Positions 1 through 64,000 of a stretch of 64,000 nucleotides of DNA are shown here, in pieces (position 1 is the first letter of the stretch; each line of letters opens with the position of its first letter). The stretch covers positions 23,436,001 to 23,500,000 of the forward strand of contig OX597840.1 in assembly GCA_951406725.2 (NCBI GenBank). Direction: 5' to 3'. Origin of the DNA: Octopus vulgaris. Lineage: Eukaryota. Position numbers and translations under genes: made by a program. Below the pieces are notes generated by a model. The model saw nothing but the letters and a program-made list of their open reading frames with translations. It was not told where the DNA came from and did no database searches.

Positions 1-364
1 CACTTGAATTACTGAAACGAAAACGCAATATCGTATACAGACGAAATGAAAGGGCTTTGAATTGAAACTCTAGAAAGTACCTAATTTGACCAAAAATAAA
101 TATAAAAACCCGTTTATATAATCATTTACTCGAAAATTAGTAGTGAAGAAATAAAAAAATGGTAAAAATATATCGACACGACATATAAAATGAAGGCTGA
201 TCGCTGTTGTTTAAAAACTATCGCCTTGTAAAATTTAGTTTACTCAAATCAGTCACCAATAATTTAATTTTCCATGCTTGAAGCATTATAAACATTTTTA
301 TGTCCATTAAAATATATAGACATTATAATAATAATAATCAAATATCACTGAGAATGGTTTTAAG

Positions 365-2171
365 GGTTAAACTAAAGCGTTACGCCATTCAGAGAATCAA
401 AAAAAAAAATGTGTGTAATATGTGTAAAACAACTTGCTCTAAACGAATATGACAAAAAAATGCGCTCTCGCGAAAGAGGGGTGGGGGAGAGGCCTCGGAA
501 AATTTATATCGGGAATTTCCGAAAGCGTCTGAACCGGGCACAAAAACAAAAACAAAAACAGCGTAATAGGTGTAAAACAACTTGCTCTAAACGACTATCA
601 TGAAAAAAATGCGCGCTCGCGAAAGGGGGTGGGGGAGAGGCTTCGGAAATTTCACATCTTCAGTCCACGGCCTTTAAACTAAGAAAAAATAGTGTAATTG
701 GTGTAAAACTACTTGTTCTAAACGAGTATCAAGAACACACACTCACACATGAATCATAAACTACGTATTTTTGTACATATTTCACAAAAAAAAAAATAAA
801 GAGAAGAAATTCTGGAAAAATTGAAGAAATGTTGGATCTCCGCCATGTGAATCAAAATACGTGTCAGAAACATCTTGAAATACTACAGAAATTATGTTAC
901 GAAAATGATAATGTATACATACCTCTTTGAGTGGTCCATCGACAGTGTTGATAAAGAAATGAGACGGGTTGCGTTTGGAGGAAAAAATTATCTCGGGCCA
1001 GGATAAAGACTTGCTGCCAATAAGAATACGTGTATTCTCTTGGCAGCAGGTTTGATGCTTTCCATAAATAGGCACTTGGCGAGGTATTGTTTTAAGTAAC
1101 AGGCACGAATGCCTGGGCGAACAACCGATCTCGTAACTGACCCCCACAATCTCTCTATCGTCTGTGTGTGCACCGACGCGTTTGTCGGATCAACAAAGTT
1201 TTCACTGTGGTTGATGCGGAAGTGGGTATACCCGAGATTTCCAAGAGAGTTATACGCAGCCCAAGAATCGCTATATACTACCGACCCTTGGCGTATATAT
1301 CGGTTGTTTACAAGTGCCATTCTCTATCATACAACTTAACGCTTGTGTATCTACGACTGAAATGAATAAGAACTTGTTCTGTACCAAGGAGCGGGAAATC
1401 CTCCACACCAGAAGATGGGATGAGTAAACACTGGTCAATGAAAGGTCAGTCTTTTGTCTAAAAACAGTTGTTTACAAGACGATTGTTGGTACCAAGTTCT
1501 ATTCAAGTCCAGGCCCATAAGGACATTTGATAAGATAATTTTTTCCTCCAAACGCAACCTATCTCATTTCTTTATCATCACTGTCGATGGACCACTCAAA
1601 GAGGTATGTATACATTATCATTTTCGTAACATAATTTCTGTAGTATTTCAAGATGTTTCTGACACGTATTTTGATTCACATGGCGGAGATCCAACATTTC
1701 TTCACTTTTTCCAGAATTTCTTCTCTTTATTTTTTTTTTTGCGAAATATGTACAAAAATATGGAGTTTATGATTCATGTGTGAGTGTGTGTTCTTGATAC
1801 TCGTTTAGAACAAGTAGTTTTACACCAATTACACTATTTTTTCTTAGTTTAAAGGCCGTGGACTGAAGATGTGAAATTTCCGAAGCCTCTCCCCCACCTC
1901 ACTTTCGCGAGCGCGCATTTTTTTTATCATATTCGTTTAGAGCAAGTTGTTTTACACATATTACACTATTTATTTTTTTGTTTTGGTGCCCAGGTCAGCC
2001 CCTCAGACGCTTTCGGAAATTCCCGATGTGAATTTTCCGAGGCCTCTCCTCCACCCCCCTTTCGCGTGCGGGCATTTTTTTTTTTTCATATTCGTTCATA
2101 GGAAGTTGTTTTACACCTATTACACACATTTTTTTTTGATTCTCTGAATGGCGTAACACTTTAGTTTAACC
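365..2171 (-). mobile_element. Merlin (IS1016/IS1595-like) DNA transposon, internally deleted, with very long inverted repeats
   Basis: Termini GGTTAAACTAAAG(C/T)GTTACGCCATTCAGAGAATC are inverted at 365 and 2171. The inverted arms extend ~365-990 / ~1535-2171. 8-bp TSD GTTTTAAG at 357-364 and 2172-2179. The paralogous site near 23170-23200 has a single GTTTTAAG (empty site). GG termini with an 8-bp TSD are Merlin hallmarks. Confidence 0.92.
988..1320 (-). pseudogene. C-terminal fragment of a Merlin/ISXO2-like DDE transposase
   Basis: IRQGSVVYSDSWAAYNSL...THFRINHSENFVDP...VHTQTIERLW matches the IS1595/ISXO2 transposase motifs (SD.W.AY, NHS..FVDP, HTQ.IE..W). The N-terminal half is missing. 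Confidence 0.88.
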
Positions 2172-2564
2172 GTTTTAAGTGTGGTTTCACATTTTTATAA
2201 TTAGGAAATACAAAACCGAATTAAGAGGAAGCATTATCTTAATTGAGTCATTTGTCGTTTAAAAAAAGAACATAATAAATCCCTGCTATTTCTAGCATGC
2301 AAAGTGACTGCATACAGCATGGGTTACCTTTGAGTTTGTTCACTCTTTTCAACAAACTCGCCTCCACACACACACACTCTTGACCCATTTTGGCCCTTCT
2401 TTTCTCCAGACTGATTCTGGCACTCGAAAAACAGGGGAGAAACCCTTTCGGTTAAGAAAAACAATTTTACCTTTTCAGAGGAGAAAGTGTTTGATATAAG
2501 GGCAATTTAGCTTCACCAACTGAAAGAGTGCAAATGAAAGGTAGTTTGGAATCTGCTACAGTGG

Positions 2565-2785
2565 CATCAGCTTAACGCAACACAAACGTATTAATTTAGA
2601 GGAGAAACCATATCACTGTAATATCTGTGGTAAGTCATTCTATCAAAGAGGTAACTTCACTACTCACACAAGAGTTCATGGAGGGGAGAAGCCATATCAC
2701 TGTGACATCATTGGTGAATCATTCCCTGTTAGTATTTGCCTAACTAGACCCAAGCATACTCAGACACTGGAGAAAACACCCTTCA
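2565..2785 (+). pseudogene. Degenerate ~2.5-finger C2H2 relic in the intron of gene A1
   Basis: [37 protein letters not shown]...; closely resembles the last fingers of A4 (24840-25030). Confidence 0.75.
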
Positions 2786-2853
2786 GATGAAAACATCAGC
2801 TGTCTAGTATCATTGACATGTATATTGGTATGTGTGTGTGGCTAGGACAGACT

Positions 2854-3150
2854 TAATGTCCAGGAGATGTTGTTATAAGAGATGTGTCTACTCCCTGATA
2901 CAAGCCTCTTGAAAATAGATGGGATAAATATAATAGTTCAGATGAAGGATTACTTCTACAATTTATGAAAACAGAATTGTCGTAAATTTGCACTTTTGAC
3001 AGAATTAATGTCCAGGAGGTGTTATTACGATAGATATGTCTGTGATATAAACCTCTTGAAAATAGAGAGATGGAATAAATTTAATAGTTCAGATAAAGAA
3101 TTACTTCTACAATTTATGAAAACGGAATTGTCGTAAATTTGCACTTTTGA
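2854..3150. repeat. Two-copy ~150-bp tandem duplication just upstream of the A1 splice acceptor
   Basis: ttaatgtccaggag...gtcgtaaatttgcacttttga occurs at ~2854-2999 and ~3006-3150. Confidence 0.8.
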
Positions 3151-3280
3151 ATATCTGCCTTTTAAACATATTTGATGTCTTATATTATTTTTTCTATTCT
3201 TTCAGAAAATCACATGAAATATTATTGAAAAGTTGTTGATCTGTACAACTTGAAGGATTGATTTAATTTTTCTTGAAGAG

Positions 3281-4573
3281 ATGTCGGAAGAATTAAGAAA
3301 ATCATCATATGACTGTGACATCTGCAAAGAGTCATTCTTAGAAGAAAGTAAATTCAATCAACACAAACAAATTCATGCAGGGGAACAACAATATCACTGT
3401 GATATCTGTGGTAAATCATTCTTAAATGGCAGTCACTTAACTCGGCACAAACGTATTCATACAGGAGAGAAACCATATCACTGTGATATCTGTGGTAAAT
3501 CTTTCCCTGAAAACTGTAACTTAACTAAACACAAGCGTATTCATACAGGGGAGAAACCATTTCCTTGTGATATATGTGGTAAATCTTTCCCTGAAAACAG
3601 TGGCTTGACTAAACACAGGCGTATTCATACAGGGGAGAAGCCATATTCCTGTGATATCTGTTGTAAATCATTCTCCAATGACAGTCACTTAACTCGACAC
3701 ATACGTACTCATACAGGAGAAAGACCTTATCCCTGCGATAGCTGTAGTAAATCATTTTCTGATGACAGCAGCTTAACTAAACATAAGCGTATTCATACAG
3801 GGGAGAAACCATTTCCTTGTGATATCTGTGGTAAATCTTTCACTGAAAACAGTGGCTTAACCAAACACAAACGGATTCATACAGGGGAGAAGCCATATAC
3901 CTGTAGTATCTGTGGTAAATCATTCTCTCATGACAGTCACTTAATTCGACACATACGTATTCACACAGGAGAGAAGCCTTATCCCTGTGATATCTGTAGT
4001 AAATCATTTTCTGATGACAGTAGCTTAATTAAGCACAAACGTATCCATACAGGGGAGAAACCATATCGATGTGATTTATGTGGTAAATCTTTCACTGAAA
4101 AGAGTGGCTTAACTAAACACAAGCGTATTCATACAGGTGAGAAACGATTTCACTCTGATATCTCTGGTGAATCATTCTCTCATAGCTTAGATATTTACAA
4201 ACAAATCCATACAGGGGACAAAGAATACCACTGTGATATCTGTGGCAAATCATTCAGTCAGGCAGTTTACTTAACCAGACACAAGCGTATTCATACAGGT
4301 GAGCAACCATATCGCTGTGATATCTGTGGCAAATCATTCAGTCAGACAGCTAACTTAACGACACACAAACGTGTTCATACAGGTGAGCAACCATATCACT
4401 GCGATATCTGTGGCAAGTCGTTTTCTAAAAAGGGTATCTTAAGTACACACATACTTACTCATACTGGGCTAAAACCATATCATTGTGATATCTGCAGTAA
4501 ATCATTCACACAAAAACATCACTTAATTAGACACAAGTGTATTTGTTATGCAAAGGACCCAATTGTTGTATAA
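3281..4573 (+). CDS. C2H2 zinc-finger protein A1 (15 finger units: one degenerate, last C2HC-type)
   Basis: 430-aa ORF of 28-aa CxxC-12-HxxxH repeats with TGEKP linkers. Acceptor tttcAG at 3204-3205. No effector domain seen. Confidence 0.93.
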
Positions 4574-5384
4574 CATTCCTTCAGAAGGACAAGCTTGTAC
4601 CTCAGGAAAATCTCTACACATGATTGAAACTATATTATAAAGACATCCACAGAATACAGAAACTATATGAATGTGACATCTATGGTAAATCTTTGACATG
4701 AAATCATCCATTATTGAATCAAGAGAGCATTGACAGAGGAAGGAAAACCTATCACTGTGATGTTAAACCTGAATCATTCTTTCAAAATGGTGAATTGTTT
4801 GTACACAGTCCTATTAATATGAAAGATATAACTGTAACCTAAGCTATTCGTGCTAAATCAATCTACGAAAATGAATCAATTATTGAAATGTAAATGCATT
4901 CATACAGAAGAGGAACACGATGATGATGATCCTCATCATTTAACATTCTCCTATTCATGCTTCTGTGGATCAGATGGAATTCATTGATGCAGATTTTCTA
5001 CATCTGGGTCCCTTTCTTGTGACCAATCCCCACCTGTTTCCAAGCAAGGAAATATTTTCCCTTGTGAGACATATTTTACGCAGAAGACTGGAAGTGTACA
5101 ACTGCACAAGTATGACGGTCATGATGGCCCTTTACGAACATCACATAATATCTGGACAAGGGTACACACACACACACATATGTATGTCTGAAGAATTTTT
5201 TATAGGAAATATCTTACATGTTCTCTACGCATCTAAAAGTTTATAATTCCTATTAGGAAATGAAACATATGTAATGCTGAATAAATAATATCAAACGTTT
5301 CTCCGGTCTCCTTATGTGTTATGTAATTATCTTGCAAAAAATATTATCCAAACCTCCCGCAAAAATGATACACACATACATACA

Positions 5385-5665
5385 CATATCTCTTTACTCT
5401 CTTACTTGTTTCGGTCATTTGATTGTGGCCATGCTGGAGCACCACCTTTAGTCAAGCAAATCGACCTCAGAACTTTACTTTTAAGCCTAATACTTATTCT
5501 ATCGGTCTCTTTTGCAGAACCGCTAAGTTACGTGGACATAAACATACCAGCATCAGTTGTCAAGTGATGTTTGGGGGGACAAACACAGAAACATATACAT
5601 ATATACAACCCACTTCTTTTTAGTTTCCATCTACCAAATCCACTCACAAGGCTTTGGTCGGCCTG
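5385..5665 (-). mobile_element. tRNA-derived SINE (family 1), partial
   Basis: Reverse complement of the body and tail of the copy at 26430-26790 (ccaaatccactcacaaggctttggtcggc; gcggccatgctggagcacc-type tail). Confidence 0.75.
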
Positions 5666-5700
5666 ACACACAAGCTGGTTATCATATATATATATATGTA

Positions 5701-7162
5701 TAGATCAGGCAATGAAGGTCATGGAAAGGGTCATAGCCTAACTAATTAGGGAGTCAGTTTAGAGGAGATTCAGTTTGGGTTTGTGCCAGGGAAAAGCACC
5801 ACTGATGCTATATTTCTGGTAAGACAGCTGCAGGAGAAACACCTAGCCAAAGATGAACCTCTGTACCTGGCTTTCGTTGACATGGAGAAAGCCTTTGACA
5901 GGGTCCCCTGATCCCTTATCTGGTTGTCAATGAGGAAACTAGGGAAAGATGAATGGTTAGTGAGAGCTGTTTAAGCCATTTACAAGGACACTGTCAGTAA
6001 GGTGAGGGTTGGCAACGAGTGCAGTGAAGAATTCCGGGTAGAGGTAGGGGTCCACTAAGGTTCAGTCCTTAGCCCCCTCCTATTTATCATAGTCCTCCAG
6101 GCAATAACAGAGTAATTCAAGACAGGATGTCCCTGGGCAAAGTTCAGACTGCTCTTACCTCTGCTGGTGATAAAGGGCCTCTCGCTCGGAGTAAAAGATG
6201 TCTGACACGTGTACGAACAGCCATGCTACATGGCAGTGAAACATGGGCGGTGACTGCTGAGGACATGCGTAAGCTCACAAGGAATGAAGCCAGTATGCTC
6301 CGATGGATGTGTAATGTCAGTGTACATACTCGACAGAATGTAAGTGCCTTGAGAGGAAAGTTGGACCCAAGAAGCATCAGATGTAGTGTGCAAGAGTGAC
6401 AACTGAGCCGGTATGGTCATGTGGCAAGAATGGATTAGGATAGCTGTGTGAAAAAGTGCCACACCCTAGCGGTTGAGGGAACCTGTGGAAGAAGTAAACC
6501 CAGGAAGACCTGGGATGAAGTGGTGAAGCATGACCTTCGAATATTAGGTCTCACCAAAACAATGACTAGTGACCGAGATGTGCTTGAGAAGACCCGGCAA
6601 GCCAAATGAGACCAGAACCTTGTGGCCTATGCCAGGGGTGTAACCAGCCCACTTATGTATACCTTTCCTTCATTGGACACTAAACTCTGCTTGCAAAGAC
6701 CTGTTGAGGCAAGTGAAATCGAATTCGATGACTGGCATCTGTGCTAGTGGAGCGCTAAGAGTACCATACGAGTGTGATCGTTGCCAGAGCAGACAATCGG
6801 TTTCCATGCCGGTGGCACGTAAAAAGCACCATTCAAGCATGATTGTTACCAGCGTTGCCTTACTGGCACTTGTTCTGGTGGCACGTGAAAAAGCATTCGA
6901 ATGAGGTTGTTGCCAGTGCCGCTGCACCGGCTCCTGTGCAGGTGGCACATAAAAAAAAGGACCACTTGAGTGTTGCCGGTGTCATGTAAAAGCACCCACT
7001 ACACTCTCGGAGTGGTTGGCGTTAGGAAGGGCATCCAGCTGTAGAAGCTCTGCCAGATCAAGATTGGTGCCCGTACAGCCATCTGGTTTGCCAGTCCTCA
7101 GTCAAATTGTCCAACCTATGCTAGCATGGAAAGCGGACGTTAAGCGATGATGATGATGATGA
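5701..7162 (+). mobile_element. RTE-clade LINE, 5'-truncated, decayed RT plus 3' UTR and (GAT)n tail
   Basis: Translates to QFGFVPGKSTTDAIFLVRQLQEKH...AFVDMEKAFDRVP, GVH*GSVLSPLLFIIVL, MLHGSETWAV, MLRWMC. It contains stops and an internal deletion, and ends ggacgttaagcGATGATGATGATGAT. Confidence 0.9.
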
Positions 7163-7249
7163 CAACATAAAAATTATAATGATGAAGAAGACTAAGGAAT
7201 ATGAGGGAGGTAGGGGGGATCTTTTCATTTGGCAGTTGCTTTCCAATTG

Positions 7250-7533
7250 GAGTTAGTTCCCCTTGTTCATAGTTAATTCTTCCTCCTGTTTCTCACGCAC
7301 CTTGAGTGTTTGATCAGTTCCACTTTACGACTGATATTTAAGAGAAAATCCAATCAAATATATACAAATGATTGGTAATTAAATGTCTAAAGAAGCAGAT
7401 GCAGCATTTTTTTATTATGTGGACCTACAAAATATGAAGTAACGTTCGTTGGAAAAAGGAAGAAATTCTCTTGAAGCTGTCAGTGTCCGCTCTGACTCGT
7501 CGACTCTCTCTTTATATCAATTACTATGTAAGT
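7250..7533 (+). promoter_or_regulatory. Putative promoter and non-coding exon 1 of A2
   Basis: Block agttagttcccc...CCAATCA...TGATTGG (inverted CCAAT pair) followed by a GTAAGT donor at 7528. It is conserved upstream of A3 and A4. Confidence 0.5.
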
Positions 7534-10350
7534 ATTATAAAGACATTTCTATTGTATTAAGTATCATATTACGTACATCTGTTTGTTTCCATGTGTTGAA
7601 TAAGTGAAAAGAAAGAATCTCACCAAAGAAAGACGAAATTATATGAAAGTAAGGCTGTTCTTTTAATACTTTCATTGTGTTATCCCTTCTCTTTTAGATA
7701 TTTCATCGCACTTGTGTCTACGCCTTCCGGATCGCCGTTATATCCTATATTTCTTAATGTCAGATTAATACCTCGTTTAGATAAAATTCCTCTTTCTTTT
7801 TGACATGTAAATTGGACAATTTAGTTAAATGCGGGAAAATTACGATGTAATTTGTAAGAAAAGTTGGGGTATGTATAAAAGTACGAGTCTGCACTTGAAT
7901 TACTGAAACGAAAAGCAAATATAGTTTACAGACGAAATGAAAGGGCTTTGAATTGAAACACTAGAAAGTACCTAATTTGACCAAAAATAAATATAAAAAC
8001 CCGTTTATATAATATTTTATTCGAAAATTAGTAGTGAAGATATTAAAAAAAAATATCGACACGACATATAAAATGAAGGCTGATGGCCATTGTTTAAAAG
8101 CTATCGCCTTGTGAAATTTTACAAGGTCTTTGGTTGGGGACAAGGAAAAAGTGCGTGATTTAAGGGAGATTTGGCTGTTGTTTCTAGTACGTGCAGGACC
8201 ACCCTCGTTTTACTTTGAAATGTCTATTGATGTTTTTCAATATTACGCCCCATTAAAAGTACTTACACTAAAAAGAACAAGAGAAAAATTAAAAGGCGGA
8301 CCGTCACCATAACCTCATTTCGTTTCTTTTCGTTTTTTAGCAACCCACATTTTCGGGTAAGGAGATACCGAACGTGTAAAAAAAAATTTGCCTTTCACCT
8401 CTCCAAATTCATTTTCACTCTTTTCGGAATCTTTTGGGGTTTTTTTTTTGTAAAATACGTGGAAAAATGCTGAGATTATGTTTCGTTTTTGGATTTGGTT
8501 TGCAAGATTCTTTATATGAGTTCGTGTGTTGAAGCATATTTTAGTGTGTCTGGGGGAGAATCACTTTCTTTTTGTGCCTTATAATTTAACACACTCACCA
8601 GTAAAATTTCCCCTTATTTTCATTTTCCTAAAATTTTCGTTGCCTCTTTTAACTTTTTCATTAGACTTGATTATGATTCTGAAGCAAATTCAATTTTCAA
8701 AAAAAGAAAACGAAAATAATATCCCCCCCCACCTTGCCAAAGCAGGGCAGCATATACAGGGTGTTTTTTAGACTCTTCCCGTTATTACGCATGCGTAGAT
8801 GTTTTCTATCTGTGCATTAAATCGGCTTTGAAGCAGCTTCTCCTCATGCTAGAAATAATAGCCAAATACCCGACAAACTCTACATACTTTGTAGGCAATC
8901 CTACACAATTGTACCCCATCGACTTCGTGAAATTTGTGCTCCTTATGAAACTTTATCGCATTAATTATTAAGCATTAATGTTTTGTTTCTCATAAAATGG
9001 TGTATATTTAATTTACATTAAATTATTATTTAAGGCAAACACAACCCGCAAATTCTTGTCAATTTAATTTCGATTTGCATATGTTCGTCAATTCGCTACG
9101 TTCTCTCTAAAGGAAATAAAATCAAAAATTTAAATTGGTGGGGATGAAATTATTTTTATTTTATTATTATTATTATTTATTTTGTGTATTCGTAATTTCC
9201 GACATCTACAACGTAGGAATTCGCGAAAATGTTTTCGAAATAATGCATTTTTCAACGAGTGATTCCAAAACTGCATTAGCCCCGTTTCAGGATCTAGTTT
9301 AGCACAGAGTCAGCAAAACGATTTAAAAAAAAAATCTACCTGGAAAAAACACGGAGATTAAGAATATGGGGAAACAAAAACAAATTTTAATTGAAAATGG
9401 AAAACTCCAAACTTGATCCCCCTCTCTTCCTCGCCACACCATCCTTGTTTTGTCCGTTTCTGAATGCGTAGATTTATAGTGAAACAGCAAAAGGATCACG
9501 GAATGTGAAGCCCTCATCACGAAACTCGATATACATCAGAAATTCCCCAAGAAAGAGTTTGACGGTGCTAATCAGACATCAAGGTATTCGTTCTTTACTG
9601 AATTTTCTTCATGTTTAATGTTCCACAAAATATTGACAGTAAACTGCCCATATCCAAACCTGTGTTGATGTGATAGAAGACTGAAATGAAAACATCAGAT
9701 GTCTAGCATCACTAACATGTATATTGTTGTGTGTGTGTGTCTGGGAGTTGTTATTATAATACATGTGTCCACTCTATGATAGAAACTTCTTAAAAATGGT
9801 GAGATCGGATAAGTTCAATACTTCTACAATTTAACAAAATAGAAGTGTTATAAATTCGAACTTTTGAATATCTGCCTTTTAAACATACTTGATGTCTTAT
9901 ATTATTTTTTCTATTCTTTCAGAAAATCCCATGAAATTGGCTAAAAAGTATTTTTTACTTTTAAAGAATCATCAATATGAATCATGTTTGAAAGACTCTG
10001 CAAAGATATTCTACAAACATATAATCATGCTTCAAGAAAACATTGCTGAATTACAGTAAAATATTTCCTCTGAGAGAGAAAGCATTTCTTTACTTCTGTG
10101 TCTGAAATGTGCAAGAGATAATTTTCTCTTTTAAATATACTTTGATAGATTTACAAAAATATTTGTAACATTTTTAAATATTGGCAATGATCACATTTTG
10201 AAGAAATATAAGAGAAGTGATATTTGTTTGGAATAAACTATAAAAGCAAAAAGAAGAAAAATATCCATAAATTTTGGTGAGAGGAGAGAAATGATTGAAA
10301 ATTTGTTGATCTGTACAACTTGAAGGATTAATTTTATTTTTCTTGAAGAG

Positions 10351-11556
10351 ATGTCGGAAGAATTAAGAAAATCATCATATGATTGTGACATCTGCAAAGA
10401 GTCGTTCTTAGAAGAAAGTAAATTCAATCAACACAAACAAATTCATAAAGGGGAGAAACCATATCACTGTACTGTCTGTGGTAAATCATTGTCTGACAGG
10501 AGTAGCTTTGCTCGTCACAAACGTATTCATACAGGGGAGAAGCCTTATCACTGTAGTATCTGTGGTAAATCATTCTCGAATGACGGTCACTTAGCTCAAC
10601 ACAAACGTACTCATACAGGAGAGAGACCTTATCCCTGTGATATCTGTGGTGAATCCTTCTCTGCTAGCAGTAGCTTAACTCGTCATAAACGTATTCATAC
10701 AGGAGAGAAACCATTTCCTTGTGATGTATGTGGTAAATCTTTCCCTGAAAACTGTAGCTTAACTCAACACAAACGTATTCATACAGGGGAGAAGCCATAT
10801 CATTGTAGTATCTGTGGTAAATCATTCACTAATGACAGTCACTTAATTCGACATATACGTATCCATACAGGAGAGAAACCTTATCCCTGCGACATCTGTG
10901 GTGAATCGTTCTCTGTTGGCAGTAGCTTAACTCGTCATAAACGTATCCATACAGGAGAGAAACCATTTTCTTGTGATGTGTGTGGTAAATCTTTCACTGA
11001 AAAGAGTGGCTTAACTAAACACAAACGTATTCATACAGGGGAGAAACCATATCCCTGTGATATCTGTGGTGAATCATTCTCTCGTAGTTATAGCTTAGAT
11101 ATTCACAAACAAATCCATACAGGTGACAAAAAATACCACTGTGATACCTGTGGTAAATCATTTTCTACTGGCAGTAGATTAACTACACACAAACTAATTC
11201 ATTTAGGGGAGAAGCCATATCACTGTGATATCTGTGGCAAATCATTCAGTCAGACAGGTAATTTAACTAGACACAAACGCATTCATACAGGTGAACAACC
11301 ATATCGCTGTGATACCTGTGGTAAATCTTTCAGTCAGGCAGGTAACTTAGCTACACACAAACGTATTCATACAGGTGAGCAACCATATGATTGCGATATC
11401 TGTGGCAAATTATTCTCTGAAAAGGGTATTTTAACGACACACAAACTTATTCATACTGGTGTAAAGCCATATCATTGTGATATCTGCAGTAAATTATTCT
11501 CACAAAAACATCAATTAATTAAACACAAGTGCACTTGTTATGCAAATGATCCGTAG
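10351..11556 (+). CDS. C2H2 zinc-finger protein A2 (14 fingers)
   Basis: Intact 401-aa finger array; acceptor AG at 9921-9922. Confidence 0.93.
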
Positions 11557-13149
11557 CGCAATGACATTTCTTGTATAACATTCCCCGAGGAAAACCTTTA
11601 GACTTGATTGAAACGATGTTATGAATGTGACATCGATAGCAAATCTTTCATCTCAGATCATCCATCATTGAATCAAAAGAGCATTGACAGAGGAAGGAAA
11701 ACATATCACTGTGATGTTAAACCTGAATCATTCTTTCAAAATGGTGAATTAATTATACACAGTCCTATTAATATGAAGGATATAACTGTAACCTAAGCTA
11801 TTCGTGCTAAATCAATCTATGAAAGTGATCAATTATTGAAATGTAAATGCATTCATACAGAAGAGGAACCACGATGATGGTGATCCTCATCATTTAACAT
11901 CCTCCTATTCATGCTTCTGTGGATGAGATGGAATTCATTGATGGAGATTTTCTTCAGCTAGATGCTTTCCTTTCACCAACCTGTTTCTAGGTAAGGACAT
12001 ATTTTCCCTGGTGAGACATATTTGACTCAGAAGACTGGAAATGAACAACTGCACAAGTATGACGGTCATGATGTCCATTTACGAGCATAATATACAATCT
12101 GGACAAGGGTACACACACACTCACTGACACACATGTTCAAAGATTTACTTGTTTTCTCTACATGTAAAAGTTTGTGATTCCTATTAGGAAATGAAACACA
12201 TGTAATGCTGAATAAATAATATCAAACTTTTCTCCAGTCTCTTTATGTGATATGTAATTACCTTGCAAAAAATATTATCCAAACCTCCCACAAAAATAAT
12301 ACACACACACCCACACACACAGATGTGGTGGTGAGTGCATAGTGAAAACGGTTTTGTCTTTTCATTGAAATAAATTTTTGTAACACCTACAAATTGAAAT
12401 GTGTATTGGCTCTGACCCATCACCTTGACTTGTAAGTTACCAATGATGTGGTTTTCAGTGTCTGCCATGTTCCTTTAATTTTTTACTCACATGAAATTGT
12501 GACTCCTATATTTTACTATACAATTTTTGTTTTCTAGAAGAAAAATTTGACTATTTCAATTTCAAAATGTAATTTTATTTGTTTATGGTCAAAATGGAAA
12601 AATAAGAGTGAATATTTATTTTATGAGAGCTGAGTGTATAAAATTGTGCATAAAATATATAAGCTATATGAAGTGCATTGAGTCATTATTACATTCCAAT
12701 TTCCTTCACTTTTCAATGAATAACAGATGGGTGACTATCTTTTGATACAGACACAACACAGACTACACTTTCGAGGTTTTAGATAAAGTTTTCAGAAATA
12801 ACCGAATAGGTTTGCTATTAATTTCATGAAATATTCACGGGTCCCACTAGTTTAAGAGCATCATGTGGTCAGCTGAAGGTAGAGGTGAAGAATGAGAGGA
12901 AATGTGGGAGGGAGAAGTGTTAATGATATGTGGTGTGGTGAGGAAGGAATACTTATTATTTGGTTAACAGGTTAGCTGAAGGGAAAAATGAAGAGAAAGA
13001 GATATGTTTAGGATACATTATTTGTGAGAGAGTGAGGTTAAAGAGAAGGAGATAGAAAGAGATGGACGGTGGAGGCAGATAGGGTTTGTATTGTTAAAAG
13101 TTGATATAATCAAAAGACCTGAAATGAAACAAGTTTTGTACCTGGAACT

Positions 13150-13150
13150 T

Positions 13151-13188
<38 letters not shown>

Positions 13189-13232
13189 GGCGGCGGTGGC
13201 GGTGGTGGCGGTGGCGGTGGTGGTGGTGGTGG
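13150..13232. repeat. Compound (GTA)n(GTG)n/(GCGGTG)n microsatellite
   Basis: Seen directly; much shorter at the paralogous site near 21400. Confidence 0.95.
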
Positions 13233-13675
13233 AAAATCTTAGGGGAAAATGCTTGGCTGTGATTCTTCTGACATTACATTTGCATTTAAATTCAACCAAA
13301 GTGGACTTTGTCCTACATCCAGAGATGGGTTTGATGAAAAGAAGCCCCTTTTGAGCAATGGTGTTGAGATAATCAATTTAACACTTCCTTTGGAATTGCT
13401 GGCCTTGTGCCAATATTTGGAAACTATTCCAATGTCTTCGCTCTCACCCGTGGAAATGCCATGACCATGGCTTCTTCCTGGAGGTCCCATGGAACGTTGT
13501 ACTGTGCAACCAATTGAGGAACTTGTTGAATGGGTGTTTGTTTTGATGTTTTATTTTTCCTTTTCTATTTTTTTGTTTCTTCCTCTTTTCCCATTTTCAG
13601 TTTTGGATTTTGGATAAACAGCTGAAAGATTATATAAATATGTATTTATAGAATTAGTAAAGACATAAAGCACAG

Positions 13676-13967
13676 CTCCCTTAACTTTCGGAAACATTCT
13701 TTCACACTAAGAGTTGCTGAAGCATGGAACAAACTGCCGGCATCAGTTGTTAGTTGTCGGAGCACTGCATCCTTCAAAACTTCCATGCTTCCTGAGATTC
13801 TCCAACACTACACCTTATTTTCTCCCCTCCATACACATGCAAGCATGTATCTGACTCATACATTGTTCCCTTTCCAGACATTTGTACATTACTGCATATA
13901 CTTTATATGCACTTTCTGACAAGCTGTGGTGCACCTGAGCACTGTATACAATAATTTCATTATTATA
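13676..13967 (+). mobile_element. 3' end of a CR1/L2-group LINE
   Basis: NFRKHSFTLRVAEAWNKLPASVVSCRSTASFK (typical ORF2 C-terminus), 3' UTR and (ATT)n tail. Confidence 0.8.
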
Positions 13968-14974
13968 AGTTCTGAAAAGATACAGAGCAACAAAAAAGTG
14001 AATCAACACTGTGTCTGGTGAAAGGGTATTGGTTTAAAAATATACAAGAAATTATAACAATGAAGACTAAGGAATATGAAGGAGGTAAGGTGGATCTTTT
14101 TTGAACTCTAGTTTGACTGTAATTGATTTTATATTTGGTGTATTGTTGTAGTTTTCTAAGGTAATCATTGACATGAAATTCATTTTTGCTAAAAATCAAT
14201 AAAGTATTAATAGCTTTTAAAGTTTGCAATTTTGTGTAATTTTAGCCTCTTGAAATCTGCAGACATATAGGTGCCTGTTACCATAGTAACAAGCCAAGCT
14301 GTTACCAAGTTAGTCTAGCACATGTTCTTTTTGTGGCTTATTATATGCTGAAAACACATGCTCTATGGAGTAGTCATGAGATGTGCTAAAAATAACAGCT
14401 AAATACGTCATAAATCCTGCACCCAAATCTTAATATCTTAATTTTCTTTAACTAAACACCTTGAAATTTTATATACTGGCAGAATATGTCATATAGAAAA
14501 TCTTTTACTCTTAGCGTTGTTGAAAAAAATTTCTATTTTCGAAATTATTTAGTGTTAAAATTGCCGTATTTCGGTAATTTCAACCAATCATTGACGTGTA
14601 TTCAGCTGAAGAAAATTACTGGTGTTGTTACCAACTATCAGCAGTGTATATTTCGTCTGCCACTTTCATTTATGACATCGTTCGGGCGTTTGTACTGGGT
14701 TTACCTTTAAGGAACATTACAACAATTTCTCTACTTAGGATTAGGTTGTTAGGGTTACGGTGAGGATTAGGGTTTTAGGTTTAGGGTTACAGAAAAAGTG
14801 AAAAAGGAAAAAACTGGAGCGGTAGAAATGCAGAAACGATTATGGTGCTGACACCCTAGTTTATTCATACGAGCGTAACTGAGATGGAATATGTCATAAA
14901 TAACAGTGACAAACGAAAGACTTAGGACTCATTGAATGTTTTAAGTTCTCACAAAAAAAAGAAAAAAAAACAAT

Positions 14975-15245
14975 CACGCTGAGAGTTGCTGAAGCATGGA
15001 ACAAACTGCCGGCATCAGTTGTTAGTTGTCGGAGCACTGCATCCTTCAAAACTTCCATGCTTCCTGTGATTCGCCAAAACTACACCTTATTTTCTCCCCT
15101 CCATACACATGCAAGCATGTATCTGACTCATACACTGTTCGCTTCCCAGACATTTGTACATTACTGCATATACTTTATACACACTTTCTGACAAGCTGTG
15201 GTGCACTTGAGCACTGTATACAATAATTTCATTATTATTATTATA
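14975..15245 (+). mobile_element. Second 3'-end copy of the same CR1/L2-group LINE
   Basis: Near-identical to 13705-13967; ends caataatttcattattattatta. Confidence 0.8.
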
Positions 15246-15477
15246 ATCGATAAACTGATTCCTTATGGTATTTCCCAATCAAATTGCCTGCGATCCTACT
15301 TTCAGCCAAACTTTTGCCAATTTCAGCAGATTTCGCTCAAATGTGATGTCATTGTCACTTATTTTGGTTTGAAGTAAAGCGCTTCATCACTTAACGATCC
15401 TAACTTAATACCGAGCAACGCCGGGTTATACTGCTACTCAAATATATATCAGTAAAGCCGTTAATATTTGAAGACAA

Positions 15478-15698
15478 GAGTTAGTTCCCCTTGTTAACTC
15501 TTCCTAATTTGTATTCTTCCTCCAGTTTCTCGCGCACCTTGATTGTTTGATCAGTTCCACTTGACAACTGATATTTAAGAGAAAACCCAATCAAAAATAT
15601 ACAAATGATTGGTAATTAAATGTCTAAAGAAACAGTTTCAGCATTTTTATTACATTGATCTGCAAAATATGAAGTAACGTTCGTTGTAAAGAGTAAGT
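15478..15698 (+). promoter_or_regulatory. Putative promoter and short exon 1 of A3
   Basis: Same CCAAT-pair block as 7250; GTAAGT at 15693. Confidence 0.45.
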
Positions 15699-16166
15699 AT
15701 CATTGTGTTATCCCTTCTCTTTTAGATATTTTATCGCATTTGTGGTTACGTCTTCCGGATCGCCGTTATTTCCTATATTTCTTAATGTCAGAATAATACC
15801 TTGTTCAGATAAAATTACTCTTTCTTTTTGACGTATAAACTGGACAATTTAGTTAAATGCAGGTAAATTACGATGTAATTTGTAAGAAAAGATGGGGAAT
15901 GTATAAAAGTACGAATGTGCGCTTAAATTACTGAAACGAAAAGCAAATATCGTTTACAGACGAAATGAAAGGGCTTTGAATTGAAACACTAGAAAGTACC
16001 TAATTTGACCAAAAATAAATATAAAAAATCCTTTTACTCGAAAATTAGTAGAGAAGATATGAAAAATATCGACACGACATATAAAATGAAGGCTGATGGC
16101 CATTGTTTAAAAACTATCGCCTTGTGAAATTTAGTTTACTCAAATCAGTCACTAATAACTCAATTT

Positions 16167-16557
16167 GGATCTTTTCGGTTTGAACGGCAGTTTTTTCTAG
16201 TGGTGTCATATGAAATTGTCACCCATAATTATGACCCTAGTATCGATCTATTGCATTTCAATCTGTTTTAGGGTATCTTTTTTCTTCAGAAATGTAAATA
16301 AACCCAATCTGTTTCTTAAACGAGGGACATATTCATACGGCACAGAATGTTTTCACCTCAATAGACGTCACTGATTGGTTGAAATTGCAGAAATTGAAGA
16401 AGAAAAACAACAAATATCTTACAAACTATAGAAATTTCTCAATAAAGCCAAGAGAAAAAAAGCTTTTATAAACACTTTCTACCAGTATACGAAATTTAAA
16501 AGTGTTTAGTTTCATGGAAATTATTTTAAAAAACTGCCGTTCAAACCGAAAAGATCC
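16167..16557. mobile_element. MITE with ~30-bp TIR, probably Merlin-derived
   Basis: TIR GGATCTTTTCGGTTTGAACGGCAGTTTTT; 8-bp TSD CTCAATTT at 16159-16166 and 16558-16565; absent from the paralogous site near 255-275. Confidence 0.88.
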
Positions 16558-16932
16558 CTCAATTTTTGTGCTTGAAGCCTTATAAACATTTTTATGTCCA
16601 TTAAAATAATAATAATAATCAAAAGTCTTTGACAATGGTTTTATGTGTGTGTTGGGATTTGGGTTTTGATCACGTGATTTTGGTTGCTGCTGTTATATGG
16701 CTGCACTGCGGCTGTGCGGAGGTCTCTTCTGTTTTGCAGACGACATGTTCAGCTTTGGTTTTAGGGAGTCGAGAATGTAGCAACTTGCTGCATAAAAATA
16801 TTATTGCATTGAAGTGTCGTTTTGCTTACAATCTAGCAATCTTTGTATTGTATATTGATGCATTTTTCAGTTGATTGAAACCTTTTAAACTTTGATATTC
16901 GAGTTTGGGTTTATAACAGTGTAGTCTGGTGT

Positions 16933-17178
16933 AGGTATATGGTCTAGTGGTTAGAGCAGTGGACTCGCGGTCTAGGAATCGCGGGTTCAAATCTCAGACC
17001 GAGCGAAACACCTAACCTCCACGCAGCTCTGGCTGACCCTTACACTACAACTTTCTCACTTTTTCCTCCTGCAACTTGCAGCTTACCTGCTACGGACTAG
17101 CGTCCCATCCAGGTGGAGAACCTACACGCCAAGGAAACCGGCTCTTATGAGCCTGGCATGGCTCGAGAAGGAACAACA
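16933..17178 (+). mobile_element. tRNA-derived SINE (family 3)
   Basis: A box tggtctagtggttaga, B box ggttcaaatct; same family as 42031 and 60258. Confidence 0.78.
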
Positions 17179-17752
17179 GTGTGGTCTACTCCCTGATATA
17201 AACCTCTTGAAAACAGAGAGATGGGATAAGTTTAATAGTTCAGATAAAGGATTGCTTCTACAATTTATGAAATCAGAAATGTCGTAAATTTGCACTTTTG
17301 AATATCTGCTTTTAAACATACCTGATGTCTTATACTATTTTTTCTATTCTTTCAGAAAATCACATGAAATTGGCTAAAAAGTATTTTTTACTTTTAAAGA
17401 ATCATCAATGTGTATCTTGTTTGAAAGACTCTGCAAAGATATTCTATAAACATATAATCCTGCTTCTATAAAACATTGCTGGATTACAGTAAAATATTTC
17501 CTCTGAGAGAGAAAGCATTTCTTTACTTCTGTGTCTGAAATGTGCAAGAGATAGTTTTCTCTTTTAAATATACTTTGATAGATTTCCAAAGAGTATTTGC
17601 GACATTTTTAAATATTGGCATTGATCACATTTAGATAAACTATAAAAACGAAAAGAAGCAAAATATCCATATATTTTGGTGAGAGGAGAAATATTTTTGA
17701 AAAGTTGTTGATCTGTACAACTTGAAGAATCGATTTTATTATTCTTGAAGAG

Positions 17753-18784
17753 ATGTCTGAAGAATTAGGAAAGTCATCATATGACTGTGACATCTGCAAA
17801 GAGTCATTCTTCGAAGAAAGTAAATTCAATCAACACAAACAAATTCATAGAGGAGAGAAACAACATCAATGTGATGTCTGTGGTAAATCATTGTCTGACA
17901 AGAATAGCTTAGCTCGACACAAGCGTATTCATACAGGGGAAAAACCATATCACTGTAATGTCTGTGGTAAATCATTCTCGGATGACAGTCACTTAACTCA
18001 ACACACGCGTATCCATACAGGAGAAAAACCTTATTCCTGTGATATCTGTGGTGAATCATTCTCTGCTGGCAATAGCTTAACTCGACACAAACGTATTCAT
18101 ACAGGAGAGAAACCATTTCCTTGTGATATATGTGGTAAATCTTTCCCTGAAAACTTTAGCTTAACTCAACACATACGTATTCATACAGGGGAGAAGCCAT
18201 ATAACTGTAGTATCTGTGATAAATCGTTCTGTAATGACAGTCACTTAACTCGACACATACGTACTCATACAGGAGAGAAACCTTATCCCTGTGATATCTG
18301 TGGTGAATCCTTCTCTGCTGGCAGTAGCTTAACTCGGCACAGACGTATTCATACGGGAGAGAAACCATTTCCTTGTGATATATGTGGTAAATCTTTCACT
18401 GAAAATAGTGGCTTAACTAAACACAAACGTATTCATACAGGGGAGAAGCCACATAAGTGTAGTATCTGTGATAAATCATTCTCTAATTACAGTCACTTAA
18501 TTCGACACATCCGTATTCATACAGGGGTGAAGCGTTTTCCCTGTGATATCTGTGGTAAATCATTTTCTGATGACAGTAGCTTAACTAAACACAAGCGTAT
18601 CCATACAGGGGAGAAACCATATCACTGTGATTTATGTGGTAAATCTTTCACTGAAAAGAGTGGCTTAACTAAACACAAACGTATCCATACAGGTGAGCAA
18701 CCGTATCACTGTGATATCTGTGGTAAATCATTCAGTCAGGCAGGTAACTTAAATACACACAAACGTATTCATACAGGTGAATAA
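17753..18784 (+). CDS. C2H2 zinc-finger protein A3 (12 fingers; truncated by a premature TAA)
   Basis: 343-aa ORF. CAA>TAA in a TGEQP linker. Two more in-frame fingers follow, with a second TAA at 18905 and the paralog-matching TAG at 18956-18958. Acceptor at 17354-17355. Confidence 0.88.
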   Translation: MSEELGKSSYDCDICKESFFEESKFNQHKQIHRGEKQHQCDVCGKSLSDKNSLARHKRIHTGEKPYHCNVCGKSFSDDSHLTQHTRIHTGEKPYSCDICGESFSAGNSLTRHKRIHTGEKPFPCDICGKSFPENFSLTQHIRIHTGEKPYNCSICDKSFCNDSHLTRHIRTHTGEKPYPCDICGESFSAGSSLTRHRRIHTGEKPFPCDICGKSFTENSGLTKHKRIHTGEKPHKCSICDKSFSNYSHLIRHIRIHTGVKRFPCDICGKSFSDDSSLTKHKRIHTGEKPYHCDLCGKSFTEKSGLTKHKRIHTGEQPYHCDICGKSFSQAGNLNTHKRIHTGE

Positions 18785-18904
<120 letters not shown>

Positions 18905-19714
18905 TAAAAATATCAATTAATTAAACACAAGTGTATTTGTTATGCAAAGGATCCATAGCACAGTGACAATTCTTGTATAACATTCCCTCAGAAGGACAAG
19001 CTTGTTCCTCAGGAAAATCTCTACACATGATTGAAACCATATTATAAAGACATCCACAGAATACAGAAACTATATGAATGTGACATCTATAGTAAATCTT
19101 TGACATGAAATCATCCATTATTGAATCAAAAGAGCATTGACAGAGGAAGGAAAACATATCACTGTGATGTTAAACCTGAATCATTCTTTCAAATGGTGAA
19201 TTGTTTGTACACAGTCCTATTAATATGAAGGATATAACTGTAACCTAAGCTATTTGTGCTAAATCAATCTATAAAAATGGATCAATTATTGAAATGTAAA
19301 TGCATTCTTACATAAGAGGAACCACGATGATGATGATCCTCATCATTTAAAATTCTCCTATTCTTGCTTCTGTGGATCGGATGGAATTCATTGATGGAGA
19401 TTTTCTACATCTGGGTCCCTTTCTTGTGACCAATCCTCACCTGTTTCCAAGCAAGGAAATATTTTCCCTGGTGAGACATATTTTACGCAGAGGACTGGAA
19501 GTGAACAACTGCACAAGTATGACGGTCATGATGGCCCTTTACGAACATCACATAATATCTGGATAAGGGTACACACAGACATGTATGTTCGAAGATTTTC
19601 TTATAGGAAATCTTTTACATTTTTAATCTACTTCTAAATGTTTGTAATTCCTATTAGGAAATGAAACACATGTAATGCTGAATAAATAATATCAAACTTT
19701 TCTCCAGTCTCTTT

Positions 19715-20510
19715 ATCATCATCATTTAACGTCCGCTTTCCATGCTAGCATGGGTTGGACGGTTCAACTGGGGTCTGGGGAGCCCGAAAGCTGCACCAGT
19801 CCAGTCAGATCTGGCAGTGTTTCTACAGCTGGATGCCCTTCCTAACGCCAACCACTCCGAGAGTGTAGTGGGTGATTTTATGTGCCACCGACACAGGTGC
19901 CAGACGAGGCTGGCAGACGGCCACGCTCGGATGGTGTTTTTTATGTGCCACCGACACAGGTGCCAGACTAGGCTGGCAGACGGCCACGCTCGGATGGTGT
20001 TTTTATGTGCCACCGACACAGGTGCCAGATGAGGCTGGCAAACGGCCACGATCGGATGGTGCTTGTTACGTGCCCACAGCACGGAGGCCAGTCGATGCGG
20101 TACTGGCTACGGCCACGTTCGGATGGTTTTCTTGTGTGCCACGTGCCACCGGCACTGGTACCACAAAGATACAAATTCCATTGATGTTCATCTATTTTGA
20201 TTTGTTTTGATTTTCACTTGCCTCAACAGGTCTTCACAAGTGTCACAAGAAGGAAGGTATGCACAGGTGGACTGACTACGTCCCAGGTAGGGGCCATGGG
20301 TTATGGCCTGACTAGTCTTGCCGGGTCTTCGGATGGTGTTTTTATGTGCCACCGACACAGGTGCTAGATGAGGCTGGCGAACGGCCACGATTGGATGGTG
20401 TTTGTTATGTGCCCACAGCACGATGGCCAGTGATGCGGTACTGACTACGGCCATGTTCGGATGGATTCTTGTGTGCCACCGGCACTGGTACCACAAGCGG
20501 TACTGACTAC
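19715..20510 (-). mobile_element. RTE LINE 3' UTR fragment with internal ~61-bp tandem repeats
   Basis: Starts with (CAT)n ttaacgtccgctttccatgctagc, the reverse complement of the 7120-7160 tail. Absent at the paralogous site 12230-12250. Confidence 0.85.
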
Positions 20511-21869
20511 TTTTTATGTGATATGTAATTACCTTGCAAAAAATATTATCCAAACCTCCCACGAAAATAATACACACAGACAGATAGATGTGGTGGTGAG
20601 TGCATAGTGAAAACGGTTTTGTCTTTTCATTGAAATAAATTTTTGTATCACCTACAAATTGAAATTTGTATTGGCTCTGACCCATCTCCTTGGCTTATAA
20701 GTTACCAATGATACGGTTTTCAGTGTATACCATGTTACGTTAAATTTTTACTCATAAGAAATTGTGACTCCTATATTTTACTATACAATTTTTGTTTTCT
20801 AGAAGAAAAATTTGACCATTTCAATTTCAAAATGTAATTTTATCTGTTTATAGTCAAAATGGAAAAATAAGAGTGAATATTTATTTTATGAGTGCTGAGC
20901 CTATAAAATTGTGCATAAAATATATAAGCTATATGAAGTGCATTCAGTCATTATTATATTCCAATTTCCTTCACTTTTCAATGAATAATAGATGGGTGAC
21001 TATCTTTTGATACAGACACAACACAGGCTACACTTTCGAGGTTTTAGATTAAGTTTTCAGAAATAACCGAATAGGTTTGCTATTAATTTCATGAAATATT
21101 CACGGGTCCCACTAGTTTAAGAGCATCATGTGGTCAGCTGAAGGTAGAGGTGAAGAATGAGAGATAATGTGGGAGGGAAAAGTGTTAATGATATGTGGTG
21201 TAGTGAAGAAGGAATACTTATTACTTGGTTAACAGGTTAGCTGAAGGGAAAAATGAGGAGAAAGAGATATGTTTAGGATACATTATTTGTGAGAGAGTGA
21301 GGTTTAAGAGATGGACGGTGGAGGCAGATAGGGTTTGTATTGTTAAAAGTTGATATAATCAAAAGACCTGAAATGAAACAAGTCTTGTTCCTGAAACTTA
21401 TAGTGATGATGGTGATAGTGGTGGGTTGATTGCGAAAAGGAATTTCTTTTTTTTATAGAGACCGTCACTCAACACTTGCACTTTGGTGCAATTATTACAG
21501 ATTTAACAAAGCTGAAGGTATGAATGCTATAAGAATGCAAATGAACCTCTTTTTCTTAAATAGGTCCTCTTAATTTTTTGAATTAATAATAAACTAAGGT
21601 GGCAAACTGGCAGGATCGTTAGCACATCGGGCAAAATGCTTAGCTAGATTCTTCTGACATTTATGCATTTAAATTCTTCCAAAGTGGACTTTGTCTTTCA
21701 TCCAGAGATGGGTTTGATGAAAATGAGCCCCTTTTGAGCACTGGAGTAGAGATAATCAATTCAACACTTCCTGTGAAATTGCTGGCCTTGTGCCAATATT
21801 TGGAAACTATTCCAATGTCTTCGCTCTCAACCGAGGAAATGCCACGACCATTTCAAAAAATATCAAAGA

Positions 21870-22462
21870 ACCTTCCGGTCCAGTGAACTAGGTGTCATCA
21901 TACCACTTTTCTCCTCCTTTGTACGGCCACACCTCGAATACTGCTGCCCACTGTGGTCTACCCACACAAAACAAAACATCTCGAAGATTGAATCGCCCCA
22001 GAGGACACTCACTAAACGAATTGAAGGCATAACTGCTCTCGATTATTGGGACTGCCTTAAAGCCTTGAAACTCTATTCTCTCCAGCTCCGCCGCAAGCGG
22101 AACGTCATTTGTATGATGTGGAGAATATACTGCGACCACGGGCATTACATCCCCTGCCCAATTCAGGATCACAGCATATAGGTAGACTGCAACAGAATTT
22201 CTTTTCCTCAACAGGCCCTGCCCTGTTTAACATTGTCCCGAAAGAGATCAAAGAGGAAAAGGATCCCATCAACATTAAACGGAGTCTGGACTGATTTCGT
22301 CAAGGAATACCGGATAAGCCACCCATACCTGGATACAACTCACTACTTGAATGGACCATAAACAGAACTTGACTTAAACAGGATTTAGATAATCCTATTA
22401 GGTGATGCTATTAAGTTAGATATGGCCTGGACCAATCTTTGGTCGAAACATATCTAAGCCTA
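21870..22462 (+). mobile_element. Decayed 3' fragment of another LINE (CR1/L2/Jockey group)
   Basis: Frameshifted VRPHLEYCCPLWS..., YWDCLKALKL, GPALFNIVPKEIK...KRSLD C-terminal motifs. Confidence 0.7.
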
Positions 22463-22497
22463 ATTTTTCAATAAAGTAGAGCCGCATTTAAAGAATG

Positions 22498-22782
22498 GAG
22501 TTAGTTCCCCTTGTTCATAATTTTGTTTCTTCCTCCTGTTTCTCCCGCACCTTGATTGTTTGATCAGTTCCACTTGACAACTGATATTTAAGAGAAAATC
22601 CAATCAAATATATACAAATGATTGGTAATTAAGTGTCTAAAGAAGCAGATACGGCATTTTTTATTACATTGACCTGCAAAATATGAAGTAACGTTCGTTG
22701 GAAATAGGAAGAAATTCTCTTGAAGCTGTCAGTGTCCGCTCTGACTCGTTGACTCTCTCTTTATATCAATTACTATGTAAGT
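22498..22782 (+). promoter_or_regulatory. Putative promoter and non-coding exon 1 of A4
   Basis: Same CCAAT-pair block; GTAAGT donor at 22777. Confidence 0.5.
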
Positions 22783-23902
22783 ATTATAAAGACATTTCTA
22801 TTGTATTAAGTATCATATTACGTACATCTGTTTGTTTCCATGTGTTGAATAAGTCAAAAGAAAGAATCTCACCAAACAAAGACGAAATTATATGAAAGTA
22901 AGGCTGTTCTTTTAATAATTACGATGTAATTTGTAAGAAAAGATGGGGAATGTATAAAAGTACGAATGTGCACTTGAATTACTGAAACGAAAAGGCAATA
23001 TCGTATACAGACGAAATGAAAGGGCTTTGAATTGAAACACTAGAAAGTACCTAATTTGACCAAAAATAAATATAAAAAACCGTTTATATAATCTTTTGCT
23101 CGAAAATTTGTAATGAAGATATAAAAAAATATCGACATGACATATATATAGACATAATAATCAAAAAGTCACTGAGAATGGTTTTAAGTGTGGTTTCACA
23201 TTTTTATACTTAGGAAATACAAAACCGAATTAAGAGGAAGCATTATCTTATTTGAGTCATTATGTCGTTAAAAAAGAACATAATAAATGCTAAGAATCAG
23301 AGAAAAGATCAACAAAAGTAAAAACTGATAGATTATCGATGAAAAGTCTCCAAAGTGACTAAAACATTAGGTTACCATTTATGGTAAAATTTTAATGTTG
23401 TATATTTGCCCTTTCGAATATCTGCCTTTTGAACATAATTGATGTCTTATATTAATTTTTCGTATTCTTTCAGAAAATCACATGAAGTTGGCTAAAAAGT
23501 ATTTTTTACTTTTAAAGAATCATCAATATGTATCATGTTTGAAAGACTCTGCAAAGATATTCTACAAACGTATACTCCTGCTTCTATAAAACATTGCTGA
23601 ATTACAGTAAAATATTTCCTCTGAGAGAGAAAGCATTTCTTTACTTCTGTGTCTGAAATGTGCAAGAGATAATTTTCTCTTTTAAATATACTTTGATAGA
23701 TTTCCAAAGAGTATTTGCAACATTTTTAAATATTGGCATTGACCACATTTAGAAGAAATATAAGAGAAGTGATATTTGTTTGGAATAAACTATAAAAACA
23801 TAAAGAAAAAAAATATCCATATATTTTGGTGAGAGGAGAGAAATTTGTGAAAAGTTATTGACGTGTAAAACTTTAAGGATTGATTTTATTATTCTTGAAG
23901 AG

Positions 23903-25030
23903 ATGTCTGAAGAATTAGGAAAATCCTCATATGACTGTGATATCTGCAAAGACTCATTCTTAGAAGAAAGTAAATTCAATCAACACAAACAAATTCATAC
24001 AAGGGAGAAACCATATCACTGTAGTATCTGTGGTAAATCATTCTTAAGTAGCAGTCACTTAACACGACACATACGTATTCATACAGGAGAGAAACCGTAT
24101 CCCTGTGATGTATGTGGTAAATCATTGTCTGATAGGAATAGTTTAACTCAACACAAACTTATTCATACAGGAGAGAAACCATATCACTGTAATATCTGTA
24201 GTAAATCATTGTCTGACAGGAGTAGCTTAGCTCGACATAAACGTATTCATACAGGGGAGAAACCATATCACTGTGATATCTGTGATAAATCATTCAGTCG
24301 AAGAGGTAGCTTAGCTACTCACAAACAGGTTCATACAGGGGAGAAACGATATCCTTGTGATATCTGTGGTAAATCATTCTGTAATGACAGTCACTTAACT
24401 CAACACCAACGTATTCACTCAGGAGAAAAACCTTATCCCTGTGATATCTGTGGTGAATCATTCTCTGTTGGCAGTAGCTTAACTCGTCATAAACGTATTC
24501 ATACAGGAGAGAAACCATTTCCTTGTGATATATGTGGTAAATCTTTCCCTGAAAACTGTAGTTTAACTCAACACAGACGTATTCATACAGGGGAGAAACC
24601 ATATCACTGTACTATCTGTGGTAAATCATTCTCTAATGACAGTCACTTAACTCGACATATACGTATCCATACAGGAGAAAAACCTTATCCCTGCGATATC
24701 TGTGGTGAATCGTTCTCTGTTGGCAGTAGCTTAACTCGTCATAAACGTATCCATACAGGAGAGAAACCATATCAATGTGATTTATGTGGTAAATCCTTCA
24801 CTGAAAAGAGTGGCTTAACTCAACACAAACGTATTCATACAGGGGAGAAACCATATTCCTGTGATATCTGTGGTGAATCATTCTATCACAGAGGTAACTT
24901 TACTACTCACTCAAGGGTTCATACAGGGGAGAAGCCATATCACTGTGACATCTGTGATAAATCATTCTCTGTTAGTAGTTGCCTAACTAGACACAAGCGT
25001 ATTCATGCAGTGGAGAAAACCTCTCCGTGA
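23903..25030 (+). CDS. C2H2 zinc-finger protein A4 (13 fingers)
   Basis: ATG (MSEELGK) at 23903 by homology with the paralogs (the track start at 23858 is a TTG). Acceptor at 23472-23473. Decayed fingers continue to ~25900. Confidence 0.92.
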   Translation: MSEELGKSSYDCDICKDSFLEESKFNQHKQIHTREKPYHCSICGKSFLSSSHLTRHIRIHTGEKPYPCDVCGKSLSDRNSLTQHKLIHTGEKPYHCNICSKSLSDRSSLARHKRIHTGEKPYHCDICDKSFSRRGSLATHKQVHTGEKRYPCDICGKSFCNDSHLTQHQRIHSGEKPYPCDICGESFSVGSSLTRHKRIHTGEKPFPCDICGKSFPENCSLTQHRRIHTGEKPYHCTICGKSFSNDSHLTRHIRIHTGEKPYPCDICGESFSVGSSLTRHKRIHTGEKPYQCDLCGKSFTEKSGLTQHKRIHTGEKPYSCDICGESFYHRGNFTTHSRVHTGEKPYHCDICDKSFSVSSCLTRHKRIHAVEKTSP

Positions 25031-25115
25031 TATCAGTGGCAAATTATTCTATCAAAGAAGTAACTTAACTACTCACACATGGGTTCATACAGAGGAGAAA
25101 ATAAATCATTGTGAT

Positions 25116-25669
<554 letters not shown>

Positions 25670-26385
25670 TAAACAGTTCTTTCCTTATGAAGTGGATTCA
25701 TAACACAGTGATATTTGTTGTATAACATTTCCTCAGAAGGGCAAAGGAGGGAAATCATATCACTGTGATATCAGTGCTTAATCATTCTATCAAAATGGAG
25801 AATTATACACAGTCATATTAATATGAAAGATATAATCATACCTCAAGATATTTGTGTTGAATCAATCTATGAAAAGGATCAATTATTAAAACATAACTGC
25901 ATTCATACAGAAGAGGAACCACGATGATGATGGTCCTCATCATTTAACATTCACTTTTCCATGCTTCTGTGGATCAGATGGAATTCATTGATGGAGATTT
26001 TCTCCAGCTGGATGCCTTTCTTGTGACCAATCCTCACCTGTTTCCAAGCAAGGAAATATTTCTCCTGGTGAGACATATTTTACGCAGAGGACTGGAAGTG
26101 AACAACTGCACAAGTATGACGGTCATGATGGCCCTTAACGAACAACACATAATATCTGGACAAGGGTACACACACACTTATGTATGTCTGAAGAATTTCT
26201 TATAGGAAATTTCTTACATGTTTTCTCTACGTGTAAAAGTTTGTAATTCCTATTAGGAAACGAAACACATGTAATGCTGAATAAATAATATCAAACTCTT
26301 CTCCATTGTCCTTATGTGTTATGTTATTACTCTGCAAAAAATATTATCCAAACCACATACAAAAATAATATACACACACACACAC

Positions 26386-26429
<44 letters not shown>

Positions 26430-26431
<2 letters not shown>

Positions 26432-26790
26432 CATGGGAGTGGCTGTGTGGTATGTAGCTTGCTCACCAACCATATGGTTCCGGGTTCAGTCCCACTGCAT
26501 GGCACCTTGGGCAAGTGTCTTCTACTATAGCCTCGGGCCGATCAAAGCCTTATGAGTGGATTTGGTAGGTGGAAACTGAAAGAAGCCCGTTGTATATATG
26601 TATATATATGTGTGTTTGTCCCCCCAACATCACTTGACAACCGATGCTGGTGTGTTAACGTCCCCATAACCGATAGAATAAGTACCAGCCTACAAAGAAT
26701 AAGTCCTGTGGTCGATTTGCTCGACTAAAAGTGGTACTCCAGCATGGCTGCAGTCAAATGACTGAAAGAAGTGAAAGAGATAAAAAGTAT
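26430..26790 (+). mobile_element. tRNA-derived SINE (family 1), near full length
   Basis: A box tggctgtgtgg, B box ggttcagtccc, then a ccttgggcaagtg core-like segment. Follows a (TA)n tract. Many other copies in the window. Confidence 0.82.
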
Positions 26791-26899
26791 GTAATAACCA
26801 GCTTCTTTGTTCAACTGATATACTTTCATTAGTTGGAGTAAGAGTGGGAGGGAGGGAAGACGCAGAGAGAGGGGATCTTTCTTATAGTAATTCTTGTTT

Positions 26900-27097
26900 C
26901 TTTATTATCCACAAGGGGACAAACAAGGACAGACAAACGGATTATATCGACCTCAGTGCGTAACTGGTACTTATTTAATCGACCCCGAAAGGATGAAAGG
27001 CAAATCGACCTCGGCAGAATTTGAACTCAGAACGAAACGGCAGACGAAATACCACTAAGCATTTCGCCCGGCGTGCTAACGATTCTGCCATCTCGCT
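26900..27097 (-). mobile_element. SINE family 2
   Basis: Reverse complement of the 55363 copy (gttagcacgccgggcgaaatgcttag...gagttcaaattc). Confidence 0.75.
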
Positions 27098-27515
27098 GAT
27101 CTTTCTTCTAGTAATTCTGCCTGTCAATATCTTACTGAACCCATCAGTAATGCATTCATGTGATCAGTGAAAAAGAGGGAGAGAGGAAAAAGGATAAGGC
27201 AAAGAGTGAAGCCGAAAGAGAGAGAATTGATTGAGGATGAAGCATGCATGGCACGTGGTAGGGGGGAATGTAATAGTTATTTTATGGATAAAAATGTTAT
27301 TTTGGAGGTCGCTGCCACTTTTCAATTTCTTCCATTTTTGTTCCTATTGATTCCATATTTGGAGTATTGGAGTATTGGTTCCTATTGATTCCATATTTGG
27401 AGTATTTGGAGTATTTCATTGACATGAAATTCTTTTTATAGTTTGCAATCTTGGGTAATTTTAGCCATTTGAAAGCCACAGATGTATAGGTACTTGTTTC
27501 CATAGTAACAAGCCA

Positions 27516-27930
27516 GGATCTTTTCGGTTTGAACAGCAGTTTTTTCTAGCGGTGTCATATGAAATTGTCCCCCATAATTATGACCCTAGTATCGATCTAT
27601 TGCATTTCAATCTGTTTGAGGGTTAGGGATGGGGGGAAGGGTATCTTATTTTCTTCACAAATGTAAATAAACCCAATCTGTTTCTTAAATGAGGGACATA
27701 TTCATACGGCGCAGAATGTTTTTTTTTTCACCTCTATAGACGTCATTGATCGGTTGAAATTGCAGAAATTGAAGGAAAAAAACCCAAATATGTTACAAAC
27801 TATAGAATTTTCTTCATAAAGCCAAGAGAAAAAGATGTTTTATAAACACATTCTACCAGTATACAAAGTTAAAATTTTTTTAGTTACCTAGAAATTATGT
27901 TAAAAAACAGCCATTCAAACCAAAAAGATC
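27516..27930. mobile_element. MITE, same family as 16167
   Basis: Same TIRs and body. A further truncated end is at ~28014-28104. Confidence 0.85.
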
Positions 27931-28104
27931 TGATAATTTTAATATTTGAGGGATTCATATAATTTTCCATGCAGAATTTCATCAGTTAATTTGCTTCTTC
28001 CCCAGAAAGTTGGGACCTTTTCGGTTTGAACGGCAGTTTTTTAAAATAATTTCCACATAACCAAACACTTTTAAACTTTGTATACTGGTAGAATGTGTTT
28101 ATAA

Positions 28105-28800
28105 GTCCTTTATTTTCGGCCGAAAAGAGGTTGTCACTGTTCTAGGACAGCACTCTTCGCCCTATGAGATGACATCTGGTGTGCCACAGGGATCTGTTCT
28201 TGGCCCCCTTTTATTTGTTGCATATGTTAATGACATAGATGCCAACTTAAAGAATGCCACAGTGCTGAAATATGCAGATGACATCAAGCTGTACCTCGAA
28301 ATAAAGAGGTCAGATCCTGTACACTATGGATCTCTATTGCAAGCAGACCTGGACACAATGCAGCAGTGGATCATGGACTGGCAACTCAAGCTGGCTGTGG
28401 ACAAATGTACCACCATGCATTTTGGGAGGAGAAACCCAGCGTCCACCTACTCCCTCCACAACACTAGTCTCAAAAAGTCTTCAAGTGAACGTGACCTGGG
28501 TGTTATTGTCGACAGTGATTTGCGTTGGACAAAACACATCGCCAAAATTGTCAAGAAGGCTGAGGGTGTCTTGGCATCACTCACCAAATCCTTTGTGAGC
28601 CGCTCTCCGGCTATCTATCTGCGGCTTTATATAGCTATGGTAAGACCTCACCTGGAATTTGCATCACCGGTCTGGAACCCCTATCTACCCAGGACATCAA
28701 TCGTCTGGAAGCTGTTCAGCGACATGCTACCAAAAGAATACCCTCCATCAGGCATTTGCCATATCCTGAACGCCTTACTTCCCTGGGCATGGACACATTA
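28105..28800 (+). mobile_element. Internal RT fragment of a CR1/L2-group LINE
   Basis: SGVPQGSVLGPLLF, LKYADDIKLY, ERDLGVIVDSDL, VRPHLEFASPVWNPY; frameshift near 28690; truncated at both ends. Confidence 0.9.
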
Positions 28801-29244
28801 AAAAGAAATACTTTAAAAGGGAAAAACGTGAGAAAAAAAAGAAAAATTAATAATCTAATTTAACAATAGACAAAAACATGTGCCTTCTCGCACATAAACA
28901 CAGTATTCACACATATACAAACATGCGCAGATGCAATTATTGAAGTACTAAATGGCACGTCAAATGATATTTAATCGTGTGGAACATGTTACATGCATAT
29001 CAATATTCTAAAGTTTGGACATACTATCCCTTATCCTAAAGCTGCTTCAGACAATTAGGAAGGGTTCCCGACTTGTTGCACCGTCTGCTTTCAATCTTGG
29101 ATTGTGATTCGGCTCAGCCCAAACTCTCTCAGATTTTGTCTGCTGTTGCCTACTCCTACAAGGATTGCACCTGTTTTTTGTTCCTGATTTAACCCCGATT
29201 TGTCCTAGAGCCCATAGAAGATTGTTTTTAGTCAACCATCCATC

Positions 29245-30705
29245 ATGTCAGCTACCTACGCATCGAAACTGAGATCTGCAAGTAGGGCTTCTCATCAAGA
29301 TGATGTTCCTACCAATAGTCAGCTCAACGAGCAGTTGCTGTTGCTCAAACAAGAGGTTGAGCACCTAAAGTCTGTTGTTGCTCTCTTACTGAATAAACAG
29401 TCTCCTGTTGACGCAGAGTCACCCTTGATTTCTTCCCTGGAGACGTCCAAACCGAAGGGAACAAAATCGAAGCGGCCAAAGAAGGCGAAGGAACCGGCGG
29501 TCGTTTCTGCACATGATCGTTCCCGTGCGGATTCTTCCTCATCTGCCTTTTCGGTCCCGGAGGTTCCCCAACCTAATTTGAGGAGCGTAGACTCAAACCC
29601 ACCTGAAGACCGTTGTTCTCCCCAAAAGAAGAAACGTCGTCAAAACTCCAGTGGGGCGGATTTAGCTATGAAACCTGACCACGATAAACGGTCTCCTGTT
29701 GACGCAGAGTCACCCTTGATTTCTTCCCTGGAGACGTCCAAACCGAAGGGAACAAAATCGAAGCGGCCAAAGAAGGCGAAGGAACCGGCGGTCGTTCCTG
29801 CACATGATGGTTCCTGTGCGGATTCTTCCTCATCTGCCTTTTCGGTCCCGGAGGTTCCCCAACCTAGTTTGAGGAGCGTAGACTCAAACCCACCTGAAGA
29901 CCGTTGTTCTCCCCAAAAGAAGAAACGTAGTCAAAACTCCAGAGGGGCAGATTTGGCTATGAAACCTGATCATGATAAAATCTGTTTGGATTCTCCTTCA
30001 CTTGTCCTTCCCGTTAATGCCATTGCTCAACCAATTCTGAACGATCTCGATGTGAGTTCATCTGGGGAGTGGTGCTCCCCCAAACCGAAGAAGAGGCAGT
30101 GCAGTTCCAAACCAGGCGGGAAAATTATGACCACTAAATCCACTCCGATCGACCCCACAGGCCGACATAAGTCCGATGGCTATGAAACCACCCTTTCGAA
30201 ATCCTCCAATGAAGAATCGAATACCGCAGCTCATAGTAGAGAACTTTTTGCCCACTCAAGATCGGCAATAATATATGGCAAAGCTGAATCCACCTGTGAT
30301 ACAGGCATAAACCGCCTAAAAGATGACATTAATTTTGTTTCCATTTTGGTTGGAGAATTGTTCTCTGTGAACGAAAATGTCAGTGTTCTTAAGGTCGCTC
30401 GGCTAGGAAGATTCCAAGCGAACCCAACCGCAGATACTAGACCACGCCCAATAAGGGTAATCTTTTCTTCTGATCGGGAGGCTTCAGTCTTTCTGAACAG
30501 AGCTCAGACGCATGCCTGGGAGGACCCCAATATGGGTTTTCGCGAGGAATACTCACTAAGAGAGAGAATTCGCCGGAGGAACCTGATATCCGAGCTAAAG
30601 ATGAGGAAACAAATGGGAGAGAAGGGTTTACGAATCCAAGATGGACAGATAATCAAGTCCTACCTCTGGTCCCATGCTGTAGTGCTGACAGGGAAAGTGA
30701 TGTGA
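29245..30705 (+). CDS. LINE ORF1 protein (coiled coil, 97-aa tandem duplication, RRM/CTD-like C-terminus)
   Basis: 486 aa. N-terminal heptads LNEQLLLLKQEVEHLKSVV; C-terminal IIYGKAES...RLGRF...RPRPIRVIF...ERIRRRNL, typical of L1-like ORF1. Confidence 0.85.
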   Translation: MSATYASKLRSASRASHQDDVPTNSQLNEQLLLLKQEVEHLKSVVALLLNKQSPVDAESPLISSLETSKPKGTKSKRPKKAKEPAVVSAHDRSRADSSSSAFSVPEVPQPNLRSVDSNPPEDRCSPQKKKRRQNSSGADLAMKPDHDKRSPVDAESPLISSLETSKPKGTKSKRPKKAKEPAVVPAHDGSCADSSSSAFSVPEVPQPSLRSVDSNPPEDRCSPQKKKRSQNSRGADLAMKPDHDKICLDSPSLVLPVNAIAQPILNDLDVSSSGEWCSPKPKKRQCSSKPGGKIMTTKSTPIDPTGRHKSDGYETTLSKSSNEESNTAAHSRELFAHSRSAIIYGKAESTCDTGINRLKDDINFVSILVGELFSVNENVSVLKVARLGRFQANPTADTRPRPIRVIFSSDREASVFLNRAQTHAWEDPNMGFREEYSLRERIRRRNLISELKMRKQMGEKGLRIQDGQIIKSYLWSHAVVLTGKVM

Positions 30706-33589
30706 GGGCAAATCGAAGTGAAGTTGATACCCCCGTCAACGATGCTATCTCTGATGCCCTTTATTCTGCTTGTTCCCCAACTCCCGCCCCTCAGACTTCA
30801 CAGCTCAGCATCGTCTACACCAACTCGTGCTCCTTATTCCCAAAATTCAGTGAACTATTTACACTGGCCATACGTGACTCCCCTGATGTGATAGCTATCA
30901 CCGAGACTTGGCTGACTCCAGCAGTAAAGGACTCAGAAATCCACCTGCAGGGCTACGTCCTTTTCAGATGTGACAGAGGAAAAAGGCGAGGTGGAGGTGT
31001 TGCTGTGTATGTTAAGTCTGAGCACAAACCGTCCAGCGGTATTCTACCCACAAATGCTCAACCTACAACAAAATTCGATGCCGTCTATTGCAAGCTGAGC
31101 CTATCTGAGTTTTGCCTGCCCGTGTTGGCTGTCTACAGGCCGCCTCTAGCCGACCCCCAGGACGATGCTCATCTACTCGAAGCGATAAGATTCGTTTCAG
31201 CTTCGCATGACTGCTTGGTACTAGGCGACTTCAACACTCCCACGATCGATTGGCCCGCATCAATTTGTACAACATCTTCCCGGTTCGGCCAGGCCCTTCT
31301 TGACGTGGCTGAAGATTGTTTTCTATCGCAACATGTTGAATATCCGACAAGGCATCGGTCTGGGCAGCAGCCATCTATGCTAGATCTGGTATTCTCCCGC
31401 TATCCAAGATCAGTGTCAGACGTATCTGTGTGCGCCCCTCTTGCCAAGAGTGATCATGCGGTCCTGAAGTTCGTCATGCACACAACTTTTTCCACGCCCA
31501 CGATTACTTCGCTGCCACGTAGTCTTCTCTGCAATTAATCTTGAAATTCTAACCGAGGCTTCCGCGCTTCTGGATTGGCGATCTCTGATGACGTTGTCCT
31601 CAGTTGATGAACTATGGTCATCCCTCAAAGCATATGTAATCTGTTTGACTGACCAGGCAGTTCCCGTTGGGCTTCCAAAGAGGAAGAAACACAAGCCCTG
31701 GGTGACGAAGAAGGTTAAACGAGAACGTCGACTCAGAGATATTGCTTGGGCTGAATTCAAAAATCTGGATTCGACTGCAGCTTTTGAGGTGTACAAAACT
31801 CAACGAGACCGAGCCGTGAAAATTGAAAAGAAAGAACGCTTCAGTTATGAATACAAAATCGCGGCAAATGCCAGTAGCAATCCAAAAACCTTCTTTGCCC
31901 ATGTCCAGCGGAATTCCCGCTTGAACAACCAGATTGCAACGTTGGTAGACTCAACAGGCGTATCAATTGAGGACCCTTATCAACAGAGTCAATTATTTGC
32001 CGAGGCTTTTTCAACTATTTTCAAACAAGATGATGGTCGTGAACCCCCTCCATTTGATAGATCGGTACCTCCAATGCTTCGATTGATCATCACGCGGGAC
32101 GAAGTCAAACGTGTTATTCAAGGCCTCGATGTCAACAAGGGTCACGGCCCTGACGGCATACACCCACGGGTTATCAAAGCGTTGGCTCCGGTCATCTGCG
32201 AGCCCTTAACACGACTATTCAATATGTCATTGGCGACGGGTGTTATACCTGCAGACTGGAGAACAGCGATAATCTGCCCAATTTTCAAGAAAGGGAGCCG
32301 CGAAGACCCGCTTAACTACCGACCGGTTTCCCTTACATCAATAATCAGCAAGATGTTCGAAACCATCCTTAAGAAAAGTATGATGCTCCACCTCCTAAAC
32401 ACAGCCTCGATCACTGATTCCCAACACGGCTTCGTGCCGAAGAGATCATGCTTGACCAACTTACTAGTAATGGAAGAATTGGTGACGCGCATCCTCGATG
32501 ATAGTGATGCTGTTGACATCGTTTTATTGGACTTTGCCAAAGCTTTTGACTCGGTAAACCACCGCCTACTACTTGTCAAGCTTCAAGCATATAGTTTCCA
32601 TCCGGATATTGTACGATGGGTTGGTGCCTTCCTTTCAGATCGCTCCTTCCAAGTTCAAGTTAATGGTTCGCGGTCCGACGTCTCCAGTGCGAGCAGTAGC
32701 GTGCCTCAAGGTTCAGTGCTTGGGCCCTTGTTGTTCTTAGTCTTCATAAATGACTTGCCCGACGACCTCACGCAACACACCCTTCTATTTGCCGATGATA
32801 TCAAACTGGTCGCTCCTCGCGGTAGCATAGAGGATATTCGTCGATGCCTCCACCAAATTTGGAAGTGGTCTAACGATTGGGACCTGTGTCTGAACGTGTC
32901 AAAGTGCTGTCATCTGCCTGTCGGCTCTACTCCTGCAACTCAACTTGATTTCGAGCCGGGTCGTCTGCTGCTGGAGAGGACCGATCAGGTAAAGGACCTA
33001 GGTATCTTGGTGGATTCCTCCTTTTCGCCTTCGGCCCAGTGCGTCCATGCTGCCAACAAAGCGCGCGGAATTCTGTTTTTGATTCGACGGTCATTCGGAA
33101 TGCTCACAGCAGGCCATATTCCTGCCACTCTATGTCACGCTGGTGAGACCCATATTGGAGTATGGGATTCAAGCCTCTTCTCCTTATCTCCTCAAAGACA
33201 TACAGCATCTCGAAAGAGTCCAGAGGCTGGCTACCCGCATGGTTCATGGTCTCAAAAATTTGTCCTACGAAGAAAGGCTGAGGACGCTCGACCTTTATTC
33301 TCTTGAAAAACGCCGCCGCCGTGGTGATCTCATTCTCGCCCACAACATCATAAGCGGGAAGTGTAACCTCTCGAAAGAGCTGTTCTTCACTCCTGCTCCG
33401 GAGCGTCGGCTGCGGGGTCATTCCGAAAAGCTCTACCTGCGACGATTTCATCTCAATCGAAGGAGAGGAGCTTTCTCTGTCCGGGTTGCAGATCCGTGGA
33501 ACAAGCTGCCAGACGAGATGGTGAAGATGCCGACGACCGCTTTGTTCAAAGCCTCCCTGGACCTCAAGTGGCCTGAACTCTTTACATGA
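30702..33589 (+). pseudogene. LINE ORF2 (AP endonuclease + reverse transcriptase), frameshifted near 31520 and 33110
   Basis: EN: YTNSCSL, IAITETWL, RGGGVAVYV, VYRPP, GDFN, LDL, SDH. RT: GPDGI, NYRPVSLTS, QHGF, DFAKAFDSV, VPQGSVLGP, FADD. C-terminus: RLRGH, FSVRV..PWNKLP. Confidence 0.92.
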
Positions 33590-33658
33590 ACACCACCCTG
33601 TACTTAACTCCATGTCCCCCTACATGGCCTTGCTATTTGCTTTTGAGCCAAATTAATT

Positions 33659-33758
33659 NNNNNNNNNNNNNNNNNNNNNNNNNNNNNNNNNNNNNNNNNN
33701 NNNNNNNNNNNNNNNNNNNNNNNNNNNNNNNNNNNNNNNNNNNNNNNNNNNNNNNNNN
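33659..33758. other. Assembly gap (100 N)
   Basis: Run of N; true size and the orientation across it are unknown. Confidence 0.99.
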
Positions 33759-34154
33759 AATACGTTTGTGAGAAAATGATTTACCACAGATATCACAATG
33801 ATATGGCTTCTCTCCTGTATGAACACGCCTGTGCTGAGTTAAGTTACCATTTTCAGAAAATGATTTACCACAGATATCACAATGATATGGCTTCTCTCCT
33901 GTATGAATGCGTTTGTGAATAGTTAAGTTACCATTTTCAGAAAATGATTTACCACAGATATCACACCGATATGGCTTCTTTGCTGTATGAACACGCTTGT
34001 GCCTCGTGAAATAACGATATCCAGAGAAGGATTTACCACAGATATCACAATGATATGATATTTTGCCCTTTTCATTCTTCTCCTCGTCAGAAAAATCAAT
34101 TTCTTCAGACTCTCTTTTACATTCAACTTCACTCCGATATAATTCATTTTCCAT
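33759..34154 (-). CDS. C2H2 zinc-finger protein B-L1 (5' part; cut by the gap)
   Basis: [33 protein letters not shown] followed by at least 3 fingers. Minus-strand acceptor at 34732-34731. Confidence 0.85.
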
Positions 34155-35519
34155 AATTTTCCTTTCTCTCGTCACAGTACACAAATGTTTTCCTTCTTCT
34201 CGTATATTGCTCTTAACAAATATTTCTACTGATATATCTCCATCAAAAGTGATCTTTGTTAATATCTGAAGATGCTGCAAACTGCCTTCTTAATTGCTTT
34301 AACTCATTAACATTCAGATTACTCTGTCAAACGTAATGATTATTTATTTAAATTCTTCTGAATTAATCATTCATTATCTTATTGCTTTAAGATTTCAACG
34401 ATGTGATTCTTTATGTTTATATGACATTGTAGGGTGATCGTAAGAGGCCAGCTGTAGGCAATTTCAACATAGAATATGCAGAATATTTGGGAATGGTATG
34501 CCCAGTTCAAATGTTAAAGGATTAATTCAAATACAAATATAATTTTCTGTGTATTCCAGACAATAAAGAAGAGAAATTTTGCTACATAAATGTCAGAGTT
34601 CAGAAGATATATTTTGCAGTAATTCAGTATATATTTATAGAAACAGGGTTATACGTGTTATGAGTAAGACGTTCAATACTAATGATGTAGTTTATATAAA
34701 AATCCTGTGATGCTGAGGTCATCTGATAATCTGAAACGAAAGAGAAACAACAGTGTAAAACATACAAGATAATTAGGAATTAGAGAGATTAAAACAGTGA
34801 AAGTTTTACTACATTTTTATATAGACATGTCCATAGAGGTGCAGGGATGGTTGTGTGGTAAGAAGTTGATTCCCAACACACAAATCTAATAAGCACACCC
34901 ATTTTCTTCCTTCATTTCACTCCTTTCTTGAATTCCCAAGATTCCCTGTCACCATCCAATTCCATTAACGTGAATTTGAATTTGAATGCTTGAGACATTG
35001 TGAATCTTTCTTTAGCTGATTACACAACCATGGATACGTTGCAGTTACTCTCTTCATAGAGCCTGGTGATCCTGACCCCTGAACTACAAGGTTCCCTCTG
35101 CCCAGCATCAATATAAGAAGCATTGTTGGTTCAGCTGAGTTCTTCTGCTGCTTCTTCACAAACTGCCATCTGCAGTCCCAAAGTTCGTCACAGAGTACCC
35201 CAGAAGCGATCTAAAAAAATGGTTAGAAATCATGTGTAAAACATGAATTCATTTATATTACCGAAAATATAAAGTATGGTAATGACCAAACAATGGCAAT
35301 TTGAACTTATTTTTTTTTTGAAACTAAATTCGGCCGATAATAATGGTAATTAATTATGTACAAGATCCAGTTAGAGACAAACAAATGGTAGTTACTAATC
35401 CACCCCCATACAATGTGATTTAGTGTGTGTTCATAAATAATTTTTTGGGTAATGGAACCCAGTTATATGTATTTCATCATATTAAATTCCAATATAATCG
35501 TAATATACAAATGTAACCT

Positions 35520-35939
35520 TAAGTGAGAATAAAGAGCTCTTTAAATGTCGAGTTATTTCCCCCTAGCAATTCCCGCACTTTTTCTCCTGCAATATTTTTC
35601 CATTCCCTGCTGTTGATTGACCCTCGTGTTTATTACCGGTCACATCCGTTCAACAGATAATTAGCTGAGATTTAATTCGATAGACGTGATTGCTAATTAA
35701 ACATGTAGAAAAATTATCCAACTGAATTCTTTATTACGCTAATCTTAAAAACATAACGTCTATAATAAAACCTAGAATTTCTTACGAAGCTGTCGTTGTC
35801 TACCTTGGCTTAAGTTCTCACTACCTGAACATACTGCGACCTCGTCCTTACCGGATCTAAATATTACCTGCTTATTGTTAGAATGGATTGATTGTGACAC
35901 CTTCCTCCTCTACATTGGGTCTATAAATAATACGTAAGT
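35520..35939 (+). promoter_or_regulatory. Putative promoter/exon 1 of spacer arm B (points to R1 here; the inverted copy at 49864-50285 points to L2)
   Basis: CpG-containing unique block starting with agttatttcccc and ending in a GTAAGT donor at 35934. Confidence 0.45.
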
Positions 35940-36302
35940 GTTATATATATATATATATCCTGCCATTGTCTGTCGTAGCTGAAGTTCTCATTTGGACATC
36001 CGTTTCTATAATAGATTTGTTATTAATGTATCAGTATTGTTCACATCAACGATTCTTTTTATGTGTTCAGTAAGTTATCAGAAAGAAACTGAAGGAAATA
36101 GAGAAATGTAACGAAAATAATTATTGTTATAATCTATATACAGAAGGGTCTCACATAATGTAAAGTAAATGTGAATTGTCAATATTGGGTTAACTAAGAG
36201 GTTGATCTAAGCAACATCAGAATTCCAGTCGAAGCAAAATTCTGGTTTAACCCCTCATAACTTCTTTACCTTTTAAATTTTCAGAAAATGTTTGTAAATT
36301 TG

Positions 36303-36710
36303 GGATCTTTTCGGTTTGAACGGAAGTTTTTTAAAATAATTTCCAGGTAACTAAACACTTTTAAACTTCGTATACTGGTAGAATGTGTTTATAAAACATC
36401 TTTTCTCTTGGCTTTATTGAGAAAATTCTATAGTTTGTAAGATATTTGTTGTTTTTTTCAATTTCTGCAATTTCAACCTATCAATGACGTCTATTGAGGT
36501 GAAAACATTCTGTCCCGTATGAATTTATGTGCCTTCGTTTAAGAAACAGATTGGGTTTATTTACATTTGTGAAGAAAAAAGATACCCTTCCCGCCACCCC
36601 TAACCCTAAAATAGATTGAAATGCAATAGACCGATACTAGGGTCATAATTATGGGTGACAATTTCATATGACACCACTAGAAAAAACTGCCATTCAAACT
36701 GAAAAGATCC
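36303..36710. mobile_element. MITE, same family as 16167
   Basis: TIRs GGATCTTTTCGGTTTGAAC / TTCAAACTGAAAAGATCC; internal ccctaaccctaa. Confidence 0.85.
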
Positions 36711-36929
36711 GAGATGGAGCCTGAACAGCCCTTCAGTTGGTTACCTCCTTTCAAACCATCCAACCCATGCCAGTGTGTAAAATGGACTTTAAATGATGAC
36801 GGAGTGATAATTTTAAATTTGCATAGACATCTTGTAGTATGCCGTTTAAAGCCTGCTCACTGTATTTGGCTATCTGATGTCATCGACAGTATGGATTTGA
36901 ATGACACTGGATTTACTTGAGGATTTCCT

Positions 36930-37350
36930 TCATCATCGTTTAACGTCCATTCTCCGTGCTAGCATGGGCTGGACGGTTTGACCGGGGATCTGGGAAGCCA
37001 GAAGGCTGCGCCAGGCTCCAGTCTGATCTGGCAGTGTTTCTACAGCTGGATGCCCTTCCTAACGCCAACCACTCCGTGAGTGTAGTGGGTACTTTTTATG
37101 TGCCACCAGCACAAGTGCCAGACGAGGCTGGCAACGGCCACGATCGGATTGGTGCTTTTTTACATGCCACAGGCACGGAAACCAGTCTAGGCGGCGCTGG
37201 CATCGGCCACGTTCAGACGGTGCATTGATGTGCCACCGGCTGAGGGATCACGACTGCAGTTTCCATTGAATTTGATGTTGGTGTACTTGACTCAATGGAT
37301 CTCCTCAAGCACAGGGTTGAAATGGTGTTTCTTCACTTGCTACCTGCACA
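36930..37350 (-). mobile_element. RTE 3' UTR fragment
   Basis: catcatcgtttaacgtcc... as at 19715; inverted counterpart at 48420-48845. Confidence 0.8.
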
Positions 37351-38042
37351 GGAGTCAGTCCTGTCAGTAGAGTTTAAAAAATGAGAGAAGAGAAAGAAAA
37401 TAGAATTTCCAAGACTAGTATTCACTACAATTGTTTCAACCCATTGTGCATCTGTGCCTCGCAGGTGAGATGCTGTACGAACAGTTGTGGTGCTTCCCTC
37501 GTTGCAGGTGTGTTTTGTCAGGTAACTTGTCAAAAGTGCTTCATATTTTAATTTCTGTTTTGCTTAATTCAGTTAGAATATATTTTGGTAGTTGGATTAT
37601 TTGAAGTTTCTTTTAGTTTCCATCTACCAAATCCTTGCCCAAGGCTTTGATTGGCCACGCTGGGACTGAACCCAGGACCATGTGGTTGGGAAGCCAACTT
37701 CTTACCACACAACCATCCCTGCACTTCTACAGCCATGTCTATATAAAAATGTAGTAAAACTTTCACTGTTTTAATCTCTCTAATTCCTAATTATCTTGTA
37801 TGTTTTACACTATTGTTTCTCTTTCGTTTCAGATTATCAGATGACCTCAGCTTCACAGAAGAATTTGAATAAATAAGCATTAAATTCAGAAGAATTTGAA
37901 TAAATAAGCATTAAATTTGACAGAGTAATCTGAATGTTAATGAGTTAAAGCAATTAAGAAGGCAGTTTGCAGCATCTTCAGATATTAACAAAGATCACTT
38001 TTGATGGAGATATATTAGTAGAAATATTTAAGAGCAATATAC

Positions 38043-38194
38043 ACTCTCGGAGTTGTTGGCGTTAGGAAGGGCATCCAGCTGTAGAAACACTGCCAGATCT
38101 GACTGGCCTGGTGCAGCCTTCGGGCTTGCCAGACTCCCAGTTGAACCGTCCAACCCATGCTAGCATGGAAAGCAGACGTTAAACGATGATGATG
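38043..38194 (+). mobile_element. 152-bp RTE tail inserted in the leader of R1
   Basis: actctcggagttgttggcgttagg...gacgttaaacGATGATGATG; ATAC at both junctions; absent from L1 and L2. Confidence 0.88.
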
Positions 38195-39616
38195 ATACGA
38201 GAAGAAGTAAAACATTTGTGTACTGTGACAAGAAAAAAGAAAATTATGGAAAATGAATTATATCGGACTGAAGTTGAATGTAAAAGAGAGTCTGAAGAAA
38301 TTGATGTTTCTGATGAGGAGAAGAATGAAAAGGGCAAAATATCATATCATTGTGATATCTGTGGTAAATCCTTCTCTGGATATCGTTATTTAACTATTCA
38401 CAAACGCATTCATACAGGAGAGAAGCCATATCACTGTGATATCTGTAGTAAATCATTTTCTCAAAATAGTCACCTGACTAGGCACAAACACATGTTCATT
38501 CAGGAGAGAAGCCATATCATTGTGATATATGTGGTGAATCTTTCTCTGTAGCTTGGACCTTGACTACACACAAGCATGTTCATACAGGAGAGAAGCCATA
38601 TCAGTGTGATATCTGTGGTAAATCCTTCTCTAGAATTAATCATGTAACTGCTCACAAACGTGTTCATACAGGAGAGAAGCCATATCATTGTGATTTCTGT
38701 GGTGAAATCATTTTCTCAAAATATTCACCTGACTAACCACAAACGCATTCATACAGGAGAGAAGCCATATCAATGTGATATTTGTGATGAATCATTTTCT
38801 ACAAATGGTCACTTGACTGGTCACAAACGCATTCATTCAGGAGAGAAGCCATATCAGTGTGATATCTGTGGTAAATCCTTCTCTAGAATTAATCATGTAA
38901 CTGGTCACAAACGCATTCATTCAGGAGAGAAGCCATATCAATGTGATATTTGTGGTGAATCATTTTCTCAAAATAGTAACCTGACTAGGCACAAACGCAT
39001 TCATACAGGAGAGAAGCCATATCATTGTGATATCTGTGGTAAATCATTTTCTCAAAATATTCACCTGACTAACCACAAACGTATTCATACTGGGGAAAAA
39101 CCATATCAGTGTGATATCTGTGGTAAATCATTTTCTGATAAAAGTTCTTTAGATGGTCACAATCGTATTCATACAGGAGAGAAGCCATATCATTGTGATA
39201 TCTGTGGTAAATCATTTGCTGATAAAAGATCTTTAAATGGTCACAATCGTATTCATACAGGAGAGAAGCCATATCATTGTGATATCTGTGGTAAATCATT
39301 TTCTCAAAATAGTCACCTGACTAACCACAAACGTATTCATACTGGGGAAAAACCATATCAGTGTGATATCTGTGGTAAATCATTTTCTGATAAAAGATCT
39401 TTAAATGGTCACAATCGTATTCATACAGGAGAGAAGCCATATCATTGTGATATCTGTGGTAAATCATTTTCTAAAAGTGATCACCTGACTAGGCACAAAC
39501 GCATTCATACAGGAGAGAAGCCATATCATTGTGATATCTGTGGTAAATCATTTCCTCAAAATGGTCACCTGACTAGGCACAAACGCATTCATACAAAAGA
39601 AGTCACATCACTGTAA
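38186..39616 (+). pseudogene. C2H2 zinc-finger gene B-R1 (15 fingers), two compensating frameshifts as assembled
   Basis: +2 nt near 38492 and +1 nt near 38704, so start and end are in the same frame with a stop between. May be intact if these are consensus errors. Confidence 0.75.
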
Positions 39617-41379
39617 TACCTGTGGTAAATCATTTCCCAAAAACAGCACTTTGTCTAGTCTCAAATGTCTTCATACATGAGAGAAGCCATATCATTGAAA
39701 CATGTGGCAAATCATTTGCTTATAGAAGCAGCGTAACTACTTCCTTAAACCTTCATGAGAGACAAAACCATACCAGTCATCTGTCATCATTGTTCTCCAT
39801 GTCCACATTTGCCAATCTCTCATTGGTGAGATGATATTTATTGAGGTGAATTTTCACTGTCCAGATGCCCTTCCTGTTGCCAACCTTCACCTGTTTCAAA
39901 CTAAAATATTTCCCCATAACCTGACATATTTGTGTGGCAGATTGGCGATGGACATTGCTTGCATGGCAGTGACACCCACAACTATCACACAGTCTCCAGG
40001 CAAGGATATAGTGACACACACACATTCATAAGCCCCTCACACTTCTAAGAAACATCCTCCTCTATCCTCTGTACCACTAATATTCCCCCACCACCACCAC
40101 TACCTTTTGTGTATGTCCTCATACATCACCCATCCATTTCTCTCTATATACACTTTACTCCTTACATATTTCAGTCATTTTACTGCGGCCATGCTGGGGC
40201 ACCGCCTTTAATTGAGCAACTCAACCCCGGGACTTATTCTTTTGTAAGCCCAGTACTTATTTTATCGGTCTCTTTTGCCGAACCGCTAAGTAATGACTTT
40301 GCCTTTCATCCTTTCGGGTTCGATAAATTAAGTACTAGTTATGCACTGGGGTCGATGTAATCGACTTAATACTTATGTCAGTCCTTGTTTGTCCCCTCTA
40401 TGTTTAGCCCCTTGTGGGTAATAAAGAAATAGGTATAATACTTATTTTATCTGTATAAATTTACTAAAACCATTAAATGGTTAACTACTTTCTGAAGTTT
40501 CACGTTGATGCTGGTAATCATGGTCCAGGCCATATTTTACTGTATCTAACACCGCCGACAACATCATAATACATCCTTGTGCATGTATACTCCCTAAGTA
40601 AATATGACATAGCATTCCTACTGAAACCTTCATTTACTTTATACGATGTTTAATGTTGTTTCACATTCATGTTGAATTATGTAGCAGTCTTATGTTCTCT
40701 TCATAGAACACTTGTAATTTATGTGTTACCAGTTCTTTTGGTATTGTAGATCTTTGCTATTCTTGTTCATGTCTCCTCACAGACGTGTATATTCTAACAT
40801 TTCGCTTCTTAAATTTCCCACCTCTCTTGTTCAATAAACACTGAGTTAAACTTGCAAAGCTGTTTCTTTTCTCCTTTCAATTTTTATTGTTTATTTCAGC
40901 AGGTTACCAAACTATCAGTTTCGTCTCCCGGCTAAAACAGTTGTGACAGATTTTAAAGTTTGTTTGACATTTTAGAAGTGTGAAAGGGATTAAAATTTCG
41001 ATACTCCATATCAAAGGTTCCGACAAGAATAGGCAGAAAATCAGAGCTTGAGACAAGAAGAAACTTTTGACCAATCAGAATTCTGTTTACATAATCAGTT
41101 TGATTGGACACCTTCCTCTGTCATTTGATTAAGTGTCATCCAAGCTGATGTTTATTGGTAATTAAACTTAATTTGCAACACCTGTGCATATCTATCAGCT
41201 TTGTTTTTGTTGATAAGAACTGGCAACAACTTTTCCTATGATCGTGATTTGGGAAGACCTACAGAAGAATACGAAAGATCGGACATAATCTCTTGCGGGC
41301 AAGAAACCTCTATATATATAAACGGCAAAATGTCTGTGTGTGTGTGTTTATACAAATCCACAATTTTTCAGTTAGAGGG

Positions 41380-41423
<44 letters not shown>

Positions 41424-41772
41424 CAACGGGCTTCTTTCAGTTTCCATCTAAATCCACTCACAAGGCTTTGGTCGGCCCAAGGCTATAGTAGAAGACACTT
41501 GCCCAAGGTGCCACACAGTGGGACTGAACCCGGAACCATGTGGTTAGTAAGCAAGCTACTTACCACACAGCCACTCCTGCACCTATGTGAAGATTTTTTA
41601 CATGACAACAATTAAAACTACTTTGTCTGCTAAAACACAATGTTTTTTCCCTTCATCAACTTCAATATTGTCAAGGTGAACCTCAAATTTGTCATCATCT
41701 GTAAAAATATTCACTCTGACACAACTTCATTACTGGAAATTTTATAGTATACTTGAATTTGTTAATAAAGAA

Positions 41773-42426
41773 TCTCTGTATAAACGGCAAGATGTCTGTC
41801 TGTGTGTGTGTTCTTTATACAAATCCACAATTTTTCAGTTAGAGGGCTTGCACTTTCTATGGTCATTCAAAACCATCGAAGGGTGGTCGTGCACATCTTT
41901 ACATTTCCCCAGCCACCCCGCAAATCCATTAAAAAATCAATAGAAGAGACTTTTTTGTGAATTTTCTTTCCAAAACCCAATCAAAATGCCCAAAACTTGA
42001 TACGCCAATTGAATGCCAGCTAGCTGTATGGTTGTTCCTTCTTGAGCCATGCCTGTCTTATAAGGGCCGGTTTCTTGGCGTATAGGTTCCCCGCCAGGAC
42101 GGGACGCCAGTCCATCGCAAGTGAGCTGCAAGATGCAGGAGGAAAGAGTGAGAGAAAGAGTCAGCAGAAGTTTCACCATTACCTTCTGCCAGAGCTGTGT
42201 GGAGTTTAGGTGTTTCGCTCATAAACACACATCGCCCGGTCTGAGATTCGAACCCACAATTCCTCGACCGCGAGTCCGCTGTTCTAACCACTAGGCCATG
42301 TGCCTCCGCAGCTAGCTGTATGTGAATGGTTGGAGATTTGGACAGTACTCGCGTATGTGTGCACACACGCAGCTGTATATGCATGCACTAGCACTATGAC
42401 CCGGTGTTGCCGGGTCATAGTGCTAG
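41773..42426 (+). mobile_element. Non-autonomous Helitron carrying a SINE insertion
   Basis: 5' a|TCTCTGTATAAACGGC; 3' hairpin gacccgg-tgttg-ccgggtc then CTAG|t. Confidence 0.72.
42031..42308 (-). mobile_element. tRNA-derived SINE (family 3), full length
   Basis: 14-bp TSD CAGCTAGCTGTATG at 42017-42030 and 42309-42322; A/B boxes on the minus strand. Confidence 0.88.
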
Positions 42427-42949
42427 TGTAAAATAAAGTTTATTATAAACAACACAAACACTTCATAATTTAATAACTTTCAATGTGATACCTGTTAAAC
42501 AAATTATTTTTAATTAGGGAAAATTTAATAAAATCTAATCATAAGTGAAATTATGCTAAATACAACTAAATTGGAAACCTTTTCCCTCTGGCTAAAAATT
42601 GGGTGTGAATTTTACATGAGTAGAAGCTTCTTTTTAACAGTTTTTATCCAGAAAATTACCTGTGCAAATTACGTGTGTTTTTATGGTGTACATATATATA
42701 TATAGGTTATAATAGGTAATGGTGTCAGGTAATGTTGAAGAACTGCTATAGATACCATAGTGAAGTTCTAGTTTCGGTAATTTTTCGAAGGGGTTTCAAC
42801 ATTGGTCACATGCCAGCGTGTGTATATAACAATATTTTGCGTAATGAGATAAAGAACCAAGGCTGTGTAGATATTAGAACACTTATAGATAGAAAGTCTA
42901 TAAATGTTCTAATATCTACACAGCCTTACACAAACAATTCTTATATATA

Positions 42950-42992
<43 letters not shown>

Positions 42993-43449
42993 ATATATAT
43001 TTATTATAAATATAAATCCAAACTTACAGGGAAAAATTAGAATTAGGATTAAATCTAATTTTACGGTATAAATATAGATTAAATTAGAGATAAAACCACA
43101 ATTAGGCAAATCAAACAGTGAAAAACATAAACCAAAACATAGGAATAAAAATAATTAATATAATATATAAAATAAAAAAACAAAAAACAAATGAGTACTC
43201 TTTGAAAATGAAAGTGAAACATAACATTTTGCTCAAAAACACAATACACAGCCTGGCATGGGAATTGAACTCACTACCTCACAATTGTGAGCCCAATGCT
43301 CTAACCACTGAGCCATGTACCTTCACATATATATGTGAAGGCACATAGCTTCACACACATACATATACATATATATATATATCCGCTCAGTCGACCCTGT
43401 CACTCGGTTGGATCAGTGTCCTCCAATCCCTGGGCCACTTCTTTCAGGG

Positions 43450-43752
43450 CTACGTGTGTGTGTTCTTGAGCAAGACACTTTATTTCACATTGCTCTTCTA
43501 GCAACATTTTCTTTTTAGAACAGTTCACTCAACTGTAGAAATGAGTTCAAATCCCGGACTTGTGACATCACTGGTGCCAAGCTGTATCGGCCCCTTTGCC
43601 TTTCCCTTGGATAACACTGGTGGCGTGGAGAGGAGAGGCCGGTATGCATGGGCGACTGCTGGTCTTCCATAAACAACCTTGCCCGGACTTGTGCCTGGGA
43701 GGGTAACTTTCTAGGTGCAATCCCATAGTCAATCATGACCGAAGGGGATCTC
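43450..43752 (+). mobile_element. SINE family 4 body (copy with tRNA-like head at 61425-61750)
   Basis: gtgttcttgagcaagacactt...ggtgcaatcccatagtc; the 61.4-kb copy has a gagttcaaatccc B box. Confidence 0.65.
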
Positions 43753-44229
43753 AGCTGATCCCTGTAAAAGGCCCCTGTCCTAGTTCATGTAAAGAGCACA
43801 CATGCTGATCCATGTGGTTATTCAACTTATTCCTTCCCCTGAAATTGCTGGCCTTGTGCCAAAATAAAGTCAGATACAATAATGCCTTGATATATGAGTT
43901 AATTTCTTCCTGGAGATTGCTCCTAAAGTGAAAACTCATAAAGCAAAGCAATAATTTCCCATAGAAGCAATGTTATAAATTGTAATTCATTCCCAGAAAA
44001 ATATTTTACCAATAAAATTTATAATACTTGTAAATAAATGACAATAAAACAACAGTAGAATGTAAAGAATATTTTATGTAAAGTCAAAAACAATGTCAAG
44101 ATCATTTAGAATAGACAAAATATTATTATTATAATTGTTTTCTGAATCGCTTTGAAAAGACTCAGGGACACCATCATTAGTAGACGTGACCACTGATTCA
44201 CAAGAAAGAAACAAGTCTAGAGTTGTTTA

Positions 44230-44607
44230 CTGAGAAGCATTCCTTTGCTCTTTATAAACTTCTTGGTAAGACACAGATGCATTTATTATGGTAGTAGAAG
44301 CTTTCAAAATTTGGATGTTGTGCTCGAAAAATAAAACTCATAAACAATGTATGTAACTTGGGAAATGAATCTATTCCTCATGAAATGTGTTCTCTGTCTG
44401 AGGGACATCCATGCTTCTTCTTTTTTGTGTGTTCACATCCTGAACTAGTTATTGCACAAATTAAGTTTTTGGATGCACAAGTGAAATCAGTCTCAATTAT
44501 GAATCTCTGTCCTGGTTTAAAATGGAATTCCGAACCTTCCCGTACTTTCAAGAATGTTCCACATTTCGGACATCTGCATTCTTTAACTCTTCATTCCATT
44601 GTTGAGC
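44230..44607 (-). mobile_element. Penelope-like element relic (degenerate GIY-YIG endonuclease)
   Basis: Minus strand reads KECRCPKCGTFLKVREGSEFHFKPGQRFIIETDFTCASKNLICAITSSGC, then after a frameshift MSLRQR. This resembles C..C...FTC.S.NLIY.I.C..C...YIG.T..L..R of PLE GIY-YIG. Confidence 0.6.
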
Positions 44608-44729
44608 ACCCACCTCTCAGAGTGGTTGGTGAGGAAGAGCATCCAGCCATAGAAACCATGCGAAATCAGACAGGAATCAGATGCAGCCTTCCAGCCCTGG
44701 TCAAAATGTACAACCCATGCCAAGCATGG

Positions 44730-45335
44730 ACACCTTGGGTAAGTGTCTTCTATAATAACCTCTAGCCGACCAAAGCCCTGTGAGTGGATTTGGTGGATGG
44801 AAACTAAATGAAGCCCGTTATGTGTAGATTGGTATGTGTATGTATCTCTCTCTCTTTTTCTCTTTTACTTGTTTCAGTCATTTAACTGCGGCAATGCTGG
44901 AGCACCGCCTTTAGTCGAGCAAATCAACCCCGGCACTTATTTGCCGAACCGCTAAGTGATGGGGACGTAAACACACCAACATCGGTTGTCAAGCAATGCT
45001 AGGGGGACAAACACAGACACACAAACAAAAACACATATATATATATACATATATACGACAGGCTTCTTTCAGTTTCCGTCTACCAAATCCACTCACAAGG
45101 CACTAGTGGGCCCAAGGCTATAGCAGAAGACACTTGCCGAAGATGCCACGCAGTGGGACTGAACCCGGAACCATGTGGTTGGTTAGCAAGCTACTTACCA
45201 CACAGCCACTCCTGCGTCTGTGTTTGTGTATGTCCCCCAATATCGCTTGACAACCGATGCTGGTGAGTTAAGCAGTTTGGCAAAAGGGACAGATAGAATA
45301 AGTACTAGGTGTAGAAAGAATAAGTCCTGGGGATC
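44730..45335. mobile_element. Nested SINE family 1 copies in opposite orientations
   Basis: A plus-strand body (ccttgggtaagtgtc...) is interrupted by a full minus-strand copy at 44850-45220. Same arrangement at 62740-63340. Confidence 0.7.
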
Positions 45336-46156
45336 CATTGTCTGCTTTGGCAAGGTTCCCATGGCTGGAGGCCCTTCCTAACACCGACCCCTTTACTGAG
45401 TGCATTGGGTGCTTTTTATGTGACACCAGCATCATTGGGGATCACCAAGTAACTCGCAAGATAAAGATCCACTCGGTTGTCAGAGGGAGTGGAAGCGAGG
45501 GGCATGGCTTTTTGTCAGTTGGGAGGTTGATGTATAACGGCAGGAGAGAGACGAGTGTCTTACTATAGAGGAGAAACCTGACGATTCCAGTAGGAAAAGA
45601 AAGGAGAGAATGATAGATATATAGAGAGAAATGGATGGTGTTGGAGATGTATGAGGACATACATAAAAGGTAGTGGTGGTGGGGGAATATTAGTGGTACG
45701 GAGGATAGAGGGAGATGTTTCAAAGAAGTGTGAGGGGCTTATGAATGTGTGTGTGTGTGTTACTATATCCTTGCCTGGAGACTGTGTGATAGTTGTGGGT
45801 GTCACTGCCATGCAAGCAATGTCCATCGCCAATCTGCCACACAAACATGTCAGGTCATGGGGAAATATTTTAGTTTGAAACAGGTGAAGGTTGGCAACAG
45901 GAAGGGCATCTGGACAGTGAAAATTCACCTCAATAAATATCATCTGACCAATGAGAGATTGGCAAATGTGGACATGGAGAACAATGATGACAGATGACTG
46001 GTATGGTTTGTCTCTCATGAAGGTTTAAGGAAGTAGTTACGCTGCTTCTATAAGCAAATGATTTGCCACATGTTTCAATGATATGGCTTCTCTCATGTAT
46101 GAAAACGTTTGAGACTAGACAAAGTGCTGTTTTTGGAAAATGATTTACCACAGGTA

Positions 46157-47449
<1,293 letters not shown>

Positions 47450-48419
47450 TTAATATCTGAAGATGCTGCAAACTGCCTTCTTAATTGCTTTAACTCATTA
47501 ACATTCAGATTACTCTGTCAAATGTAATGCCTATCTCTCCAAATTTTTCTGAATTAATCATTCATTATCTTACTGCTTTAAGATTTTAACGATGCGATTC
47601 TATATGTTTATAAGACATTACAGGGTTAGTGTAAGAGGCCAGATGTAGGCAATTTTAACATAGAATATGCAGAATATTTGGGAATGGTATGCCCAGTTCA
47701 AATGTTAAAGGATTAATTCAAATACAAATATAATTTTCTGTGTATTCCAGACAATAAAGAAGAGAAATTTTGCTACATAAATGTCAGAGTTCAGAAGATA
47801 TATTTTGCAGTAATTCAGTATATATTTATAGAAACAGGGTTATACGTGTTATGAGTAAGACGTTCAATACTAATGATGTAGTTTATATAAAAATCCTGTG
47901 ATGCTGAGGTCATCTGATAATCTGAAACGAAAGAGAAACAACAGTGTAAAACATACAAGATAATTAGGAATTAGAGAGATTAAAACAGTGAAAGTTTTAC
48001 TACATTTTTATATAGTCATGGCTGTAGAAGTGCAGGGATGGTTGTGTGGTAAGAAGTTGGCTTCCCAACCACATGGTCCTGGGTTCAGTCCCAGAGTGGC
48101 CAATCAAAGCCTTGGGCAAGGATTTGGTAGATGGAAACTAAAAGAAGCTTCAAATAATCCAACTACCAAAATATATTCTAATTGAATTAAGCAAAACAGA
48201 AATTAAAATATGAAGCACTTTTGACAAGTTACCTGACAAAAAACACACCTGCAACGTGGAACGTACCACAACTGTTCGTACAGCATCTCACCTGCGAGGC
48301 ACAGATGCACGATGGGTTGAAACAATCATAGTGAATACTAGTCTTGGAAATTCTATTTTCTTTCTCTTTCTCTCATTTTTTAAACTCTACTGACAGGACT
48401 GACTCTGTGGACTGACTCC

Positions 48420-48845
48420 TGTGCAGGTGGCAAGTGAAGAAACACCATTTCGACCCTGTGCTTGAGGAGATCCATTGAGTCAAGGACACCAACATCAAAT
48501 TCAATGGAAACTGCAGTTTTGATCCCTGAGCCGGTGGCACGTCAATGCACCATCTGAACGTGGCCGATGCCAGCGCCGCCTAGACTAGTTTCCGTGCCTG
48601 TGGCATGTAAAAAGCACCAATCCGATCGTGGCCGTTGCCAGTCTCGTCTGGCACCTGTGCAGGTGGCACATAAAAAGTACCCACTACACTCACGGAGTGG
48701 TTGGCGTTAGGAAGGGCATCCAGCTGTAGAAACACTGCCAGATCAGACTGGAGCCTGGCGCAGCCTTCTGGCTTCCCAGATCCCCGGTCAAACCGTCTAA
48801 CCCATGCTAGCATGGAGAACGGACGTTAAACGATGATGATGATGA
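48420..48845 (+). mobile_element. RTE 3' UTR fragment
   Basis: Ends ggacgttaaacgatgatgatgatg; inverted counterpart of 36930-37350. Confidence 0.8.
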
Positions 48846-49064
48846 AGGAAATCCTCAAGTAAATCCAGTGTCATTCAAATCCATACTGTCGATGACATCA
48901 GATAGCCAAATACAGTGAGCAGGCTTTAAACGGCATACTACAAGATGTCTATGCAAATTTAAAATTATCACTCCGTCATCATTTAAAGTCCATTTTACAC
49001 ACTGGCATGGGTTGGATGGTTTGAAAGGAGGTAACCAACTGAAGGGCTGTTCATGCTCCATCTC

Positions 49065-49502
49065 GGATCTTTTCAGTTTCAATGACAGATTTTCTAGTGG
49101 TGTCATATGAAATTGTCACCCATAATTATGACCCTAGTATCGATCTATTGCATTTCAATCTGTTTTAGGGTTAGGGGTGGCGGGAATGGTATCTTTTTTC
49201 TTCACAAATGTAAATAAACCCAATCTGTTTCTTAAACGAGGGACATATTCATACGGGACAGAATGTTTTCACCTCAATAGACGTCATTGATAGGTTGAAA
49301 TTGCAGAAATTGAAGAAAAAACAACAAATATCAACAAATATCTTACAAAGTGTTTAGTTACGTGGAACTATAAAAATTTTTTCTCAATAAAGCCAAGAGA
49401 AAAAGATGTTTTATAAACACATTCTACCAGTATACGAAGTTTAAAAGTGTTTAGTTACCTGGAAATCATTTTAAAAAACTTCCGTTCAAACCGAAAAGAT
49501 CC
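49065..49502. mobile_element. MITE, same family as 16167
   Basis: Inverted counterpart of 36303-36710. Confidence 0.85.
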
Positions 49503-50690
49503 CAAATTTACAAACATTTTCTGAAAATTTAAAAGGTAAAGAAGTTATGAGGGGTTAAACCAGAATTTTGCTTCGACTGGAATTCTGATCTTGCTTAGAT
49601 TAACCTCTTAGTTAACCCAATATTGACAATTCACATTTACTTTACATTAGTGAGACCCTTCTGTATATAGATTATAACAATAATTATTTTCGTTACATTT
49701 CTCTATTTCCTTCAGTTTCTTTCTGTTAACTTACTGAACACATAAAAAGAATCGTTGATGTGAACAATATTGATACATTAATAACAAATCTATTATAGAA
49801 ACGGATGTCCAAATGAGAACTTCAGCTACGACAGACAATGGCAGGATATATATATATATATACACTTACGTATTATTTATAGACCCAATGTAGAGGAGGA
49901 AGGTGTCACAATCAATCCATTGTGAACAATAAGCAGATAATATTTAGATCCGGTAAGGACGAGGTCGCAGTATGTTCAGGTAGTGAGAACTTAAGCCAAG
50001 GTAGACAACGACAGCTTCGTAAGAAATTCTAGGTTTTATTATAGACGTTATGTTTTTAAGATTAGCGTAATAAAGAATTCAGTTGATAATTTTTCTACAT
50101 GTTTAATTAGCAATCACGTCTATCGAATTAAATCTCAGCTAATTATCTGTTGAACGGATGTGACCGGTAATAAACACGAGGGTCAATCAACAGCAGGGAA
50201 TGGAAAAATATTGCGGGAGAAAAAGTGCGGGAATTGCTAGGGGGAAATAACTCGACATTTAAAGAGCTCTTTATTCACACTTAAGGTTATTTAGTTATCT
50301 AAGGTTAATTTTTCATTTAATTATTAGAAAAAGGTTGTAAAAGAAGAGGAAATATAACTTTTTTTCCATTACACTCAAGCAAAAAATTATTTATGAATTT
50401 CTTTCTCTTTCACATTTTCTAAATATCAGTATTTTCTAAATATCAGTGGGGGATAGATTAGTAACTACCATCGACTTTTGTCTCTCACTGGATCTTTATT
50501 TTATTTATTCCGAAGCTATGAAAGGTAAAATTAACATCGGCCGAATTTAAGCTCAAAAAAAAAAAAAATAATGTCTGGCCTAAATAATTGCCATTAAGTT
50601 TGGTACATTACCATAATTTCGTTTCGGTATTCAAAACAAACTAATTCATGTTTTACACATACCCCATTTTTAACGGTATTTTTTTCTAAG

Positions 50691-50828
50691 GATCGCTTCT
50701 GGTATCTGAGAAGTTCTTTGATCCCTTTTCTGAAATTAGCGACTTTTCTGGATGCATTTCTGCTTTTGTATCAAAACTGCAGGGAAAAGGACTCCTTCGA
50801 AGATAACGATCGAGATTTAATCGTAAGT
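50691..50828 (+). other. Putative non-coding 5' exon for R2
   Basis: tttttctaAG|gatcgcttctgg ... gatttaatc|GTAAGT (50823). Confidence 0.4.
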
Positions 50829-51004
50829 AAAGTAATAATTTCGTCTTATTTTTTAGATTTAAGTTCGTTTTCTCTTTGTACAAAACCTTTTATTGTCGCA
50901 AATCTTTGGAAATTCAAAATTTGTTTAGATTTTACCCATCGTAAATAATATTCGAAACCTGATGGAAATTAAGTTACTTTCATGAAATATAAACGTAATA
51001 TGTT

Positions 51005-51224
51005 CAGTCTGGGTACTACTAGCGAACAGTGGTCCCGGTGCGCGCACTCGCGCTAGCTAGTCGTAAGTAGTCGAGCCTACAACGACTTTTTAACCCTAAA
51101 CCTAACCCTAACCTTATTTTGTTTATAAAAATAATATATTTACTTAGTTTAAATTATTGTAGGATCGACTAGCTTGCGCGAGTTCGCGCACCGGGCCCAC
51201 TGTTCGCTAGTAGTACCCAGACTG
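51005..51224. mobile_element. 220-bp MITE with ~58-bp GC-rich TIRs
   Basis: CAGTCTGGGTACTACTAGCGAACAGTGG.CCCGGTGCGCG.ACTCGCGC.AGCTAGTCG is inverted at both ends; internal taaccctaa repeats; no clear TSD. Confidence 0.8.
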
Positions 51225-52462
51225 TGTATATTACGATTATATTGGAATTTAATATGATGAAATACATTTGCTGGGTTCCTACCCACACATAACTGACACA
51301 CGTCACATTGTATGGGTGGTGGAGCATTTGTTAATTAAGTATTGCACATAATTAATTTACCATTATTATTATTAGTTTCTGAGTTCAAATTCCACCGAGG
51401 TCCACTTTATATTTTCCAAATAAAATATAAATGAACGGTTGTGATTTCTAACCATTTTTTCGCCTGGGGTACTCTGTGACGAACTTTGGGACTGCAGCAT
51501 GGCAGTTTGTGAAGAAGCAGCAGAAGAACTCAGCTGAACCAACAATGCTTCTTATATTGATGCTGGGCAGAGGGAACCTTGTAGTTCAGGGGTCAGGATC
51601 ACCAGGCTCTATGAAGAGAGTAACTGCAACGTATCCATGGTTGTGTAATCAGCTAAAGAAAGATTCACAATGTCTCAAGCATTCAAATTCAAATTCACGT
51701 TCATGGAATTGGATGGTGACAGGGAATCTTGGGAATTCAAGAAAGGAGTGAAATGAAGGAAGAAAATGGGTGTGCTTATTAGATTTGTGTGTTGGGGAGC
51801 CAACTTTTTACCACACAACCATCCCTGCACCTCTATGGACATGTCTATATAAAAATGTAGTAAAACTTTCACTATTTTAATCTCTAATTCCTAATTATCT
51901 TTTATGTTTTACACTGTTGTTTCTCTTTCGTTTCAGATTATCAGATGACCTCAGCTTCACAGGATTTTTATATAAACTACATCATTAGTATCGAACGTCT
52001 TACTCATAACACGTATAACCCTGTTTCTATAAATATATACTGAATTACTGCAAAATATATCTTCTGAACTCTGACATTTATGTAGCAAAATTTCTCTTCT
52101 TTATTGTCTGGAATACACAGAAAATTATATTTGTATTTGAATTAATCCTTTAACATTTGAACTGGGCATACCATTCCCAAATATTCTGCATATTCTATGT
52201 TGAAATTGCCTACATCTGGCCTCTTACACTCACCCTGCAATGTCATATAAACATAAAGAATCACATCGTTGAAATCTTAAAGCAATAAGATAATGAATGA
52301 TTAATTCAGAAGAATTTGAATAAATAAGCATTAAATTTGACAGAGTAATCTGAATGTTAATGAGTTAAAGCAATTAAGAAGGCAGTTTGCAGCATCTTCA
52401 GATATTAACAAAGATCACTTTTGATGGAGATATATTAGTAGAAATATTTAAGAGCAATATAC

Positions 52463-52613
52463 ACTCTCGGAGTTGTTGGCGTTAGGAAGGGCATCCAGCT
52501 GTAGAAACACTGCCAGATCTGACTGGCCTGGTGCAGCCTTCGGGCTTGCCAGACCCCAGCTGAACCGTCCAACCCATGCTAGCATGGAAAGCAGACGTTA
52601 AACGATGATGATG
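52463..52613 (+). mobile_element. 151-bp RTE tail inserted in the leader of R2
   Basis: Same insertion and junctions as 38043-38194. Confidence 0.88.
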
Positions 52614-54284
52614 ATACGAGAAGAAGTAAAACATTTGTGTACTGTGACAAGAAAAAAGAAAATTATGGAAAATGAATTATATCGGACTGAAGTTGAATGT
52701 AAAAGAGAGTCTGAAGAAATTGATGTTTCTGATGAGGAGAAGAATGAAAAGGGCAAAATATCATATCATTGTGATATCTGTGGTAAATCCTTCTCTGGAT
52801 ATCGTTATTTAACTATTCACAAACGCATTCATACAGGAGAGAAGCCATATCATTGTGATATCTGTAGTAAATCATTTTCTCAAAATAGTCACCTGACTAG
52901 GCACAAACACATTCATTCAGGAGAGAAGCCATATCATTGTGATATCTGTGGTAAATCTTTCTCTGTAGCTTGGACCTTGACTACACACAAGCATGTTCAT
53001 ACAGGAGAGAAGCCATATCATTCTGATATTTGTGATGAATCATTTTCTCATAATTATACCTTGACTCACCACAAACGCATTCATTCAGGAGAGAAGCCAT
53101 ATCAGTGTGATATCTGTGGTAAATCCTACTCTAGAATTAATCATGTAACTGGTCACAAACGCATTCATTCAGGAGAGAAGCCATATCAATGTGATATTTG
53201 TGGTGAATCATTTTCTCAAAATAGTCACCTGACTAGGCACAAACGCATTCATACAGGAGAGAAGCCATATCATTGTGATATCTGTGGTAAATCATTTTCT
53301 GGTAAAAGTTCTTTAAATAGTCACAATCGTATTCATACAGGAGAGAAGCCATATCATTGTGATATCTGTGGTAAATCCTTCTCTAGAATTAATCATGTAA
53401 CTGCTCACAAACGTGTTCATACAGGAGAGAAGCCATATCAATGTGATATCTGTGGTGAATCTTTTTCTCAAAATGGTCACTTGACTGGTCACAAACGCAT
53501 TCATACAGGAGAGAAGCCATATCAATGTGATATTTGTGATGAATCATTTTCTACAAATGGTCACTTGACTGGTCACAAACGCATTCATTCAGGAGAGAAG
53601 CCATATCAGTGTGATATCTGTGGTAAATCCTTCTCTAGAATTAATCATGTAACTGGTCACAAACGCATTCATTCAGGAGAGAAGCCATATCAATGTGATA
53701 TTTGTGGTGAATCATTTTCTCAAAATAGTCACCTGACTAGGCACAAACGCATTCATACAGGAGAGAAGCCATATCATTGTGATATCTGTGGTAAATTATT
53801 TTCTGATAAAAGTTCTTTAGATGGTCACAATCGTGTTCATACAGGAGAGAAGCCATATCATTGTGATATCTGTGGTAAATCATTTTCTGATAAAAGATCT
53901 TTAAATGGTCACAATCGTATTCATACAGGAGAGAAGCCATATCATTGTGATATCTGTGGTAAATCATTTTCTCAAAATAGTCACCTGACTAACCACAAAC
54001 GTATTCATACTGGGGAAAAACCATATCAGTGTGATATCTGTGGTAAATCATTTTCTCATAAAAGTTCTTTAAATGGTCACAATCGTATTCATACAGGAGA
54101 GAAGCCATATCATTGTGATATCTGTGGTAAATCATTTTCTAAAAATGATCACCTGACTAGGCACAAACGCATTCATACAGGAGAGAACCCATATCATTGT
54201 GATATCTGTGGTAAATCATTTCCTCAAAATGGTCACCTGACTAGGCACAAACGCATTCATACAAAAGAAGTCACATCACTGTAA
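52605..54284 (+). CDS. C2H2 zinc-finger protein B-R2 (18 fingers, finger 4 with C>S)
   Basis: Intact 559-aa ORF. The ancestral start is probably MENELY, 20 codons downstream. Acceptor AG at 51935-51936. Confidence 0.93.
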
Positions 54285-54819
54285 TACCTGTGGTAAATCA
54301 TTTCCCAAAAACAGCACTTTGTCTAGTCTCAAATGTCTTCATACATGAGAGAAGCCATATCATTGAAACGTGTGGCAAATCATTTGCTTATAGAAGCAGC
54401 GTAACTACTTCCTTAAACCTTCATGAGAGACAAACCATACCAGTCATCTGTCATCATTGTTCTCCATGTCCACATTTGCCAATCTCTCATTGGTCAGATG
54501 ATATTTATTGAGGTGAATTTTCACTGTCCAGATGCCCTTCCTGTTGCCAACCTTCACCTGTTTCAAACTAAAATATTTCCCCATAACCTGACATATTTGT
54601 GTGGCAGATTGGCGATGGACATTGCTTGCATGGCAGTGACACCCACAACTATCACACAGTCTCCAGGCAAGGATATAGTGACACACACACATTCATAAGC
54701 CCCTCACACTTCTAAGAAACATCCTCCTCTATCCTCTGTACCACTAATATTCCCCCACCACCACCACTACCTTTTGTGTATGTCCTCATACATCTCCATC
54801 ACCATCCATTTCTCTCTAT

Positions 54820-55225
54820 ATACTCTTTACTCCTTACATGTTTCAGTCATTTGACTGCGGCCATGCTGGCGCACCGCCTTTAATCAAGCAACTCAACCCC
54901 GGGACTTATTCTTTTGTAAGCCCAGTACTTATTTTATCGGTCTCTTTTGCCGAACCGCTAAGTAACGGGGTCATAAGCACACCAGCATCAGTTGTCAAGC
55001 AATGCTAGGAGGACAAACACAGACACATAAACACACACACGAATATATATATATATATATACGACGGGCTTCTTTCAGTTTCCTTCTACCAAATCCACTC
55101 ACAAGGCTGTGGTCGGCCCGGGACTTTAGTAGAAGACACTTACCCAAGATGCCACGCAGTGGGACTGAACCTGGAACCATGTGGTTGGTAAGCAAGCTCC
55201 TTACCACACAGCCACTCCTGCGCCT
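54820..55225 (-). mobile_element. SINE family 1, full length
   Basis: Ends ttaccacacagccactcctgcgcc (reverse complement of the tRNA head). Confidence 0.82.
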
Positions 55226-55362
55226 ATATATCTGTCATTCTCTCCCTTCTTTTCCTAGTTTGTGTTTGGAAGGGCATCCAGTCATAGAAACCATACCAAA
55301 GGAGACCAACAACCCTAGTGCATCTCTCTGCTTGACCAGCTTTTGTCAAACGGTATAAAGAA

Positions 55363-55592
55363 GGTGGCGAGCTGGCAGAAACGTTAGCACGCCGGGCGAA
55401 ATGCTTAGCCGTATTTCATCTGCCGTTGTTTCTGAGTTCAAATTCCGCCGAGGTCGACTTTGCCTTTCATCCTTTCGGGGTCGATAAATTAAGTACCTGT
55501 TAAGCACTGGGGTCGATGTAATCGACTTAATACCTATGTCAGTCCTTGTTTGTCCCCTCTATGTTTAGCCCCTTGTGGGTAATAAAGAAATA
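55363..55592 (+). mobile_element. SINE family 2, full length
   Basis: ggtggcgagctggcagaaacgttagc...gagttcaaattcc...aataaagaaa. Confidence 0.78.
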
Positions 55593-56549
55593 GGTATAAT
55601 ACTTATTTTTTCTGTATAAATTTACTAAAACCATTAAATGGTTAACTACTTTCTGAAGTTTCACGTTGATGCTGGTAATCATGGTCCAGGCCATATTTTA
55701 CTGTATCTAACACCGCTGACAACATCATAATACATCCTTGTGCATGTATACTCCCTAAGTAAATATGACGTAGCATTCCTACTGAAACCTTCATTTACTT
55801 TATACGATGTTTAATGTCGTTTCACATTTATGTTGAATTATGTAGCAGTCTTATGTTCTCTTCATAGAACACTTGTAATTTATGTATTACCAGTTCTTTT
55901 GGTATTGTAGATCTTTGCTATTCTTGTTCATGTCTCCTCACAGACGTGTATATTCTCACATTTCGCTTCTTAAATTTCCCACCTCTCTTGTTCAATAAAC
56001 ACTGAGTTAAACTTGCAAAGCTGTTTCTTTTCTCCTTTCAATTTTTATTGTTTATTTCAGCAGGTTACCAAACTATCAGTTTCGTCTCCCGGCTAAAACA
56101 GTTGTGACAAATGTTAAAGTTTGTTTGACATTTTAGAAGTGTGAAAGGGATTAAAATTTTGATACTCCATATCAAAGGTTCTGACAAGAATAGGCAGAAA
56201 ATCAGAGCTTGAGACAAGAAGACACTTTTGACCAATCAGAATTCTGTTTACATAATCAGTTTGATTGTACACCTTCCTCTGTCATTTGATTAAGTGTCAT
56301 CCAAGCTGATGTTTATTGGTAATTAAACTTAATTTGCAACACCTGTGCATATCTATCAGCTTTGTTTTTGTTGATAAGAACTGGCAACAACTTTTCCTAT
56401 GATCGTGATTTGGGAAGACCTACAGAAGAATACGAAAGATCGGACATAATCTCTTGCGGGCAAGAAACCTCTATATATATAAACGGCAAAATGTCTGTGT
56501 GTGTGTGTGTTCTTTATACAAATCCACAATTTTTCAGTTAGAGGGCTCG

Positions 56550-56581
<32 letters not shown>

Positions 56582-57500
56582 CACATATATACAACGGGCT
56601 TCTTTCAGTTTCCATCTAAATCCACTCACAAGGCTTTGGTCGGCTCAAGGCTATAGTAGAAGACACTTGCCCAAGGTGCCACACAGTGGGAACTGAACCC
56701 GGAACCATGTGGTTAGTAAGCAAGCTACTTACCACACAGCCACTCCTGCACCTATGTGAAGATTTTTTATATGACAACAATTAAAACTATTTTGTCTGCT
56801 AAAACACAATGTTTTTTCCCTTCATCAACTTCAATATTGTCAAGGTGAACCTCAAATTTGTCATCATCTGTAAAAATATTCACTCTGAGACAACTTCATT
56901 ACTGGAAATTTTATAGTATACTTGAATTTGTTAATAAAGAATCTCTATATATATAAACGGCAAGATATCTGTCTGTGTGTGTGTTCTTTATACAAATCCA
57001 CAATTTTTCAGTTAGAGGGCTTGCACTTTCTATGGTCATTCAAAACCGTCGAAGGGTGGTTGTGCACATCTTTACATTTCCCCAGTCATCACGCAAAGCC
57101 ATTAAATCTCTTATTATAAAAGGCAGATTTTATCTGCCTCCCTTTGTATCTTATAGAAATCTACAATATAGGATTTCTTCAATTACAATTTACCTAGCAT
57201 TTTTAAGAGTAGAATGCATCGGGTCGTGCCAGGTCCAGTTTTTAAAATTTCAACCCCAATTAAGAAAAATTTAGAGAAAACTCACATTGTGGTGTATAAG
57301 TCAAATGCTTTTCTTAGTGTGGCCTACACCACACGCACACACACAGTGTGCAACGAATGAAGTGAAAGTAATTCACTTTTTGTAGTGAGTGACTCTTTCA
57401 CTCTGCCACTTCCTCTTTACACACATAGATATGCAAATATATAAATAAAATTGTAAGCTAACGTGCGCGTGTGTGTGCGTGTGCGTGAGTGTGTGACAGG

Positions 57501-58005
57501 AAAGTTTTTTAGGACGAATATAAGACCTATATCCAAGTAGCAGAAAGATCGCCCAAAAGTGTATATAGATATTTAAATGTATTTATATATTCATCTATAC
57601 ACAGATGTATGTATAATGTGTGTGTATATATTTCTATAGAGGTAACCTTTCACTCCATACAAAGTTTTTTAGGACGAAAATAAGATCTAAAGTTATCTCT
57701 AAGTAGCACAAAGATCGCCCAAAAGTGTATATAGATATATAAATGTATTTATATATTCATCTACGCACACATGTATGTATAACGTGTGTGTATATATTTC
57801 CATAGAGGTAACCATTCACTCCATACAAAGTATTTGAGGACGAAAATAAGATCTAAAGTTATCTCTAAGAAACAGAAAGATCGCCCAAAAGTGTATATAG
57901 ATATTTAAATGTATTTATATATTCATCTATACACACATGTATGTATAATGTGCGTGTATATATTTCCATAGAGGTAACCATTCAATCCATACATAGATTT
58001 TAGGA
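57501..58005. repeat. Three-copy ~160-166-bp minisatellite inside the Helitron stack
   Basis: aaagttttttaggacgaa...aaagatcgcccaaaagtgtatataga...ccatac units start near 57501, 57661 and 57827. Confidence 0.88.
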
Positions 58006-59406
58006 TGAAAATATCTCTTATTATAAAAGGCAGATTTTATCTGCCTCCCTTTGGGAGTTATACAAATCTACAATATAGGATTTCTCCAATTACAATTTAC
58101 CTAGCATTTTTAAGAGTACAACGCATCGCGTCATGCCAGGTCCAGTTTTTAAAATTTAAACTCCAATTAAGCAAAATTTACAGAAAACTCACATTCTGGT
58201 GTGTGTGTCAAATGCTTTTCTTAGTCTGGTTTACAGCACACGCAAACGCACACACACAGTGTGCAACGAATAAAGTGAAACGATGTAATATTTGTTTCTC
58301 TCTATCATGCTGATAGATACATGAGTAAAATGTATGGGAAGCTAACAGATAAGAGTGAGTGAAAATGTTCTTGGAAGAGAGTAAATTAGCGACAGTATGA
58401 AACAGTGTTTATGTATAAACAGACGACACTTATATAAACCCTTTCGTTACCAAACCGCCCGAATTTACCTATTCATATTTAAATGAGAATATCAGAGTAA
58501 ATCTCTTTAGTACATTCGTGAAAACACGTATTATACTTCGTAAACACTTCAAATACAGTTTTGTACAAAAATCGAAGTGTAATTTTAATTCCGTGAATTA
58601 TGGGAGATTTTTTTCCAAAATTTGTTCCTATTGTCTTTTCAAAATTTGTAATTCTGACAAAAAATGGATACGAATTTCATTATATCAAGCAGCGAGTAAG
58701 AATTCGAAGGATTTTCTACTGAAGACCTTCATAAATCTAACTCTATGACTGAAAAAAAAAAGCATCTTTATATAAGAGTGAAGTTGTGTGTCTGTCCCGT
58801 TCGATTTAGATTCGTAACTACTCCCACATTTTGCGGTGCAGTTTAACCAAAAGCGGGTATCTTATAGTCGTGATTCATATCGAGCCCTTCTGGGTATTAG
58901 CGCGCGTCTATGATGAGTCTACGATTTAAAAAAAATTTACCATCATATTTTTCCATTTTAATGCATTTTTTCGCTTTTATATAAGGGAAGTAACTCTCTA
59001 AAAATATCTACGATGTGTCAACGATTTAAAAAAAAAATTTACCTTAATTTTTTTTCAATTTTTAATGCATTTTTTTGCTATTTTTTGGCTATAACTCTCT
59101 AAAAATGCTTATATAGTTATTTCCCTTACAACCCGAGCAACGCCGGGCGATACTGCTAGTTTATATATAAAAGAAAGGTTGTGTGTCTGTCTACTCCGAT
59201 TTAGATTCCTAACTACTCCCACATTTTGCGATGCAGTTTAACCAAAACCGGGTATCTTATAGTCGTGATTCATATCGAGCCCTTCTGGGTATTAGCGCGC
59301 GTCTACGATGAGTCTATGATTTTACAAATAATTTACCATCATTTTTTTCCATTTTAATGCATATTTTTTTAAATAAAGGGAAGTAACTCTCAAACTTCAC
59401 ACCAAT

Positions 59407-59900
59407 ATGCGTGCTCATATGCGACGTAATATCACATCAGCAGCATTTCCTCACACCCTCCTTGCACTTGGCGAAGGCAAAATACCAGGGGATGAAAATG
59501 GTAATATTGCCATCGATTCCATTTGTACCATTGTTAAGACGCCTTCTGATCTCAGAGATGCAGTGTTCCCAGATCTACAAGCTAATTATCAGAATATGGA
59601 TTGGATTGGCAAAAAGGCTATACTGGCCCCGAGGAATAAAACTGTTCACCATATTAATGATGAAATGCTAAAACTCATTCCTGGGGAAGTCTATGTATAT
59701 CAGTCTATCGATACAACTCCTGACCCAGAGGACGTCATCAACTATCCAATAGAGGTACTCAATTCCTTTGAGCACCCCGGACTACCACCACACTTTCTCA
59801 AACTTAAAGTTGGTGCCCCTATAATGCTCATCAGAAATTTGGTTCCCCCAAAACAATGCAATGGCACACGTTTGATCGTTAAGTCCTTATCTCCCACCGT
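59407..59900 (+). pseudogene. Helitron PIF1-like helicase fragment
   Basis: LLALGEG, AILAPRN..V..IN, YP.E.LNS...PGLPPH.LKLKVGAPIMLIRNL...CNGTRL: PIF1 2B-region motifs of Helitron RepHel. Confidence 0.92.
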
Positions 59901-60257
59901 AAACTTATATGAATATTTGCCTGAATAATCATCATAATTCAGTGCAATCATTAACAGTACTTTCAAGCAATTCAGCCCCGAACAACGCCGGACAATTCTG
60001 CTAGTATATATATAAATGGCAAAATGTCTGTGTGTGTGTCCTTTATACAAATCCACAATTTTTCAATTAGAGGGCTCGCACTTTCTATGGTCATTCAAAA
60101 CCGTCCAAGGGTGGTCGTGCACATCTTTACATTTCCCCAGCCACCCCGCAAATCCATTAAAAAATCAATAGAAATGACTTATTTGTGAATTTTCTATCCA
60201 AAACTCAATCAAATTGCCCAAAACTTGATACACCAATTGAATGCCAGCTAGCTGTAT

Positions 60258-60517
60258 GGTTGTTCCTTCTTGAGCCATGCCTGGCTCATAAGGGCCGGTT
60301 TCTTGGCGTATAGGTTCCCCACCAGGACGGGACGCCAGTCCATCGCAGGTGAACTTGAAGATGCAGGAGGAAAGAGTCAGCAGAAGTTTCACCATTACCT
60401 TCTGCCGGAGCTGTGTGGAGTTTAGGTGTTTCGCTCATAAACACACATCGCCCGGTCTGAGATTCAAACCCACAATCCCTCGGCCGCTGTTCTAACCACT
60501 AGGCCATGTGCCTCCAC
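60258..60517 (-). mobile_element. SINE family 3, duplicate of 42031
   Basis: Same TSD (cagctagctgtatg). Confidence 0.85.
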
Positions 60518-60912
60518 AGCTAGCTGTATGTGAATGGTCGGAGATTTGGACAGTACTCGCGTGTACGTGTGCACACACGCAGCTGTATATGCATGCACTA
60601 GCACTATGACCCGGTGTTGCTGGGTCATAGTGATAGTGTAAAATAAAGTTTATTATAAACAACACAAACACTTCATAATTTAATAACTTTCAATGTGATA
60701 CCTGTTAAACAAATTATTTTTAATTAGGGAAAATTTAATAAAATCTAATCATAAGTGAAATTATGCTAAATACAACTAAATTGGAAACCTTTTCCCTCTG
60801 GCTAACAATTGGGTGTGAATTTTACATGAGTAGAAGCTTCTTTTTAACAGTTTTTATCCAGAAAATTACCTGTGTAAATTACACAGGTGTGCAAATTACA
60901 TGTGTTTTTATG

Positions 60913-60943
<31 letters not shown>

Positions 60944-61217
60944 GGTTATAAGAGGCACTGGTGTCATTGAGACCCAAAGGTGTCAGGTAATGTTGAATAA
61001 GTGCTATAGACACCATAGTTAAATTCCAGGTTCGGTAATTTTTCGAAGGGGTTTCAACATTGGTCACATGTCAGCGTGTGTGTATAAGAATTATTTTGCG
61101 TAATGAGATAAAGAACCAAGGCTGTGTAGATATGAGAACATTTATAGATAGAAGGTCTATAAACGTTCTAATATCTACACAGCCTTGGTTTTGTTTATCT
61201 CCTTACACAAACAATTC

Positions 61218-61247
61218 TTATATAGATATGTATGTATGTATATATAC

Positions 61248-61278
<31 letters not shown>

Positions 61279-61425
61279 CATATGTATGTATATATACATA
61301 TATATGTATCATATGTATGTATATATATACATATGTATATATATATATATATATGTATGTATATATATATATATATATGTATGTATATATATACATATAT
61401 ATATACATGTATATATATATATATG
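61218..61425. repeat. (TA/TG/CA) low-complexity microsatellite
   Basis: Seen directly. Confidence 0.95.
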
Positions 61426-62225
61426 TCACTGGTTTGAGCATTGAGCTTATGATTGTGAGGTTGTGAGTTCAAATCCCGAACCAGGCTACATGTTGTGTTC
61501 TTGAGCAAGACACTTTATTTCACATTGCTCCAGTTCACTCAGCTGTAGAAAATGATTTGTGACATCACTGGTGCCAAGCTGTACCGGCCCCTTTGCCTTT
61601 CCCTTGGATAACACTGGTGGCGTGGAGAGGAGAGGTCGGTATGCATGGGCGACTGCTGGTCTTCCATAAACAACCTTGCCCGGACTTGTGCCTGGGAGGG
61701 TAACTTTCTAGGTGCAATCCCATAGTCAATCGTGACCGAAGGGGATCTCAGCTGGTCCCTGTAAAAGGCCACTGTCCTAGTTCATGTAAAAAGCACACAT
61801 GCTGATTCATGTGGTTATTCAACTTATTCCTTCCCCTGAAATTGCTGGACTTGAGCCAAAATAATGTCAGGGACAATAATGCCTTGATATATGAGTTAAT
61901 TTCTTCCTGGAGATTGCTCCTAAAGTGAAAACTCATAAAGCAAAGCAATAATTTCCCAGAGAAGCAATGTTATAAACTGTAATTCATTCCCAGAAAAATA
62001 TTTTACCAATAAAATTTATAATACTTGTAAATAAATGACAATAAAACAACAGTAGAATGTAAAGAATATTTTATGTAAAGTCAAAAACAATGTCAAGATC
62101 ATTTAGAATAGACAAAATATTATTATTATAATTGTTTTCTGAATCACTTTGAAAAGACTCAGGGACACCATCATTTGTAGACGTGACCACTGATTCACAA
62201 GCAAAGAAACAAGTCTAGAGTTGTT

Positions 62226-62606
62226 TACTGAGAAGCATTCCTTTGCTCTTTATAAACTTCTTGGTTAGACACAGATGCATTTGTTATGGTAGTAGAAAGT
62301 TTTGAAAATTTGGATGTTGTGCTTGAAAAATAAAACTCATAAACAATGTCTGTAACTTGGGAAATGAATCTATTCCTCATGAAATGTGTTCTCTGTCTGA
62401 GGGACATCTATGCTTCTTCTTTTTTGTGTGTTCACATCCTGAACTAGTTATTGCACAAATTAAATTTTTGGATGCACAAGTGAAATCAGTCTCAATTATG
62501 AATCTCTGTCCTGGTTTAAAATGGAATTCCGAACCTTCCAGTACTTTCAAGAATGTTCCACATTTCGGACATCTGCATTCATTAACTCTTCATTCTATTG
62601 TTGAGC
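62226..62606 (-). mobile_element. Penelope-like GIY-YIG relic, duplicate of 44230
   Basis: Same translation as the 44.2-44.6 kb copy. Confidence 0.6.
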
Positions 62607-64000
62607 ACCCATTACACTCTCAGAGTGGTTGGTGAAAGGAAGAGCATCCAGCCGTAGAAGCCATGCGAAATCAGACAGGAATCAGATGCAGCCTTCCAGC
62701 CCTGGTCAAAATGTACAACCCATGCCAAGCATGGACACCTTGGGTAAGTGTCTTCTATAATAACCTCGAGCCGACCAAAGCCCTGTGAGTGGATTTGGTG
62801 GATGGAAACTAAATGAAGCCTGTTCTGTGTAGATTGGTATGTGTATGTATATCTCTCCCTCTTTTCTCTATTACTTGTTTCAGTCATTTGACTGCGGCAA
62901 TGCTGGAGCACCGCCTTTAGTCGAGCAAATCGACCCCAGCACTTCTTTGCTGAACCACCAAGTGACGGGAACGTAAACACACCATCATCGGTTGTCAAGC
63001 AATGCTAGGGGGACAAACACAGACACAGAAACAAACACACATATATATATATACATATATACGACAGGCTTCTTTCAGTTTCCGTCTACCAAATCCACTC
63101 ACAAGGCATTTGTTGGCCCGAGGCTATAGCAGAAGACAATTGCCCAAGATGCCACGCAGTGGGACTGAACCCGGAACCATGTGGTTGGTTAGCAAGCTAC
63201 TTACCACACAGCCACTCCTGCGCCTGTGTTTGTGTTTGTCCCCCAATATCGCTTGACAACCGATGCTGGTGAGTTAAGCAGTTTGGCAAAAGGGAAACAT
63301 AGAATAAGTACTAGGTGTAGAAAGAATAAGTCCTGGGGATCCATTTTCTGCTTTGGCAAGGTTCCCATGGCTGGAGGCCCTTCCTAATGCCGACCACTTT
63401 ACTGAGTGCATTGGGTGCTTTTTATGTGGCACCAGCACCATTGGGGATCACCAAGTAACTCGCAAGATAAAGATCCACTTGGTTGTCAGAGGGAGTGGAA
63501 GCGAGGGGGATGGCTTTTTGTCAGTTGGGAGGTTGATGTATAACAGCAGGAGAGAGACGAGTGTCTTACTATAGAGGAGAAACCTGATGATTCTAGTAGG
63601 AAAAGAAAGGAGAGAATGATAGATATATAGAGAGAAGTAGATGATGTTGGAGATGTATGAGGACATACACAAAAGGTAGTGGTGGTGGGGGAATATTAGT
63701 GGTACAGAGGATAGAGGGGGATGTTTCATAGAAGTTGAGACTTGGGTTTTAAAAAGAAATCTACAAGTCCGTCTACGAGTGCTTGTGAATCGGTGATCAC
63801 ATTTTCAAGTGATGGTGTGCGTGAGTCTAATGCGAGTGACAGTGATTCAGAAAACAATTCTAATAATAATACTTCTTATTCTAAATGATCTCAACATTCT
63901 TTTTACTTTACATTCTGCTGTTGTTTTATTGTCATTTATTTTCGAGTATTATAAATTTTATTGATAAAATATTTTTCTGGGAACGAATTATAACCTTGCT

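Follow-up and report, generated by a model that had tools for sequence, protein, structure and literature searches.

The window analysed here, a stretch of 64,000 nucleotides from Octopus vulgaris, contains two units in which head-to-head ZNF paralogs are separated by a spacer (Table 1). Each unit has an L array on the minus strand, the spacer and an R array on the plus strand, as a first-pass annotation of the sequence had described. The R2 protein shows the hallmarks of a poly-C2H2 zinc-finger gene, with 17 canonical fingers in tandem, TGEKP-type linkers, and PF00096 and PF13465 matches far over the cut-off. The named proteins nearest to the N-terminus of L are Octopus ZNFs (5 of 5 matches).

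Table 1. Features of units 1 and 2, numbered from the first nucleotide of the window
Feature	Positions	Strand
100-N scaffold gap cutting off L1	33659..33758	.
L1, first 3 C2H2 fingers of the L-type array; ATG at 34154	33759..34154	-
L1 copy of the shared 5′ homology: ~135-150 bp of intron end, acceptor (exon start 34730), 576-nt leader	34155..34882	-
Arm A portion matching unit 2; intron-like, without donor motif	34883..35203	-
Collinear mosaic of two unit-2 stretches (51225-51464, 50290-50700); likely a consensus error hiding a spacer of the deleted (A′) type	35204..35513	.
Arm B proximal: first-exon/promoter region, homologous to the upstream of MPKERG-type ZNF genes; GTAAGT donor 35934	35514..36290	+
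Arm B distal: repeat-bearing intron; two pieces homologous to a MENEL-type gene intron on C29	36291..37680	+
R1 copy of the shared 5′ homology; acceptor, exon start 37833	37681..38245	+
R1 leader: ~345-bp deletion and 29-bp duplication near 37860	within 37681..38245	+
R1 155-bp repeat insert	38040-38194	+
R1 finger array, reading frame broken in the assembly; the intact unit c gene (15 fingers) is 99.5% identical	38246..39616	+
Block between the units, 3′ flank of R to 3′ flank of L; second copy in unit 2 at 94-98%	39617..46039	.
L2 finger array, ATG 47344; reading frame broken in the assembly (16 gap openings vs the unit b L gene)	46040..47344	-
L2 copy of the shared 5′ homology; exon start 47921	47345..48073	-
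Arm B of unit 2, reversed vs unit 1; donor 49869	48074..50289	-
Middle piece: MENEL-type family first exon ending 50822, donor 50823	50290..51224	+
Short element with 78-bp inverted ends, starting inside the middle piece	50986-51243	
Arm A of unit 2, reversed vs unit 1; intronic to the 50822-51937 joint	51225..51786	+
R2 copy of the shared 5′ homology: acceptor (exon start 51937), full leader, repeat insert about 52460-52613	51787..52664	+
R2: intact 539-aa ORF, 17 canonical C2H2 fingers	52665..54284	+

The arrays keep their positional identity, as had been proposed: both the coding diagnostics and the 155-bp insert, a putative RTE, group L1 with L2 and R1 with R2. L1 and L2 match at 96.1% (34061-34882 vs 47251-48073). 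The claimed likeness of R1 and R2 stands in the leader for 37879-38330 vs 52300-52749 (99.3%), but about 345 bp of the leader common to the paralogs are missing from R1. Their 3′ flank, thought to be distinctive of the R genes, is not R-specific, the first ~425 bp of the L2 flank matching that of R2 at 95.8%.

In the assembled sequence, the spacer is inverted between the two units. Indeed, 35514-37882 in arm B matches the reverse complement of 50289-47871 at 95.1% over 2429 columns, in agreement with the reversal first proposed. For arm A, the proposal holds over 34202-35232, which matches the reverse complement of 52462-51442 at 97.0%, but breaks down at 35204-35513, which does not mirror 51225-51845 all along and is a mosaic of two unrelated stretches of unit 2. 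Inside unit 2, 47392-48073 and the reverse complement of 52462-51786 are 95.2% identical, and the inverted 5′ homology shared by the paralogs is ~620 bp long with 95-97% identity. The breakpoints had been placed within this homology, and the markers agree: while coding diagnostics group by position, intron markers group by arm, and markers from +478 track the array.

Five further units (a-e) lie 700 kb from the window, and all four arm/array pairings occur among the seven complete units of C27: A-R/B-L in three (U2, a and b), A-L/B-R in two (U1 and c), A-R/B-R in d and A-L/B-L in e. The proximal part of arm B differs by 0.1-1.0% among these seven spacers. A unit on C29 (x), ~4% diverged in arm B, has a B-L pairing and a full spacer. 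In the surrounding 870 kb, ZNF ORFs are numerous on either strand, and segmental duplications in inverted orientation are present. The older family members sampled on C29 are head-to-tail or single; the present arrangement is young and local. Unit 2 shares 99.0% identity with unit b over 11.5 kb and 98.4% with unit a over 14.4 kb. We rejected the units as alleles (haplotigs), as no long collinear match to the flank at C27:22.79-22.82 Mb was found beyond window position 65044. Since units a and b are in tandem on one contig, we prefer paralogy over allelism, while some of the units may be allelic.

The spacer contains the first exons of two different ZNF subfamilies, one on an MPKERG-type side and one on a MENEL-type side, and the donors of both are conserved (15/15 and 15/16). 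GTAAGT donors are found in arm B at 35934 and 49869 and, at 50823, inside the 935-bp middle piece (50290-51224), a block that is missing intact from unit 1. No GT[AG]AG motif occurs in the 784 bp of the unit 1 arm that faces L1. Thus, the idea of a candidate 5′ exon in each arm is true of unit 2 only: these donors stand, but unit 1 has none on the A side. The 50822-51937 joint, which uses donor 50823, is spliced in RNA-like contigs of short-read runs (4 of the 24 listed runs, their RNA nature being our guess as it is not on record), whose letters fit paralogs elsewhere and are mostly C29/C2-type. We examined 15 of 157 splice joints; the contigs end at 49874, at a masked repeat within arm B. 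As the ATG sits in the last exon and the first exons are non-coding, a flip would leave the protein unchanged and move only its 5′ regulation. Altogether, the two subfamily first exons, their conserved donors and the one spliced donor indicate that the flip likely exchanges non-coding first exons between finger arrays. From its sequence, arm B looks like an older capture of the first exon of another subfamily.

All units, orientations and pairings were read from one assembly, and contig-end copies in such ZNF clusters can hold chimeric consensus. In unit 1, 35204-35513 is a 17-switch interleave of two mutually unrelated sequences (alignment score -29 vs -26 ± 10 when shuffled), and the 21-mers of 35260-35480 have zero occurrences in the other clusters compared. 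We rejected an ancestral or converted origin, as the two source sequences have no relation to one another; the mosaic is likely a consensus artefact, which makes unit 1 partly unreliable. In addition, L1 runs into the 100-N gap, contig ends fall within the array, and R1 and L2 carry frameshifts in the assembly, with ORFs of 101 and 130 aa. Such defects would be expected if the reversed arrangement itself came from reads of paralogous units mis-joined or mis-polished at the inverted homology. We nonetheless find an assembly product rather improbable, as unit c, on another contig, has the same reversed pairing as unit 1 with intact ORFs (455 and 203 aa). Moreover, the private deletion junction of the B-R genes lies only about 120 bp from arm-B-specific letters in three cases, and markers private to the pairing classes are present on either side of the junction. 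The acceptor-to-acceptor distance is 3102 in unit 1, 3127 in unit c and about 3950-4015 in full units; the true spacer of unit 1 would be of the deleted, A′ type, in which case L1 would likely lack a spliced first exon on the A side.

The re-paired units are scarred. One leader deletion (+27 to about +372, ~345 bp, with 3-bp microhomology) is common to all three B-R genes, none of the seven C27 units having a B-R gene with a full leader, and one ~820-bp spacer deletion, which removes donor 50823, is common to units c, d and e. In c and e, the A-L genes carry the A-R haplotype as far as about +397 and that of L from +478 onwards, a switch that spans an identical block of 76-117 bp present in 6/7 units. 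Arm/array switch points differ between the B-R genes, the A-L genes of c and e, and unit 1. The arrangement of d and e cannot result from one clean inversion. In a tree built from 20 coding starts, no fewer than three arm changes among the paralogs are required by the well-supported branches (five in the best tree), which, with the four pairing classes, supports the repeated exchange that had been suspected. On the tree, the arm label clusters no more than shuffled labels do (as low in 66 and 83 of 500 shuffles); frequent exchange would also give this pattern.

How often such exchanges occur bears on a second alternative, a fast germline toggling in which the spacer and inter-unit blocks would re-invert often and single units segregate both ways in the population, as in the yeast flip/flop. 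It would fit with four pairings having arisen among units at most 1% apart in proximal arm B, with identical blocks of 76-209 bp between inverted arms, with patchy leader haplotypes swapped between the A and B sides, and with one C29 unit bearing arm B on an A-side-type array (support 86/90, not starred). It remains unlikely in our opinion, as the deletions stay tied to their pairing class without a single full-leader B-R gene. In addition, the arms within a unit still differ at 14-22 of the 200 sites of +200..+400 in U2, a, b and e, the C27 units with both leaders whole, so that homogenisation is incomplete. Over the same interval, the L leaders of U1 and c differ at 6/200 sites.

The explanation that we prefer, and hold to be probable, is that rare germline ectopic recombination in the ~620-bp 5′ homology flipped the spacer and re-paired the first exons, and that tandem duplication followed. 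The ancestral layout would be that of unit 2 (A-R, B-L, full spacer). Ectopic recombination between the inverted, near-identical 5′ ends of the paralogs would then flip the spacer, rarely and in the germ line, the exchanges being presumably made by homology-directed repair with conversion in at least two re-pairing events. Two non-coding first exons would thereby be re-paired with two finger arrays, and each product would afterwards be copied by tandem duplication. Non-allelic homologous recombination (NAHR) or conversion between inverted paralogs is a known mechanism, and its signature is found here: long near-identical inverted repeats flank the inverted segment, the breakpoints fall within the homology and the flanking markers are exchanged. 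Spacer reversal in this cluster is likely ordinary shuffling in a duplicated cluster and not a working switch.

The first-pass annotation went further and proposed an invertible-promoter cassette. While recombination in the 5′ homology does re-pair arms with arrays, the phase-variation-like cassette is not supported, as pairings stay with fixed private deletions and marker haplotypes through later duplications, the orientations are non-reciprocal and the derived class has lost its donor on the A side. A regulated or somatic flip-flop, in which cells would invert the spacer to choose a first exon for each finger array, is most improbable. The geometry allows inversion, the first exons come from two distinct subfamilies, fungi regulate inversion between inverted repeats of at least 250 bp (PMC3574095, PMC5720833), and the unit 1 mosaic could imply two read types piled there. 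However, the sources of the mosaic correspond to a full and a deleted spacer rather than to a clean flip, judging by the acceptor-to-acceptor distances; the two orientations are non-reciprocal and scarred, and the arrangement is young and local where sampled older members are head-to-tail or single. As noted at first, no recombinase is visible: none of the six non-ZNF ORFs of at least 120 aa in 33759-64000 shows a serine or tyrosine recombinase family. We also consider it very unlikely that the array, with its alternating head-to-head and tail-to-tail paralogs, acts as a shufflon, frequent germline or neuronal inversions of spacers and inter-unit blocks at the shared 5′ homology dealing two subfamily promoters among arrays and diversifying ZNF expression between individuals or cells.

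On the preferred explanation, the locus provides a concrete case in which cephalopod ZNF paralogs can change their regulation, with an unchanged protein, by inversion in a shared 5′ UTR exon. Cephalopod C2H2 ZNFs form lineage-specific tandem families whose paralogs are scattered over expression modules, and first-exon exchange is a testable route to this scatter (PMC12513265); in the main text of that study 'invers' and 'orientation' occur 0 times, and inversion is not named there as the mechanism. Among the titles and abstract openings covered by our literature search, a reversed spacer between head-to-head ZNF paralogs is not described. This would be a new diversification system only if the inversions were somatic or very frequent.

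Site-specific invertible promoters use short inverted recombinase sites of tens of bp, with one fixed crossover point, and serine/tyrosine recombinases can act in trans. The octopus units differ from bacterial phase variation by their ~620-bp homology at 95-97% identity and variable switch points in place of short sites, and by the ~345-bp leader and ~820-bp spacer deletions in place of a conservative, reciprocal and reversible inversion. In human gene-pseudogene inversions, opposite-orientation duplicates recombine and invert the interval between them, giving chimeric breakpoint genes (PMC12632684), whereas the two octopus partners are ZNF genes, for the most part intact, and expressible chimeras can arise at either end. 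The MAT loci of Sclerotinia (PMC3574095) and Ogataea (PMC5720833) also flip between inverted repeats and thereby change expression; their flip is reversible and linked to life-cycle stage or signal, whereas the octopus orientations are non-reciprocal. The Drosophila Hsp70 and Amy-p/Amy-d genes are linked mirror-orientation paralogs subject to ectopic conversion, a crossover giving an inversion (PMC3924832). Their coding regions are homogenised, whereas the octopus pairs share a 5′ UTR exon, have diverged arrays and are tandemly amplified. Finally, the flip/flop region of Saccharomyces chromosome XIV is inverted through non-allelic recombination and gene conversion of inverted paralogs; the event is recurrent over evolution, the region is stable in the lab, and the relevant passages name no dedicated recombinase (PMC9731477). 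The octopus units would resemble it in that inverted paralogous genes recombine or convert; nonetheless, the yeast repeats are 4.2 kb, near-identical, homogenised and contain whole genes, whereas the ~620 bp of the octopus lie inside transcription units, where the exchange joins first exons to diverged arrays and leaves deletions in the products.

The assembly contains a real-looking inversion through which finger arrays are re-paired with first exons from two ZNF subfamilies. When the window was self-aligned with the finger arrays masked, arm B of the spacer between the head-to-head genes L(-) and R(+) was found reversed between units 1 and 2 (35514-37882 against the reverse complement of 50289-47871, 95.1%). 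Likewise, the region upstream of L1 resembles that of R2 (34202-35232 against the reverse complement of 52462-51442, 97.0%). In direct orientation L1/L2 match at 96.1% and R1/R2 at 99.3%, which bears out the proposal of the first-pass annotation that the spacer is reversed while the arrays keep their position. Indeed, in a four-way alignment intron letters sort by arm, and those from the late leader onward, with the 155-bp insert of R genes, sort by position, a pattern far beyond chance. The two units are nonetheless not as originally drawn: the 935-bp middle piece bearing donor 50823 is present in unit 2 but not as an intact block in unit 1, the R1 leader is short by about 345 bp, and the assembled R1 and L2 contain frameshifts.

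Unit 1 is likely in part an artefact. Its segment 35204-35513 is built, in order, of pieces of unit 2 stretches 51225-51464 and 50290-50700, changing source 17 times over the 441 bp examined. The mosaic aligns to them with scores of 227 and 236 (shuffled means 13 and 18); aligned with one another, the two sources score -29, which does not exceed the shuffled level (-26 +/- 10). The other fetched clusters lack every 21-mer of 35260-35480, whereas in each 120-bp bin of unit 2 (47200-52800) at least 36% of the 21-mers are shared with them. We know of no natural process that interleaves two unrelated sequences in this way; consensus or polishing across mixed reads yields such mosaics. Beneath it, unit 1 is likely of the type of unit c, a further copy elsewhere on C27, on another contig, since their acceptor-to-acceptor distances are similar (3102 and 3127) and 35514-43447 matches unit c at 98.4%. 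That the reversed orientation is itself a mis-assembly is improbable; unit c carries the same pairing (table). The contig starting at C27:22697889 begins just beyond the 3′ end of an L gene and the window's contig begins within an L array, with complementary phases. The former may belong reversed beside window position 33759, in a single array of at least seven units split by the scaffold.

We searched the 2.8-Gb assembly (window at C27:23436001-23500000) for both arms and for the shared homology; only best candidates were scored, and unit counts are lower bounds. We found at least five additional units (a-e) at C27:22.70-22.78 Mb and a related cluster at C29:23.85-23.90 Mb. The pairing counts in the table exclude incomplete units (C29 23.851, 23.860 and 23.885 Mb, and C2). 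Two complete C29 units, x and y, served as outgroups, and two incomplete ones (w and C2) were included in the tree. Unit x has a full spacer with arm B feeding L; the layout of unit 2 is therefore likely the older arrangement.

Pairing classes and other features of the locus (A-R/B-L: arm A feeds R, arm B feeds L)
Feature	Units or position	Particulars
A-R/B-L	U2, a, b	3/7 complete C27 units
A-L/B-R	U1, c	2/7 complete C27 units
A-R/B-R	d	1/7 complete C27 units
A-L/B-L	e	1/7 complete C27 units
100-N gaps	C27:22697789, 23023223, 23469659	three in surrounding 870 kb; last is window 33659-33758 and truncates L1
Inverted repeat	window 365-993 vs 2171-1533	630 bp, 93%; unrelated to spacer inversion
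MSEEL-subfamily array	window 3254-25672	four more ZNF genes, one strand, head-to-tail tandem, plus fragments
LINE-like element, near-complete	window 28061-33660	ORF1-like, endonuclease (PF03372/PF14529) and reverse transcriptase (PF00078) frames; frameshifts present
Second RT fragment	window 28061-28801	
Copy of LINE-like element	C27:22829108-22833875	4.8 kb, 96.9% identity
Jump in U2 identity to units a and b	window, about 49379	
Short element in A-side intron	window 50986-51243	78-bp inverted ends, 91%; telomere-like core
In-frame upstream ATGs, (ATG)n tail of R leader repeat insert	window 52602-52664, 38183-38245	would lengthen R proteins by about 20 residues
Pif1 helicase 2B-domain fragment (PF21530)	window 59377-59928	within U2 inter-unit block; likely Helitron remnant
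Two head-to-head L-like genes	C29:23884549-23885712	fused just upstream of acceptors, entire spacer absent, one side indel-rich; possibly fold-back artefact or promoterless palindrome

The pairings carry scars. One deletion (leader +27 to about +372, CAG microhomology) is common to all three genes in which arm B feeds R, those of units 1 and c having an additional 29-bp duplication. A spacer deletion of about 820 bp, common to c, d and e, takes out donor 50823, and no donor motif was found in the arm of c (826 bp) or of unit 1 (784 bp). In c and e, the A-L genes carry the A-R haplotype up to about +397 and that of L from +478 on, a switch spanning an identical block of 76-117 bp found in 6/7 units. 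The two orientations are thus non-reciprocal and scarred, the scars presumably being passed on by duplication. In a tree of 20 coding starts, at least three arm changes fall on supported branches; as each inversion alters two ends, re-pairing would have happened in at least two events. With four pairings and switched haplotypes, this upholds the earlier suggestion that recombination between inverted paralog 5′ ends re-pairs first exons with arrays. Against a simple history, the arm label clusters on the tree no more than in shuffles, the d and e pairings require more than one exchange, and distal arm B of unit 2 (48114-48500) differs by 0.2% from unit x and by about 3% from its C27 neighbours, pointing to a further, recent inter-chromosome exchange or conversion, or to a mis-join.

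The probable explanation of these features is germline repair of double-strand breaks, with one inverted 5′ homology recombining with the other. Repair would mostly end in conversion, giving patchy leader haplotypes, and seldom in crossover, which would invert the spacer; tandem amplification would then multiply the resulting pairings. Rapid toggling of orientation at the population level is unlikely, beside scars shared between units. Regulated or somatic switching is very unlikely. Among the region's non-ZNF ORFs, none matched a recombinase family; regulated inversions between repeats are described in fungi (PMC3574095, PMC5720833), so this absence alone does not rule out switching.

What do the arms carry? 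The middle piece is 74-80% identical to sequence lying upstream of many MENEL-type ZNF genes of C29 and is oriented like their acceptor; the intron of some of these genes resembles distal arm B. Proximal arm B resembles instead the upstream region of MPKERG-type genes. In the fetched regions the donors are conserved in 15/15 and 15/16 aligned homologs at identities as low as 75-79%, counts that include near-identical paralogs and the copies within the window itself. A GT..AG joint (50822-51937) occurs in contigs from 3/4 runs, and the form without the R insert in all four (two studies for the joint; RNA status guessed for both). At the listed variant sites almost all depth carries the non-window letter, fitting C29/C2 copies, and in the middle piece these letters agree with x and y at 8/8, so the exon structure is supported for the ZNF family and the support does not extend to expression of the window's own genes. 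As the ATG lies deep in the last exon (412-728 nt in most copies; 381 in d), a flip would be predicted to alter 5′ regulation only. The closest named proteins to the L N-terminus are all Octopus zinc-finger proteins (5/5), and the surrounding 870 kb holds numerous poly-C2H2 ORFs on both strands, plus inverted segmental duplications.

Literature searches of limited coverage gave no account of such a first-exon re-pairing inversion in octopus ZNF clusters. The invertible-promoter reading first put forward is not supported, as the long homology and non-reciprocal orientations of the octopus spacer are not those of a site-specific invertible promoter. By analogy, the inversion would instead resemble the yeast flip/flop region, where the mechanism proposed in PMC9731477 fits that envisaged here; studies on Drosophila palindromic pairs (PMC3924832) and human gene-pseudogene pairs (PMC12632684) discuss the same one, and the octopus mechanism would be a known one.
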